Positions 1-64,000 of a stretch of DNA of 64,000 bases are shown piece after piece (positions within the stretch are counted from its first letter, which is position 1; each line of letters starts with the position of its first letter). The position numbers and the translations under genes were made by a program. The DNA comes from an uncultured Rhizobiaceae group bacterium. Lineage in GTDB: Bacteria > Pseudomonadota > Alphaproteobacteria > Rhizobiales > Rhizobiaceae. The DNA lies in contig CALSMI010000011.1 of the NCBI GenBank assembly GCA_943787415.1, positions 246,235 to 310,234 on the forward strand. Direction: 5' to 3'. The notes below the pieces were generated by a model, which was not told the DNA's origin, did no database searches, and saw only the letters and a list, made by a program, of their open reading frames with translations.

Positions 1-321
1 AAGGGTGCAATGATCATGATTGCACCGTGGGTCATTCATCGTCATCACGATTATTGGCGTGATCCCGATTGTTTTGATCCCGACCGTTTTATGCCTGAAC
101 GTGACAACGAAATCATAGACGATGCCTATCTTCCCTTTGGTTTAGGTCCGCGCATTTGTGTTGGTGCAAATTTTGCTACGATCGAGGCAACCTTGATCCT
201 CGCTCGCTTTATCAAGAGCTACGAGTTTAAAATTTTAGAACCAGATAAGGTGCAACCGGTAGCGCGATTGACGACGCGGCCAGCAAAGGAAATTCTAATA
301 AAGCCAAGACACCGGAATTAG
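1..321 (+). CDS. cytochrome P450, C-terminal part (gene open at window start)
   Basis: Frame 1 is open from base 1. The translation contains FGLGPRICVGANFA, the FxxGxRxCxG heme-thiolate loop, followed by a normal P450 C-terminal tail. Stop at 319-321. Confidence 0.85.
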   Translation, partial: KGAMIMIAPWVIHRHHDYWRDPDCFDPDRFMPERDNEIIDDAYLPFGLGPRICVGANFATIEATLILARFIKSYEFKILEPDKVQPVARLTTRPAKEILIKPRHRN

Positions 322-675
322 CATAAGAACTTTTGCTCAAATGGGACGTTTATCGTTGGTCTTCCGTTTAGTCGTTTAGGGATGAGCAATTGTGACGGTT
401 GGGTCCGCCGTGAAGTGGATTGGCAGACGGGGCACTGAAATCAGTTAGTAATAATTACAGCTTGTCGGAAAACTGACTGCATTCTGGAAGTTGATGCGAA
501 CGGCGGCTATAGGCGGTTTCTGCCATTTTCAAATTGAATTGCGACTGGACTTCTTGTCATGAACGAGCGGTAGTGAAGTTGAGTTTTGATCTGAATTGAT
601 CCTTCCGCCCGCAGTTTCGGGCTTTGCGTGATAGCACGGGCATTTTTGCCTTGGCCATCGCAACAGGAGACCGAA

Positions 676-999
676 ATGACGACCACCCAGAAAATCAAAC
701 AAACACAATCCAAAACACGGGCAAAGCCGGCTAGGCATGCTGCACCGCCCAAACGCTTCACCAAGAAAGAAAAATTGATAAAACTGTTGCGCGCCAAGTC
801 AGGTGTGGACGTCAGCTCGATAAGCCAGAAACTGGACTGGCAGAAGCACACGACCCGCGCAGCACTGACGAAACTGCGCAAGGCCGATTATCAACTGCTG
901 ACCATGAAGAAAGCAAATAACAAGCCCACGCGATACAGGATCACAGCAATCCCCCAGGGCACCGAACCAGCCCGGACACAGGCCAAGACCAGTGCCTAA
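676..999 (+). CDS. DUF3489-like small protein (mobile-element associated)
   Basis: ATG at 676 is preceded by caggaga. The pattern KKEKLIKLLRAKSGVDVSSISQKLDWQKHTTRAALTKL...TRYRI matches my memory of DUF3489 (K..lI.lL....Ga....i....gWq.Ht.Ra......YrI). Its stop overlaps the next gene's GTG. Confidence 0.6.
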   Translation: MTTTQKIKQTQSKTRAKPARHAAPPKRFTKKEKLIKLLRAKSGVDVSSISQKLDWQKHTTRAALTKLRKADYQLLTMKKANNKPTRYRITAIPQGTEPARTQAKTSA

Positions 1000-1396
1000 T
1001 CCGAACCCGGATCGCCATCAGGCCATTTTGGATTGGCAGGAAACATTCGGATCCCCACCTCCGCGTTATCTGTCCGTTGGGTTCATGCAAAAGGCTCTGG
1101 CCTATGAGGCCCAGTGCAAATCTTCCGGCGGTCTTCCTGCAGCAACCCGCAGGGCACTGAAGCAGGTTGCATCTGGCAAGTCAGTGCAATCGATCAATGC
1201 TGGCAGGATCAGCCCCGGTGCTCATCTTGTGCGGGAGTGGAACGGACGCACTTATCAGGTGGAAGTGGTGGATGATGGTTACAAAATGGATGGAAAGGCT
1301 TGGCCATCGCTCTCTGCCATCGCAAAGCATATCACGGGCACCACCTGGTCGGGTCCACGCTTCTTTGGCCTCAACAGCCGGGCAGGGGAGCAATAA
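992..1396 (+). CDS. DUF2924-like protein
   Basis: PGAHLVREWNGRTYQVEVVDDGYKMDGKAWPSLSAIAKHITGTTWSGPRFFGL is the characteristic DUF2924 C-terminal signature. It is translationally coupled on both sides (GTG overlaps the upstream TAA; TAATG with the recombinase). Confidence 0.65.
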   Translation: MPNPNPDRHQAILDWQETFGSPPPRYLSVGFMQKALAYEAQCKSSGGLPAATRRALKQVASGKSVQSINAGRISPGAHLVREWNGRTYQVEVVDDGYKMDGKAWPSLSAIAKHITGTTWSGPRFFGLNSRAGEQ

Positions 1397-3036
1397 TGAA
1401 GAAGATCCGCTGTGCTATCTATACCCGTAAATCCTCAGAAGATGGATTGGAACAGGAGTTTAACTCGCTGGATGCACAAAGAGAGGCCTGTGCCGCATAT
1501 GTTGCAAGCCAAAAACAGGAAGGCTGGGTGTTGTTGGCGGAAACCTTTGATGACGGCGGATTGTCTGGCGGTTCCCTGGAACGCCCGGCGTTGAAAAGAA
1601 TACTCGAGCAGGTTCATGATGGTCGCATTGATCAGATCATTGTCTACAAGATCGACCGTTTGACCCGTTCGCTTTCGGACTTTGCAAAGATCGTTGATGT
1701 TCTTGATGCAGCCGGAGCATCCTTTGTTTCTGTTACCCAGTCATTCAATACAGCAACCAGCATGGGACGGCTCACCCTCAATATGCTCTTGAGTTTTGCC
1801 CAGTTCGAACGGGAAGTTACGGCAGAGCGCATTCGTGATAAAATAGCTGCCTCCAAACGAAAGGGGCTCTGGATGGGTGGGGCAGTGCCCATTGGATATG
1901 ACCCGGATGGCCGAACGCTAAAGATCAACGAAGATGAGGCCGCAACAATCCGAACCCTCTATGACCTTTATGAGAAATTTGGGTCAATCCGGGCGGTTAA
2001 AGTGGAAGCAGACAGGCTTGGCCTGCGCACCCGCCGGCGAGAACACGCCTCAGGAAAAGTAAACGGCGGCGGCAACTTTGATCGAGGCCACATATATTAC
2101 ATTCTCACCAGCCCCACCTTTGCAGGTCGGATACGACATCGAAAGATTGTCCATGATGGCCTTCATACAGCGATCATCGATCCGGAACGCTGGGATCGCA
2201 TACAAACGCAGCTGCAGGAAGGAGCATCCCGATTGCGCTGCAAACCTGGTGTCAATCGAAAGTCTCTGCTTTGTGGTAAGCTGTTCGATGAAACAGGTGA
2301 CCGGTTGACGCCATCGCACGCAAAAACGCGCAAAGGCGTCCGCCTTCGCTACTACATCTCTCATCGTTTGGTGACGAACAGCCGGGAAACTCATCTGGAT
2401 GCCTGGCGCTTGCCTGCTCCTGAACTGGAAACCAGGTGTGCAGAACTGATCCGATCGATGCTCAGGGATAATGCCTTGGTAACCCGGATCCTTCCAAAAA
2501 GTCGTGCTGAAGAGATTAGTCGATTGCGATTACAGTTGTTGGAACTATCGAATGCCCAGGAGATCGAAAACTTCTTATGTCTGGTTGAGCGCATTGAAGT
2601 CACTCCGGGCAAGATCCAGATTACACTCAACGGAACAACACTGACTCAAAAGCTCGGGCTGGCGGAGGGTGCAACAGAAAACGATGAGCTAATGCAAAGC
2701 TTTCCGTTTCAGCTCAGGAAACGTGGTGTCGAGACTAAACTCATCCTCGCCGACAGCTCAACCGGAATTGATGAAACACTCATCCGGAACCTCGCCAGAG
2801 CACATGGATGGTTTGAGCATCTGAAAGCGGGCAAGACCTTCGCTGAAATCGCCCAGACAGAAAACACTTCGCCGCGTCGTGTTCAGCAGATGATTGAGCT
2901 CGCGTTCCTGGCTCCGGACATCGTACGGGACATTCTGGATGGCAAACAGCCTCTTGGCTTCACCACAGAATGGTGCTCTCGACATTCCCTGCCATCAGAT
3001 TGGCACGATCAGCGCCAGCTTCTCGCGACTCTCTGA
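1396..3036 (+). CDS. large serine recombinase (resolvase/invertase N-domain + recombinase domain)
   Basis: MKKIRCAIYTRKSSEDG...SLDAQREAC...IIVYKIDRLTRS is the resolvase catalytic domain with the Ser nucleophile context YxRxSS. It is followed by a long recombinase and coiled-coil extension, 546 aa in total. The ORF-track start at 1300 lies upstream of this canonical N-terminus and overlaps the DUF2924 gene. Confidence 0.9.
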   Translation: MKKIRCAIYTRKSSEDGLEQEFNSLDAQREACAAYVASQKQEGWVLLAETFDDGGLSGGSLERPALKRILEQVHDGRIDQIIVYKIDRLTRSLSDFAKIVDVLDAAGASFVSVTQSFNTATSMGRLTLNMLLSFAQFEREVTAERIRDKIAASKRKGLWMGGAVPIGYDPDGRTLKINEDEAATIRTLYDLYEKFGSIRAVKVEADRLGLRTRRREHASGKVNGGGNFDRGHIYYILTSPTFAGRIRHRKIVHDGLHTAIIDPERWDRIQTQLQEGASRLRCKPGVNRKSLLCGKLFDETGDRLTPSHAKTRKGVRLRYYISHRLVTNSRETHLDAWRLPAPELETRCAELIRSMLRDNALVTRILPKSRAEEISRLRLQLLELSNAQEIENFLCLVERIEVTPGKIQITLNGTTLTQKLGLAEGATENDELMQSFPFQLRKRGVETKLILADSSTGIDETLIRNLARAHGWFEHLKAGKTFAEIAQTENTSPRRVQQMIELAFLAPDIVRDILDGKQPLGFTTEWCSRHSLPSDWHDQRQLLATL

Positions 3037-3165
3037 ACGCGTCTCCCAAACTCGTATGGCGAAAATGGCAATTGCAGACTTTCGCGACAATACGGCCCTA
3101 TTTCTGCCATTCAATAGGTCTGCGCAGAAGCGCTATCCCTGTAAGCCACGGAAATCACGCGGTAA

Positions 3166-3840
3166 CGCTTGATATCGACACTCAGGGCTGCCGGAGACGA
3201 TGACAACATCCGCGCGGTTGTAATAACTGGAGCTGGAGAGAGAGCATTCAGCGCTGGACAGGATTTAAATGAAGCAACCGGTTTCGATGCGGCTCGGGCA
3301 GAAATCTGGATTGATGAATTTCATACACTTTATAAAACCGTTCGCGCATTGGAAATACCGGTTATTGCTGCAATCAACGGTGTCACTGCTGGCTCAGCAT
3401 TTCAGTTCGCGCTGTTGACCGACATTCGTGTTGGCCATTTGGACGTAAAAATGGGACAGCCTGAAATTAATTCTGGTATCGCGAGTATAACCGGGCCGTG
3501 GATCATGCGTGAAGTGCTGGGTCTGTCCCGAACAATCGAGTTGACCCTCACCGGCCGCATGATGGACGCGGATGAGGCTTTGCGGTTAGGCGTGCTGCAC
3601 CACGTCGTACCGCGTGACGAAGTTTTGAACCGCTCTCATGATATCGCGCGTCAATTGGCAGCCAAGCCGCAGACTGCAATGCGATTGATCAAACGCCGGT
3701 TCTTTGAAGTTCTGGAATCTGGTCTGGATGACGCAGTAAATGCTGCCAAGCGCCATCATCGTGAATCATTCGACTCAGGTGAACCACAATCCGTTACGAC
3801 CGAATTCCTGACCGCGCGCGGCGGTGTCAAGGATGGATAA
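3166..3840 (+). pseudogene. enoyl-CoA hydratase/isomerase (crotonase) family, 5'-truncated
   Basis: Homology starts at ..LRAAGDDDNIRAVVITGAGERAFSAGQDLNE, which corresponds to about residue 33 of crotonases such as PaaF. The N-terminal beta-strand/NRP..NA segment is missing. An in-frame TAA sits at 3163-3165 and only a TTG (3169) is available as a start. Confidence 0.65.
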
Positions 3841-5380
3841 CCGCGCAAAAGCCACTCAAGCCCCATTTGTGACAACTATCAGCAATTTGTTGCTGGACGG
3901 CGAACTTAATCACCCAGAACACGTTATCCTCGTCGCAGACAACCGCGAGATAAGCCTGGCTGAAATTGTCCTTCAAGCTCGCGCTGTAGCAACCCAACTT
4001 GAAGCCTCTGGGGTCCAGAAAGATGACCCTGTCATGACCATGTTGGGCAATGGCCCCAATCACGTGGCCATCTTTCTTGGTATCTCGTTGATCGGTGCAC
4101 TTTGGGTGCCGCTCAACCCAGATGCCAAAGGCCACTCCCTGGCCCACGCCATAGGTATTGCAGACCCGGTGCTGGCTTTCACAACACCAATTGCCAGAGA
4201 ACAATTAGAACGTGCCGGTCTAAAACCATCCTGTATTGTCGTCGAGACGGACGGTTGGCAGCTTCCACCCCGCACTGCTCCCCACGAGGCCAAGCTTCCC
4301 AAAACAGACCCACAAGACGTTCGAGCTGTACTGTTCACCTCAGGCACATCCGGTCCGCCAAAGGGGGTGATGGTGTCTGAACAAATGTTGGTGGCATCAG
4401 CGGCAGGCACGGCACAGGCTTCGGACTGTCAAAGTGGTGATGTGTTTTTGATGTGGGAACCCCTGCACCATATTGGAGGTAGCCAGATTGTTGTGATGGC
4501 GCTAATTCATTTAACCCGCCTGGTGATGGTCAAGAAATTTAGTGCCAGCAGACTGTGGCCGCAAGTCCGCGCCCATCAAGTAACCAAGCTGCACTACCTG
4601 GGCGGCATACTGGAAATATTGTTAAAGGCCAGGCCGACAAACATTGATCGTGATCATTCTATCCAGCTTGCATTTGGCGGTGGTTGTAGACCAGAAATTT
4701 GGCGCGATTTTGAACAACGTTTTGGCATTCCCATTCGAGAAGTTTATGGCATGACAGAAGCCTCAAGCTTTACCACCATTAATTTAGATGGACCCACCGG
4801 GTCAGTTGGTACGCCTGTCCCCTGGTTTGATGTCGAAATGCTGACCAGTGATGGCCAAGAGGTAAGCGAGGGTGAGGTAGGTGAGATCGTTGTGACATCG
4901 CATCATCCAGGCCTGTTCACGCCCGGCTATCGCAAAGCTGCCGATGCGACCGAACAATTGCTGCGCAACGGGCGACTTCATTCAGGTGATCTTGGCCGTT
5001 TCGATGAGGATGGGAATCTCTACTATGCAGGCAGGTTATCAGACTCTCTCAGGCGGCGCGGCGAAAATATTTCAGCCTGGGAAGTTGAAACTGCCCTTGT
5101 CGCGCACCCGTACGTGGCGGAGTGCGCTGTTGTTGCAGTTCCGGCGACCATTGGAGAGCACGAGATACTGTGTTTTGTCATCATGGCAGATGAGCGGGCT
5201 TTCAATTCCGCGGAATTGTGCAAATGGTGCCGCTCAGCTATGCCAAAACACCATATACCGCGGTATTGGAGACACGTGGATTCGTTTCAAAGAACTCCTA
5301 GCCAACGCATTCGCAAAGACCTGCTTGATTTGGATTTAACCAATGCAGAAGACCTGGCAGATGATCGTAAAAGCGCATAA
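3833..5380 (+). CDS. AMP-dependent acyl-CoA synthetase/ligase
   Basis: AMP-binding motif LFTSGTSGPPKGV is present, plus ..REVYGMTE.. and ..HSGDLGRFDEDGNLYYAGRLSD... The ATG at 3833 is in frame with the GTG at 3824 listed in the ORF track. Confidence 0.85.
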   Translation: MDNRAKATQAPFVTTISNLLLDGELNHPEHVILVADNREISLAEIVLQARAVATQLEASGVQKDDPVMTMLGNGPNHVAIFLGISLIGALWVPLNPDAKGHSLAHAIGIADPVLAFTTPIAREQLERAGLKPSCIVVETDGWQLPPRTAPHEAKLPKTDPQDVRAVLFTSGTSGPPKGVMVSEQMLVASAAGTAQASDCQSGDVFLMWEPLHHIGGSQIVVMALIHLTRLVMVKKFSASRLWPQVRAHQVTKLHYLGGILEILLKARPTNIDRDHSIQLAFGGGCRPEIWRDFEQRFGIPIREVYGMTEASSFTTINLDGPTGSVGTPVPWFDVEMLTSDGQEVSEGEVGEIVVTSHHPGLFTPGYRKAADATEQLLRNGRLHSGDLGRFDEDGNLYYAGRLSDSLRRRGENISAWEVETALVAHPYVAECAVVAVPATIGEHEILCFVIMADERAFNSAELCKWCRSAMPKHHIPRYWRHVDSFQRTPSQRIRKDLLDLDLTNAEDLADDRKSA

Positions 5381-5697
5381 ATCTGAAAAGATTTGTGAAC
5401 ATTATTGATGCGACCGTCATCGCTGTAACCCTTGTAAGTTTGCTTGTGTTGTTTAATTTGCGGTAGTTAAGGTGACAAAATATTGACGATTTCCCCATAC
5501 TTGGCTTGAGACGGGCGGGGGAGTGACATAGTTGTCAGAGCCGTCCGTTTTGATTTGGCAAGCCAATGATTAGTTTGGTTGGTGACCACGTTGAAGGTCA
5601 TGTCATCCTGCTTTTGAAACATGGATCGACCAACATGAAATTCGAATGCATGATGAAGGCACAATCAGTCCAATGTGCCAAACTGATGAAATAGAAA

Positions 5698-6063
5698 ATG
5701 AACAAAAAAGGTATTCGGATTCCGCACGGCGACTGGAGTTCTTCAGAAGATTTCTGGCATGGCCGAGTTGAAGGCAATGAGTTGGGTACAGACATCACTG
5801 TCCTTTTTTATGCAACTGATGAGGTTGGTAAAGGACCAGTCTGGCACGTCCACACCTATGATGAAGTGTTTATTATCCGAAAGGGACGAGCACTGTTCAC
5901 AATTGGTGAAGACAAGATCGTAGCTGAAGAAGGAGACGTTCTTTTGGGACCGGCTGACGTTCCTCACAAATTCGAAAATCTTGGTCCTGGTCGTCTTGAG
6001 AGTACTGATATCCATCTTAGCAGCAGTTGGGAGCAAACAGACCTACCTGACCCAGAATTATAG
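5698..6063 (+). CDS. cupin domain protein
   Basis: 121 aa with cupin-like motifs WHVHTYDEVFIIRKG and GDVLLGPADVPHKFEN. Confidence 0.6.
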   Translation: MNKKGIRIPHGDWSSSEDFWHGRVEGNELGTDITVLFYATDEVGKGPVWHVHTYDEVFIIRKGRALFTIGEDKIVAEEGDVLLGPADVPHKFENLGPGRLESTDIHLSSSWEQTDLPDPEL

Positions 6064-6171
6064 GATTGGTTATGTCACCAATTTCCTTGGCCAGCGGATG
6101 CGTTGCAATCAAATACTGCAAGGGGCACAGTCAGAGCAAAATCGCTTGAGCCGAACAGGGCGGTCACCTAG

Positions 6172-7772
6172 CCCGAATTATTCACCAAGCCTATTCGGTT
6201 TTTGATCAAGCGTAGGAGATCGGCCGGGTTGACGGCTGTGGTGTGATTGGAACTTTGATTACGCGTTGAGGGTTGTATTTGGGGTTCGGGCGGCGGCTAA
6301 TGCCGCGTTGGTCACGGGCTTTGCGCTTTGATGCGGCCCATCAACATGACAAGCATTCTGCGCTGTGGGCAGGCTGTTGGAAAAGCAATCTTGATCCTTG
6401 ATTTCAACTGCTCTACACGCACCGCAATTTTCAGGAATGTTCGTCGGATGGTCTCGAAAGTGGCGGCTCGGAATTGCGATCGTTTTGGGGTAGCCCTGCG
6501 CAATAACAGCAGCAACCAGTAGGCGCCAGTATGCAAAAACAACCGGAACTGGTTGGCCTGCCAGCGGTGACAGGAGGTTCGGTCGGATTTGGTATAGAGC
6601 TTGTGTTCCTTGATCAGGTTTTCCATTCTGCCGCGGGCGCAGTAGACCTTCTCGTAAAGATGTTTGGCCCTTCCAGCCAGATTGGTGACGATGAAGCGGA
6701 TATCGCTGCCCTGATGGGTCGCCTCAACGCGGGCGATCACCTTGCGTTGCTTCGACCAACTGCCAGCCCTGTAACCGGTCTGGAAAAAGCGGCGGATTTT
6801 GTCCTTGCCTGATCCTGCCCGGCGCACGGCGACATCCTCACACCATGCATGGCTCATCCGCTTGAGACGGGCATTGCCGGGGAGGCCAAGAATGTAACCG
6901 CAACCGGTATTCTCAAGGTAATCCATGACCTCAGGCGTTCCATAGTGCCCGTCTCCACGTACGGTGATGACAACACGGGGCCAGTTACGACGAATACGGG
7001 CGATGACGTGGCGTAAAATTTGCGCGGCCTCTTCCCCCGAGGGCCGCTTGCCAGGTCGAAGTACAAAACAAACCGGCTTGCCTGTCGCGGCATCGTAAAT
7101 GTGGATCGGCTGGAAACAATAGCCCCCGGCATGGGTGTTGAACAGGCAGAGTTGCTGATCGCCATATGTCCGGTCGGTGGTGTCATCAATGTCCAGAACA
7201 ATATGACCGGGAACGGCGTTAAAACTGTCACAGAACAGATCAATCAGGGCCAGTCCCATGCGTGCCAGTTCCCGCCAGGACGGCGTGTTCTCGAGCCTTG
7301 AAAGCGTCGGCTGGGAAGCAAGCGGATTGCCAGTGTCCGGCAGCTGCTCGCAGGCCAGCTTGAAAGCCGGATCATGGCGCAATTCATCGAGATCGTCGCA
7401 GTCTTCATAGCCACAGCAAATCGCCAGCATGCGCGAGCGGATCATCGTGGCGTAAGCATGGACAGTCCGCCCCGCATCACGGGTGTCATGAAGGCAGGAC
7501 GCAAGAATGTCCGCGAATTTCAACCTTCGTTCAATCTCGCGCAGTATCAAAACACCACCATCGGAAGACAGGGCGCCCCCATCAAAGCGGGCGTGGATTT
7601 CCACAGGCCCAACGGGTGACAAACCAGGAAGAAAATGAGTATCTTCTTGCATGGCGGGCCGGACCTTCCGTTGATGGCGAATGATGTTGTTCAAACACCA
7701 AAATCATACGCTATTCCAACAGCTTGATCCATGCCCGCCAACCAATTCAACCGACATGATGAATAATTGGGG
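6172..7772 (-). mobile_element. IS1380-family-like insertion sequence, copy A (1601 bp) with CTAG at both flanks
   Basis: Imperfect terminal inverted repeats are CCCGAATTATTCACCAAGCC (6172->) and CCCCAATTATTCATCATGTC (reverse of 7772). The IR tips are CC. CTAG lies at 6168-6171 and 7773-7776. It carries a single 460-aa DDE transposase. The family assignment is from recalled family traits. Confidence 0.75.
6312..7694 (-). CDS. DDE transposase (IS1380-family-like)
   Basis: 460 aa. The N-terminal pattern is FDGGALSSDGGVLILREIERRL...GYEDCDDLDELRHDPAFKLA...ASQPTLSRLEN. It differs at only one residue (R vs K in CARG[R/K]MEN) from the 21871-23253 copy. Confidence 0.85.
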   Translation of the reverse strand: MNNIIRHQRKVRPAMQEDTHFLPGLSPVGPVEIHARFDGGALSSDGGVLILREIERRLKFADILASCLHDTRDAGRTVHAYATMIRSRMLAICCGYEDCDDLDELRHDPAFKLACEQLPDTGNPLASQPTLSRLENTPSWRELARMGLALIDLFCDSFNAVPGHIVLDIDDTTDRTYGDQQLCLFNTHAGGYCFQPIHIYDAATGKPVCFVLRPGKRPSGEEAAQILRHVIARIRRNWPRVVITVRGDGHYGTPEVMDYLENTGCGYILGLPGNARLKRMSHAWCEDVAVRRAGSGKDKIRRFFQTGYRAGSWSKQRKVIARVEATHQGSDIRFIVTNLAGRAKHLYEKVYCARGRMENLIKEHKLYTKSDRTSCHRWQANQFRLFLHTGAYWLLLLLRRATPKRSQFRAATFETIRRTFLKIAVRVEQLKSRIKIAFPTACPQRRMLVMLMGRIKAQSP

Positions 7773-7911
7773 CTAGCTTGGGCGAATGACAAAATGCTCC
7801 CCTTTCGCTATTGCAAAACGTCACCTGAGATCATCCGCCTTATCGTGACAACGATGCCAGAATGCATCTATGCTGCAATATTCCTGAAGATCCCGTTGGC
7901 AGCCGCAAAGG

Positions 7912-9810
7912 ATGGAGATGCCACAGAGCCTTAATCAAAAACCACCACAATTGCCCCGTAGCTGGATCGCAATTGCCTTTGTGGTAATGGCCATTTTTCT
8001 GACCTTGTCAGTACTCGGGTATCAAGTTGATACAGCCGTAAAAACAATCGCCTACAGCGAAGTCAAGAAAATGATCAGTGAAGGAGGCATTTCTTCAGTT
8101 ATCCTGGAAGAGCACACGGTCACACTGGTTTCTGGCGATGCAACAAATGCAACGACGTTTCGTGCAGTAATTCCAGTGCAGAATGACCCTACGTTGCTCC
8201 CATTGCTTGAAGCGCACAAAATAGAAGTCATGGCGCGCGCGCCTGAGGGCACTTCAATTCTGGCGTATATTTTGCCCTGGGTTCTTATTCTTGGATTCTA
8301 TTTATGGTTCCAGCGCCGAATGATGGGCGGTTTGAGTGGCCCATTGGGACGTAACAGTTTAGGCGGTTTGTTTAAGGGACGGTTTTCCAAACCAACTGAG
8401 CAAAAGCAACGCATCACTTTTGACGACGTCGCAGGGCAGGAGCAGGCAAAGCGCGAAGTTTCCGAATTGGTTGAGTTTCTCCGTGAACCTGATCGGTTTA
8501 GCCGTGTCGGGGCAACAGTACCGCACGGAGTTCTTTTGATGGGCCCTCCTGGAACTGGGAAAACATTACTGGCCAAGGCGCTCGCTGGTGAAGCGGATGT
8601 GCCGTTCTTCTCAACAACTGGATCAGAATTCATTGAAGTTTTCGTAGGTGTCGGTGCGGGTCGTGTGCGCAAGATGTTTGAAGCGGCACGCAAGGTCGCA
8701 CCGGCCATCATTTTCATTGATGAGCTGGACAGTATAGGGCGCACCCGCGGCACCGGATTAGGTGGAGGCAATGATGAGCGGGAACAGACATTGAATCAGA
8801 TACTCGCTGAGCTTGACGGATTTGATGGACGAGAAGCCGTTGTTGTTCTTGCAGCAACGAACCGTCCCGATGTTCTGGACCCCGCATTATTGCGTCCCGG
8901 ACGCTTCGACCGCCATGTGACGTTGAACCTTCCTGACAAAAAGGCGCGTCGTGCAATTTTGGATATTCATGCAAAAGGGTTGCCGCTGAAAAACAAGAGT
9001 GATCTGGATTTGATAGCAGCCGGCACTACAGGGTTTTCAGGAGCTGATCTGAAGAACCTGCTCAACGAGGCGGCAATTGGTGCAGCGCGACGAAAAGCCG
9101 GCAAAATCCTGAAGCCCGATCTGGAAGAGGCTCGAGACAAAGTAATCATGGGAACCGTGCGCACGTTGGCAATTCGCCCTGAAGAGCACAATCGCCTGGC
9201 CGTGCATGAAGCGGGCCATACGGTCGCGGCTTACTACACGCCCGAAGCCGATCCACTTTTTAAGGTTACAATCATTCCCCGGGGACGCAGTCTTGGCGGC
9301 ACCCATATGCTCAATACTGAAGAGCGGCATACATTGTCCGAAGATTTTCTCCATGGCCAATTGGTGACATTGTTGGCTGGGCGCGCTGCAGAAAAGCTTA
9401 TGATTGGCACCGTTAGCTCGGGATCTGATGATGATATCAAGCGTGCGACTGTGTTGGCTCGCTCGATGGTTTCCCGATGGGGTATGGACCAGAAAATCGG
9501 TCCGATTGATTTGCGCCAAAGCGAGGATCATCCATTCCTGGGTCAATCTATCGCACAGCCACGCGATCATGCAGATGAAACAGCTGCGCGTGTTGATCAA
9601 GCTGTTATTGCCATGCTGAAGAAAGCTGAAGCCAAAGCAACAAAGATATTGAGCGACAACAAGCCAGGGCTTCAGAGGCTGATCGAGAAACTGGAGGTAG
9701 CAGAAATGCTGGATATTGATGGTATCCGAGAATGTCTTGAGCCGGTTGGAAACGTACATCCGCCACGTTCAGCGCCCAGCAAGAAGAAGAGAGCCCCCAC
9801 TCTTGATTAA
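7912..9810 (+). CDS. ftsH: ATP-dependent zinc metalloprotease FtsH
   Basis: Two N-terminal TM helices, Walker A GPPGTGKT, Walker [12 protein letters not shown] region, and Zn site HEAGH ([12 protein letters not shown]). Confidence 0.9.
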
Positions 9811-9980
9811 TGTGCTGAAGCGGACTTGGTGGTATGATTGAGTTGCAATTATTCTAAGGTTTAAGCACCAAAAAACAGGACGTGGATTTGACTGGGACAG
9901 TGTCAGAGGGGCTTGTATAATATCGTGCAAACCATCTGACCAGTTTTTCTGGCATCTGGAAAAACACCGGAGAAAATGGA

Positions 9981-10898
9981 ATGAAAAATCCTTATGAAAC
10001 CCTTGGGGTGAAGCAAGAGGCAACCGATCATGAGATCAAGCTTGCCTTTAAAAAACTTGCGAAAAAATATCATCCAGATCTGCACCCGGACGATAAAGAT
10101 GCAGAAGCCAGATTCAAAGATGTTTCGACTGCCTACGATGTGTTGAAGAACAAAGAAAAACGACGCAGATTCGATGCCGGCGAAATAGATGCAACAGGCG
10201 CAGAAACGCCTCACCATAATTATTACCGCGACTATGCCGGGCCCAACTCGCCTGGGAGTCATGCCGGTCAGGATGGGTTTGCCAGCAATGAAGAACTGGA
10301 GGAGTTTCTTGCACGGGCATTTGGCAGCACGCATGGAGCAGGGCATGCGAACATCAAATCACAAGGCCAAGATGTGAGCTACTCGCTGCAAGTGCCGTTC
10401 ATGGAAGCCGCCAAAGGTGCTGTTCGCACGCTACAGTTACCCGATGGTAAAACACTGAAAGTCAAGATTCCCGAGGGAGCAGCGGATAGACAGACCCTGC
10501 GCCTGAAAGCTCAGGGTATGCCTGGCTACGGTGGAGGCCCGCCTGGAGATGCCTATATTGAGCTGCACGTCGAATCTGATGCCTATTTGGTGCGCAAGGA
10601 TGATGATGTTCATCTGGAAGTTCCGGTAACTCTGAAAGAAGCTGTTCTTGGCGCCAGCATTGAGGTCCCAACAATATCCGGTGCAGTGACCTTGAAGGTT
10701 CCGAGGGGTTCCAACACTGGCACCCGATTGCGATTAAAAGGAAAAGGTTTACGAAACAGGAAAACCGGTGAGAGAGGACACCAGTTAGTCACTCTGAAAG
10801 TAGTTCTACCAATTGGTGAAGAAAAGGAACTGTCGGCCTTTCTTGAATCCTGGCAACCGAGTCAAGCCCAAAACCCTCGCAAGGAGATGATGTTATGA
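9981..10898 (+). CDS. cbpA: curved-DNA-binding protein CbpA-type DnaJ homologue (J domain, no zinc finger)
   Basis: The J domain is YETLGVKQEATDHEIKLAFKKLAKKYHPD. There are no CxxCxGxG repeats. It is 305 aa and overlaps a CbpM-like gene by ATGA. Confidence 0.75.
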   Translation: MKNPYETLGVKQEATDHEIKLAFKKLAKKYHPDLHPDDKDAEARFKDVSTAYDVLKNKEKRRRFDAGEIDATGAETPHHNYYRDYAGPNSPGSHAGQDGFASNEELEEFLARAFGSTHGAGHANIKSQGQDVSYSLQVPFMEAAKGAVRTLQLPDGKTLKVKIPEGAADRQTLRLKAQGMPGYGGGPPGDAYIELHVESDAYLVRKDDDVHLEVPVTLKEAVLGASIEVPTISGAVTLKVPRGSNTGTRLRLKGKGLRNRKTGERGHQLVTLKVVLPIGEEKELSAFLESWQPSQAQNPRKEMML

Positions 10899-11227
10899 GA
10901 AGACTGGAAGAAGTCATCTCGATTGTGCCCGAACTGAGCAGGGAGGATATTGATCGATGGATAGGCGAAGCCCTGATTGATGCGCAGCAGGAAGCCGAAA
11001 ACACCGTTCTGACGGACACCCAAATTGCGCGAGTCAGACTTATTTGCACCTTGTGCTACGATATGGATGTTGATGAGGAAATACTTCCAATTGTCCTGAA
11101 CCTTCTGGATCAACTCCACGAAACGCGACAGCGCCTACACAAGTTGAGCCAGGCGGTTTTGGCACAGGACGAGGATGTTAAATCATCAATTTTGGAGGTG
11201 GTTTCCGAAGTCAGGCGACGACTTTGA
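10895..11227 (+). CDS. cbpM: chaperone modulatory protein CbpM-like
   Basis: 110 aa, translationally coupled to the cbpA-like gene. The helix pattern (..LSREDIDRWIGEALI.. / ..RLICTLCYDMDVDEEILPIVLNLLDQL..) resembles E. coli CbpM. Confidence 0.55.
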   Translation: MRRLEEVISIVPELSREDIDRWIGEALIDAQQEAENTVLTDTQIARVRLICTLCYDMDVDEEILPIVLNLLDQLHETRQRLHKLSQAVLAQDEDVKSSILEVVSEVRRRL

Positions 11228-11435
11228 AAACAGAGTCATAGGTGCCTGACATCAGCGACTATGGGCCCAACTTGCGTTGTTTGATAAGCGAATGTTTCTG
11301 TATCATCGTACCCCCAAAGAGAGGGATATGAGACATAGATCTGCAATCCACCGCAGTTTTGGCGAGCAGTTCATCAAAGACATCAAGCGGTCAACGCGCA
11401 GGCGACCACGCCGGTACAAACAGAATGCCCGTTGA

Positions 11436-12365
11436 TCATTCACTCGCTGCTTTTGGGTTGAGAGAAGCAGACGGTATTGGCCCAATCGGCGCACGGGTAC
11501 TGACTGCCAGCGCGCCTGCCAGGATCAATGCAAGGCCCGCAAAGGCCTCGAGCGGCAGTCGTTCACTCAGCACTACGGTACCGAGTACCACGGCGATAAC
11601 GGGAAAGAATAGCGGAATTAGCGAACTCCGGGTGGCACCGATCCGGCGGACTACGATGAAGTATAGGCTCGATCCGATTGCAGTGCAGAAGACACCTGAG
11701 ATGATGAGGGCACCGGTCGCCAATTTGCCAGGGTTCAGGCTGAGTGGCGTCTCAACTGCAAACGCAAGAGGTATCAGGATCAACGCACCAAAAATCATCT
11801 GGCCTGCGGCCATGGTGGGTGGTGTCAGACCGGCCTGCCGACGGGCATAGATTGCGCCGAGCGTATGGCTTAAAGGGGCGAGAAATGTGATGGCGATGGC
11901 TAGCGACTGGTCACTTGCATTGGCCAACACAGACGGGCCGATTAGTAAAATGATGCCGACTAGCCCAATCACGCTTCCAGCCAAACGCTTGTGCGTGAAA
12001 ATTTCCTCTGCGAGGAAAATCGGCGCCAAAACGACCGACAATATCGGCATGGTGCCGAACAAGATACCGCCCATGCCGCTCTCTATATACTGCTGGCCCC
12101 AGGCAATGGTGCCAAAGGGGATAGCAGCCGTCAGCATGCCGAGCCAGAAGAGTGAGGTCCATCCGTGGCGACAGTTTGGCAAACGAGCACCGAGAGCGCG
12201 CATAAGCCCCCAGCAAACGGGCACCGCGATCAGCGCACGAAGCGCAGCGGCGGTGATCGGAGAGTAATCCTTGATTGCGATGTTGATGAACAAGAATGTA
12301 CTGCCCAATAGCAGCGCCGCCGCAAGCAGCAAACTCCAGTCAGTCAGGTTCATCGATCGATTCAT
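11436..12365 (-). CDS. EamA/DMT family transporter
   Basis: 309 aa and about 10 hydrophobic helices, with the duplicated EamA-like architecture. Confidence 0.7.
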   Translation of the reverse strand: MNRSMNLTDWSLLLAAALLLGSTFLFINIAIKDYSPITAAALRALIAVPVCWGLMRALGARLPNCRHGWTSLFWLGMLTAAIPFGTIAWGQQYIESGMGGILFGTMPILSVVLAPIFLAEEIFTHKRLAGSVIGLVGIILLIGPSVLANASDQSLAIAITFLAPLSHTLGAIYARRQAGLTPPTMAAGQMIFGALILIPLAFAVETPLSLNPGKLATGALIISGVFCTAIGSSLYFIVVRRIGATRSSLIPLFFPVIAVVLGTVVLSERLPLEAFAGLALILAGALAVSTRAPIGPIPSASLNPKAASE

Positions 12366-12628
12366 GCTGGTGGTCTCGCCGTGGGCAGGTGTTGTAGTGC
12401 CGGTGCGTTGCAGCCAATAGGTCGGAAGTGAGCTTCAATTACAAGCAATTACCCAAGCGATGGGCGTAGTCGAATGCAAATGCACTTAATGAACGCACAT
12501 TTATCTGCTGGCTGCAAAGGACCTGGCCCCCAACATGCAGCATTGCGCCGTAAAGCAACATCCCCTGCCCAGAATCAGATTTATCACCAAATTCATCATT
12601 TGTGGTACCAACGAGCAATCTTTGGAAT

Positions 12629-13621
12629 TCAACAATAGCGTTCTGGCCCGATCCACTGCGCTTCGGTGTATCGGTCGCCATGCGCCCAGCCGACAGGAAG
12701 AATGCGTTCGATCTCGGACATTATCTCACGGGTCATTTCAAAGGAACTCCCGGCCGCACATTCTGTCAGGTGCTTTGCTGTTCGTGTTCCGGGAATTGGG
12801 ATCAGATGGCCCCCCTGTGCAAGACACCAGGCGATAGCCAGTGCGATGGAAGGGATTCCAAGGTCAGCGGCCAGGGCCTTGAAAGCTTTCACCTTGCCAA
12901 TATTGTAGCCAAAGTTGGGTTCGGTAAACCGGGGGGTGTCCCTCCTGAAATCATTGTCCGAAAACTGTGCCGGATCAGGTGTTTTGGTTGCAAAAATGCC
13001 CCGGCCAACCGGAGAGAAAGGAACAAATGCAACACCAAGTTCAGCACATGTCTGGATCATGCCCAGGTCCGGATATCGTGTCCAAAGTGAGTATTCACTT
13101 TGGACAGCGTCAACCGGCCCGCTGGCAACCGCCCGGCGCAGCGAGCTCGGTGATATCTCTGAAAAACCGATCCCTCCAATCTTGCCTTCTGCCTTGAAAG
13201 CAAGCAGCGTTTCCATCACGTCTTCAATTTCCACTTCGGGGTCACGTCGATGAATGTAATAAAGTGCAACATGATCCAGCCCCAGTCTGGTCAAAGATTT
13301 TTCAAGCTCCGCACGCAGATAGTCAGGCTTGTTGTTAAACCCGCGTTCTCCGGTTTCGGGATCTCTCCAGATTGATCCTTTTGTGGCGAGGGTGAATTTG
13401 CTGTCGTCACCTTTTAGAAACGATCCAATAATATTCTCAGAGACACCATTGCCATAGACATTGGCCGTGTCCAGAAAATCGATCCCGAGATCCAAAGCGG
13501 CCCTCAGAGTTTCATGCGCTTCTTTCTCTGTTGTGGATCCATAAAATCCGGCAAAGCTCATACAGCCGAGACCGATTTCGGACACAGATTTACCGGTCTC
13601 TAAAAGTTGGCGTTTCTTCAC
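12629..13621 (-). CDS. aldo/keto reductase
   Basis: SEIGLGCMSF..., LDLGIDFLDTANVYGNG, ALYYIHRRDP, IPIPGTR: classic AKR signatures. Confidence 0.85.
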   Translation of the reverse strand: MKKRQLLETGKSVSEIGLGCMSFAGFYGSTTEKEAHETLRAALDLGIDFLDTANVYGNGVSENIIGSFLKGDDSKFTLATKGSIWRDPETGERGFNNKPDYLRAELEKSLTRLGLDHVALYYIHRRDPEVEIEDVMETLLAFKAEGKIGGIGFSEISPSSLRRAVASGPVDAVQSEYSLWTRYPDLGMIQTCAELGVAFVPFSPVGRGIFATKTPDPAQFSDNDFRRDTPRFTEPNFGYNIGKVKAFKALAADLGIPSIALAIAWCLAQGGHLIPIPGTRTAKHLTECAAGSSFEMTREIMSEIERILPVGWAHGDRYTEAQWIGPERYC

Positions 13622-13951
13622 AATAACATTTCCTTGATTTCAGGCAGCAAAACAGGTTGCACGCTTTAAGTGCCAAAGGGTTGTCTGTCAAAAATACGCT
13701 GCCAAACGGGGTTGAATGCATATTTCCGGCATTTCGCGTATCTTTGTCGGAATACGCCGCCTTGGGATTCATTTGGCAGCTTTTGGCTCAGTCTTTAAAG
13801 GTTTCTACCTGTCGTATGTTTGTAAAGCCAAGCTCCCACAGCCGAAGCTGTTATCAAGAGATGCATTGACCGAAGAATAGCTCGTGGGATTTATTGCCGG
13901 TCAGGAGCGCACTATGGTGCGGATCGAAACAACCTGTAATCGGATATTGCT

Positions 13952-14794
13952 ATGACCTTAGCTGCACTAAATCAGAACTCCGTCGCAGTCGTAACCGGCG
14001 CAGCCGCCGGAATTGGACTGGCTATTTCAAAGCGTCTCGCTGCATATGGAATGACGTTAGTCTGTATAGACAGGCAAGTTGATCGACTTGATGCAGTAGG
14101 CGACGTGCTAAGGGCCGCTGGAGCACGGGAGGTCTTCACCAGTTTGGTAGATGTATCTGATTTTGACGCCATGATTGATTTGGAAAGAATCGTCGCTGAT
14201 AAATTCGGCGGCACAGACATCCTGGTCAACAATGCTGGTATTCAACCCGGGAGTTCCATGTTTGGGCCAATGGATGAGTGGGTCAAAGTGTTGGGTACGA
14301 ATCTCTGGGGGGTAATAAATGGCACCAAGGCGTTTGTGCCGGGAATGATAAAGCGGGAGCGTCCTGGAATTGTTGTCAATACCGGCTCAAAACAGGGGAT
14401 TACCACGCCACCCGGAGATCCGGCTTACAATGTTGCGAAAGCTGGGGTGAAGTCTTTTACGGAGGCACTGGCGCATGAATTACGGAATACCAAAGGTGCG
14501 TTGATCACAGCTCACCTGCTGATACCCGGTTTTGTTTTCACGGAACTGAACCGGGCCGGTCGAACAGAAAAGCCTTCCGGTGCCTGGACCCCGGATGAAA
14601 CAGTAAGTTTCATGATGGAACGCCTGGAGGTTGGTGACTTCTACATATTGTGTCCTGACAATGACGTGTCACGGGAACTTGACGAAAAGCGCGTGAGTTG
14701 GGCTATGGGAGACGTTATTGAAAATCGACCGGCACTTTCGCGGTGGCATCCGGAGTTTTCGAATGCTTTCAATGACTTTATTGATGGTCGTTGA
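13952..14794 (+). CDS. short-chain dehydrogenase/reductase (SDR)
   Basis: TGAAAGIG Rossmann motif, NNAG, and a YNVAKAG (YxxxK) catalytic motif. Confidence 0.85.
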   Translation: MTLAALNQNSVAVVTGAAAGIGLAISKRLAAYGMTLVCIDRQVDRLDAVGDVLRAAGAREVFTSLVDVSDFDAMIDLERIVADKFGGTDILVNNAGIQPGSSMFGPMDEWVKVLGTNLWGVINGTKAFVPGMIKRERPGIVVNTGSKQGITTPPGDPAYNVAKAGVKSFTEALAHELRNTKGALITAHLLIPGFVFTELNRAGRTEKPSGAWTPDETVSFMMERLEVGDFYILCPDNDVSRELDEKRVSWAMGDVIENRPALSRWHPEFSNAFNDFIDGR

Positions 14795-14968
14795 CCATGG
14801 TTTTAGGGAATTTTTCAATCAGGAAAGCAAGAGATTAGCACAGCTGATGGATGGAAGCCTAAGGGCCGATTAACAACTTTGGTGCCCGGTCAGCAGGACG
14901 AAGACGATTCACGCGCCCATCGAATGAGAGAGATTGTTGCTTCCTCTGACTGTTCGATGCTGTTTCTG

Positions 14969-15931
14969 TCAAGGGTGTTCAGCCAACATACCCTCTACCA
15001 GTATTTGCACCCGCAGTGCTTCTTCCGGGCTCGCCAGCCTGTTCGGCTGTCTATTTAATAACAAGAGAAGATCGTCAAGCTGGGCTCTTAAACTGGTCGC
15101 TCGGGGATCAGCAGGTTCATCACCAACAGGCAGGAATTTACCCCCATCCGACATCAAATCGCGGAAGAAATCTGCTACCCGCCGGCTCCTTCGCGAGCCC
15201 TTGATGGTCAGTTCCTGACGATCGGGTTGAGCTCCGCCAACACTGGCCAAGATTGTCACAGGTTGCCCGTCGCTCGATTCCAGCCGCGCGAGCATATGGG
15301 TTTCACACAGCTTTGAATCTGTTGGAAAAGAGGGATGGCTAAAGACGAGCGATAAAGGACCCAGCAAGCGCTCGCTGAAGAACAGAAAGTGGGAAATGAC
15401 CTCTCGTGTCATGCCACCCTCTTGCCTGAACCGGAGCCAGTCGGCTTCCCTTTGCCAGTTTCGTGGCCAATTGGAATAGGTCACAACGATATCGATCCCG
15501 ACAATATCGCCGAGTTCTCCGGTGGCTGCCGCTTGCGAAATTTCACTCAATGCGTTGCCCGCAGCCTGGGTAAAATTCACGGCCGCCGGAACCCCGGATT
15601 TTCCAAGCCGTCGAACCAGGTCGGCACTTTCATCGATATCGACCCCAAGGGGCTTTTCCAGAAACACGGCTTTACCTGCCGACGCTGCTTCCAGTGCATA
15701 GGCCTTTCGGGGCACCGGGGGGCAAGCAAGGTAGACCAGGTCGGCGTTACGAATGGCAATCTCGGCGCTGTCCATAATCGCACTGCCCAGCGCGATTTCC
15801 TGCGCCTGTCTGCAACTCGCGGGAGACGGATCCCATAAAGCGGTTGGGGAAAAGTCTTCATGCAATCGCATGTGTTCCAGCATGCGTCGCCCCATGATTC
15901 CCAGACCAATGATTGCCGTACTGATGGCCAT
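14969..15931 (-). CDS. Gfo/Idh/MocA family oxidoreductase
   Basis: N-terminal IIGLGIMGRRM Rossmann segment, and the FLEKPL motif typical of the family. Confidence 0.7.
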   Translation of the reverse strand: MAISTAIIGLGIMGRRMLEHMRLHEDFSPTALWDPSPASCRQAQEIALGSAIMDSAEIAIRNADLVYLACPPVPRKAYALEAASAGKAVFLEKPLGVDIDESADLVRRLGKSGVPAAVNFTQAAGNALSEISQAAATGELGDIVGIDIVVTYSNWPRNWQREADWLRFRQEGGMTREVISHFLFFSERLLGPLSLVFSHPSFPTDSKLCETHMLARLESSDGQPVTILASVGGAQPDRQELTIKGSRRSRRVADFFRDLMSDGGKFLPVGDEPADPRATSLRAQLDDLLLLLNRQPNRLASPEEALRVQILVEGMLAEHP

Positions 15932-16034
15932 GCTGTGCTCCGTTATTCGCTAGCCAATTGTTGGCCAAGTCTGCCGGCCTCACTGAATAATCTGGGAGAG
16001 GATGCGCAGGCGCGACATAGATTGCAATATCCCA

Positions 16035-17063
16035 TCAAATGCTCATTTGCATATCGCGCAACACTTCACCGGCGATGGCAAAAGAACGAAGCCGCGCTGC
16101 GTGATCGTGGATCATCCCTGTCACCATCAACTCATCAGGTTGATAACGCGACACAAGTTCCCTCAACTCACTTGATACCGTTTCCGGACTGCCCGATGCT
16201 GAGCAAGACAGTGAATGTTTCACCTGAGACAGGAGCTGTTCAGGAACTTCCTGAGTAATTTCGTCAACAGGATAGGGCAGTTTTCCAGGATTACCGGTCT
16301 GCAGTCGCGCAAAAGAAAGTATTTGGGACGACCGCAAGAACCGTGCCTCGTCGTCCGTCTCCGCGGCAACAACGCTTGCCGCAACAATGGCATATGGCTT
16401 TGAAAGCCACTTCGAAGGTTGAAACGTGGTTCGGTAGGTGTGAACGGCTTCAACCAGCATTTGCGGCGCAAAATGCGATGCAAATGCGTAGGGCAAACCC
16501 ATATAGGCTGCAAATTGCGCACCGAAAAGGCTTGATCCGAGAATCCAAACGGGAACCTGTGTGCCTTCGCCCGGTATGGCTCGCACAGTGGTCGCCTCTG
16601 ATGCATCATCGAAGTAGCCCAGCAATTCAGCAACGTCTTGAGGAAATTGATCGCCGCTTTGCATGTGGCGGCGCAGCGCTCTGGCCGTATTGCCATCAGT
16701 TCCCGGAGCGCGTCCCAACCCCAGATCAATACGTCCGGGGAACAGAGATGCCAATGTGCCAAACTGTTCCGCAATTACGAGCGGCGCATGGTTTGGCAAC
16801 ATTATGCCTCCAGCACCTACACGCAAGCTGCTCGTTCCGGCAGCTACATGTCCAATCACTACGGCGGTCGCTGCGCTGGCAATGCCAGGCATATTGTGAT
16901 GTTCGGCCAGCCAATATCGGTGATAACCCAAAGCTTCTGCATGCTGAGCGAGATCTAGAGTGTTGGACAATGCTTCGACCGCACTCGATCCTTCAGGGAT
17001 GGGTGAGAGATCGAGCAGGGAATAGTGCAGCATCGGAGTAGCCTTACTTAATATACTATCCAT
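16035..17063 (-). CDS. LLM-class (luciferase-like) flavin-dependent oxidoreductase
   Basis: [22 protein letters not shown]...[42 protein letters not shown] is the YhbW/LLM signature. The true start may be the internal MLHYS. Confidence 0.8.
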
Positions 17064-17183
17064 GATAAATAATGAATATATGAGAGTTCAACTTGGAAAT
17101 CCGTAGGAAGTTCCTCTTCGCCCAAACCGGTTTCCAGTGGCAAAATCAACGTATTTGCCAATTTGGGGCCACGGCCCAATTTT

Positions 17184-17837
17184 TTAGAGTATTCGTCTTT
17201 TCGCGCCGGCCTCAACTACAAGTTGTTTCAGAGATTCATAGGGTTGTGCACCCACCAGGCCTCTGCCATCGCTCACAAAAGTAGGCACGCCCGTCACGCC
17301 ATGACTACGTGATTTTTCCCAGTCGGCGTCGACCACTGCCTTAAAACTGCGCTCCATCAGCACGGTTCGCGCTTCTTCTTCATCGAGGCCCACAGAATTC
17401 ACAACGTCAATAATCACTTCGATATCACCTATGTTGCGGCGATCGACGAAATAGGCTTCAAAAAATTTGTCATGGATTGCTGAACCGCCTGGCTTTGTTT
17501 CAGCCCAGGACCCAATTTCCTGAGCAAGGCGGCTGTTGTAGGTATGACTTCGCTCGTTGTAGGGAAGGCCTTCGGCCTCCATAAGGCCTTTCATGCGCGT
17601 ATTCTTGGCCGCGATATCTTCTGGCCCGCTGCCGAATAATTCGAGCAACGTTCGACCATCTGCCGGCGTCTCCGGATGCAGGGGGAAATGCACCACACGA
17701 ACGTCGACGTCGTAGTTCTGTTTGATCTTCTTCATCCGGTTGTCACCCAGATAGCACCAGGGGCACACGTAATCTGTAAAGACTTCAAGGGTGACGAGCT
17801 CGGGCATCGGAATATTCCATGATTGCAGAAATTTCAC
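17184..17837 (-). CDS. DsbA-family thiol oxidoreductase (FrnE-like)
   Basis: CPWC active site in the context EVFTDYVCPWCYLG. It has the family's typical length. The start is ambiguous (17837 or the downstream MPELV). Confidence 0.75.
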   Translation of the reverse strand: MKFLQSWNIPMPELVTLEVFTDYVCPWCYLGDNRMKKIKQNYDVDVRVVHFPLHPETPADGRTLLELFGSGPEDIAAKNTRMKGLMEAEGLPYNERSHTYNSRLAQEIGSWAETKPGGSAIHDKFFEAYFVDRRNIGDIEVIIDVVNSVGLDEEEARTVLMERSFKAVVDADWEKSRSHGVTGVPTFVSDGRGLVGAQPYESLKQLVVEAGAKRRIL

Positions 17838-17984
17838 TTGGTCATTCTTGAATACTTTAAGTCAATCAATAAAACCGACAACTTTGGCTCCGGCATCGGT
17901 ATTTCCGAAACTCATATGAGCCAGCGCGCCTTGCTGCAATACCTTCAACTCGCGCGTTATCCCGTCCACCTGCTCCAGTCAGAC

Positions 17985-18018
17985 TCAAAAAAAGGCCGGT
18001 TCTTTCGAGCCGGCCTTG
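17985..18018 (-). terminator. Rho-independent terminator downstream of groEL
   Basis: The minus-strand RNA is AAGGCCGG-cuc-GAAA-gaa-CCGGCCUU followed by U7. It lies about 55 nt after the groEL stop. Confidence 0.6.
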
Positions 18019-18075
18019 ATTTGTTCAGCTAAGTGAACGGCTTTGGTGCTGTGGCGTGAGCCGCAGCAAGCATGA

Positions 18076-19731
<1,656 letters not shown>

Positions 19732-19792
19732 TTAACTCCTGTTTTGCACCGTCCTGGTGCAAGTAATTCTAAAGTGTTCGATGGGGTCGGGA

Positions 19793-20089
19793 TTAACCGA
19801 TGACGCCCATGACGTCGGACTCTTTCATGATCAGCAGGTCTTCACCGCCAATCTTGACTTCCGTGCCTGACCATTTGCCGAACAGAACGCGATCGCCCGC
19901 TTTTACGTCCATAGGGACCAGTTTTCCCGCTTCGTCACGGCCACCGGTGCCAACAGAAACGATTTCACCTTCAGCAGGTTTTTCCTGAGCAGAGTCAGGG
20001 ATGATGATGCCACCAGCAGATTTGGTGTCAGCTTCGACGCGGCGAACGACAACGCGGTCGTGCAACGGGCGGAACTTAAGTTTAGCCAT
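19793..20089 (-). CDS. groS: co-chaperonin GroES
   Basis: [38 protein letters not shown]..., 98 aa. The ORF-track start at 20149 is an upstream extension. Confidence 0.95.
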
Positions 20090-20168
20090 TTGTAATTTAT
20101 CCTGTACTAGGCTGCTCGGGATCAAAACGTGACCACAGAGCTTCTTCAATCAAGAAATGAAATGTAAA

Positions 20169-20195
20169 TTAGCACTCTCCATAAGCGAGTGCCAG
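20169..20195. promoter_or_regulatory. CIRCE-like HrcA operator upstream of groES
   Basis: TTAGCACTC-tccataagc-GAGTGCCAG compared with the consensus TTAGCACTC-N9-GAGTGCTAA. The left arm matches 9/9 and the right arm 7/9. It sits in the groES 5' leader. Confidence 0.75.
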
Positions 20196-20207
20196 CATGC
20201 GCCAATG

Positions 20208-20236
20208 ACATAAGAAGACGGATGCCGAGTTACAAG
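20208..20236 (-). promoter_or_regulatory. RpoH (sigma-32)-type promoter candidate for groESL
   Basis: The minus strand reads CTTG-N18-CTTATGT, matching the alphaproteobacterial RpoH consensus CTTG-N17/18-CYTATNT. It lies immediately upstream of the CIRCE element. Confidence 0.5.
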
Positions 20237-20396
20237 ATGGATGGGTCTTGTCATGTGTGGACGTATAGAGCGATATTTTACAGCGTTCTAATTGGATGCT
20301 GTAGTCCCAACGCTGATTCGAAGCTCCAAAAACGTCGTTTGTCAACAACACAATCAGTGATCTGCAGCTTAGCGCAAACCATCGGTAATCCAACGT

Positions 20397-20738
20397 TTAC
20401 AGTTTTGAAATAGGTTGTAAATCGAACCGGTATTGCGCCCACGCAATTGTTGGAGCCTTGAGAAAGCCATGTGAAACTTCGGCTCGATTGTTTAGCCTGC
20501 CACCTGTGACGTGGATGTGGGACACCCCCAGGTCACGCAGGGCAGCCGAATATGAACCCAGTTTGTCAGTGATAGTTTGATCCGGAATGTTTCCCCGCTT
20601 CCTCAATAGTTTCCGCATGAGATTAACAGCAGCGCGCTTGTTTCGGCGTGATTGAACCAGGACTTCGAGAACCTCGCCTTCGTCGTCCACGGCACGCGAC
20701 AGATAAGTGAACACAACGGTGGGACGGTGCCGATTCAT
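20397..20738 (-). pseudogene. IS6-family transposase internal fragment
   Basis: YLSRAVDDEGEVLEVLVQSRRNKRAAVNLMRKLLRKRGNIPDQTITDKLGSYSAALRDLG...GRLNNRAEVSH matches the central IS6/IS26-type pattern (YLWRAVD..G.vLD.lvQ.RRd..AA..F..kLL...ivTDkL.SY.aA...NNRAENSH). The N- and C-terminal thirds are absent. The fragment starts directly at the methyltransferase stop. Confidence 0.7.
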
Positions 20739-21355
20739 CCTCTTTTTGCGAGTATACAATTTAGCCATCGCTCTTCGCTCCGCTCTGGGCGCTGGTCCGT
20801 CGTTGTCCACACTTCAAGAAACTTCAGGTTTGACGCGCCGTTCAGATGCTCTCTAAGCAACCGCTCATTCAGGTCGTTGAAATATCGACCGCCCTTCTGG
20901 CGCTCTAATTCCCCATACTTGAATGAGGCATAGAGAACGCCTGTCGGATTTAAGAAAGACGCGAGGCGCTCCAACACATCAGAAAGGCCGACTCTCGGAA
21001 CATGCAGCAGAGACGCACAGGCCCAGATTCCTTCGAACCTTTGTTCAATCTGCATGTCCTCGAACGTCATCTGGTAGACGGGTACTCCTGCGCGATTCCT
21101 AGTGGCGTCCACCATCTTTCGTGATGCGTCGAACGCCACGACCTGATAACCCATCTGGGAGAAGGCCAAGGCATCCCGGCCCGATCCGCACCCAGCATCA
21201 AGGACAGATGCCTGCGAGTGAAGGTGCCGACAGAACCGCTGGTACAGAGCTTCCATGTCAACTTCGGCCGTCTGCGCTATAAAGCTATCGGCGTTCTTCT
21301 CGTAGAATTCAACGGACATCAGAACATTGGCTCCGCCCGCAGGATGGGTTGCCAA
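20735..21355 (-). CDS. class I SAM-dependent methyltransferase (small-molecule type)
   Basis: Motif I is VLDAGCGSGRDALAF, followed by the acidic loop VVAFDAS. No DNA-methyltransferase DPPY or PCQ motifs were seen. It overlaps the HNH remnant by 37 nt. Confidence 0.7.
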   Translation of the reverse strand: MATHPAGGANVLMSVEFYEKNADSFIAQTAEVDMEALYQRFCRHLHSQASVLDAGCGSGRDALAFSQMGYQVVAFDASRKMVDATRNRAGVPVYQMTFEDMQIEQRFEGIWACASLLHVPRVGLSDVLERLASFLNPTGVLYASFKYGELERQKGGRYFNDLNERLLREHLNGASNLKFLEVWTTTDQRPERSEERWLNCILAKRG

Positions 21356-21788
21356 GTATGAATCAGCCTCTCACGCGCTTGGTTGTAATGGTTTTGTAGG
21401 AACGATTTCCGGTCGACCTCGCTGGTTCCTGTCTGACCCATCAATGTCTCCCGCAGCGGATGGTGGCTGCCTATTAGAAATTCGTTTCGCGTATGTAGTC
21501 TCGCTAGCAGGCGCGTGTCGGGCAGCTTCGTAAACTTGCCATCATGCCCTCGATTGCAGTCTTTGCACGCAAGCACAAGGTTCCACACGCCATCCAAATG
21601 TGCATCTGGTAACTCGGCCTTCAGAATGTGCGGGAAGAAATGATCAACGTCGGCCAGGCGCGCATTTCCCTCAAGCACACTGATCCTATCGAAGCAGTAG
21701 AAACAGCGACCCTTTTGATAGCCATTGAGAGCACTCCGGCAGGACGTCACGGCGACGCGGCGCTCAGCCTGTCCTGCATAGAGCAGAC
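21319..21788 (-). pseudogene. HNH endonuclease-domain gene, 5' end removed by the IS1380-like insertion
   Basis: HNH core: CFYC...DVDHFFPH...WNLVLACKDCNRGHDGK. The reading frame runs into the IS end (CTAG at 21789), and the only start in the ORF track (21798) lies inside the IS. Confidence 0.7.
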
Positions 21789-21792
21789 CTAG

Positions 21793-23393
21793 CCCCAATT
21801 ATTCATCATGTCGGTTGAATTGGTTGGCGGGCATGGATCAAGCTGTTGGAATAGCGTATGATTTTGGTGTTTGAACAACATCATTCGCCATCAACGGAAG
21901 GTCCGGCCCGCCATGCAAGAAGATACTCATTTTCTTCCTGGTTTGTCACCCGTTGGGCCTGTGGAAATCCACGCCCGCTTTGATGGGGGCGCCCTGTCTT
22001 CCGATGGTGGTGTTTTGATACTGCGCGAGATTGAACGAAGGTTGAAATTCGCGGACATTCTTGCGTCCTGCCTTCATGACACCCGTGATGCGGGGCGGAC
22101 TGTCCATGCTTACGCCACGATGATCCGCTCGCGCATGCTGGCGATTTGCTGTGGCTATGAAGACTGCGACGATCTCGATGAATTGCGCCATGATCCGGCT
22201 TTCAAGCTGGCCTGCGAGCAGCTGCCGGACACTGGCAATCCGCTTGCTTCCCAGCCGACGCTTTCAAGGCTCGAGAACACGCCGTCCTGGCGGGAACTGG
22301 CACGCATGGGACTGGCCCTGATTGATCTGTTCTGTGACAGTTTTAACGCCGTTCCCGGTCATATTGTTCTGGACATTGATGACACCACCGACCGGACATA
22401 TGGCGATCAGCAACTCTGCCTGTTCAACACCCATGCCGGGGGCTATTGTTTCCAGCCGATCCACATTTACGATGCCGCGACAGGCAAGCCGGTTTGTTTT
22501 GTACTTCGACCTGGCAAGCGGCCCTCGGGGGAAGAGGCCGCGCAAATTTTACGCCACGTCATCGCCCGTATTCGTCGTAACTGGCCCCGTGTTGTCATCA
22601 CCGTACGTGGAGACGGGCACTATGGAACGCCTGAGGTCATGGATTACCTTGAGAATACCGGTTGCGGTTACATTCTTGGCCTCCCCGGCAATGCCCGTCT
22701 CAAGCGGATGAGCCATGCATGGTGTGAGGATGTCGCCGTGCGCCGGGCAGGATCAGGCAAGGACAAAATCCGCCGCTTTTTCCAGACCGGTTACAGGGCT
22801 GGCAGTTGGTCGAAGCAACGCAAGGTGATCGCCCGCGTTGAGGCGACCCATCAGGGCAGCGATATCCGCTTCATCGTCACCAATCTGGCTGGAAGGGCCA
22901 AACATCTTTACGAGAAGGTCTACTGCGCCCGCGGCAAAATGGAAAACCTGATCAAGGAACACAAGCTCTATACCAAATCCGACCGAACCTCCTGTCACCG
23001 CTGGCAGGCCAACCAGTTCCGGTTGTTTTTGCATACTGGCGCCTACTGGTTGCTGCTGTTATTGCGCAGGGCTACCCCAAAACGATCGCAATTCCGAGCC
23101 GCCACTTTCGAGACCATCCGACGAACATTCCTGAAAATTGCGGTGCGTGTAGAGCAGTTGAAATCAAGGATCAAGATTGCTTTTCCAACAGCCTGCCCAC
23201 AGCGCAGAATGCTTGTCATGTTGATGGGCCGCATCAAAGCGCAAAGCCCGTGACCAACGCGGCATTAGCCGCCGCCCGAACCCCAAATACAACCCTCAAC
23301 GCGTAATCAAAGTTCCAATCACACCACAGCCGTCAACCCGGCCGATCTCCTACGCTTGATCAAAAACCGAATAGGCTTGGTGAATAATTCGGG
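21793..23393 (+). mobile_element. IS1380-family-like insertion sequence, copy B (1601 bp) with CTAG at both flanks
   Basis: Same IRs as copy A. CTAG lies at 21789-21792 and 23394-23397. Confidence 0.75.
21871..23253 (+). CDS. DDE transposase (IS1380-family-like)
   Basis: 460 aa. It differs at one residue from the 6312-7694 copy. Confidence 0.85.
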   Translation: MNNIIRHQRKVRPAMQEDTHFLPGLSPVGPVEIHARFDGGALSSDGGVLILREIERRLKFADILASCLHDTRDAGRTVHAYATMIRSRMLAICCGYEDCDDLDELRHDPAFKLACEQLPDTGNPLASQPTLSRLENTPSWRELARMGLALIDLFCDSFNAVPGHIVLDIDDTTDRTYGDQQLCLFNTHAGGYCFQPIHIYDAATGKPVCFVLRPGKRPSGEEAAQILRHVIARIRRNWPRVVITVRGDGHYGTPEVMDYLENTGCGYILGLPGNARLKRMSHAWCEDVAVRRAGSGKDKIRRFFQTGYRAGSWSKQRKVIARVEATHQGSDIRFIVTNLAGRAKHLYEKVYCARGKMENLIKEHKLYTKSDRTSCHRWQANQFRLFLHTGAYWLLLLLRRATPKRSQFRAATFETIRRTFLKIAVRVEQLKSRIKIAFPTACPQRRMLVMLMGRIKAQSP

Positions 23394-23602
23394 CTAGACG
23401 TGCAAATCCGGCCAAAAGGCAGAAGGTTCTCAAAAATTCTGGCAAAGTCCGCTGAAGTCGCAAAAGCCAAGCCGACTATCAAAATCCGTCCGACTTTCCA
23501 CACATGGCGTAATTCCTGGGCCTCCCCATTCAGCATCCGCATAGATGTATTCTGGACAGGTAACAGGAAGTGTATTTGACTTTCCAAGGAAGGAGATTCG
23601 CT

Positions 23603-23812
23603 ATGGAATTATATGTTGGCTTGGATGTATCCCTCGAAGAAACATCGATCTGCGTGATGGATCGTACCGGTTCAATTACGGCAGAAAGTATCACTACATC
23701 AGATCCCGAAGCGGCCGGCTTACGAAGTCACGGAAGCGGACTAGTGCTGCATCGATCAAACAAAAGTCTGGTTCGCGCTGTTTTACAGTGTTGGGCCAAG
23801 AGCGGTCGCTAA
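23603..23812 (+). pseudogene. IS110-family transposase, N-terminal fragment
   Basis: MELYVGLDVSLEETSICVMDRTGSITAESITTSDPEA matches the IS110-family N-terminus (YVGIDVSK..l.vCv.D..G......f.nD..g). The reading frame decays after about 45 aa and stops at about 70 aa. No remainder of the about 340-aa protein is present. Confidence 0.65.
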
Positions 23813-23925
23813 CTCAGTTCAAAAGATAGAACTCGATTGGTACTTGGTGCGTTGCCAAACCTAAACACTGCTAAGTTTGGCAATTAGGACTCTGGAAATT
23901 GACCAAGCTGGCTGATTGAACCAAG

Positions 23926-24888
23926 CTAAACTAATCCTAACTTTTGCCTAGAAGTCTCAATAATGGCTTCGGCGCATATTTCGAACAGATCATATTGCTT
24001 GATCATGTTTTCAACCCCGATGAACTTCCGGTTTCGCACGCCAAGGTTCGACGAAAAGTGCCAAACGTTTCCCATGTTCACTTCAAGAGCATAGAGTTTT
24101 CTATCCTCAGATGACCGAAGTATATCGATGCCTTTTGAAACGCTGTCGAAAACTGCATCGACGCGGAGAGCAAAATCTTCGATTTCCTTGTCTTCATATA
24201 GCTCCCGCTTAAGCTTGCCGGAATTAGAAGCCACCTTCTCCGCCAAAACCAAATTCTGCATGGGCGCATTCACCGGCGTCAGCGCATCCTGGATTGAACG
24301 TCGGCAGCTGACAACGCGGCTTAGAAAGGTCTGCACCCTGAAATGCTCAGGCATGCCACCGGTTGGTATGTGCTGCTGCACCAGGGGAGGGGACCTTCCG
24401 ATCTTTTCATATTGGGTCGCATGCTCGTCCCGATAGCTTTCGAACTCGCTCGTCCGGATCATCGTCACCCCGCGACCAAGGCTTGCGCCTTTTTCGGTCG
24501 GTTTGATGATCAAATACTCGCCGAATTCCGCGGGATCTACCCGGGTTTTTGTTTCCAGTCTGGTAGTTTTCGGCACTCGCACGCCGGCTGCTTCCAGCTT
24601 GCTAACCTGAATCGCTTTATGAACTGATTTCGTCGTGAGACGAGGGCCCCTAAATTGCGGAAATGGATTCTGTTTGAAACCATGGAATTGCAGCATCAGC
24701 GTCGGGACCTTGGGCGGGCGAAGTCTTCTTAGCTCGGAAGCATCTTTGATATTCACCGGCTTCCAGAACATCGACCCATCTTTTGCAGCAATAGCCTTGC
24801 CAATGCTCGACAGGTCCGACGCCGATATGAACGTGGGAGAGTAGGGAGCAATGACACAATACTTGTAGCTCATTTTGCAGCTCGACAA
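23926..24888 (-). CDS. ATP-grasp-fold-like protein, function unknown
   Basis: The order of elements resembles RimK-type ATP-grasp enzymes: KLEAAGVRVPKT..., YLIIKPTEKGASLGRGV, VQQHIP...FRVQTF, GIDILRSSEDRKLYALEVN. This is recognised by eye only. Confidence 0.45.
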   Translation of the reverse strand: MSSCKMSYKYCVIAPYSPTFISASDLSSIGKAIAAKDGSMFWKPVNIKDASELRRLRPPKVPTLMLQFHGFKQNPFPQFRGPRLTTKSVHKAIQVSKLEAAGVRVPKTTRLETKTRVDPAEFGEYLIIKPTEKGASLGRGVTMIRTSEFESYRDEHATQYEKIGRSPPLVQQHIPTGGMPEHFRVQTFLSRVVSCRRSIQDALTPVNAPMQNLVLAEKVASNSGKLKRELYEDKEIEDFALRVDAVFDSVSKGIDILRSSEDRKLYALEVNMGNVWHFSSNLGVRNRKFIGVENMIKQYDLFEICAEAIIETSRQKLGLV

Positions 24889-25087
24889 TTGTACTTGATG
24901 GCCCTAGAAGGTGGTGTGATCTGATAACCCGCAAATTGTTTGCCTGCAATTGCAATCGCACTGGAAGCGCAGGTCTGAATTTTGCACCTAGATATTTGCC
25001 AATCCTTGTCCAAAATCACGCTTGGACAAGCTGAACTAGGGTTAAGTATATAAAGGTAAGTAACGCCCCGCATTTAACCAATAATGT

Positions 25088-25618
25088 CTATTTGAATAAC
25101 TGGCGTTTGCAGAAGTATTGATAGATGTTGTAGTCGTCAAAAAGATAGGATTTCAGCCCTGCGCGGCGCCCCGCTTCGACGTCAGAAGACTTGTCCCCGA
25201 TCATTACAGAGCGTTTCAAGTCCAGATTCCAGTCTCTGGCCGCCCTAATAATCATGCCTGGATTTGGTTTTCTATCTGGATGGTTTTCATGCCGATAGGT
25301 AGGCAGCACAGCCTCGGGATGAAACGGGCATTGGTAAAATGCGGCGATGAGGCCACCCCGCGAGCGGATTACCTGCTGCATATGCGCGTGAATTCTTTGA
25401 ACGTCATCTTCCGAAAAATATCCCCTGGCCACACCAGATTGATTTGTGACCACAACCACGGGGATGTCAAGTTCCTTAAGTCGCTGTAAAGTATGAAAAA
25501 TTCCAGGAACCCATTCCAGTTTTGTGATACTGTCCAGGTAACCTGAATCACGGATAATGACGCCGTCTCTGTCCAAAAAGACTGCTCGTTTCAAAGGTCT
25601 GACTGTGGGACAGGGCAA
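25088..25618 (-). CDS. gmhB: D-glycero-beta-D-manno-heptose-1,7-bisphosphate 7-phosphatase (HAD-IIIA)
   Basis: AVFLDRDGVI (DxDGT/V-type motif I), VVVTNQSGVARGYF, CPFHPE, RKPNPGM, MIGDKSSDVEAG: the GmhB/histidinol-phosphatase subfamily signature. Confidence 0.8.
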   Translation of the reverse strand: MPCPTVRPLKRAVFLDRDGVIIRDSGYLDSITKLEWVPGIFHTLQRLKELDIPVVVVTNQSGVARGYFSEDDVQRIHAHMQQVIRSRGGLIAAFYQCPFHPEAVLPTYRHENHPDRKPNPGMIIRAARDWNLDLKRSVMIGDKSSDVEAGRRAGLKSYLFDDYNIYQYFCKRQLFK

Positions 25619-25857
25619 TGTTTAATCTCAAAATCGAATCGATTATGGTTTCAATATCGATTTTGCCCGTGGAACTTGGCAGTTGCCAGTCTGAAAGAGT
25701 TGAATTTGTGGAAACCCGCTCAGAATTTGGCGGGAAGTGTGCCCTGCAGGCAACATGTGTCGAGTAATCCTGTTGCTGTCGCGGTGCTCCAGGTTGACAT
25801 GGCGGAGACTTTTAAAGATAAATAACTCGATTTTAATATATTCTTGGTGTCAGGCTC

Positions 25858-28800
25858 GTGAATTCACGTATTGGACAGTTTGCAAATCGTTTTGCCGTAG
25901 GTGTTTCGGTCATCGCTTTGGCCGCTTCACTCAGCGCAAAGAGTGCTGAAGCGCAGGTTATAATCAACGATGATCCAAATTTTGATGGTTTCAATGAAGA
26001 GACGATCGACGGCTTCATCAACAATGACCAGATCTTAAGTGGCCCGCCAGCGTTGGTTGTCAACGGCGATTTGAACGGCGATCTGATCAACAATGATGAG
26101 ATGCGTTCGTCGAGCCACGGCGTTGTTGTTAGTGGTGAAATGAACGGGGATTTGACCAACAGCGCAGGTGGTTGGATTGGTGCGTCCGATATTGGTTTGA
26201 TGTTTGACGACGTCTTCAATGGCGACTTCAACAACTTCGGTCGGATAGACAGTGGCGACTCGCATGCGGTTATGTTTTCGCAGCAGATGACCGGCGACTT
26301 CACAAATGGCGCTGATGCTGAGATTCGTGCGGGCGAGTTGGGTGTTTATTTCAGCGAAGGTTTGTATGGTGATTTTCTCAATCACGGCGAAGTATTTTCC
26401 GGCGACTCGCACGGTGTTGTCATTTGCTATGGTTTAATGGGAAATTTTACAAACACCTCCGATGCGTTGATCTGGGGCAGCGATATGGGCGTTGCCATCA
26501 GGAACATTCCGTCTTGTCTGGACGAGGATGAGGACGACGTTTGCACGACGGGCTACAGAGGCCCATTCGATGCGATGCATCCTGGATTGGCTATGTACGG
26601 CAATTTCCGAAACGACGGAATTATTCGTGGCGGTGATTCCCACGGCGTTCATATATCGGGCGGTTTGATCGGCGACTTCACCAACAGCGCCGGGGCAGAG
26701 ATCATTGGTTCCGACATGGGAGTCGAAATTCGCAGCGGAGGGTGGTCTGCCAATGAAAGCATTGCAATGGAGGGCAATTTCCTTAACCAAGGGCGGATAG
26801 AATCTGGTGATAGCCACGGCGTGGTGATCTCAGGCGGTTTGGTTGGCAACTTTACCAACGCGGCTGGGGCCAGGATTTCTGGTTCTGATATGGGCGTCAT
26901 CATCCAACTTCGGAATACCCAGTGTGAAGGAGATGAAGACGAAAACTGCGACGTTGTGCAGCGTTACGGATTGACGGGCAATTTCCTGAACGAGGGCGAA
27001 ATCATCGGTGGAGACAGCCACGGCGTCTACATAACACAAGGCCTGATGGGCGACTTCACGAATGCTGCGGGTGCACGCATAATTGGTGCGGATGCCGGTA
27101 TCATCATTCGTCGAAACCAGGAAACCCGCGTTGGCGTGATGGGTGACTTCTGGAATGCCGGCTTGATCGACTCTGGCGATTGCCATGGCGTGTATATTTC
27201 CGGAGATTTCATTGGGGACTTCACCAACGCCGCCGGTGGTCTGATTCGTGCTTCTGAAATGGGCGTCAAGTTTGATGGTTTCTTTGATGGAGATTTTCTG
27301 AACGAAGGCGAGATCGTAGGTGGCGATAGTCACGGCGTTTTCTTTGACCAGACACTGATGGGTAACTTCACCAACGCGGCAGGCGCCCGGATCTGGGGGC
27401 AGGAAAACGGCGTACAGTTCGATGCTAACCAGTGGTACAATCCAGAATCAGAGGAAGACGAAGCCGTCGACTCTCTAGCTGGCAACTTCAACAATCATGG
27501 AGAAATCTTCTCCGGCAACAGCCACGGCGTGGTTTTCAGAAGCACCGTCATGGGAAATTTCTGGAACAGTTCCACCGGCACAATAGTGGCGTTGAACCGC
27601 AACGGCGTTTTGCAGGACTATAACGGCACAGGCTGGCACGGTGATTTTACGAACGAGGGCCTGATCGAAGGCAGCCAGTTCATGACCGAAGATGGCGAAG
27701 ATTATCCCTCAATCGGTTTCGGCGTTAAACTTCGCAACCACTTCGCCGGTGATTTTACCAATGACGGCACAATCCGGGGTAAGCAGGCTGTATTCATAGG
27801 AGGCGACTTTACCGGCGACTACGTTAACAGGGGAATGTTGACGGGTGCTCACGAGGGTGGTGCGTACCTCGGCTACGACGAGGACGAGGACGAGGACATG
27901 TACGGTGTGTTCGGAGGCTTCACTACGGTCATTGGTGGGAATTTTGACGGCAACTTGACCAATACGGTCGGTCATGGCGTCCAGGTGGGGATTCCGCAGT
28001 ATAATGGCGAGGACAGCGAACTGGGATCGGCCACGATTCCGGACGGTACCGGTACGGCCGACTTCACCGGCCACACGATTGGCGTTCATGTTAACGGTAT
28101 CGTGACAAATGGTTTCAGCTGGACTGCGGTCGATGCGGAAAACCTGCTTACCGATCCGGGTTTAACGATTCAGGACAACTCCTTCCTGTTTGATTTCGAT
28201 CCGTTCCTCAATGGCACGAACGACCTGATCCTGACAGCGGACCAGGTTTCCACCATTGCAGCCGCGATTGGCGGTGCTGCCGGCAGTCTGGGGCTGGCGG
28301 CTGCTCTGGACGCTTATGTCCCGGGTACTGACCCGGATATTGATGACATCCTTGGAAATATCCATAGTCTGCCGACGGCTCCGGAAATTCAACAGGCGTT
28401 GAACGAGGCTTCTCCGGCGGGGCATGCATCGAGAAATTCCACATTCTATACTTCGACACTGTTTGACTCGCTTCTCAACCAGCGCCTCGACGGGGAAAAT
28501 GGCGGAGGCGCCTCATCATTCGGTTTGGGCCGAGGCGTTCTGGAATACTTTATCGGTGGCGACCGTAACAAGGGTTCATCCAGCACCGATGCCTATGGGC
28601 ATTCTGGAGATGCCTCCCATGATTCCGTCATGTGGCTGCAAGGAATGGGCACCTATGCCTCGGTAGATCCAAACGGTGCATTTGGCGGCGTTGATGTGTC
28701 TTCAAGTGGAGTGGCAATTGGCGTCAATACATCGATCTACGCGGGAACGCGGATCGCGGCGGCGTTTGGGTATCACTCTTCGAATGCCGACATGACAGGT

Positions 28801-29424
28801 GTCAATAGCGGAGACGGTTCTGATGCGTCCGGCTGGTTGATTTCCAGTGGGATCCATCATCAGACAAACCAAACGTATCTTTCTGGCAGCGTCTCTGCTG
28901 GTTTCCATTCCTTCGATGAGACCAGGCGAGACAACATCTTTATGAATACCTACACGGCATCTTACGACGGCTCACATTTCAACGTTAGTGGTGAGGTGGG
29001 GCACGAAATTGAAATGGGAGACAAAACACTGACTCCATTCATTGCCGGCACCTACCATCACGCGTCGTTTGATGGCTACACCGAAACTGGCGGGCCCTTG
29101 GCCCTGACGGTTGGCAGTCAGTCTTATGATGTGAGCTTTATTGATGTTGGTGCACGGGCCAAGGCTCAGGTGGGGCAGATTGATGTTGAAGGCCTGCTTG
29201 GATATCGAGTCGGATTTGGAGATGGGGACGACGCTATTTCCGCCACTCTAAACGGTACGAGCTTCAACACTGACGCAAATCTGGACGTTGATGGAGTTAT
29301 CGCCGGGATCGGAGTGTCGATTGCCAACGATAGTGGTTTCGATGCAAGTGTTAATTACAAGGGCATTTTTGGTGATGGAGTGGGCGCTCACATCCTGAGT
29401 GCAAGTGTTAAGAAACGCTTCTAA
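25858..29424 (+). CDS. type Va autotransporter with repeat-rich beta-helical passenger
   Basis: GTG start, then a signal-like N-terminus (..VIALAASLSAKSAEA|QV). There are about 9 copies of a two-rung unit of about 49 aa (GDFxNxGxIxGGDSHGVxI / LxGDFTNAAGAxIxGSDMGV). The C-terminal approx 270 aa (from approx 28627) has an alternating beta-strand pattern ending ..SASVKKRF. Confidence 0.85.
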   Translation: MNSRIGQFANRFAVGVSVIALAASLSAKSAEAQVIINDDPNFDGFNEETIDGFINNDQILSGPPALVVNGDLNGDLINNDEMRSSSHGVVVSGEMNGDLTNSAGGWIGASDIGLMFDDVFNGDFNNFGRIDSGDSHAVMFSQQMTGDFTNGADAEIRAGELGVYFSEGLYGDFLNHGEVFSGDSHGVVICYGLMGNFTNTSDALIWGSDMGVAIRNIPSCLDEDEDDVCTTGYRGPFDAMHPGLAMYGNFRNDGIIRGGDSHGVHISGGLIGDFTNSAGAEIIGSDMGVEIRSGGWSANESIAMEGNFLNQGRIESGDSHGVVISGGLVGNFTNAAGARISGSDMGVIIQLRNTQCEGDEDENCDVVQRYGLTGNFLNEGEIIGGDSHGVYITQGLMGDFTNAAGARIIGADAGIIIRRNQETRVGVMGDFWNAGLIDSGDCHGVYISGDFIGDFTNAAGGLIRASEMGVKFDGFFDGDFLNEGEIVGGDSHGVFFDQTLMGNFTNAAGARIWGQENGVQFDANQWYNPESEEDEAVDSLAGNFNNHGEIFSGNSHGVVFRSTVMGNFWNSSTGTIVALNRNGVLQDYNGTGWHGDFTNEGLIEGSQFMTEDGEDYPSIGFGVKLRNHFAGDFTNDGTIRGKQAVFIGGDFTGDYVNRGMLTGAHEGGAYLGYDEDEDEDMYGVFGGFTTVIGGNFDGNLTNTVGHGVQVGIPQYNGEDSELGSATIPDGTGTADFTGHTIGVHVNGIVTNGFSWTAVDAENLLTDPGLTIQDNSFLFDFDPFLNGTNDLILTADQVSTIAAAIGGAAGSLGLAAALDAYVPGTDPDIDDILGNIHSLPTAPEIQQALNEASPAGHASRNSTFYTSTLFDSLLNQRLDGENGGGASSFGLGRGVLEYFIGGDRNKGSSSTDAYGHSGDASHDSVMWLQGMGTYASVDPNGAFGGVDVSSSGVAIGVNTSIYAGTRIAAAFGYHSSNADMTGVNSGDGSDASGWLISSGIHHQTNQTYLSGSVSAGFHSFDETRRDNIFMNTYTASYDGSHFNVSGEVGHEIEMGDKTLTPFIAGTYHHASFDGYTETGGPLALTVGSQSYDVSFIDVGARAKAQVGQIDVEGLLGYRVGFGDGDDAISATLNGTSFNTDANLDVDGVIAGIGVSIANDSGFDASVNYKGIFGDGVGAHILSASVKKRF

Positions 29425-29496
29425 ACACTCAACTGACTGGAAAAGCTCGTAGTTTGCTGCACGAGGGTTTTGTAGCGTGCAATTGGATCTGCCTTC

Positions 29497-30990
29497 TTGA
29501 CAAATGCTCAAGATAATTTGATCGATACCTGCAAGGCGATCAGATCGTTCTTGCTTGAGAAGTCTCCAACAATTCTTGTTGTTGGGGACCTAATTCTCGA
29601 TGAATACATCCATGGAACGGTGGACCGGATATCCCCCGAGGCTCCGATTCCGGTTGTCTTCAACAATGATCGGACGATTCGCAGTGGAGGAGCGGCAAAT
29701 GTTGCCAACAATCTGCTCGCCCTGGGCGCTGATGTTCGCTTGCTGGGCGTCGTGGGAGAAGACAATTCTGGCGCAGAACTTTTAGAGTTGCTTGCCCGGC
29801 AGAAGGTGAACGTAGATGGTGTGGTCGCCACTTCTCAACGGCGCACGACGCAGAAGACGCGCATCATTGCCCAAAACCAGCAGATGCTGCGCCTGGACAC
29901 GGAGGATCGTGATCCGCTTGGGCCGCCCCAGGCGAATGAGTTGATGTCGCTGATCGAAAGTCAGGCGGCAAGCTGCGACGCCATCATTGTGTCCGATTAC
30001 AACAAGGGTGTATGCGTCGCGCCGGTGGTTGAGGCGGCGGTCAGTCTGGCAATGCGGCTTGGAATACCCCTACTCGGCGACCCCAAGGGAAATGAGGTTT
30101 TAAAGTACCGGCGCGCGACTGTTCTAACGCCGAATTTGGCAGAGGCCGAACTGATACTTGGAGAGTCAATTGACGGCACAGAGCGCGCAATTTCGGCTGC
30201 CAATGAGCTCCGGGAGAAGCTGGGTCTGGAGGCGATACTGGTGACCATGGGCGGGGCGGGCATGGTTGTGTCAGAACGCTCCACCACGACTTCAATTTCC
30301 GGACACGTCCGGGAAGTGGCAGATGTCACGGGCGCCGGGGACACGGTCATTTCGGCGCTTTGTTTGGCCATGGTGTGCGGCCAGAATCTGTCGTCGGCAA
30401 GCGAATTTGCAAATGCGGCTGCTTCTGTGGTCGTCGGAAAGCTCGGCAGCGCGTCCACAACGCTTGAGGAACTGCTGGACATCTTTGGTGAGGAGATCAA
30501 CCGAAATTCTCCAGAGGTCAAGCAGGTGGGGCAGGGGGAACTGGCGTTGCTGGTCGCCAAATATAAAGCTGATGGCGTGAGCACGGTGTTTACGAACGGG
30601 TGCTTCGACGTGCTGCATGCGGGCCACGTCGAGCTTCTGTCAAAGGCAGCCGCACTTGGGGACGTGCTCTTCGTCGGACTAAACAGCGATGACTCTGTGC
30701 GGGCTTTGAAGGGTGACGGCAGGCCAATTATGAAGGCTGAGGACCGCGTCAACATGCTGGCAGCACTGGCGGTGGTTGACCACATTGTTGTTTTCGCTTC
30801 GGCAACACCGGCTGCCTTGATTGAGACGATTACTCCAGACGTGCTGGTCAAAGGGGCAGATTATGTTGACAAGGAGGTTGTCGGCGCCGACTTTGTCACC
30901 TCGCGGGGCGGAAGGGTTGAACTCATTCCATTGAAGAAAGACAGATCGACCACGTCGATCATTGAACTAATCGGCAAGGTCAAGAAATGA
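29497..30990 (+). CDS. hldE: bifunctional D-beta-D-heptose-7-phosphate kinase / D-beta-D-heptose-1-phosphate adenylyltransferase
   Basis: The N-terminal ribokinase-like domain has VVGDLILDEYIHGTVDRISPEAPIPVV...GGAANVANN and the GAGDT motif. The C-terminal cytidylyltransferase-like domain has VFTNGCFDVLHAGH. 497 aa, with a TTG start at 29497 (uncertain). Confidence 0.9.
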   Translation: MTNAQDNLIDTCKAIRSFLLEKSPTILVVGDLILDEYIHGTVDRISPEAPIPVVFNNDRTIRSGGAANVANNLLALGADVRLLGVVGEDNSGAELLELLARQKVNVDGVVATSQRRTTQKTRIIAQNQQMLRLDTEDRDPLGPPQANELMSLIESQAASCDAIIVSDYNKGVCVAPVVEAAVSLAMRLGIPLLGDPKGNEVLKYRRATVLTPNLAEAELILGESIDGTERAISAANELREKLGLEAILVTMGGAGMVVSERSTTTSISGHVREVADVTGAGDTVISALCLAMVCGQNLSSASEFANAAASVVVGKLGSASTTLEELLDIFGEEINRNSPEVKQVGQGELALLVAKYKADGVSTVFTNGCFDVLHAGHVELLSKAAALGDVLFVGLNSDDSVRALKGDGRPIMKAEDRVNMLAALAVVDHIVVFASATPAALIETITPDVLVKGADYVDKEVVGADFVTSRGGRVELIPLKKDRSTTSIIELIGKVKK

Positions 30991-31913
30991 TCGTGGTTAC
31001 CGGCGGCGCCGGCTTTATTGGCAGCAACATCGTGCATGGTCTGAACCGAAGAGGTGAAGACAATATCGTCGTGGTTGATGACCTCACCGACGGTCACAAA
31101 CATCGCAACCTGCAGTTGGCAAATTTCACCGACTTTCTGGACAAGGACGATTTTCTTGAGGTCTTGGAACAGATTGAAAAGCCGACTGCGGTTTTTCATC
31201 AAGGGGCTTGCAGCGACACAACGGAGCACAACGGACGCCGAATGATGGCGGACAACTTCGATTATTCGAAGACCTTGCTGACCTACTGTGCCAAGCACGA
31301 CATTCCCTTCCTCTACGCGTCTTCGGCGGCGATTTACGGAACCGGAAAGCAGGGATTTTCCATAAGGTCGGAGTGCGAACGCCCACTAAACGTTTACGGC
31401 TTTTCAAAGATGGTGTTCGACAAGTATGTTCGGCATCATCTCGACAAGTTTTCGATGCCGGTCGTCGGACTTCGTTATTTCAATGTTTACGGACCAAGAG
31501 AGGGGCATAAGGGGAAAATGTCCTCTGTTGTTCTCAAGCTGTATGAGCAAAATCGCGACGGGTTGCCCATGACACTGTTTGACGGAAGCGATGAGTTCCG
31601 CAGAGACTTTGTTTACGTAGACGATGTTGTTGACGTAAATTTCTATCTCCTGGAGAACCGCAGTTCCGGTATCGTCAATGTCGGAACCGGGGAAGCGCGT
31701 TCGTTTATGGAAATGGGCGACCTTGTGTGCGCACAATTGCCTGGTGCGAAGCTCGAGACCATTCCCATGCCTGAATCGCTGGTCGATCAATACCAGGACT
31801 ACACTTGTGCCGACATTTCAGAACTGCGCGACCTTGGCTACACAAATTCCTTTTCCGATCTGGAAACCGGAGTCCGCAATTATTTCGACTGGCTCAAATC
31901 GGAGGATGCGTAA
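30987..31913 (+). CDS. hldD: ADP-L-glycero-D-manno-heptose 6-epimerase
   Basis: MIVVTGGAGFIGSNIV...VVDDLTDGHK..., SSAAIYG, YGFSK (YxxxK). The start overlaps the hldE stop (ATGA). Confidence 0.9.
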   Translation: MIVVTGGAGFIGSNIVHGLNRRGEDNIVVVDDLTDGHKHRNLQLANFTDFLDKDDFLEVLEQIEKPTAVFHQGACSDTTEHNGRRMMADNFDYSKTLLTYCAKHDIPFLYASSAAIYGTGKQGFSIRSECERPLNVYGFSKMVFDKYVRHHLDKFSMPVVGLRYFNVYGPREGHKGKMSSVVLKLYEQNRDGLPMTLFDGSDEFRRDFVYVDDVVDVNFYLLENRSSGIVNVGTGEARSFMEMGDLVCAQLPGAKLETIPMPESLVDQYQDYTCADISELRDLGYTNSFSDLETGVRNYFDWLKSEDA

Positions 31914-32492
31914 ATGAGCGAGCCCAAGTTTGGGCCGGTTGTCGACCAGGTCTTTCAGCGACACAACAATATGATGCAAGCGTGTGATGACGCGCTGTAT
32001 GAGGGCGTTGCAAGGGTTGGGGCTTTGGTCCGCGATACCTTGAAGGGTGGCAATTCCGTTTTCGCCTGCGGAAATGGTGGAAGCGCCGGAGATGCCCAGC
32101 ACCTCGTTTCTGAACTGGTCGGACGATTTGTTATTGAGCGGCGTGGCTACAGCGCAATTGCTCTGAATGAAAACGTCTCTGTGTTGACGGCTTTGTCCAA
32201 CGACTATGGTTACGAGAATGTCTTCGCCCGCCAGTTGGAGGCGCTTGCTAAGCCAGGGGATACATTTGTCTGGTTCTCGACCTCGGGCACCAGCCCGAAT
32301 GTTCTGGTTGCTGTAGAGAAAGCTCGTAAAATGGGCATGTCGGTTGTCGGTTTCACCGGAGAAAAGGGAAAAGACCTTTCCACGCGTTGCGATGCTGCGA
32401 TCGTTGCTCCTGCAACGGAGACAGCGCGGATCCAGGAGTTCCATCTCATTGCATTACATTGTGTGTGCGAAATCGTGGATTCAAGCTCATGA
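31914..32492 (+). CDS. gmhA: phosphoheptose isomerase (SIS domain)
   Basis: ACGNGGSAGDAQHLVSELVGRF..ER...AIALN...LTALSNDYGYENVFARQLEA...GD.F...STSG.S.N is the GmhA signature. The ATG directly follows the hldD TAA. Confidence 0.9.
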   Translation: MSEPKFGPVVDQVFQRHNNMMQACDDALYEGVARVGALVRDTLKGGNSVFACGNGGSAGDAQHLVSELVGRFVIERRGYSAIALNENVSVLTALSNDYGYENVFARQLEALAKPGDTFVWFSTSGTSPNVLVAVEKARKMGMSVVGFTGEKGKDLSTRCDAAIVAPATETARIQEFHLIALHCVCEIVDSSS

Positions 32493-32511
32493 ACAGCTAT
32501 TGGACGTGTGA

Positions 32512-34440
32512 ATGACTCAATCAACGCTTTCAGCTGCGCAGTCTAAAGCTGTCTCGAGAGTAAGGTCAGCTCTTGAAGCCGGCCGAGCAAATGAAGCCGA
32601 AAAAATCTGTCAGCAGTTGGAAGCCCAAAACACCAAAAACGCTGAATTTCAACGTTTGTGGGCCACGGCATGTCAACTGTTAGGCCAAGGCAAGCTGGCG
32701 TTGGCGAAAGTCGACAAAGCTATAAAGCTGTCGCCGAAGAATGCCGTTTTTCATGAGCTTAAAGCCCGCATTTCTTTGGCGAATGGTGACGCTGCCGGGG
32801 CCTTAGCCGCCTACGACTCTGCAATCAGTGTTCAGCCCAATTTTCTGACCGCTTTGATGGGAAAGGGCGATCTACTTTTGCAACTCGGGCGCATGGCCGA
32901 TGCGGTTCCGCTTTACGACCGGGCTCTGTTGCTTGATCCGAAGAATTCTGATGCCTTTCACAACCGTGGTTATGCCGTTGAAAGGCATGGAGATTTGAGG
33001 GCGGCGCTGGGCAACTATTCTCGTGCAATCCTGCTTCGTGACAACTATGCCCAAGCATACAACAACCGAGGCAATACACTTTTCACATTGAACAATCATC
33101 TGGCCGCAATAGAAGACTATGACGCTGCGATTGAGGCAGATCCCACCTATGCGCCGCCCTTTAACAACAAGGCCAATGCTCTTGTGGTGCTCAAGCGTTT
33201 CGACGAAGCGATGCCCTGTCTGGAGAAGGCGCTCGAAATCGAACCCGATTACAGCGCTGCTTACAATAATTTGGGCTTCGCATACCAGAAACAGGGTCGG
33301 CACCAGGAGGCTATTGAGGCCCTGGAACGTTCAATAGAGCTCGATCCCGATTACGCAGAGGCCCACAACAACCGAGGCCATTCCCTCCAAAAATTGTGCC
33401 GATTTGACGAAGCCTTAGAGAGTTTTGAGAAAGCGCTGACGTTGAAGCCCAATTATGCGGAAGCGGTCTGGAATCGTGGGCTCATTAACCTTTTGATCGG
33501 CAACCTTGAGCAGGGTTGGAATGACATGGAGTGGCGTTGGCGCCGCAATTCATATCAGGATGATCCGTCGCCCAGGGACCGCCCCCATTGGAACGGCGAG
33601 GACCTGAAGGGGCGCTCCATTACCGTTTACGTAGAACAGGGCTTCGGCGACATGTTTCAGTTTGGTCGGTACCTGTTGCCGATGCTCGAAGCTGGCGCGA
33701 AGGTGACATTCGCTGCGCCAAGAATAATACACCGTTTGATGTCCAGCATGTCTCCTGACATTCAGTTTCAACATACCTTTGAAAAAGAGGTTTCCAGCGA
33801 CTTTCATTGCATGCTGTTCAGTCTTCCAAGAGCGTTCAAAACAACACTCGAAAATGTTCCCGCTCCGGTTCCTTACCTGCATGCGGAGCCGGAACTGGTT
33901 GAGCACTGGAAGCAACAAATCGGTAAAGATGGCTTCAAGATTGCCATATCCTGGCAAGGAAACCCCTCGGGAGATGTTGATCTTGGTCGCTCAATACCTC
34001 TGGAAAAGTTGGAGTGTCTGTCCAAAATCACGGGTGTGCGCCTGATCAGTATTCAGTTTGAACATGGGCTCGAACAGCTCGAGACGATCTCACCCGATAC
34101 AAAGATCGAGATATTAGATGGTTTCAACGAGGGACCGGATGGATTTGTCGACACGGCCGCGGTAATGAATTGCGTCGATCTTGTCCTTACAACCGATAGC
34201 GCACCTGCGCATTTGGCCGGCGCCTTGGGAGTGCCGGTTTGGCTGATGCTGATGCAAGTTCCAGACTGGCGGTACCTTTTGGAACGCGAGGATTCGCCCT
34301 GGTACCCCACTATGAGGCTATTTCGTCAATCAAAAGCAGGTGATTGGGACCAGGTTGTCTCAGACGTAGAGCAAGCCCTTAAGGTTGAGATGGCTAACAA
34401 AGATGGCGCCCACTCTATGTCAGAAACGCAAAAAGATTGA
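32512..34440 (+). CDS. TPR-repeat protein fused to a GT9-like (heptosyltransferase-like) GT-B domain, paralogue 1
   Basis: The N-terminal approx 330 aa are 34-aa TPR repeats (..AYNNRGNTL.., AYNNLGFAYQKQGRHQEAIEALERSIELDPDYAEAHNNRG..). The C-terminal approx 300 aa carry GFGDMFQF and DLVLTTDSAPAHLAGALGVPVWLML...SPWYPTMRLFRQ. These resemble the sugar-nucleotide half of ADP-heptose-dependent GT9 enzymes (DSGxxHLAAAlG.P). Confidence 0.65.
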   Translation: MTQSTLSAAQSKAVSRVRSALEAGRANEAEKICQQLEAQNTKNAEFQRLWATACQLLGQGKLALAKVDKAIKLSPKNAVFHELKARISLANGDAAGALAAYDSAISVQPNFLTALMGKGDLLLQLGRMADAVPLYDRALLLDPKNSDAFHNRGYAVERHGDLRAALGNYSRAILLRDNYAQAYNNRGNTLFTLNNHLAAIEDYDAAIEADPTYAPPFNNKANALVVLKRFDEAMPCLEKALEIEPDYSAAYNNLGFAYQKQGRHQEAIEALERSIELDPDYAEAHNNRGHSLQKLCRFDEALESFEKALTLKPNYAEAVWNRGLINLLIGNLEQGWNDMEWRWRRNSYQDDPSPRDRPHWNGEDLKGRSITVYVEQGFGDMFQFGRYLLPMLEAGAKVTFAAPRIIHRLMSSMSPDIQFQHTFEKEVSSDFHCMLFSLPRAFKTTLENVPAPVPYLHAEPELVEHWKQQIGKDGFKIAISWQGNPSGDVDLGRSIPLEKLECLSKITGVRLISIQFEHGLEQLETISPDTKIEILDGFNEGPDGFVDTAAVMNCVDLVLTTDSAPAHLAGALGVPVWLMLMQVPDWRYLLEREDSPWYPTMRLFRQSKAGDWDQVVSDVEQALKVEMANKDGAHSMSETQKD

Positions 34441-34449
34441 TCCAACGAC

Positions 34450-36504
34450 GTGTCACAAGCAGATTCCAACAGTGCCAAAATAGTTGTCCAAGATATAGGA
34501 AACCTGCTTTCGCAGGGCAGGATTGATGCTGCAGTTGATCGTTTCTCGGAATGGCAAAAGAGGAAAAAAAGCAATGATCAAGAAAGCTTTTTTAAAGTAT
34601 TTTCACCTGCTGTTCTGCGGGCATTGAGCCAGTCTGTCGAAGGGTCCAGTCATGCATTGGGTAAGGCGACGCTGTATTTGGAAACCGGCTTCGCGCAAGA
34701 AGCAGAAAGGTGTCTGCGATCTTCAATTGAAAAGAGTCCGTCTCCTGCTGAATTGTTGGTTTACGCTGACGCACTGAACAGATTGGGACGCGTTCAACAA
34801 AGCCTCGCTATTTATGAACAGGCGGCAAGATCCCATCCCGACAATGCCGAAATCCACTTCGAGATGGGCAGATTAATGCAGGCTCTTGGAAAGTTGAGCG
34901 AAGCCCGCGTGGCCTTTGAGAAAGCCAGTGCGCTTGCTCCAGGCAATGCCCAATTCTGGCTGGAATTCGGCAACGTGCACAAGCAGCTGGGCAACCTGTC
35001 CGCCGCTGGCCAGGCTTACACTCGGGCGATCGAGTTCCAGAAGGGTTATGCCGAAGCGTATAACAATCGGGGCACGATACTGAAGCATCTGAAACGCATG
35101 AAAGAGGCCTACGCGGACTTCAGTCAAGCTATCAAGATCAACCCACGGCATCTCTATGCCTACCTCAATCGCGGAGCGCTGTTGGCTGATACTGAACAGT
35201 ATGAGGCCGCCCAACGAGATTTCGAGATGGCACTGGCAATCGCGCCGGATGACGAAAATGCCTATCACAGCCTCGGTGAAGTGCTGCATCGATTGGGCAA
35301 AAATCGGAAAGCAATCAGGCATTTTGATACTGCTATTTTGCTGTCGAAGCACATGAGCAGGGCTTATCTTTCGAAGGGCAATTGTCAATTGGCGCTGGAT
35401 GAGTTTGAAGGAGCAGTAGAATCCTTTAAGCAATCCACACAAGTCAATGATCAGTTCCTGGAAGGGTACATCAACTGGGGTGTGGCGCTTCAGGAGATGG
35501 GTCGGCATTCGGAAACAATAGAAGTGCTCGACAAGTCTTTGACTGTCCGGTCAGATTTCAATGAGGCGAAATGGAACAAGGCGAACTCCATGCTTTGCCT
35601 GGGCCTTTCCAAAGACGCCTGGCAGAACTATGAGAAGCGCCACCATTTGGAAACGGGAAAACAACTTCTCGACTATGGAAAACCCATTCTGGGCGATACG
35701 CCACCTGACGGACTCAAACTTCTGCTGCAGTGGGATCAAAGATTTGGAGACATCATCCAGGTAATGCGGTTTGTGAAACCCATTGAAAAGGCGGCAGCGG
35801 GATGCGTTTGGCAAATGGCGCCGGAGATGGAGCAGCTTGTAAAGGCCAGTTTTCCCGATATCGAAATCGTTAACCGCACATCCTGCCCAGACAACGTCGG
35901 ATTTAGATTGCCCATTACCAGCCTGCCACTCGCGTTGGGGGTATTTGATGATGCATCAGTCCCCAACGAAACGCCTTATTTGGTCCCATCACCCAAGGCG
36001 GTGGAGGCGTGGAGGGAACGGATTCCGAGCGAGGGGTTTAAGGTCGGATTGACCTGGCGTGGAAGACCAACACCTCCAGGTCGCAGCATTCCAATTGGGG
36101 AACTGGAGCCGATTTTGGCCACCACGGATGTAACTTTCGTTTCTTTGCAGATGGATACGAGCCCATCTGAAAAAAAGCTGCTCGAAAAGCACGGCGTCTT
36201 GCAACCGGGCGATGACATTGAAACCTTTGACGACACGGCCGCAATCCTGTCGATGCTGGATCTCACGGTAACCATCGATACTTCTGTGGCGCACCTTTCA
36301 GGAGCATTGGGACGTACCACCTGGGTGCTCCTGAAGTTTGGCGGAGACTGGCGCTGGCACCTGGAAGGTACGGAGAGCCTTTGGTACCCGACCGCAAAGA
36401 TTTACAGGCAGTCCGAAATCTCTGACTGGTCGGATGTCATTAAGCGGGCCGCAACCGATTTGGCAAAGCTGGCCCACCATCTGTTGAATGTCACTGAGAA
36501 CTGA
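34450..36504 (+). CDS. TPR-repeat protein fused to a GT9-like GT-B domain, paralogue 2
   Basis: Same architecture as paralogue 1: TPRs (..AYNNRGTILKHLKRMKEAYADFSQAIKINP..), then RFGDIIQVMRF and DLTVTIDTSVAHLSGALGRTTWVLL...SLWYPTAKIYRQ. GTG start 9 nt after paralogue 1. Confidence 0.65.
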   Translation: MSQADSNSAKIVVQDIGNLLSQGRIDAAVDRFSEWQKRKKSNDQESFFKVFSPAVLRALSQSVEGSSHALGKATLYLETGFAQEAERCLRSSIEKSPSPAELLVYADALNRLGRVQQSLAIYEQAARSHPDNAEIHFEMGRLMQALGKLSEARVAFEKASALAPGNAQFWLEFGNVHKQLGNLSAAGQAYTRAIEFQKGYAEAYNNRGTILKHLKRMKEAYADFSQAIKINPRHLYAYLNRGALLADTEQYEAAQRDFEMALAIAPDDENAYHSLGEVLHRLGKNRKAIRHFDTAILLSKHMSRAYLSKGNCQLALDEFEGAVESFKQSTQVNDQFLEGYINWGVALQEMGRHSETIEVLDKSLTVRSDFNEAKWNKANSMLCLGLSKDAWQNYEKRHHLETGKQLLDYGKPILGDTPPDGLKLLLQWDQRFGDIIQVMRFVKPIEKAAAGCVWQMAPEMEQLVKASFPDIEIVNRTSCPDNVGFRLPITSLPLALGVFDDASVPNETPYLVPSPKAVEAWRERIPSEGFKVGLTWRGRPTPPGRSIPIGELEPILATTDVTFVSLQMDTSPSEKKLLEKHGVLQPGDDIETFDDTAAILSMLDLTVTIDTSVAHLSGALGRTTWVLLKFGGDWRWHLEGTESLWYPTAKIYRQSEISDWSDVIKRAATDLAKLAHHLLNVTEN

Positions 36505-36545
36505 CCCGGTACCTCAAGACTAATGGCGTAGGTTCAACACCGTTA

Positions 36546-37019
36546 TTGGGATTTATCGGCGCTAGCATCGTCCGAAACGTCATCGATTGCGAAAACCATC
36601 GATTTGAATTTGCTTCAGATCATCAAGACCAGTTTCCGGCATTCGTATGTGAGGCCTTTGGTCCCGACGGCGAATGTGCAGTAGACATTGTTGCCTGGCC
36701 GCTGGAAAGACCCGGCCATGTGATGACGATGTTTGGCAGATGTGGATTGCTAGGGGCCTGGGAAGCCATAAACCCTGCTTCCTACTATCTGAACACGCCG
36801 CTTCTCATGCACCGAACACCGCTGGATTGGCTCAAAGCAGGATGCCGCGGAGCTGTAGTTGTTGTGCCTCATGTCGCAGCGCGCATGTTGCTTGACCTTC
36901 CCGGCAAAGTCGCCGCACAGGACGAAGTTCATGGTCAGGAACTGGAGCGGTTGCGTCGAAGCGTTCTACCAGTTGACCAAATTCTTGTCCCCACTATCAA
37001 GGAAGGATTGGCAGCATGA
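36546..37019 (+). CDS. hypothetical protein coupled to the RepA-like ATPase (possibly 5'-truncated)
   Basis: 157 aa with only a TTG start, 42 bp after the preceding operon. Its stop overlaps the ATG of the next gene (ATGA). No motif was recognised. Confidence 0.4.
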   Translation: MGFIGASIVRNVIDCENHRFEFASDHQDQFPAFVCEAFGPDGECAVDIVAWPLERPGHVMTMFGRCGLLGAWEAINPASYYLNTPLLMHRTPLDWLKAGCRGAVVVVPHVAARMLLDLPGKVAAQDEVHGQELERLRRSVLPVDQILVPTIKEGLAA

Positions 37020-38245
37020 ACTCGATCTCAACACTTCCCCAAGATTATGAACCACTGGGCGCTCCTGGTTCTCTCAAGCCCGCTGTAAAGCAATGTCCCA
37101 CGTTTGCGACCAAATCTACCAACGAAATTATGAACACCCTCTACGCGCCAGTTATGTGGGTAGTGGAAGGTTACCTGCCCGAAGGGTTTTCGGTGCTTGC
37201 GGGACGCCAGAAGCTCGGCAAGACATGGCTGGCTATAGACTGGGCGATTGCTGTGGCCACCAGTGGCTGCGCCATGGGTGAAATCACCTGCGAACGCGGC
37301 GACGTACTTTATATCGATATGGAAAACGGTGACAGGCGCATTCAACGGCGCGTTGAAACCATATTTCCAAATTCTGCAAACCGACCAGACTTATCCCGCC
37401 TGCAATGGGCTGGCGACGTTATTGCTCTGGGTAAGGGGTTTATAGGTGCCATCGAAAAATGGCGACTATCGGCTGCCAAACCACGGCTGATCGTCATCGA
37501 TGTGTTGCAACGTATCAAACCGGCTGGCTTAAAGGCCCGGAACGCTTATGAGAACGACTATGACGCGTTTGCTGGATTGCAATCCTGGGCGATGGAACAT
37601 GGTATCGCGGTGCTTGCCCTTCATCACACCCGCAAAGGGGGGGCTGACGACCCGCTGGAGGCCCTAACAGGTTCCAATGGCCTTTCCGCCTGTGCAGACA
37701 CAACCTTGGTTCTGGACCGCGATGCAAGTGGCATTACGCTTTATGTGCGGGGCCGTGATGTCGAGGAAAAGGAAACCGCCTTGATATTCGATGGAGGCAT
37801 CTGGTCAATGATTGGTGATGCCGGTGAAGTTCGTCGGTCAGATGAACGGTCACGTATTTTATCGGAACTTTTTACAGCAAATGCGCCAATTACGCCTGTG
37901 GAGCTGGTTGCGGCGACGGGCATGAAGCGCAACAACCTTGATCAATTGCTTTATCGTATGGCTAAAGCTGGAGAAATTCAGAAGTGTGGGCGTGGGAAAT
38001 ACGTCCATCTGGATCGTTCTGATCTTCTTACACAGGCGCCCCCCACTAAGAACGATAAGAAGATAAGAAAACCGCAATCACCAGACACTAACACCTTGGA
38101 AACATTTGATGAATCCATTGATGGCCAATCTAATCCACCAGGACCGCCGATAAGAAACGTAAGATCACCGATAAGAACGGAACCAGATGAAAGAGAAAGT
38201 GAACTACCTGAATTGCCCGAGTTTTTAAGAAGGACCCAGCAATGA
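37016..38245 (+). CDS. AAA_25/RepA-like RecA-fold ATPase of mobile elements
   Basis: Walker A-like AGRQKLGKTWLAIDWAIA, GDVLYIDMEN, Walker B LIVIDVLQRI, and HHTRKGG.DDPLEALTGS.GL.A.ADT..VL. This is the pattern of RepA/AAA_25 replicative ATPases. The C-terminal tail is low-complexity. Confidence 0.7.
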   Translation: MNSISTLPQDYEPLGAPGSLKPAVKQCPTFATKSTNEIMNTLYAPVMWVVEGYLPEGFSVLAGRQKLGKTWLAIDWAIAVATSGCAMGEITCERGDVLYIDMENGDRRIQRRVETIFPNSANRPDLSRLQWAGDVIALGKGFIGAIEKWRLSAAKPRLIVIDVLQRIKPAGLKARNAYENDYDAFAGLQSWAMEHGIAVLALHHTRKGGADDPLEALTGSNGLSACADTTLVLDRDASGITLYVRGRDVEEKETALIFDGGIWSMIGDAGEVRRSDERSRILSELFTANAPITPVELVAATGMKRNNLDQLLYRMAKAGEIQKCGRGKYVHLDRSDLLTQAPPTKNDKKIRKPQSPDTNTLETFDESIDGQSNPPGPPIRNVRSPIRTEPDERESELPELPEFLRRTQQ

Positions 38246-38774
38246 CAGGCTCGTTTCTTACTTTCTTATCAATCTTATTGGGGGTGCAGGTATGGGCGGT
38301 TTGAAGAGCATACGCCGGACAACCACAGCCATATTTAGCAAAGGTAACAAGATTGCAGGACGGCTCTAAAGACCATTCACAAAGTTAGGGTTCGAACGAG
38401 GCTAGAAACCTTCTTGCGATTTCTCCATAGCGGACCTTCGAATTGATACCTCGAAAATCGGGGCGAATGGCCGAGATGCGGACTTTTCTACCAAGTTTAC
38501 CAATCACCGATATTCACTCCGCGACAACACCGTCAACGACACTTTGTGCCAAGAACGGTCATCAGACCGGCCCCTATTGTCACGGCGAGACCCCGACGAT
38601 GGCCGATCACTGCCTTTATGCGTAGGTCTGGAACAATCGCGGCTTTGGAATTCCGCTGGACACCTGGCCAACCATTGCCCACATTTATGCGGATCTCGAC
38701 AAATTGCCCACCTTCAACAGGGCAGCCCCACCCAACCAACCGGACGTGGCCTGACGCCAAAGAGGAGTTTATCG

Positions 38775-39878
38775 ATGATGACCGAAGAGCGGAACCACGA
38801 AAACGTGACCCATGGCATGCAGCCTGAGGATACGCCGGAATTGCGCGCGCTTTACAAAGGGTTCGAGGAACACCACCTGCTCCCGCTCTGGACCCAAGTG
38901 GGCGACTTGATGCCGATGGTACCCAAACCCAAGGCCGTGCCGCATGTCTGGCGATGGGCGGATCTTCTGCCACTGGCCGAAAAGTCCGGTGATTTGGTCC
39001 CTGTGGGTAGGGGCGGCGAGCGTCGCGCGATCGGGCTTGCCAATCCGGGGCTTGGTGGCAACGCCTATGTCAGCCCCACGCTTTGGGCCGCCATCCAGTA
39101 TCTTTGCCCCGGCGAGAACGCGCCTGAACACAGGCATTCGCAAAATGCCTTTCGGTTTGTCGTCGAGGGCGAAGGCGTCTGGACCGTGGTAAATGGCGAT
39201 CCGGTGCGAATGTCACGCGGTGATCTGCTGTTGACACCGGGCTGGTGCTTCCATGGCCATCACAACATTGCCGACGAGCCGATGGCTTGGATCGACGGGC
39301 TCGACATCCCCTTCAGTCAGCAGATGGATGTCGGCTTTTTCGAGTTTGGATCCGACCGCGTGACCGATAATGCCACGCCGAATTTCTCCCGTGGCGAACG
39401 GCTTTGGTGCCATCCGGGCGTGCGTCCGCTCAGCCAGCTTCAGAACACTGTGTCCTCGCCGATCGGTGCCTATCGTTGGGAGTTCACCGACCGTTCGCTG
39501 ACCGAACAGCTATTGTTGGAAGACGAGGGGCAACCGGCAACAGTCGAGCAGGGGCATGCAGCCATCCGCTACGTCAACCCCACGACCGGCTGTGATGTGA
39601 TGCCAACGATCCGCTGCGAATTTCACCGGCTGCGCCCAGGCACACAGACGGCCGTGCGCAACGACGTCGGCTCGACGGTGTTTCAGGTCTTCGAGGGTCG
39701 GGGGTCGGTCGTGATGGCCGGTGTGACGCACAAGCTCGAAAAGGGCGACGTATTTGTTGTGCCAAGCTGGGTGCCATGGTCCCTGCAGGCCGAAACGGGG
39801 TTCGATCTGTTCCGATTCTCCGACGCGCCAATCATGGAGCGGCTTGGCTTCATGCGCGAGAAGGTCGAGGGTCGGTAG
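38775..39878 (+). CDS. gentisate 1,2-dioxygenase (bicupin)
   Basis: RBS aaagaggag lies 8 nt before ATG 38775. Signatures: LYKGFEEHHLLPLW, RRAIGLANPGLGG, LWAAIQYLCPGENAPEHRHSQNAFRFVVEGEG.WTVVNGD, GDLLLTPGWCFHGH, WIDGLDIPF. The ORF-track start at 38544 is a spurious extension. Confidence 0.85.
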   Translation: MMTEERNHENVTHGMQPEDTPELRALYKGFEEHHLLPLWTQVGDLMPMVPKPKAVPHVWRWADLLPLAEKSGDLVPVGRGGERRAIGLANPGLGGNAYVSPTLWAAIQYLCPGENAPEHRHSQNAFRFVVEGEGVWTVVNGDPVRMSRGDLLLTPGWCFHGHHNIADEPMAWIDGLDIPFSQQMDVGFFEFGSDRVTDNATPNFSRGERLWCHPGVRPLSQLQNTVSSPIGAYRWEFTDRSLTEQLLLEDEGQPATVEQGHAAIRYVNPTTGCDVMPTIRCEFHRLRPGTQTAVRNDVGSTVFQVFEGRGSVVMAGVTHKLEKGDVFVVPSWVPWSLQAETGFDLFRFSDAPIMERLGFMREKVEGR

Positions 39879-40560
39879 TGATGCTGCTGCCGCGCCACAC
39901 GACGCGCTTTTGCTGGCCCGTCGCGGCGCAGCCTTCTTTGCCCGAAAACTCAATGAGCTGACGGACCCCGAACTTGACGGCCCGAGTGCGCGTGACGGCC
40001 TCAGCCGCCGCCACATCGTTAGTGAAGTCTGCCTGAGCGCCCGCACCTTGGCCATCGCGATCAAATCAGTGCGCGGCGGCCTGAGCGAAGACGAAGAGGC
40101 TTGGCAACCGAACATGCCGATGACGATAACCCTGCCGGCGCGGGCCTTGCGCTTTCTCTATACTCATAGCGACATCCATCTGAACGTGGAATTTCGCGAC
40201 CTGTCATCTTCGCAATGGGACACTTCGGTCGATCTCAACCGGCCAACCCCGCTGTACGACTTGCCAATGAAACGCGCCCAGGCTCTGTGGTTTGGAGTGC
40301 TCGACTTGAACGCCGGTGCGCTGCTCTCGGCCTTGCCAGAGCCGATTCGGCACCGGAGCTTTAAGCTCGTGGCGATCTGCGGCACCCCCCCCTTGCGGCC
40401 ATTGGGACACGCTCAGCTTGAAACTTATCAACGACTGCACCGAGCCCAAAGTGACATGGGACAATTCTACGCAACTCGACACTTCCGGCCTAGAGCCGAC
40501 CTAAAGCGTGATTTCCGGTTTACTATAGGTTTTCCTCGAAAGCTTGCCGTTCGATATTAG
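39871..40560 (+). CDS. maleylpyruvate isomerase-family (DinB/MDMPI_N-like) protein, tentative
   Basis: It lies directly after the gentisate dioxygenase gene. The N-terminal pattern ..FFARKLNELTDPELDGPSARDGLSRRHIVSEVCLSARTLAIAI.. resembles MDMPI_N domains. The start codon is unresolved because there is no ATG near the 5' end. Confidence 0.35.
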   Translation, partial: VGSDAAAAPHDALLLARRGAAFFARKLNELTDPELDGPSARDGLSRRHIVSEVCLSARTLAIAIKSVRGGLSEDEEAWQPNMPMTITLPARALRFLYTHSDIHLNVEFRDLSSSQWDTSVDLNRPTPLYDLPMKRAQALWFGVLDLNAGALLSALPEPIRHRSFKLVAICGTPPLRPLGHAQLETYQRLHRAQSDMGQFYATRHFRPRADLKRDFRFTIGFPRKLAVRY

Positions 40561-40724
40561 AAGCGAAATAGACATCCAATGTCGAGACAGCGGACAATCT
40601 ACCGCTTAATTAATTGAGGGCGCCTGAGAACGCCGGAGCAATAATCCACCAATGAATCGGCGATTTTGTTTCGCTGAGGCCGGAGTAAAACTCCGCCACT
40701 GATAGGCTCTCCGTTTTACCGGAG

Positions 40725-42230
40725 TTGTTGGTGAAGAGTGTGGATTTGTATGGTCGCGTACGCCGTGCCGTTTTGATTGACGGTATGAGCCGCCGTGAAG
40801 CGGCGCGTATATTTGGAATTGACCGTCGGACGGTTGATAAAATACTGAAGTTTTCCCTTCCGCCTGGGTATCGTCGTACCAAGCCCATTAAACGTCCCAA
40901 GCTCGATCCATTTGTCGGTATCATTGATGCCATTCTTGAGGCGGACAAATGCGTTCCCAAGAAGCAGAAGCATACGTCGAAACGGGTGTTTGAACGGTTG
41001 CGTGATGAATACGGCTACACCGGCGGCATCACGATTGTGAAGGACTACATCTACGCTTCAAAGCAGCGGCAGCGGGAGATGTTCGTACCGTTAGCTCATC
41101 CACCGGGCCATGCTCAGGCTGATTTTGGTGAAGCTCTTGCTGTCATTGGCGGCGTTGAGCGCAAGATCCACTTTCTGGTGATGGAGCTTCCGCATTCTGA
41201 TGCATGTTTCCTGAAGGCCTACCCAGCCGAGACAACGGAGGCGTTTTGTGACGCTCACGTGGCTGCGTTTGAGTTCTTCGGCGGGGTGCCTGTTTCGATC
41301 CTGTACGACAATACGAAGATCGCTGTTGCCCGTATTCTGGGTGATGGCAAGCGTAAACGCACCCGTGTGTTCTCGGAGCTGGTCTCGCACTATCTGTTTG
41401 AAGATCGCTTTGGTCGCCCCGGCAAAGGGAACGATAAAGGCAAGGTCGAGGGCATGGTTGGGTACACACGCCGCAATTTTATGGTGCCCAAGCCAAGGTT
41501 CGCCAGCTTCGACGATCTCAATGCCTATCTGGCAGGGCAATGCCGCAAGCGTATGGGCGACAAATTACGCGGCCACAAAGGCACAATTGGCGAACGGTTT
41601 GTGGCTGATGCAGAACAATTACAACCACTACCCGCCGTTCCCTACGATGCCTGCGACAAGCAATCGGTGCGCGTCAGTTCGCTGTCGCTGGTGCGGTACC
41701 GTGGCAATGACTATTCGGTTCCAACCCAATACGGCCATCAACAGGTTCTGGTACGCGGCTATGTTCATGAAGTGGTGATTGCCCATGGAACGGAGACGAT
41801 CGCTCGGCATCAACGGTCATGGGAGAAAGAGGACTACATCTTCGATCCGCTTCATTACCTGGCCCTGCTTGAGCAAAAGACCAATGCTCTGGATCAGGCT
41901 GCACCACTTGCTGGCTGGGAGCTGCCGCAAAACTTCATCACCCTGCGCCGTCTTCTGGAAGCCCGGATGAGCAAGGCCGGGAAGCGCGAGTTCGTGCAAG
42001 TCTTACGGCTGCTGGAGACATTCGCAATGGCGGATGTGGAAGCAGGTGTCAAAAGTGCCCTTGAACGGGGAACCATTGGCTTTGATGCGGTCAAACATCT
42101 GGTGCTGTGTCGTATCGAGCGGCGTCCTCCACGGCTGGATATGACGGTCTATCCTTACCTGCCCAAGGCCCATGTCGCTGCCACATCTGCCGGTGATTAT
42201 ATGACACTGTTATCGGGGAACCAATCATGA
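40725..42230 (+). CDS. istA: IS21-family transposase IstA
   Basis: N-terminal HTH (GMSRREAARIFGIDRRTVDKIL), a DDE region (HAQADFGE... / YDNTKIAV.. / RPGKGNDKGKVE), 501 aa. Confidence 0.9.
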   Translation: MLVKSVDLYGRVRRAVLIDGMSRREAARIFGIDRRTVDKILKFSLPPGYRRTKPIKRPKLDPFVGIIDAILEADKCVPKKQKHTSKRVFERLRDEYGYTGGITIVKDYIYASKQRQREMFVPLAHPPGHAQADFGEALAVIGGVERKIHFLVMELPHSDACFLKAYPAETTEAFCDAHVAAFEFFGGVPVSILYDNTKIAVARILGDGKRKRTRVFSELVSHYLFEDRFGRPGKGNDKGKVEGMVGYTRRNFMVPKPRFASFDDLNAYLAGQCRKRMGDKLRGHKGTIGERFVADAEQLQPLPAVPYDACDKQSVRVSSLSLVRYRGNDYSVPTQYGHQQVLVRGYVHEVVIAHGTETIARHQRSWEKEDYIFDPLHYLALLEQKTNALDQAAPLAGWELPQNFITLRRLLEARMSKAGKREFVQVLRLLETFAMADVEAGVKSALERGTIGFDAVKHLVLCRIERRPPRLDMTVYPYLPKAHVAATSAGDYMTLLSGNQS

Positions 42231-42994
42231 CCGGAGGCACAAACGACACGCCACAATTGTTGCTGGCCCATCATCTCAAATCCCTTCGTCTGCCGACCTT
42301 CCTGCGGGAATACGACAAGGTGGCAAAGCTGTGTGCTGCCGAAGGTGTCGACCACACCCGCTATCTGCTGCGGCTAACGGAGTTGGAACTCATTGACCGG
42401 GAACGGCGGATGGTCGAACGGCGCATCAAAGGTGCAAAGTTCCCGACCACCAAGAGCCTCGACAGCTTTGACTTTAAAGCCATGCCATCCCTCAACAAGA
42501 TGATGGTCATGGAGCTGGCCCGGTGTGACTTTATCAACCGACAAGAGAACATCATTGCCGTTGGCAACAGCGGAACAGGCAAGACGCACATCGCAATTGG
42601 TCTGGGGTTGGCAGCCTGTCAGAAAGGCCTGTCTGTCGGCTTCATGACAGCATCGGCTTTGGTGCACGAACTTTTGGAGGCTCGTGACGAGAAACGGTTA
42701 CTGCGCCTGCAGAAACAGCTCGCCAAATACAGCCTGCTGATCATTGACGAACTGGGATATGTGCCGCTGTCGCCAACTGGGGCAGAACTGCTGTTTGAGG
42801 TCTTCTCCCAACGCTACGAGCGTGGCTCCACAGTCGTTACGTCCAACTTGCCATTCGATGAATGGACAAGCACATTTGGATCACAACGTCTCACCGGCGC
42901 ACTTCTAGATCGGCTGACACATCATGTTCATATCCTGGAGATGAACGGTGACAGTTATCGGCTGAAGCAGAGCAATCAATCCCTGAACGCCTGA
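42227..42994 (+). CDS. istB: IS21-family helper ATPase IstB
   Basis: Walker A GNSGTGKTH and Walker B LLIIDELGY, with the DnaA/IstB-like pattern ..SNLPFDEW... Overlaps istA by ATGA. Confidence 0.9.
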   Translation: MTGGTNDTPQLLLAHHLKSLRLPTFLREYDKVAKLCAAEGVDHTRYLLRLTELELIDRERRMVERRIKGAKFPTTKSLDSFDFKAMPSLNKMMVMELARCDFINRQENIIAVGNSGTGKTHIAIGLGLAACQKGLSVGFMTASALVHELLEARDEKRLLRLQKQLAKYSLLIIDELGYVPLSPTGAELLFEVFSQRYERGSTVVTSNLPFDEWTSTFGSQRLTGALLDRLTHHVHILEMNGDSYRLKQSNQSLNA

Positions 42995-43147
42995 CCATTC
43001 CCAAACAATCCGGCTTGACCACAGCCCCGCATAGCTTCGATGCTGTGGAAGGCACTGCGCTAAGCGGGTCTGGGGACAAACCTGCAATCGTGCAAAGTGG
43101 TGTATTTTTACTCCGGCCAATGGTGGAATTTTAGTCCGGCGTTGACA

Positions 43148-43658
43148 CATAGATCATAGACCGCAGGAGGCCAATGATCGCAGTCAGTTGGGGCATTGGG
43201 AGGGAGATCTGGTCCACTTCACAAACAAGAACGACATTCTCCTCACCCTGCAGGAACGCAAGTCCCGTTATTGGATCATGCAACGGGTGCCGCGACGTGA
43301 CAGCGAGACTGTCTCCAACGCCATCATCGACGCACTCCATCCCTTTCCAAGCCAACTGCTCAAATCAATTACACATGATAACGGCGGTGAATTTGCCAAA
43401 CACAAAGCCGTGGAAGAAAAGCTGGGGTTGCCTGCCTATTTCTGTGAACCGCACAGTCCGTGGCAACGCGGGGCAATCGAAAATGGAAACGGCAGGGTGC
43501 GTATCGACCTGCCGCGCAGAACCAAACTCGAAAACTACACGGACAGGGACATCCAGGATTTGGCCCTGTTATACAACAACACACCCAGAAAATGTCTGGG
43601 ATACCGAACGCCAGCAGAAGCAATCATAAACGAAATAGGTGCGGCACTTGAAATGTGA
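43148..43658 (+). pseudogene. IS30-family transposase, C-terminal catalytic half only
   Basis: The frame is open from the first base after the IS21 end: IDHRPQEANDRSQLGHWEGDLV...THDNGGEFAKH...FCEPHSPWQRGAIENGNG... These are the IS30 DDE motifs. The N-terminal HTH half is absent on the other side of the IS21. Confidence 0.8.
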
Positions 43659-43971
43659 ATCCAGCACCCGCTCAATGAACATTGGTATAGAACTGCAATA
43701 TCGCTCGACATGTTGTCACGAGGCTGGACCAATGCTTATTCGTTGCGGTCATAAGTTCCGGTGACAACGGCTGCACCACCAGTATTTCCACCATGGTTCA
43801 ACACTCTTGAAACAATGAAGCGTTGAGGCGTTCATCGGACGATTTTGTCCCCCATGTGTCCCCCACAACCGTTTTTCTGAAACGTATAAATTGAGCGTAT
43901 TGTTCAACAGTTTGAAATCAAAGAAGTTAATTGGCTGTGCAGGCAGTCTCCTGCTATCCAGTCTTCCCCCG

Positions 43972-44141
43972 TTTTCCCTGTTTAACAGGGAAAATACAGG
44001 GAAAAGTAGCAAGATTTGCACCAACTTCTGGAATCCGTTACGAATAGATCAGTAATTACAGAGCATTATGGGAATATTCCCTAAAAAAATAACAGGGAAA
44101 TTGAAATCGATAACAGGGAATATTTTGGTCTAAACAGGGAA
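43972..44141. repeat. iteron-like array of AACAGGGAA boxes
   Basis: A perfect 23-bp palindrome TTTTCCCTGTT-T-AACAGGGAAAA lies at 43972-43994. ACAGGGAAAA repeats 11 nt later (43996-44005). The palindrome GGGAATATTCCC lies at 44070-44081. Three direct (A)TAACAGGGAA boxes at 44091, 44112 and 44133 are spaced exactly 21 bp apart. Confidence 0.8.
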
Positions 44142-44390
44142 GTTACGGAACGTTTTTGTAAGTTATTTCACCAGACAAGTCGGGCGATTTTGCGCTCAAC
44201 TCATTCCGATTGAACCACCAATGCCGAGTTCATTTATGTCGCCAAACGTCTGTTGTTGCCAGGAAGTGATTGCGGACCACCTCGACTTATTTGGAATTGC
44301 TCTGGCTCATTCGAAAACAATTGCCCGATGCCGACTCCAGTCGTGGAGTTAACATGACAATGCCCAGTACCGGGGTTCGAGGCTTTGAAA

Positions 44391-45284
44391 CTACGATTGC
44401 TGAGATTTCATCCTCCTCTCCCTGAACGCAATAAATAAAGCGGAGGAGAAGATAACTGTGGCGCCGATCCAGGTGTAGAGATCCGGTGTTTCGGAGAAGA
44501 ACCATACACCCAACAGGGCGGTCCAGATTATCTTCAAAAAATCAAATGGCATTACAGAGGTTGGTTCAGTCTCCTTCAGGGACTGACTGAGAGAAAATTG
44601 TGCAGCGGTTCCGGTCAAGCCGATGATCACCAACCAAAACAGGTTTTCGTTGGTGAATGGTTGCCAAACCCAAAGCGCAGGAAACAGAGAGAATATACAT
44701 AAAAACACGCCCATCCATGCGACGATGGACAGGCTGGTTTCCGTGCGTGAAAGAATCTTTATCAGGATCATCGCAACGGCCCACAAGGCGGCCGAGCTGG
44801 CGGCTAAAAGTCCCCCCGTGTCGAGCGCGATAAATCCCGGTCTCAGGATGATCAACATGCCGAGAAAACCTGCAGCAATTGCCAGCCATCTATACAATCG
44901 AAATTTTTCACCCAACACCACAATGCTCAAGACGGCCATGAAAATTGGCGCGGTAAAACTCAAGGCGGTCACTTTCGCCAAAGGGGTGATCGACAGGGCA
45001 GTGAAGAACATCAGCATAGCGGCAATATTGATCAGGCCGCGCAGTGCGTGAAGACCTATGCGACGGGTTCGAAACATTTCGAACTTGGATTGAACAAGCA
45101 GAGGTATCAGGAATGCCAGGCCGAAGAGGTTTCGAAAAAAAGCTATCTGAAAGGGGGGCAGATCCGACGATACATATCTGACTGCGGCATGCATGATCGC
45201 AAATGCCACGGTGGAAACACACATCAACAGGACCCCACGCACGACACCCGATTGCCGGTGCCAAGCGTCACTCAAAACATGCAT
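44391..45284 (-). CDS. EamA/DMT family transporter
   Basis: 297 aa, 10 predicted hydrophobic helices, duplicated EamA architecture. Confidence 0.7.
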   Translation of the reverse strand: MHVLSDAWHRQSGVVRGVLLMCVSTVAFAIMHAAVRYVSSDLPPFQIAFFRNLFGLAFLIPLLVQSKFEMFRTRRIGLHALRGLINIAAMLMFFTALSITPLAKVTALSFTAPIFMAVLSIVVLGEKFRLYRWLAIAAGFLGMLIILRPGFIALDTGGLLAASSAALWAVAMILIKILSRTETSLSIVAWMGVFLCIFSLFPALWVWQPFTNENLFWLVIIGLTGTAAQFSLSQSLKETEPTSVMPFDFLKIIWTALLGVWFFSETPDLYTWIGATVIFSSALFIAFRERRMKSQQS

Positions 45285-45811
45285 ACAGAGGAAGCAGCCA
45301 GAATTTAATGAAGGACGCTAATTGCTTATCAGAAAGTCGCCCCTGAACGAAGGAAAGAATTGTCACCGGCGTCCCGGCGATCGAGGTTCAAACGGACGTA
45401 TGCTGCCCCCGGAGATTGAGAAAATTCGAAATTACCCTGATCAACCCCGCACTGGATGAAGAGGGAGTTGCGGTGCGTCTTTCATCAACCGGTTTTGCGG
45501 GTTTCCCCGTTGCAGGCTGGGATGGTCATGAACTAACATTCGTCCCGGACCAAGGGAATCGGCTTGGTCAGAATCCAACTCAATCCATCCGTATCAAACC
45601 GATGAAGCGCCGCGTGAGCACATAAAGGATTGCCTGCAGACGCAAATCAGGGACTGCGAGCCACTTTGCCCGGCTCTACCCAGCATGTTTCAGGCTCAGA
45701 CTTCCAGACTCCCCAAATTGATGGGGAGCACCATGAAAAGTCAGCCAGACGCAAAGCTGTCAATCCGATCTAAATGGAGGCCGCGACGTTAAATTCGCAG
45801 GCGATCACAGA

Positions 45812-47671
45812 ATGAAAATCGATAGCCATTCTGGCGACGAGGCTGACGCTGACTGCATGTTTCGCCGGACATCTTCCGTCGATCTCCACGCCGGGCTGGG
45901 TGCCATTGCCCGCATAACGCGAATGGCGTTTCGATACCGCATTCGCGCCGGACTGGCTTTGATCGCGACGGTGGCCGCGGTGTTGATGCAGTTATCGATA
46001 CCCGTGCTTTTGGGACGCGCGGTTGACGAGACTCAATCTGTTGCTGCGGCAAAAGCTGAACCAGAAACGCTCTATGGCATCGCAATTCTGTTGTTTGTGG
46101 CCAGCGTCGCGCGGGGAATATTCACACTCGTGCAAAACTACACCGCCGAATCCGTTGGCCATTTATTGGCGCGCGATATTCGCAATGCAGTTTATGGCAA
46201 AATTCAAAGTCTGCCCTTTTCCTTCCATGACCGAACCCATTCGGGTGATTTGATCACCGTCGGCATGTTGGACCTGGAAGGCGTGCGCATGTATTTTTCA
46301 ACCGCCCTGGTACGCACCGTTCTTCTGGGATTGTTGATCGGACTGGGGGCCACTTTGTTGTTGTCCACCAACCTGACCCTTGGCCTGCTGGCCCTGTCCT
46401 TCGTGCCATTTGCAGCGTGGCGCAGTACGGTCATGCGACTGATGCTGCGCCGGACCTGGCTCATTTTGCAGGAGCGGCTGGGGGTTTTGAGCCAGGTGAT
46501 GGAGGAAAGCCTTGCCGGCATTCGCGTGGTCCGGGCATTTGCCGCGTCGGATCATGAAATGGACAAGTTCGAAACCGCCTCTAAATCGGCGCTGGAGCTC
46601 AGTCACAAGCGGATTGAGACTCGGGTCAACAACACATCGGCAATGACACTGGCATTCTTTGCCGCCATGGGGCTGGTGTTGTTCTTCGGTGGCCGGCAGG
46701 TGGCGTCAGGCGAAATCACCCTGGGCACGCTGGCGACTTTCCTGACCTTTATGACCATCCTACAGATGCCGGTGCGCCAGCTGGGCATGATGGTGAACGG
46801 GTATGCGCGCGCCTCAACTTGCGGTGCTCGCCTGTTTGCGCTGATTGATCACGAAACCGAAATAGACGACGCACCCGGTGCCAAGGATCTTGAGATCAGT
46901 GACGGCACACTCAAACTTGAAAATGTCAGTTTCGCCTATGCAAAAGACAGCGACCGACAGGCCGTATCCAATATCGGTTTTGAGGCCCGCAAGGGGGAAA
47001 CCATCGGCATTGTTGGCCCGCCCGGTTCAGGCAAGACAACATTGATGCATTTGATCCCACGTTTTTACGACCCCTCCAAAGGCACAATCAGCATCGACGG
47101 ACAAGACATTAAGGACGCCACCCTGTCGTCGGTTCGGCAGGCCGTTGCTGTGGTTCAGCAGGACAGTTTCCTGTTCACTACATCAATTGAGAACAACATC
47201 GCCTATGCCGATCCATTCACCGAAGACCGGCAAATTCGCAGCGTTGCGGAATCGGCACAGTTGCACGACTACGTCCTTGGCCTGCCCGGTAAATATGGAA
47301 CCATTGTCGGTGAGCGCGGGGTTTCCCTGTCGGGTGGTCAACGCCAACGACTGGCGATTGCCCGAACTTTGATGAAGCAGCCAGCGGTGCTGATTTTCGA
47401 CGATTCCACCGCCGCCATTGATGCCGGTACCGAAAACCGCATCAGAGCGGCATTGAAAGAATATGCCAAGGATCGGGTCACGCTGATTGTTGCTCACCGG
47501 CTTGCCAGCCTGATGCATGCCGACAGAATTCTGTTTCTCGAAGCGGGGAAGATCGTCGAACAGGGCAGCCATGAAGAATTATTGAAACTGGGGGGGCGCT
47601 ATAGTGACCTGCACGATTTGCAGATGAGCCCGGGGGCCGAGATGCTCAACCAACAGGAAGTTCGCAGATGA
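45812..47671 (+). CDS. ABC exporter, fused permease/ATPase subunit 1
   Basis: Six-TM exporter domain, then Walker A GPPGSGKTT, signature LSGGQRQRLAIAR, and Walker B VLIFDDSTAAID. The true start is probably internal (MFRR.. or MAFRY..). Confidence 0.85.
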   Translation: MKIDSHSGDEADADCMFRRTSSVDLHAGLGAIARITRMAFRYRIRAGLALIATVAAVLMQLSIPVLLGRAVDETQSVAAAKAEPETLYGIAILLFVASVARGIFTLVQNYTAESVGHLLARDIRNAVYGKIQSLPFSFHDRTHSGDLITVGMLDLEGVRMYFSTALVRTVLLGLLIGLGATLLLSTNLTLGLLALSFVPFAAWRSTVMRLMLRRTWLILQERLGVLSQVMEESLAGIRVVRAFAASDHEMDKFETASKSALELSHKRIETRVNNTSAMTLAFFAAMGLVLFFGGRQVASGEITLGTLATFLTFMTILQMPVRQLGMMVNGYARASTCGARLFALIDHETEIDDAPGAKDLEISDGTLKLENVSFAYAKDSDRQAVSNIGFEARKGETIGIVGPPGSGKTTLMHLIPRFYDPSKGTISIDGQDIKDATLSSVRQAVAVVQQDSFLFTTSIENNIAYADPFTEDRQIRSVAESAQLHDYVLGLPGKYGTIVGERGVSLSGGQRQRLAIARTLMKQPAVLIFDDSTAAIDAGTENRIRAALKEYAKDRVTLIVAHRLASLMHADRILFLEAGKIVEQGSHEELLKLGGRYSDLHDLQMSPGAEMLNQQEVRR

Positions 47672-49562
47672 GCCAGGCGAGTAACGGAGAGCCGCGGGAT
47701 CACCATGAGGACGAACGTCCGCGCATGCGAGCAGTTGTCGGGTCTGACCGTATCGAGGAAGAAATATTTGGCCGGGTATTTGACGGCAAGGTTACACGAC
47801 GGATTTGGCAATTTGTCCGCCCCTACAAGCGGCATGTATCGATTTCGGTGGCTGCCGTGGTTGCATTTACCGGCTCCCAGCTGACGATCCCGCTTTTAAT
47901 CCGCTATGCCATCGACCATGGTATGGCACCTGGGGCGGCGCCCTCGGTACTGGTCCAAATCATCGCCATTTTCGCGGTCGTCGTTGTCCTGAATTTCGTC
48001 GCGTCGCGGGTCCAGGAAAACGTCACCGGACGCATGGCCGAGAACGTTCTGTTCGACATACGTCGCGCCATGTTTGGCCATCTGCAGCGTGTATCGCTTT
48101 CCTTCATGGACAAAACCGAAGTCGGACGATTGATGTCGCGGTTGCAAGGTGATGTGAATTCGATGCAGGAATTTCTTGAGACGTCAGTTCTGGCTGTCGG
48201 GGACATACTGTTGCTCTTCGGTATCGTCGCAGCGATGTTGTGGCTGGATTGGCAATTGGCATTGATGGTGCTGACGGTTATCCCGATCTTGTTGGGCGTC
48301 CGCATCTTGTGGCTGACCCGGGCCCGGGCGGCATTCATGGCGGCCCATGAGGCAAATTCGATCACCAATGGAGCCCTGGCAGAGGCGATACACGGGGTGC
48401 GCGCCGTTCAGGCCATGGATCGCGCCAGGCTGAACGAAAAACTCTACGGTCAGCTTGTAGACAATACATTCAACGCTCAGTTGCGAGCTTCAAAATTGGC
48501 CCAGATCATGATCCCGATCGTCGATACTCTGACCGGCAGCGCCATGGCAGTTGTCGCCGTTGCCGGTGGGCTCATGGTTGTTTCTGAACGCATCGAAGTG
48601 GGTGTTATGGTGGCGTTCCTGTTCTACATCCAGCGGTTTTTTGACCCGATCCGTTCACTGACAATGCAGTATTCCGTGATGCAACGCGCCATGGCCTCCG
48701 GTCACCGGCTGACGGAGGTTCTTGATGTCGAGGTGGATGTTGAAGATGCTGCCGATGCAACACCGCTTGGGGAAGATGATGACGGATCGGTTGAATTTCG
48801 CAATGTGACCTTCGGCTATGATCACAAAAACCCGGTGCTCAAAGGTGTCAGTTTCAGCGTGAAATCTGGTGAGACAGTGGCGTTGGTGGGGCCAACGGGC
48901 TCCGGAAAATCAAGTTCAATGGCACTGATTCACCGCTTCTATGATGTGCAGGACGGCGCTGTGTTGGTTGCTGGCAAGGATGTGAGAAGTGTCACCCAAC
49001 AAAGCCTTGGGCGGCATATCGCCATGGTTCTGCAGGAGCCCTATCTTTTCACCGGCACGGTGCGTGAAAAACATTCGCTATGCTGCCGATTGGGCCGACG
49101 ACGAGGCGGTGGTTGAGGCTGCTATTGCCGTGGGTGCACATGAATTCATCGAAGCCTTGCCGCAGGGCTATGACACGATGTTGGCCGAACGAGGCGGCAA
49201 TCTGAGCCTTGGGCAACGCCAGCTTTTGAGTTTTGCCCGCGCCCTGGTGGCTGATGCAAAAATACTGGTGCTGGACGAGGCGACGGCCAATATCGACAGC
49301 TATACCGAAATGCAGATTCAAAAAGCTCTCCAGCGGCTGCTGGAGGGGCGCACCGGTTTGGTCATCGCCCACCGCCTGGCGACAATCCGCAACGCCGACC
49401 ACATCATCGTGCTGCAACAGGGGCCAGGTCGTTGAGCAGGGCGGGCACGATGCACTTGTCGCGCAGGGCGGGCTTTATGCGCAACTTTACAAGCTTAATT
49501 ATGCCAGCTTTGATGACCTGCCTGATCAATTGACCGACGAAGACCGGGCGCTTGCCACCTGA
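47668..49562 (+). pseudogene. ABC exporter subunit 2, interrupted by two +1 frameshifts
   Basis: Frame 1 reads through GPTGSGKSS...LQEPYLFTGTVRE. The expected NIRYAADW...LSLGQRQLLSFARAL...ILVLDEATANID...VIAHRLATI continues in frame 2 after the A5 run at 49067-49071. The expected GQVVEQGGHDALV...LYAQLY continues in frame 0 after the G4 run at 49420-49423. Confidence 0.8.
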
Positions 49563-49636
49563 ATCGCCCTCTCTTGCGGCCGAAATATATAAGCTTGGTT
49601 GCTGGATTTAATTGCGGATTTTTGGGATAAATCAAC

Positions 49637-50617
49637 ATGGATAAATCACAGTCAGATAACGAGTTATCTCCATGTTGCGTTCCCCCGGCATCGTTTGAAA
49701 AGGGGGCGAGTAAGAGTTCAAAGTCGGCCAAGCTATTGCAATCGCAAGACCTGGTCGACGGAGTTAAACCATCCCGTTTGATTTCCTTGCCTGCCGGGCG
49801 TGGGCTTGTCGGAACCAATAAACCACTCCTTGCGATTGATGGCGAAAGCCCCTTGCGGGAGGTCGCTATCCAGGCGTTTGAAATCGACCCCTTTGCCGTG
49901 ACCAACGCATGGTTTGAGCAGTTTGTTACACAAACCGGTTATGTCACCGATGCTGAGCAATACGGTTGGTCAGTTGTGTTTCACCACAACATGGAGACGC
50001 CCGACGATTTGCCGCGTGTTGCCAATGCCACCTGGTGGGTCCGGGTAGACGGCGCCTGCTGGAGCCATCCCAGCGGTGCTGCTTCAACAATTGACGGGTT
50101 GGAAAACCATCCTGTCACACATATTTCCTGGAATGATGCGCAAGCTTTTGCCCGATGGGCGGGTGGCCGACTGCCAAGGGAGGCAGAATGGGAGTATGCA
50201 GCCCGCGCCGGGCAGGGCGATGTTCGCTATCCGTGGGGAGACGATGAGCCAACGGATGATCAGGAGATATTTCGGTGTAATATCTGGCAGGGCGACTTTC
50301 CAAACACCAATACCGAGGCGGATGGCTATGCCGAGACGGCACCTGTTGATGCCTATGCGCCCAATCCATGGGGCCTCTACAATATGGTTGGAAATGTTTG
50401 GGAATGGTGTTCCGATGGATTCAAGATCAATTCCCTGAGGCGTCAGGCCAAACTGCGCAACCAACAGGCGGCGCAGGAATCGGAGAAACTGCTCAAGGGT
50501 GGATCGTATCTTTGTCACCGTTCCTACTGCACCCGGTATCGCACGGCTTCCCGGTCAGGAGTCAGAGCCGACTCTTCTGCGGCACATACCGGCATGCGCA
50601 TTGTGTTTGATGCCTGA
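49637..50617 (+). CDS. formylglycine-generating enzyme (SUMF1/FGE family)
   Basis: HPVTHISWNDAQAFARWAGGRLPREAEWEYAARAG, NIWQGDFP, PNPWGLYNMVGNVWEWCSD, GGSYLCHRSYCTRYR..R: FGE-sulfatase domain signatures including the paired Cys. No signal peptide is evident. Confidence 0.85.
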   Translation: MDKSQSDNELSPCCVPPASFEKGASKSSKSAKLLQSQDLVDGVKPSRLISLPAGRGLVGTNKPLLAIDGESPLREVAIQAFEIDPFAVTNAWFEQFVTQTGYVTDAEQYGWSVVFHHNMETPDDLPRVANATWWVRVDGACWSHPSGAASTIDGLENHPVTHISWNDAQAFARWAGGRLPREAEWEYAARAGQGDVRYPWGDDEPTDDQEIFRCNIWQGDFPNTNTEADGYAETAPVDAYAPNPWGLYNMVGNVWEWCSDGFKINSLRRQAKLRNQQAAQESEKLLKGGSYLCHRSYCTRYRTASRSGVRADSSAAHTGMRIVFDA

Positions 50618-50791
50618 TAAAATTCACATTCGAAAGTGATCTGATACGGCATTGCCAGAGCCGCACGCCAGCGATGTGATGCATTGGTTTTCAAAACGTC
50701 GTGATCGAAAACTTATCTGTTGCTGGATGCGCGATAAACTATAAGCTGTTGCATCAAAATTGAGAATTTCCATAACCAACAGGAATGCATC

Positions 50792-51724
50792 ATGGATCTG
50801 CGCCAGCTTCAATACTTCATGACGGTTTTGGAAAACCGCAGCTTTGGCCGGGCGGCGGAAATTCTTCATATTTCTCAACCGGCGCTTTCCAAGGCGGTCA
50901 AACGCCTTGAGGACGATTTGGGGGTAAAACTACTCGACCGCTTGCCGCGCGGAGTTTCTCCCACCTTATTCGGTGAGGCATTGGCGGCCCACGCCAGTTT
51001 GATCGACGGAGAAATAGGCCGCGCCAAGGACGCAATCGAGGCGTTGAAGGAAGGAAATTCCGGACGCGTAGTAGTTGGTGCTGGGTCATCGATGCGAATT
51101 GAACTAATGCCAGAGGCAGCGGTGCGATTGCGGCGTCGTCATCCTGACGTGAAAATAGAACTGGTGGGAGAGCTCTATGATGATCTTCTGCCAGATTTGC
51201 AAAACGGTTTGCTGGATCTTTCCCTGTCGATGATCCCGACAACTGATACGACACCAGACCTCATTTGTGAGCCGCTTTACATTGACAAGACTCATCCCAC
51301 GGTACGTGTCGGGCACAGATTGCTGGATCAACCATCGTTGAAAATTGAGGACTGCCAGGGCTATGACTGGATTCTTCCAAAAAGCGAAAATCTTGGCAGG
51401 CGGCATTTGGATGCGTTTTATCTGAAACTCAATTTGCTGGCTCCGGTGCCCGTCATTGAGACCAATTCCACCATATTTGCCATTCAAACCATTCGCCGGA
51501 GCGATTTGATCGGTTGGCATCCAACGCGGGTAATCGGAAATTCCGACGAAACGGGCCTGGCGGCTCTTCCCATCGATGAGATTACCTTGACCCGAACCGT
51601 CGGTATTACCACTCGCCGGGCAAGTGTATTGTCACCTGCCGCATTGCTGCTGATTGAGGAACTGAAACAGGTGAGTGCTGAAATGATCGAAGCGGGAGTC
51701 GTGTTGCCGCTGCCGTCCAACTAA
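50792..51724 (+). CDS. LysR-family transcriptional regulator
   Basis: N-terminal wHTH MDLRQLQYFMTVLENRSFGRAAEILHISQPALSKAVKRLEDDLGVKLLDR, plus a C-terminal substrate-binding domain. Confidence 0.9.
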   Translation: MDLRQLQYFMTVLENRSFGRAAEILHISQPALSKAVKRLEDDLGVKLLDRLPRGVSPTLFGEALAAHASLIDGEIGRAKDAIEALKEGNSGRVVVGAGSSMRIELMPEAAVRLRRRHPDVKIELVGELYDDLLPDLQNGLLDLSLSMIPTTDTTPDLICEPLYIDKTHPTVRVGHRLLDQPSLKIEDCQGYDWILPKSENLGRRHLDAFYLKLNLLAPVPVIETNSTIFAIQTIRRSDLIGWHPTRVIGNSDETGLAALPIDEITLTRTVGITTRRASVLSPAALLLIEELKQVSAEMIEAGVVLPLPSN

Positions 51725-51832
51725 TCGGCTTGCCATTACCAACGGTTATCGATCCGGGTGCAGGCGTGAATTGTTTGACGGTACTCTCCATGAAATGATG
51801 GGCCTGACAACATCCGCAAAGGACCGTTTCAA

Positions 51833-53311
51833 GTGACCGACAAGCGCCCCAATATTCTATTCATTCTGACCGACCAGCATGCCTTCAACATTCTGGGGTG
51901 TTGCGGTGATGAAATTGTTCGCACACCCAACATGGACCGGCTTGCCAGCCAGGGGGTCAGGTTCTCCAACGCCTATACGGCCTCGCCGATCTGTGTGCCG
52001 GCGCGCATGTCGCTTTTGACAGGGCAATATCCGTATAAACAGCAATGCTGGGCGAACAGCGACAGCCTGGCCTCTGATATTCCCACCACCGCCCACGCGC
52101 TGGGTGCGGCTGGCTACCGGCCACTTCTGGTCGGGCGCATGCACGCTATCGGACCGGACCAGATTCACGGATTTGCGGAACGTGACATTGGTGATCACAT
52201 CACCGATTGGTACGGAGGTACGCCTTATTCGATGGGAGTGTTGGATAAGGCGCAACGGCCGTTTCGTGAAAGCCTGGTGAACTCTGGCCCTGGGCAGATG
52301 AGTTATGAACTGGTTGATCGGGAAGTCACAAGACGCACGCTTGAGCGGTTGGACGAAATTGCGGCGTCCCGACACGCAGGCGATGAAACGCCATTTTCGC
52401 TCAATGTGGGATATATGCTGCCGCACCAGCCCTATGTGGCTGCCCCCGAAATCTATGCCTATTACGAAGGCAAGGTCGGTCCCCCAAGATTGCCGCGAGC
52501 CGATGAAGGGGAGGAAACATATCTGGCCTGGTGGCGCCAACAAACCGGGCTGAACGACATCAGTGTCGAAGACGAAATCCGCGCTCGCACTGCCTATTAC
52601 GCCCTGGTTGAGACGATCGATATCGAGATTGGCAAAGTTTTGTCCAAACTTGAAGAACTCGGCCTGGATGAAAATACGCTCATCATCTACGCCTCCGACC
52701 ATGGTGATCAACTAGGTGAGCGCGATCTGTGGTGGAAGCAAACCTTCTATGAGGAATCGGTGAAAGTGCCGTTGATCATGAAGTGGACGGGGCACATTCC
52801 CGAGGGCGAGTGCCGGTCGCAGGTGGTCAATCTCGTAGACCTTTCCGCAACGCTCGTTGATGCCGGGCAAGGGCCGCAATTGCCTAATGCCGATGGGCAA
52901 AGCCTATTGCCGCTCGCAATCGACGGGGCAACGGAATGGCAAAATGAGACCTATTCGGAATATTGCACCGATGGTCTTTTGGCCTGGTCCGGTGGCAGGG
53001 TCCTGCAATCGCGGATGGTGAGATGCGGCAAATGGAAGTTTAACTACTATCACAATTGCCCGCATCAGCTGTTTGATCTGGAGGCCGACCCCGACGAGAT
53101 GAACAATCTGATCGATGATCCGGACTGTCAGAAGGTGGCCAGTGAAATGCGGGAAAAGGTTTTGACTGGTTGGAACCCGGATGAGATCGACAACACAATC
53201 AAGTCCCGGAACGGTGAGAAGGCCATATTGAAGGCCTGGGCGCAAAGTGTGAAACCAGCTGACAAGTATCGTTGGGAAACACGGGCCGAGGACAATTGGC
53301 TGGTTAGATAG
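51833..53311 (+). CDS. Cys-type sulfatase (no signal peptide)
   Basis: NILFILTDQH and SPICVPARMSLLTG (CxPxR FGly motif), plus ..YASDHGD... The N-terminus starts directly with the catalytic domain. Confidence 0.85.
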   Translation: MTDKRPNILFILTDQHAFNILGCCGDEIVRTPNMDRLASQGVRFSNAYTASPICVPARMSLLTGQYPYKQQCWANSDSLASDIPTTAHALGAAGYRPLLVGRMHAIGPDQIHGFAERDIGDHITDWYGGTPYSMGVLDKAQRPFRESLVNSGPGQMSYELVDREVTRRTLERLDEIAASRHAGDETPFSLNVGYMLPHQPYVAAPEIYAYYEGKVGPPRLPRADEGEETYLAWWRQQTGLNDISVEDEIRARTAYYALVETIDIEIGKVLSKLEELGLDENTLIIYASDHGDQLGERDLWWKQTFYEESVKVPLIMKWTGHIPEGECRSQVVNLVDLSATLVDAGQGPQLPNADGQSLLPLAIDGATEWQNETYSEYCTDGLLAWSGGRVLQSRMVRCGKWKFNYYHNCPHQLFDLEADPDEMNNLIDDPDCQKVASEMREKVLTGWNPDEIDNTIKSRNGEKAILKAWAQSVKPADKYRWETRAEDNWLVR

Positions 53312-53338
53312 TGCGATACGTCTGCAACAACGTGTCAG

Positions 53339-54325
53339 TCAGGCCAAATGGCAAGCCACGGAATGCCCCGAGCCGAAAGTCTTGAATTCAGGAACTTCCT
53401 GTCTGCAACGGGGCTCAGCCAGCGGGCATCTTGTGTGAAACCGGCAGCCGGCAGGCGGGTTGCTGGGGCTTGGAATGTCGCCCTTCAGTGATCGGTCGGC
53501 GGAAGGTTTGATTTTGGGATTTGGTGTGGGAATGGCGGCAACCAATGCCTTTGTGTAGGGATGCCGTGGGTTTTTGAATAATTCATGGCGCTCAGCGACT
53601 TCCACGATGCGGCCAAGATACATCACTGCAATCCGATGGCTGATCTGGGCAACAACTGCCAGATCGTGGGCGATGAAAAGGTAGGAAAGTCCCAGGTCCT
53701 TTTGCAGATCAGAGAACAGGTTGATGACCTGTGCCTGAACCGACACATCAAGGGCCGACACCGGTTCGTCTGCAATTATCAATTTGGGGCTGAGCGCCAG
53801 AGCCCTTGCGATTCCAATGCGTTGGCGCTGACCACCTGAAAACTCATTGGCGTAGTTGCGGGTGTGTGATGGCTGCAAACCGACCTTGCGGAATATGTCG
53901 ATGACCATATCGTCGGCTTCCCGGCCTGATGCGATCCCGTGCAGGCGGATGGCTTCGGCAACAATCTTGCCAACTGGTATGCGTGGGTTCAAAGACGAAT
54001 AGGGGTCCTGAAACACCATTTGAACCTTGCGGCGGTGGTTGAACATTTCTGAGCTGCTTGATTTTGTAATATCGACACCGTCCAACCGCACCTCGCCCGA
54101 AGTTGGCTCCACCAATCGCATCACACTTTTACCAAAGGTGGATTTTCCAGAGCCGCTTTCACCCACCAGCCCGAGAGTTTCGCCCTGATTGATGGATAGT
54201 GAGACCCCGTCGACGGCTCGAACATGACCGCTTATGCGTGAAAACACGCCGTTCCTGACTGGAAAATGGGTTTTCAGGTCCGTCACCTGCAACACCGGAC
54301 CATTGGAGTTTGGAGCTGCGGTCAT
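53339..54325 (-). CDS. ABC transporter ATP-binding protein (OppF/DppF-like)
   Basis: Walker A GESGSGKST, signature FSGGQRQRIGIARAL, Walker B LIIADEPVSALD, and the C-terminal oligopeptide-type extension. The ATG at 54325 overlaps the upstream gene's stop (ATGA). The ORF-track start at 54424 is an extension. Confidence 0.85.
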   Translation of the reverse strand: MTAAPNSNGPVLQVTDLKTHFPVRNGVFSRISGHVRAVDGVSLSINQGETLGLVGESGSGKSTFGKSVMRLVEPTSGEVRLDGVDITKSSSSEMFNHRRKVQMVFQDPYSSLNPRIPVGKIVAEAIRLHGIASGREADDMVIDIFRKVGLQPSHTRNYANEFSGGQRQRIGIARALALSPKLIIADEPVSALDVSVQAQVINLFSDLQKDLGLSYLFIAHDLAVVAQISHRIAVMYLGRIVEVAERHELFKNPRHPYTKALVAAIPTPNPKIKPSADRSLKGDIPSPSNPPAGCRFHTRCPLAEPRCRQEVPEFKTFGSGHSVACHLA

Positions 54326-55314
54326 TGAAATGGTGCCTCGTGCCAGCACGCTGCCCAATGGCCTTTGCTCTTTTCTTCTAAAACCGGCCTTTCCTTGCCG
54401 CACCGTTCGGTTGCAAATGTGCATCGGTCAAAAAACGCGCATCCCGACCGTAATTCGGACAATAGCGGCACCGTGCCCGGTATCTCTGTCAATCGCTCAG
54501 GAGCCCCGTCGGCTGCGGCAATTTGGTCAAGCCTTGGAATAGCCGTCATCAGTCCCACCGTGTAAGGATGACGCGGCCGCTCAAACAGCCCATGGATGTC
54601 GGCTTCCTCAACTTTGCGTCCGGCATACATAACGACCACCCGATCGGCGACTTCGGCCACGACGCCGAGATCATGGGTGATCATGACTACCGCAATTCCC
54701 AGTTTTTCCTGCAATTGCTTGATCAGGATAAGGATCTGCGCCTGAATGGTGACGTCGAGTGCCGTGGTTGGCTCATCGGCAATGAGCACCTTGGGATCGC
54801 AAGCCAGTGCCATGGCAATCATCACCCGCTGACGCATGCCGCCGGACATTTCGTGCGGATAGCCGCTCAACCAGGACTTGGAATCTGGAATCTGCACCAG
54901 ATCAAGCATTTCGCGGGCCCGGTCCAAGGCGTCTTTCTTGCTCAGTCCAAGATGGCGGATCAAGGGTTCGCTGATCTGATTGCCGACGGTCATCATCGGG
55001 TTCAGAGAAGTCATCGGTTCTTGAAAGATCATCGAGATTTCTTTGCCGCGGATGTCTCGGATGCGGTGGTCCGGTACCTGGGTCAGGTCTTCGCCCTCGA
55101 ACATCACCGAGCCGCCGACAATTTTGCCGGGCGGGTTGGGAATTAGTCGCAGAACCGAAAGGGATGTAACACTTTTTCCGCAACCCGATTCCCCCACGAC
55201 CCCCAGCGTTTCTCCGTGATTGACATAATAGCTCACGCCGTCGACGGCCCGCACAATTCCCGAGCGGGTTTCAAACTGTGTCTGCAGGTTGTTTAGTTCA
55301 AGGACAGGTTTCAT
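54322..55314 (-). CDS. ABC transporter ATP-binding protein (OppD/DppD-like)
   Basis: Walker A GESGCGKSV, signature MSGGMRQRVMIAMAL, Walker B VLIADEPTTALD. Confidence 0.85.
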   Translation of the reverse strand: MKPVLELNNLQTQFETRSGIVRAVDGVSYYVNHGETLGVVGESGCGKSVTSLSVLRLIPNPPGKIVGGSVMFEGEDLTQVPDHRIRDIRGKEISMIFQEPMTSLNPMMTVGNQISEPLIRHLGLSKKDALDRAREMLDLVQIPDSKSWLSGYPHEMSGGMRQRVMIAMALACDPKVLIADEPTTALDVTIQAQILILIKQLQEKLGIAVVMITHDLGVVAEVADRVVVMYAGRKVEEADIHGLFERPRHPYTVGLMTAIPRLDQIAAADGAPERLTEIPGTVPLLSELRSGCAFFDRCTFATERCGKERPVLEEKSKGHWAACWHEAPFQ

Positions 55315-55323
55315 GGTTAGCGA

Positions 55324-56856
55324 TCAGGCCATGCCAACGGGGATTTTGGGTTCGATCATGTCATCGGGTCGCGAGCGGATCATGTCGGTAAGCTCGTTTC
55401 GCAAAGCTGTGTAACCCGAATCGTCGAACAAATTGTCCATTTCATGCGGGTCATCCTGCAGGTTATACATTTCGCCGGCGCCAGATATTTCCTCCAGTGT
55501 CAATTTTGCGGTTTTGGTCCGAACGGTGCGCAAGTTCAATTGGACGCCGTTGCGAGACGGCCGCAAATCCCATTCGCTGCGGGCAAAATCCCTTGGCTCG
55601 GATTTGCCCTCCAGCAAAGGCCGCAGGCTTTTGCCGTGCTGCAGCAATTCTGGGGAAATGCCGGAATAGTCGTGGAATGTGGGTGCCAGATCAACCGTCG
55701 AGATCGGTTCGTCGACGACCTGTTGCTGTTTGATTCCCGGTCCGCGCGCAATGCAGCCAACCCGCAGCAAGCCATCATAGAGCATCGGCCCTTTCAGCAA
55801 CAATCCATGATCTCCAAGCCATTCGCCATGATCGGCGGTGAAGATAACAATTGTATTGTCCGACAGTCCCAGTTCATCAAGCACGGTCAGGATACGACCT
55901 ACATTGTGATCGATCAGCGAGATCATGCCATAGTAATTGGCGATGGTGTGGCGCAGGCGATGTTCGTTCGGGGGTTCAACCCGTGAATATGTGGCGCGAT
56001 GTTTGCGCAACACTGCGTCTTCAATCTGCGGCGTTCCCTCAAGGCTGGCCGCATGCCACCAGGGCCGCCGGTCCAGGTCGCGTTCCATGTGATGCGGCAC
56101 ATCGACTTCGTCGGGATGGTGCGCATAGCACCAGGGTTCTGGGCAATCAAAGGGCGTATGGGGATCGGGAAACGATGTCCACATGACGAAGTTCTCGTCC
56201 TTGTGGTTTTCCAGATAGCGGATCGTTTGATTGCCTACCCAGGTGGAATGGTGCCAGGCGGAGGGCAGGGCGGAATTCCACGTTTGTGGCGCTCCAACAT
56301 CCGGCGGCAGATGGGTGTCCCAAAGGGCCATTTTTTCCGGCCCGCGCCCATCGGCATAAAGCCACTTTTCATAATGCAGCGTGTCCGGCGGCGGTGCCGG
56401 GCGGCCATGGGTATAGTGCCCCAGGATCATCGTCTCCATGTGATCAAAGCCCATATAGGGCCCCATCCAGTCTTCCGGCAGGTCGGGAATGGTGGATTTG
56501 TCCTCAGGCGTGCCGGTTGGCTCAAACGTATGGTGGGTGGAGAAATGGGTCTTGCCAACAAAGGCACTGTTGTAGCCGGCTCGTTCCAGGGTTCGTGCAA
56601 ACCCCAGTTCACCCAGTGGTGTCTCCAGGTCGATGCCGTTGTCGCTGACACCGTGGGTGCAGGGAAAGAGCCCCGTCAGAATGGAAGCGCGGGACGGTTG
56701 GCACACGGCATTGGGCGTGATGCAGTTGGAAAACTGCGTGCCTTCACGCGCCATCCGGTCGAGATGTGGGGTTTTGACCTTGCGGCCTTCAAACCCGAAG
56801 CAATCGCCCCGGTGCTGGTCCGATGTAATCAGCAGAATGTTGGGTTTTTTGCTCAT
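55324..56856 (-). CDS. Cys-type sulfatase (no signal peptide)
   Basis: NILLITSDQHRGD and AVCQPSRASILTG (CxPxR), plus FTADHGE. It is embedded between the permease and ATPase genes of the ABC operon. Confidence 0.85.
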   Translation of the reverse strand: MSKKPNILLITSDQHRGDCFGFEGRKVKTPHLDRMAREGTQFSNCITPNAVCQPSRASILTGLFPCTHGVSDNGIDLETPLGELGFARTLERAGYNSAFVGKTHFSTHHTFEPTGTPEDKSTIPDLPEDWMGPYMGFDHMETMILGHYTHGRPAPPPDTLHYEKWLYADGRGPEKMALWDTHLPPDVGAPQTWNSALPSAWHHSTWVGNQTIRYLENHKDENFVMWTSFPDPHTPFDCPEPWCYAHHPDEVDVPHHMERDLDRRPWWHAASLEGTPQIEDAVLRKHRATYSRVEPPNEHRLRHTIANYYGMISLIDHNVGRILTVLDELGLSDNTIVIFTADHGEWLGDHGLLLKGPMLYDGLLRVGCIARGPGIKQQQVVDEPISTVDLAPTFHDYSGISPELLQHGKSLRPLLEGKSEPRDFARSEWDLRPSRNGVQLNLRTVRTKTAKLTLEEISGAGEMYNLQDDPHEMDNLFDDSGYTALRNELTDMIRSRPDDMIEPKIPVGMA

Positions 56857-56866
56857 GAGTGCTCCT

Positions 56867-57766
56867 CTAGACAGCGCTGCCGCCGCGTGGATCCAGATGA
56901 TCCCGCAGACCGTCGCCCAGCAGGTTGAAGGCGATCATGGTGAGAAATAGAAACAGCCCCGGAAAAACCGAAATCCAAGGCGCAAAGGTCAGATATTCGT
57001 TGCCCTTGGCGATCATCGTGCCCCAGCTAGGGGTCGGTTCCTGAATACCCATGCCCAAGAAGCTGAGGGTCGATTCCGTCAGGATCACATTGCCCAGCAA
57101 TACAGAGGCCAAAACGATGATCGGGCCGATGCAATTGGGCAGGATATGGACGAAGATGATGCGCAGGTTGCTCATCCCGATTGCATGGCATGCAGTGACA
57201 TAGTCCTGCGACTTGACGCTGAGAACCGATCCGCGGGCAACGCGGGCAAACTGGGTTATCCTGCGGATTGAAAGTGCGAGCACGATGGATGGCAGGCTTG
57301 GACCAAGCACGCTGACCAACGCCAGTGCCATGATAATGCCAGGGATCGACATAAAAATTTCAACAATGCGCATGATGATTTCGTCAACCCAGCCGCCCAG
57401 ATATCCAGACACGGCACCGATCGTCACGCCGGTCAGGAGGCCGAACAACACGGTCACCAGGCCAATGGACAGTGATGTGCGCGCACCATAAATGACCCGC
57501 GAAAACACATCGCGACCGGCCTGATCTGTCCCCATCGGATGTTCCCAGCTCGGTGGCGACAGGCCGAGAGCGGGATTGATTTCATCATAGGGATAAGTCG
57601 CAACAAACGGCGCGATGACGATTAACAGCAGCAAACACATCGTCAATCCGAAGCTGAAGCGGTTCAGCTTGCTGGACAGAAAGTGCTTGAAACTCTCCTT
57701 GAGCAGCGTCCAGTCGTTTTTGGTTGCTGTGGCCTGTTCAGCTGTCTGGGATGGCGTCATGGTCAT
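56867..57766 (-). CDS. ABC transporter permease (OppC/DppC-like)
   Basis: Six-TM BPD-transport permease with an EAA-like loop region. Overlaps the upstream permease gene. Confidence 0.8.
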   Translation of the reverse strand: MTMTPSQTAEQATATKNDWTLLKESFKHFLSSKLNRFSFGLTMCLLLLIVIAPFVATYPYDEINPALGLSPPSWEHPMGTDQAGRDVFSRVIYGARTSLSIGLVTVLFGLLTGVTIGAVSGYLGGWVDEIIMRIVEIFMSIPGIIMALALVSVLGPSLPSIVLALSIRRITQFARVARGSVLSVKSQDYVTACHAIGMSNLRIIFVHILPNCIGPIIVLASVLLGNVILTESTLSFLGMGIQEPTPSWGTMIAKGNEYLTFAPWISVFPGLFLFLTMIAFNLLGDGLRDHLDPRGGSAV

Positions 57767-58710
57767 ACGCGTATCCTCGGGTCGATGACCACATAGAGCA
57801 GATCGACGATCAGATTTGACAGGGCAAAGGCAATGCCAATCACTAGAACCGCCCCCTGGATGAGCAGAATATCCTTTTCATAAATTCCTTCGATCAGCAG
57901 GCTGCCGAGACCTGGCAGGGAGAAGATGAATTCAACTGCAACGGCTCCGCCCATCAGATTGGCAAACTGAAATCCAATTACGGTGACCACCGGATTTATG
58001 GCGTTGCGCAAACCGTGCACCATGAAAACCCGCCACTTGCCCAGACCTTTTGCCGTGGCGGTGCGGATCATGTCCTGGGAAAGAACTTCAAGCATGCTGG
58101 AGCGGGTCATGCGGGCAATCAGCGCCGCCGGGTGCAGGGCAATGGCAAGGGTGGGCAATGCCATCGCGATCAGACCATGTTCAGATACGGGCCCATTCAT
58201 CGGAAAAATCGGGATCGCGAACGAAAAGGTCAGCATCAGCACCAGGGCAAACCAGAAGGTCGGTGTGCTGACCCCGATGATGGCGATCATCCGCGCCACA
58301 TAGTCCATGCTGCGGCCCCTGAACACGGCGGACACGATGCCCAGGGCCATGCCGGATACGATGGCGGTGGACATTGTGAGGATCAGCAGCAGCATTGTTG
58401 TCGGCAATGCCTCAAATACCATTTCCGATACTGCGGTGCTGCTGACATAGGAGGTGCCAAAATTGCCCTGCAGCGCGCGCCCCAGCCACTGCAGATATTG
58501 TACGATCAGCGGTTTATTGAGCCCCAGTTCTTCTCGCACCCGAGCCAGTTCGTCCGGGTCGATCATCGATTCACCGTCCAGATCCAGGCCCATCGCAGCA
58601 ATAGCCGGGTCGCCGGGCGACATGTGGCCCAGCAAAAAGGCCAGCGTTGCCACCCCGAGGATCGTCGGAACGGACAGCAGCAAGCGGCGAAGGATGACGG
58701 TAGTCAACAT
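57763..58710 (-). CDS. ABC transporter permease (OppB/DppB-like)
   Basis: MLTTVILRRLLLSVPTILGV... is a typical OppB/DppB N-terminus. 315 aa. Confidence 0.8.
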   Translation of the reverse strand: MLTTVILRRLLLSVPTILGVATLAFLLGHMSPGDPAIAAMGLDLDGESMIDPDELARVREELGLNKPLIVQYLQWLGRALQGNFGTSYVSSTAVSEMVFEALPTTMLLLILTMSTAIVSGMALGIVSAVFRGRSMDYVARMIAIIGVSTPTFWFALVLMLTFSFAIPIFPMNGPVSEHGLIAMALPTLAIALHPAALIARMTRSSMLEVLSQDMIRTATAKGLGKWRVFMVHGLRNAINPVVTVIGFQFANLMGGAVAVEFIFSLPGLGSLLIEGIYEKDILLIQGAVLVIGIAFALSNLIVDLLYVVIDPRIRV

Positions 58711-58812
58711 GGTTCAGACCGTATCATCAAGTGGAAAACTAGCCGCCGTCAAGCGAACTGGTGGGGCATTGGCTTCCGCCCATTTGGGAGCAATGGGCGG
58801 AAGCGACAGTTG

Positions 58813-60372
58813 TTACTTGTCGAGCCAGACCCGACGCAGATCCTCACGACCTTTCAGTTTGCCGGTCTCAAAATTCATAACGTAAGACTGGCGAGCGGTC
58901 CGATGGTTGCGGTAATTGAGGAAAATATACGGCACGTCCTCAAAGACGAGCGACTGCAATTCCTTGATCTGGGCACGAACCGCATCGGGATCTTCGGTTT
59001 TGACGATCTCGTTGGCGAGTTCGTTGGCTCGCGCGTTCTGATAGCCACCTTCCTTGTTGTAATAGGTGTAATTGCCCGTGCCATCGGAGGAGAACAGGTT
59101 CCAGGCATAGTCCTTCATGTTGGGTCCCCCCAGCATCTGCCACAGGATCATGTGGTAATTGCCCGAATACATGTTCGACAGGGCTTGTCCCATCGAAATG
59201 TTCTGCACATTCAGATCAATGCCGACGGCTTTCAGCTGGGCCTGGATCAGCACGCCACGCTGCACATGGGCACCACCTGAACCGGTTTCCATATTCAATG
59301 TCAGCTTCTTGCCGCCGGGGCCATAGCCCGCATCTGCCAGTAGTTTTTTGGCCTTTTCGACGTCCTGACGAATTCCCGACAGATCTTCGGCTTTTTCAAA
59401 ACCGGGATGCCAAGGCGGGAAGATCGACTCGATTTCTTCGCCCGCACCGCCATAGACATTGTCAATGAGAACGCGCCCGTTGACAGCCAGTTGGATCGCC
59501 TGGCGCACGCGTTTGTCAGCCAGGGCGGGATGTTTGGTGTTCAGCGGCAGAATGGTCAGGGTCGACGCCTTGCCTTCCTGCACAGACACATTGGTTACGC
59601 CTTCAAACTGAGGGAATTGCGATTCAGGGAACGTGTTAATGACGTCCAGATCGCCCTTCTTGACCGACAGAATGCGAACGCTGCCGGACTTGATCGTCCG
59701 TGCCTGATAACCATCAAGGCAAGGTTCGCCGGTGCGGTAATAATTTGGATTGCGTTCCAACGCCAGCAAGCTTTTAGCCTTGAACGACTTGAACATGAAC
59801 GGGCCGGTGCCAGCTGCACCTTTGATGCCGTAACTCTTGCCCAATTCCTCGATTTTGGCAGGCGAGGCAAAGCGAAGGGATGTGGCTGCTTCCCATAGGA
59901 AGGAAGGCCATTTTTCCTTGAATTCGAATTTGACGGTATGGTCGTCGATCACGGTTATGGCACTGAGGAAGCGTTTCCAAGTCCCGGTATAGGGTGACTT
60001 GACCTCGCCCTTGATCAACCGGTCAGCGTTGTATTTTACCGCCTGTGCGTTGAAGTCGGTGCCGTCGTGAAATTTTACGCCCTTGCGCAATTTAAAGACG
60101 AATGTGGTGTCGTCCACCTGTGTTGGCATGGCTTCAGCAAGGCCTGGTGCGAGGCTGAGATCGTAATTGACATCCAGCAGGGCATCATAGACCAGCCGCA
60201 TCTGATAGACCGGGTTGGCCCGTTGGGTTGGGTCGACGGACTTGTAGTGCATGTCCACGGTCTTAAGTACGCCGCCGCGTTTTGGGCAGACTTCATCTGC
60301 CAGCGCAGCTCCGGAACTGTTGAGGAACGCTGCAAATGCGGCGACCATCGTGATTTTTGCCATTAGTTTCAT
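58813..60372 (-). CDS. ABC transporter substrate-binding protein, family 5 (peptide/opine/nickel type)
   Basis: Signal peptide (MKLMAKITMVAAFAAFLNSSGAALA), 519 aa, family-5 SBP-like pattern (..YKSVDPT.., ..NPNYYR..). Confidence 0.8.
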   Translation of the reverse strand: MKLMAKITMVAAFAAFLNSSGAALADEVCPKRGGVLKTVDMHYKSVDPTQRANPVYQMRLVYDALLDVNYDLSLAPGLAEAMPTQVDDTTFVFKLRKGVKFHDGTDFNAQAVKYNADRLIKGEVKSPYTGTWKRFLSAITVIDDHTVKFEFKEKWPSFLWEAATSLRFASPAKIEELGKSYGIKGAAGTGPFMFKSFKAKSLLALERNPNYYRTGEPCLDGYQARTIKSGSVRILSVKKGDLDVINTFPESQFPQFEGVTNVSVQEGKASTLTILPLNTKHPALADKRVRQAIQLAVNGRVLIDNVYGGAGEEIESIFPPWHPGFEKAEDLSGIRQDVEKAKKLLADAGYGPGGKKLTLNMETGSGGAHVQRGVLIQAQLKAVGIDLNVQNISMGQALSNMYSGNYHMILWQMLGGPNMKDYAWNLFSSDGTGNYTYYNKEGGYQNARANELANEIVKTEDPDAVRAQIKELQSLVFEDVPYIFLNYRNHRTARQSYVMNFETGKLKGREDLRRVWLDK

Positions 60373-60421
60373 TTCTCTCTCTCCCTGTTTAATTGTATTA
60401 AGTTTACTTGTTATTTCGCCA

Positions 60422-61903
60422 TCAAAACCTGCCGACGCGCTCTATCCCTGCAGAGCTCGTCGCCATAACTGCATCGAGATGTTTGTGAAGCAGTTGCAAT
60501 TTCAATTGCTGACTGTCCGGTTCGTGCCATAGGTTGTGAAATTCCCCGGGGTCCTCCTGAAGGTCAAAAATTTCTCCCAATTCGTGCCCGTGATAAACAA
60601 TCGATTTGTAGCGGCCGTCAAAATTCATGGTTGCATGGGTGGGGACGGATTCTTCTGCCGACCCCAATGCGTCGTTGAATTCGCACACGACACTGTCCTT
60701 GTGATGGCCGGGGTCGGCTTCGCCCACCAATAGCTTGTGCAGGGATTTTCCCTGCATGTAGTAGGGACTATCCACGCCCGCGGCCTCCAGCAGGGTCGGT
60801 GCGATGTCGACCAGTTCAACCAGTGCGTCGCTGACTAAGCCGGATTGATAGTGGCCCTTCCATGAGAACATCAAAGGCACGTGAACCAGGCCTTCAAAGA
60901 AGCGGCAGCCCTTGTAAAGCAATCCATGATCGCCAAGCAATTCGCCATGGTCAGAGTGGAAAATGATGATGGTGTCTTCCAGTTGCCCCGCATCGGCAAG
61001 GTGATCGACCAACCGACCAAACTGCTCGTCGATCAGTTCAATCATCGCATAATAGGCGGCGATAACTTCGCGGCCGTTGAAATCGTCGGGGGGACGTGTC
61101 GCGGTGTTTTCCTGCCGCTCTCCCTCGGCCAGGTCTGCATTGACGCCATTGGGGTCGACGGCATGAACTGATTGCTGGCAAATGTTGCGAAACATCTTTT
61201 GCCGTTCCAGATCGGAGTCTCGGAAAAGCGGACCCGGCAAGGTGTCGGGATCGTAGCGGTCACGAAACTCCTTCGGCGGATCGAAGGGTGGATGCGGATC
61301 AAAGGGGTTGATCGACAACATCCACGGCTGATCACCTTGCTCGTCGATGAAACGAATGGCCATTTCGGTGCACCAGGTCGATTGATGCAGGTCAGCCGGA
61401 ACGCCATTGCAGCAAAAACTGTTGACCGAAGAATAGAGTTCCACGGGATCGACGCCTTTTTCATCGCGCAGCCAGCGGTGATAGGCGTTGGATTCCGAAT
61501 CCAGATTCGGCATGGGATGGTGGCTCCACTCAAACAGGCCGTAACCATCATCGGTGCGTTTTTCAGAACCGGAGGCGGCGCCTGCCAAATGCAGTTTGCC
61601 GATCAACCCGCAATTATAACCGGCATCGGAGAGCAGTTTGGTGACGAGCACCTCGTGATCCGGAAAGTGGGAATTGCCGTTGCGGTGAACGTGATTGCTG
61701 GCTGGATATCGGCCTGTCAGGAATGATGCGCGGCTCGGCGTGCAGATGGGGCTTTGGATGTATGCATTGGTAAAAGCTGTGCCTTTTTCGACAAACTGAT
61801 CAATTTTCGGCGTGTTGATGTGCCGATTTCCCAGCGACCCAATCGTGTCGTATCGCTGTTGATCAGTGCAGTACCAAACAATGTTTGGTCGTTTGCGGGG
61901 CAT
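60422..61903 (-). CDS. Cys-type sulfatase (no signal peptide)
   Basis: PNIVWYCTDQQRYD and SPICTPSRASFLTG (CxPxR), plus FHSDHGE. Confidence 0.85.
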   Translation of the reverse strand: MPRKRPNIVWYCTDQQRYDTIGSLGNRHINTPKIDQFVEKGTAFTNAYIQSPICTPSRASFLTGRYPASNHVHRNGNSHFPDHEVLVTKLLSDAGYNCGLIGKLHLAGAASGSEKRTDDGYGLFEWSHHPMPNLDSESNAYHRWLRDEKGVDPVELYSSVNSFCCNGVPADLHQSTWCTEMAIRFIDEQGDQPWMLSINPFDPHPPFDPPKEFRDRYDPDTLPGPLFRDSDLERQKMFRNICQQSVHAVDPNGVNADLAEGERQENTATRPPDDFNGREVIAAYYAMIELIDEQFGRLVDHLADAGQLEDTIIIFHSDHGELLGDHGLLYKGCRFFEGLVHVPLMFSWKGHYQSGLVSDALVELVDIAPTLLEAAGVDSPYYMQGKSLHKLLVGEADPGHHKDSVVCEFNDALGSAEESVPTHATMNFDGRYKSIVYHGHELGEIFDLQEDPGEFHNLWHEPDSQQLKLQLLHKHLDAVMATSSAGIERVGRF

Positions 61904-62066
61904 GTTTTCTATCCGACATCAGATACAACTGCTTCTTTGATAATTCAGGCTAAACATAATCACTAGTAACGAATGACCCCAAATCCATAACAATAATTCA
62001 TGTAATGGTCGCCACTGGTCCAAAATCTACTGAAAATTCACGCAAATTGCCTTTTTGGCGTAGCGA

Positions 62067-63206
62067 TCAAACAATCATGACATCGGCGGGGCAGGGGGCC
62101 TGCTGGACATCGGTGCGGGAAAGCCCGCCAGAGACTGGATCAATGCGAAAACACTCAACGCTATCGGCATCCTGGCTTGCGACCAGCAAGAACCGGCCGC
62201 TTGGATCACAGGTAAGATTGCGCGCATTCGAACCTGGCAGAAGCGATGTTCGGCTGGAGAAGTTCAGTTTGCCGGACTCCGCATCAATATCAAACTGAGC
62301 AAGGCTCTGGTGCACCCGACAGATATAGTAATAGTGTCGGCCATCTGCGGTTACGCATCCTTCGGCTCCCCAATATTGCGCCTGTCCAAAATTGTCCTTG
62401 TGGTTTTCCCCCTCAAAATCCGCGGGATAACAAAGTTCCGACTGGATCGGTTTCAGCCCGGTCTCATCGTCGACCGCGCAGACAACCACCGTCCCGTCCA
62501 ACTCGCAGTTCACATAGGCCATTCTCAGCGTCGGATGAAACGCGATGCCCCGGGGACCGCTGCCAGGTGCGAAGGGGACTTCGCTGTGCAGGACAAGGTC
62601 TCCCGTCTCAAGGTCCAGTTTATACTGATGGACTCGGTCCGTTCCCAAATCCACGGCATAAACAAAATCTGTTTTTGGGTCGCCGTGTATGCCATGTGGA
62701 TGCGGTGAGGACTGACGTGTGGGATGGGGTCCAGATCCCCTGTGGCCGGGTAGGGCCGTGATCTCACCAATCTCGCCGGTATCCGGGTTAAACCGCAATG
62801 CTGATACGCCCCCTTCCCAATAACGGGTCACCAACAGGAAACAGCCGGTTCGGTCGAAACCGGTGCTGGTGTTGCCGCGTCCACCGGTTGGCCGAGTGTT
62901 GATCTGCGACAGCGATCCGTCCTGGCCAATGCGGTAGGAGGTCAAAAACCCCACCCCTTCTTCTACACCTGTGTGGTGAGAAAGTTCGTGGGTTGCAATG
63001 AGAAAGCGGCCGCAGGGACTTGGTTCCAGCCAGGAGGGGGATGCCTGCTTGGTGACATGGCCGGTGGCAGACAACTCTCCGTTGGCTTCGTCGAAATGGA
63101 AGGAGCTTATGCCTTCGCCAGGTCGCTTTGATCCAACCCAACCCAGTTGCCCGGGTTCAAAGCCGGAATAACAACCAACAAATGCAAAGCGTCGTGCCAT
63201 GCCCAT
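62067..63206 (-). CDS. lactonase-family seven-bladed beta-propeller protein (6-phosphogluconolactonase/cycloisomerase-2-like)
   Basis: 379 aa with repeated blade-like segments and patterns typical of the family (..GSGPRGIAFHP.., ..GSNARNLTCDPSGRFLLVASQDADSV..F.ID..SG.L). Confidence 0.65.
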   Translation of the reverse strand: MGMARRFAFVGCYSGFEPGQLGWVGSKRPGEGISSFHFDEANGELSATGHVTKQASPSWLEPSPCGRFLIATHELSHHTGVEEGVGFLTSYRIGQDGSLSQINTRPTGGRGNTSTGFDRTGCFLLVTRYWEGGVSALRFNPDTGEIGEITALPGHRGSGPHPTRQSSPHPHGIHGDPKTDFVYAVDLGTDRVHQYKLDLETGDLVLHSEVPFAPGSGPRGIAFHPTLRMAYVNCELDGTVVVCAVDDETGLKPIQSELCYPADFEGENHKDNFGQAQYWGAEGCVTADGRHYYYICRVHQSLAQFDIDAESGKLNFSSRTSLLPGSNARNLTCDPSGRFLLVASQDADSVECFRIDPVSGGLSRTDVQQAPCPADVMIV

Positions 63207-63504
63207 CTCCTTTTATCAGTCCGATGTCACGAACCGTAGGCCGTCCGGCATTTTTTACCAAATGATCCGAAGACAAGGCCAACACGGCGTCCGGCGTTCC
63301 CATGGCCATGGCGCACGATGGTTTATCTCCACAATGCCCAACCAAATCCCGCTGGCAACAGCGATTCTCAGTCGAACAAGTGTCTGATTTAAAATCAGAT
63401 TTACCGGCCATCCATACCCAATTTAATATTGGTCTAGACAAAAAGACAAGATAAATCTAAATTGGTCGGACCAATTATTTTGATGCCCTCGGGAAGGAAA
63501 AACG

Positions 63505-64000
63505 ATGACCAGGATGAACAAACGGACTTTGGCGGCAGGGGTAGGCGCATGTGCGCTGCTTCTCGGATCAAGTTTTGGACTAACAACTTTTGCAGGAAAA
63601 TCCGACGCTCACGCAGCTGATTTTCCCTCCAAACCAATCGAAGTTGTGGTGCCCTTCAAGCCAGGTGGCAGAACCGACACGGTGGCTCGACTGTTGGGCA
63701 AAAAAATTCAGGAAAAAGGCTGGCTCTCCCAACCCTTCGTTATTGTTAATGCCGCCGGCGGCGGTGGCGCCAATGCGGTCAGCCGTATGAAACGCGGCGA
63801 TACAGATGGCCACACGGCGGTGCACTGGCACCACCAAATGCTCATTTCAATTGCCATGGGTCTGGGCAACTACGATCTCTCTGCATTCCGTTCACTCGGC
63901 TATACCGGTGGTGGCAGTCCTGTCTGGGCGGTTCGCGCCGACTCGCCGTTCAACTCCCTTGAAGATGTGGTCAATCACCTGAAAAAGGAGCCGCGCTCGC
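63505..64000 (+). CDS. tripartite tricarboxylate transporter substrate-binding protein (Bug/TctC family), open at window end
   Basis: This ORF is not in the ORF track because it has no stop within the window. RBS ggaagga precedes ATG 63505. It has a signal peptide, then DFPSKPIEVVVPFKPGGRTDTVARLL...VIVNAAGGGGANAV, the Bug-family N-terminal signature. Confidence 0.8.
   Translation, partial: MTRMNKRTLAAGVGACALLLGSSFGLTTFAGKSDAHAADFPSKPIEVVVPFKPGGRTDTVARLLGKKIQEKGWLSQPFVIVNAAGGGGANAVSRMKRGDTDGHTAVHWHHQMLISIAMGLGNYDLSAFRSLGYTGGGSPVWAVRADSPFNSLEDVVNHLKKEPRS

Follow-up and report, generated by a model that had tools for sequence, protein, structure and literature searches.

To our knowledge, Aah/TibC, found in enteric pathogens, has so far been the one enzyme family with a known role in protein heptosylation. 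These BAHT enzymes form ring-shaped dodecamers held together by a beta-hairpin thumb, and TibC carries a Cys4 iron-finger insertion with cysteines C339, C342, C358 and C370. TibC heptosylates autotransporters in the cytoplasm, and its residues 1-97 make up an N-terminal flattened beta-barrel (PMC4358343). A different architecture is seen in FlmG, a 596 aa protein with a TPR domain at residues 1-313 and a GT-B domain at residues 309-596 (PMC7591256), in which the TPR domain binds the acceptor and the GT-B domain sets the donor (PMC7591256; bioRxiv 10.1101/2022.03.25.485807). The locus described here places an autotransporter, the genes of an ADP-heptose pathway and two TPR-containing proteins with glycosyltransferase-like domains next to one another, and we found no published description of this gene set.

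The window (the whole 64-kb stretch of DNA that was analysed) contains six genes arranged on one strand almost without gaps, in the order autotransporter, hldE, hldD, gmhA, TG1 and TG2, with a gmhB-like gene transcribed divergently from them. All of the open reading frames and junctions reported by the first-pass annotation are present where it placed them, including the 72 nt gap between the autotransporter gene and hldE, the ATGA overlap of hldE and hldD, the hldD TAA directly abutting the gmhA ATG, the gaps of 19 nt and 9 nt that precede TG1 and TG2 respectively, and the 239 bp separating gmhB from the autotransporter gene. On sister contigs the gmhB start is called later (giving 162 aa), which widens the last of these intervals. 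There is no recognizable terminator-like site in the autotransporter-hldE gap. The divergent intergenic region (25619-25857, no strand) presumably contains the promoters; a consensus promoter scan of it scores no better than shuffled sequence, and we therefore assign no promoter there. IS elements lie on the flanks of the module region, and what had been taken for IS debris on the upstream side is in fact an intact IS that has a second, identical copy. A megablast search of the module against plasmids returned no match.

The autotransporter gene (25858-29424, forward strand) encodes an 1188 aa product with a PF03797 beta-domain at residues 925-1167 (129 bits against a cutoff of 26, E 3e-37), and this C-terminal beta-barrel, together with the signal-like N-terminus (a predicted Sec signal peptide) and repeat passenger read from the sequence, identifies it as type Va. 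The passenger (~residues 35-900) is built of rungs of ~24 aa that alternate between G[DN]FxN..GDSHGV and G[DN]FTN.AGA.I.GSDMGV, and it is the proposed acceptor of the modification. Homologues are scarce: a search of 5.8 billion proteins recovered just three, and all three are encoded in glycosylation-gene contexts.

Four genes account for the heptose pathway. The product of hldE (29497-30990, forward strand), a bifunctional heptose-7-P kinase and heptose-1-P adenylyltransferase, scores 462 bits against NF008454, with domain I at the cutoff of TIGR02198 (344.5 bits against 345) and domain II passing that of TIGR02199 (183.3 bits against 181.5); its best non-self homologue is only 46-49% identical. 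The ADP-glyceromanno-heptose 6-epimerase gene hldD (30987-31913, forward strand) encodes a product that passes the equivalog cutoff of TIGR02197 (384.9 bits against 274.6). GmhA (31914-32492, forward strand), a sedoheptulose-7-phosphate isomerase with a SIS domain, finds its best matches in TIGR00441 (179.7 bits, cutoff 209) and NF010546 (188.6 bits), both below their cutoffs. Similarly, the gmhB-like HAD phosphatase (25088-25618, reverse strand) passes the TIGR01656 HAD-IIIA domain model and has GmhB models as its best NCBIfam matches, NF006506 (137.6 bits) and TIGR00213 (127.8 bits, cutoff 150), again under the curated cutoffs. The earlier reading of four clustered heptose enzymes thus stands as to their presence and best families, but with GmhA and GmhB falling short of curated thresholds; judging from their sequences, these two are divergent copies. 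The heptose genes could be the only set in the cell, and they could also serve LPS.

TG1 (32512-34440, forward strand; 642 aa) has an N-terminal TPR array (~residues 1-330) and a predicted C-terminal GT-B domain that is GT9-like (~residues 335-625). TG2 (34450-36504, forward strand; 684 aa) is a paralogue with 28% identity and the same TPR plus GT9-like architecture; neither protein has a signal peptide, and Pfam TPR repeats fill the N-terminal ~330-390 residues of both. The GT9 label given to them by the first-pass annotation draws no support from Pfam alone, as PF01075 reaches 20.5 bits in TG1 (cutoff 22) over a stretch of only 30 residues and has no match in TG2, but it is supported by structure, using Foldseek searches with AF2 models (pLDDT 93.6 for TG1 and 90.0 for TG2). 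Some other members of the family carry a precomputed PF01075 match. In agreement with the earlier proposal, the C-terminal domains are predicted to fold as GT-B, and the PDB structures that match them best are GT9 or heptose-transferring enzymes, TibC among them. The top 27 PDB matches to TG1 are all GT9, TibC, WaaC or WaaF, and those at the top for TG2 are 3tov, WaaC, WaaF and TibC; 3tov, a GT9 protein, is among the best for both models. Across the two glycosyltransferase domains the matches range from E 2e-7 to 1e-4 with TM 0.5-0.62, and the TibC structures 4rap and 4rb4 are matched at E 4.5e-6 by TG1 and 1.3e-4 by TG2 (TM 0.5-0.57).

The glycosyltransferase domain cannot be placed by sequence alone. 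Searched against PDB sequences, either as a single sequence or as a 14-sequence profile, it retrieves only 3tov, at E 0.4-1.6. A profile in which the TPR columns were left in matched only TPR proteins and the TPR region of OGT, parts that say nothing about the catalytic domain, so that this search is uninformative on it. Two motifs, GD and D-x4-H, are invariant in 64 family members, and TG2 retains all of the family-invariant residues; the profile search aligns both motifs with 3tov, and the GD motif, which reads GFGD in TG1 and RFGD in TG2, sits at the position of the catalytic Asp of WaaC and TibC. These residues bear on another possibility, in which the glycosyltransferase-like domain is degenerate and TG1 and TG2 have no catalytic role, serving the autotransporter instead as TPR chaperones or export factors. 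Secretion chaperones are often TPR proteins, TG1 and TG2 have partial NCBIfam matches of the SycD/LcrH type, and in sequence they bear very little resemblance to active GT9 enzymes. However, the GT9 catalytic and donor-binding motif residues are invariant both in the 64 members and in the two paralogues, the models of the GT-B domain have high confidence, and a chaperone role would leave the co-location of the donor pathway unexplained; we regard it as very improbable.

Comparison with the BAHT systems (Aah/AIDA-I and TibC/TibA) reveals several common features, namely a glycosyltransferase gene beside that of its autotransporter substrate, a cytoplasmic enzyme with a GT-B catalytic domain resembling WaaC, an ADP-heptose donor (presumed here) and a repetitive beta-helix-type passenger. 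The differences are nonetheless substantial. TG1 and TG2 have a TPR array where BAHT enzymes have the beta-barrel, are ~640-680 aa rather than ~400 aa in length, and share just 10-14% sequence identity with heptosyltransferases; two paralogous enzymes are maintained as a pair; the rungs are ~24 aa long, whereas AIDA-type repeats are 19 aa; and the module has its own gmhA, hldE, gmhB and hldD, whereas BAHT enzymes use the LPS pool. TG1 has three cysteines in its glycosyltransferase domain and TG2 two or three, none of them conserved, and alignments of the TG family contain no invariant or near-invariant Cys. Membership of the BAHT family was rejected, as TG1 and TG2 have neither the beta-barrel nor the iron-finger.

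In architecture and size TG1 and TG2 resemble the FlmG class of Caulobacter and Brevundimonas, where a TPR array and a GT-B domain are likewise combined in one cytoplasmic protein of ~600 aa. By analogy, the protein here would be modified in the cytoplasm prior to secretion, with the TPR domain serving the acceptor and the GT-B domain the donor. The FlmG acceptor is flagellin and its donor CMP-pseudaminic or CMP-legionaminic acid, whereas here an autotransporter is the neighbour and ADP-heptose the product of the linked pathway; the window contains no flagellin or Pse/Leg genes. OGT/SPINDLY (GT41) and HMW1C-type N-glycosyltransferases also join a TPR or all-helical N-terminal domain to GT-B and have protein targets. 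GT41 membership (OGT, HMW1C) was rejected in the absence of any PF13844, PF18071 or PF18254 match; the top fold matches include no OGT catalytic domain, and OGT sequence matches are confined to the TPR part. WaaC and WaaF (CAZy GT9, PF01075) are, with 3tov, the best structural matches and have the same N-terminal GD and C-terminal D-x4-H motifs, but they act on Kdo2-lipid A, lack TPRs and are located in waa clusters, whereas TG1 and TG2 score under the Pfam gathering threshold and lie outside an LPS context. Neither the window nor the related loci contain waa, Kdo or lipid A genes, and an LPS-core role was rejected as the primary reading.

The TPR plus GT9-like family that includes TG1 and TG2 is very large, with more than 7000 proteins, and the only annotation its members carry is 'tetratricopeptide repeat protein'. 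In genome and metagenome scans with TG1, generic TPR patterns dominated the output, which consisted of distant relatives at 25-44% identity, not orthologues, and the 142 loci sampled from these (1.35 Mb of flanks) serve as a background set. Only one of the 142 has an autotransporter and none has hldE, and the set is not LPS-linked; some members are near flagellar genes, methyltransferases or sulfotransferases, and a search by regular expression for flagellins in the surroundings of family members yielded just two weak cases.

The orthologous pair behaves differently from this background. Seven of the nine distinct loci in which the TG1-TG2 pair is seen have an autotransporter nearby, and TG1-TG2 orthologues are near autotransporters in L162, L163, L164, L172, L174 and the P0008 contig; the autotransporter of L164 has the same SHGV/FTN rungs. 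TG2 is the tandem partner of TG1 in L001, L162-L164, L172 and the P0008 contig; because the two are conserved together, redundancy between them is improbable. In four further lineages hldE-hldD is linked as well. Autotransporter homologues with ~50% identity are followed by hldE-hldD in L170/L171 and, in L172, by an hldE that is partial at the contig end, and an hldE-hldD-TG1-like operon is present in three Rhizobiales-type genomes, L174 (Mesorhizobium sp. KR9-304), L175 (a Rhizobiaceae MAG) and L176. No autotransporter lies within 10 kb in L175, and no heptose genes lie within 5-14 kb in L162-L164 and the P0008 contig. The expectation that TG1-TG2, heptose genes and autotransporter co-occur across genomes is therefore borne out in several loci, with the heptose genes missing from four, and members of the orthologous TG1-TG2 clade are not placed in LPS, capsule or flagellin loci, as the alternative would have had it. 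Recurrence of this gene set in other lineages, in differing gene orders, makes the arrangement more than a chance one. The heptose genes are accessory to the module and do not occur in every instance of it, being absent from four short ESPR-type loci; donor genes are probably needed in hosts that lack a sufficient housekeeping ADP-heptose pool, and dispensable elsewhere.

Other donors are used by some enzymes of the GT9 family and of the GT-B fold, so the fold does not fix the sugar. TG1 and TG2 might then glycosylate the autotransporter with a sugar other than heptose, the heptose genes serving an LPS core, a capsule or another glycan and being present by way of a mobile island. The TG1-TG2-autotransporter loci without heptose genes, the wider family without heptose linkage and the sub-threshold GT9 Pfam scores are compatible with this, and FlmG-type GT-B domains can take quite different donors (bioRxiv 10.1101/2022.03.25.485807). 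Several observations speak against it. At this locus hldE-hldD lies between the autotransporter and the TG genes, and in three other genomes it stands directly upstream of TG1-like genes; the order autotransporter, hldE, hldD is seen again in L170 and L172; nearly all of the most similar solved structures are ADP-heptose enzymes; and LPS core and capsule genes are absent from the 64-kb window. We consider a non-heptose sugar unlikely.

Somewhat less likely still is that the heptose genes and TG1/TG2 serve to make or modify something else, whether protein, polysaccharide or lipid, with the autotransporter being a neighbour only through the clustering of surface-factor genes in an island. The flanking IS elements would fit such clustering, as would L175 with its lack of a nearby autotransporter and the flagellar, methyltransferase and sulfotransferase neighbours of some wider-family members. 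Adjacency to an autotransporter in seven of the nine TG1-TG2 loci, in three gene orders, is nevertheless hard to obtain by hitch-hiking; the reverse search from the passenger leads to its three homologues in glycosylation contexts and to nothing else, and the TPR arms suggest a protein acceptor.

The explanation we favour, with a probability slightly better than even and on the basis of fold and gene context, is a TPR-guided, cytoplasmic, ADP-heptose-dependent glycosylation of the autotransporter passenger by a dedicated module. The GT9-like fold, the co-occurrence and the separation of TG1/TG2 from BAHT support the protein-heptosylation reading made in the first-pass annotation; heptosylation itself, the O-linkage and the binding of the passenger by the TPRs are what we infer from them. 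In the proposed mechanism the module enzymes, according to their family assignments, would supply ADP-heptose, and, before Sec export, the TPR arm would hold the repeat passenger of the co-encoded autotransporter while it is unfolded or only partly folded. TG1, as a putative cytoplasmic protein heptosyltransferase, and TG2 would then use the GT-B domain to move heptose onto hydroxyl side chains in the repeated rungs, with the Ser of GDSHGV, the Thr of G(D/N)FTN and the Ser of GSDMGV as guesses at the acceptors. Holding and transfer are suggested by fold and gene context and by analogy with FlmG and OGT for the TPRs and with Aah/TibC for the chemistry. The glycosylated passenger would presumably leave through its own beta-barrel. 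Two enzymes might, speculatively, reflect two classes of site, an initiator and an extender, or a heterodimer.

The system looks like a second route of sugar-coating this class of adhesin. More tentatively, and with somewhat less than an even chance of being right, we propose that TG1/TG2 are a second, independently evolved class of autotransporter heptosyltransferase, with TPR recognition as in FlmG and OGT rather than the TibC ring, functioning as an obligate pair and bringing an ADP-heptose supply with them into bacteria that have no other need of heptose in their envelope; by extension, the family of more than 7000 members would be cytoplasmic protein glycosyltransferases with clade-specific acceptors and donors. 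If so, adhesin heptosylation evolved more than once and extends to environmental and plant-associated Alphaproteobacteria, the very large TPR plus GT9-like family gains its first functional handle, and a compact, self-sufficient cassette of donor, enzyme and acceptor becomes available for glycoengineering. ADP-heptose is an innate-immune agonist, and the module would be a non-LPS source of it. The module is present in a cultured organism, Mesorhizobium sp. KR9-304, which makes the hypothesis directly testable. In this genome (L174), as in L173, HMW1C-like genes adjoin related autotransporters.

The autotransporter operon begins with a gene on the + strand (25858-29424) for a protein of 1188 aa with a PF03797 beta-barrel at residues 925-1167, followed on the same strand by hldE (29497-30990) after a 72-nt gap, hldD (30987-31913) in an ATGA overlap with hldE, gmhA (31914-32492), whose ATG abuts the TAA of hldD, and genes for the paralogous TPR proteins TG1 (32512-34440, 19-nt gap) and TG2 (34450-36504, 9-nt gap). 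A gmhB-like gene (25088-25618, - strand) is divergent from the autotransporter and 239 bp from it. The coordinates and junctions of the first-pass annotation agree exactly with the ORF map and junction sequences. Nothing resembling a terminator was found between the autotransporter and hldE, and a promoter scan performed no better than on shuffled sequence. A 320-aa ORF (23926-24888, - strand) lies downstream of gmhB and co-directional with it, has only faint ATP-grasp matches (RimK, LysX), retains its place beside gmhB on two sister contigs, L166 and L168, and may be part of the module. On contigs of 89,782 and 91,881 bp from some other assemblies, the genes for TG1, TG2 and the autotransporter are called as fragments of 141-595 aa, which probably reflect frameshift errors of those assemblies and not real pseudogenes.

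Assignments with Pfam and NCBIfam place every enzyme of ADP-heptose synthesis in the module. HldE is bifunctional, with a PfkB kinase and a cytidylyltransferase-like domain and both TIGR domain models at or above cutoff, and HldD scores far over its equivalog cutoff. For GmhA and GmhB the best NCBIfam matches are to their own families, at scores under the curated cutoffs. The pathway proposed earlier is thus nominally complete, though its enzymes are divergent copies, and the closest relatives of HldE in a search of 5.8 billion proteins are at most 49% identical. The description of the pathway as dedicated and self-sufficient rests on operon structure and enzyme divergence as seen in the window rather than in the whole source genome.

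TG1 and TG2 each have a long TPR array and no signal peptide. By sequence, support for GT9 membership is weak: TG1 reaches 20.5 bits against PF01075 (cutoff 22) over 30 residues, TG2 has no match to this Pfam family, and sequence searches of the PDB with the GT domain return only E values of 0.4-1.6, to the GT9 protein 3tov. In AlphaFold2 models, however, both C-terminal domains are two-lobed and Rossmann-type (GT-B), with pLDDT 93.6 and pTM 0.92 for TG1 and 90.0 and 0.91 for TG2. The top 27 Foldseek PDB matches of TG1 are all to 3tov, TibC (4rap, 4rb4), WaaC (2h1h, 2gt1, 6dfe) or WaaF (1psw), with E 2e-7 to 5e-5 and TM 0.46-0.57, and TG2 returns the same set, so that the GT9-like identity is settled by the predicted structures and not by sequence. 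A profile search aligns two stretches to 3tov, an N-terminal GD motif and a C-terminal D-x4-H motif, both invariant in 64 family members and TG2, and a non-catalytic chaperone role for the two proteins is very improbable. The GD aspartate is the counterpart of the catalytic Asp13 of WaaC. For TibC, the D110A variant is described as catalytically inactive (PMC4358343).

The orthologous clade stands apart from the wider family. Every close relative of TG1 (58-65% identity) is followed directly by a TG2 orthologue (loci L001, L162, L163, L164 and the P0008 contig). All five contigs are short, and an autotransporter is also seen on four of them. In the P0008 contig the pair is followed by an ESPR autotransporter of 1915 aa; in L162 an autotransporter beta-barrel ends 25 nt upstream of TG1; in L163 the autotransporter is convergent with the pair; and in L164 an ESPR autotransporter follows, with the same SHGV and FTN rungs in its passenger (E 6e-23). 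The reverse search from the passenger found only three homologues in the database, all informative. P0258 (50% identity; L170, L171) lies in an autotransporter-hldE-hldD run that reaches the contig end. P0259 (49%; L172) has TG2 and TG1 divergent from it and hldE after it, with TG1 59% and TG2 49% identical to those of the window. P0260 (30%; L173, a Rhizobiaceae MAG) is followed by an HMW1C-like N-glycosyltransferase gene, and nearby are genes for another autotransporter, a GmhB-like HAD and a TG2-like protein. The three HldE proteins examined, chosen as nearest to that of L170, all lie in hldE-hldD-TG1-like operons (L174, Mesorhizobium sp. KR9-304; L175, a Rhizobiaceae MAG; L176, GCA_030428345.1), and in L174 an autotransporter-HMW1C-like-TG2-like run is found 4 kb upstream. 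The set of autotransporter, TG1, TG2, hldE and hldD thus recurs in several lineages, as the suggested co-occurrence check anticipated, in at least three gene orders and with components 28-59% identical to those of the window, a signature of functional coupling and not of a shared recent insertion. An acceptor other than the autotransporter is quite unlikely.

An N-acylglucosamine-2-epimerase family gene (AGE/YihS-type isomerase) lies beside the module in L172 (3-623, - strand) and L173 (16266-17519, - strand), two lineages in which no gmhA was seen, and might supply the aldose-ketose isomerase step. The HMW1C-like gene follows a related autotransporter in both L173 (10001-15583) and L174 (1-6005), with the TG2-like gene ~7 kb off in the former and directly next in the latter. 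Many rungs hold N-F-T sequons. It seems that this one autotransporter family is served by two protein-glycosylation systems of different kinds.

In the wider family, a search with the GT domain returned over 7000 proteins, of which almost all are TPR fusions. Their sources, which include Alphaproteobacteria, Planctomycetota and Verrucomicrobiota among other groups, annotate them as 'tetratricopeptide repeat protein', 'TadD' or 'PilF'. Among 160 distant loci taken as background, 142 contain the GT domain (flanking DNA 1.35 Mb in total); one of these 142 has an autotransporter beta-domain by a custom six-sequence HMM, none has hldE in its flanks, and no LPS-core context was seen. The immediate neighbours are heterogeneous, among them a few methyltransferases, FliK or flagellin, a sulfotransferase and GT2. 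Overall, then, the family is not linked to autotransporters, heptose or LPS.

The passenger is rich in Gly, Asp and Asn and is built of beta-helix-like rungs of ~24 residues, different from the 19-residue AIDA/TibA repeat, in two alternating types, G[DN]FxN-xG-xI-xx-GDSHGV and G[DN]FTN-xAGA-xI-xG-SDMGV. The conserved hydroxyl residues, Ser of GDSHGV, Thr of FTN and Ser of GSDMGV, are candidate acceptor sites judging from the repeats. We propose that the four enzymes would make cytoplasmic ADP-L,D-heptose, the TPR arms of TG1 and TG2 would hold the passenger prior to export, their GT domains would move heptose onto the rungs, probably in O-linkage and with both paralogues needed, and the autotransporter would then be exported. 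Gene anatomy, folds, conserved motifs and the linkage of the genes across lineages are what the analysis shows, whereas donor, acceptor, O-linkage, the task of the TPRs and the need for two paralogues are inferred from them. A donor other than heptose is unlikely, if credible: GT9 and GT-B folds leave the sugar unfixed, and the ESPR-type loci, which have no heptose genes within 5-14 kb, fit a different donor as well as hosts already making ADP-heptose for LPS.

For the proposed heptosylation by TG1 and TG2, TibC is a precedent for the chemistry (PMC4358343) and FlmG for the TPR role, its TPR domain binding flagellin and its GT-B domain setting donor specificity (PMC7591256; bioRxiv 10.1101/2022.03.25.485807). 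The defining features of the BAHT enzymes (Aah/TibC) are a beta-barrel at the N-terminus, an iron-finger with four cysteines (Cys4) and assembly into a dodecameric ring (PMC4358343). In TG1 and TG2, TPRs stand where the barrel would be and no cysteines are conserved; the two proteins are therefore not BAHT enzymes, and are differently built, as first proposed. Autotransporter heptosylation and TPR-GT-B protein glycosyltransferases were each already known separately; their union, with paired enzymes and a built-in donor pathway, was not. Full-text searches of the literature found only BAHT, FlmG and HMW1C systems, none with this combination; as coverage was incomplete, this is no more than absence of evidence.

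The module is flanked by an intact IS on one side and a downstream IS21 element on the other. What had been read as IS debris is an intact 1609-bp element with a 460-aa DDE_Tnp_1_4 transposase, present as two 100% identical inverted copies (6168-7776 and 21789-23397) 14,012 bp apart. The pair brackets ftsH-like, dnaJ-like, EamA, oxidoreductase and groEL genes, the GroEL being a singleton at 90% clustering, and resembles a composite transposon with stress-protein paralogues. Between TG2 and IS21 (36546-38245), orf157, without a family match, overlaps the start of a gene for a 409-aa AAA_25 (RepA-like) ATPase, followed by a two-cupin protein gene and istA/istB (40725-42994). Another assembly of the same organism (L165, 10995-13282) has an IS66 (tnpA, tnpB, tnpC) between TG2 and orf157 (window ~36505-36545), an insertion polymorphism by which the module's downstream limit can be placed. 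An IS3-type transposase gene lies upstream of the autotransporter in L170, a serine recombinase gene lies near the module in L174, and contigs with TG1 orthologues range from 41% to 64% GC; the horizontal transfer suggested earlier is therefore plausible. A large serine recombinase is also encoded at the left end of the window (1300-3036); the similar one in L174 (20532-21500) accompanies DUF3489 and DUF2924 genes next to the Mesorhizobium island, and both may point to integrative elements. A sulfatase cluster (49637-63206) is unrelated to the autotransporter module: its three genes similar to arylsulfatases or choline sulfatases stand with one resembling that of a formylglycine-generating enzyme and with genes for a LysR regulator and an ABC transporter of the Opp/Nik type.
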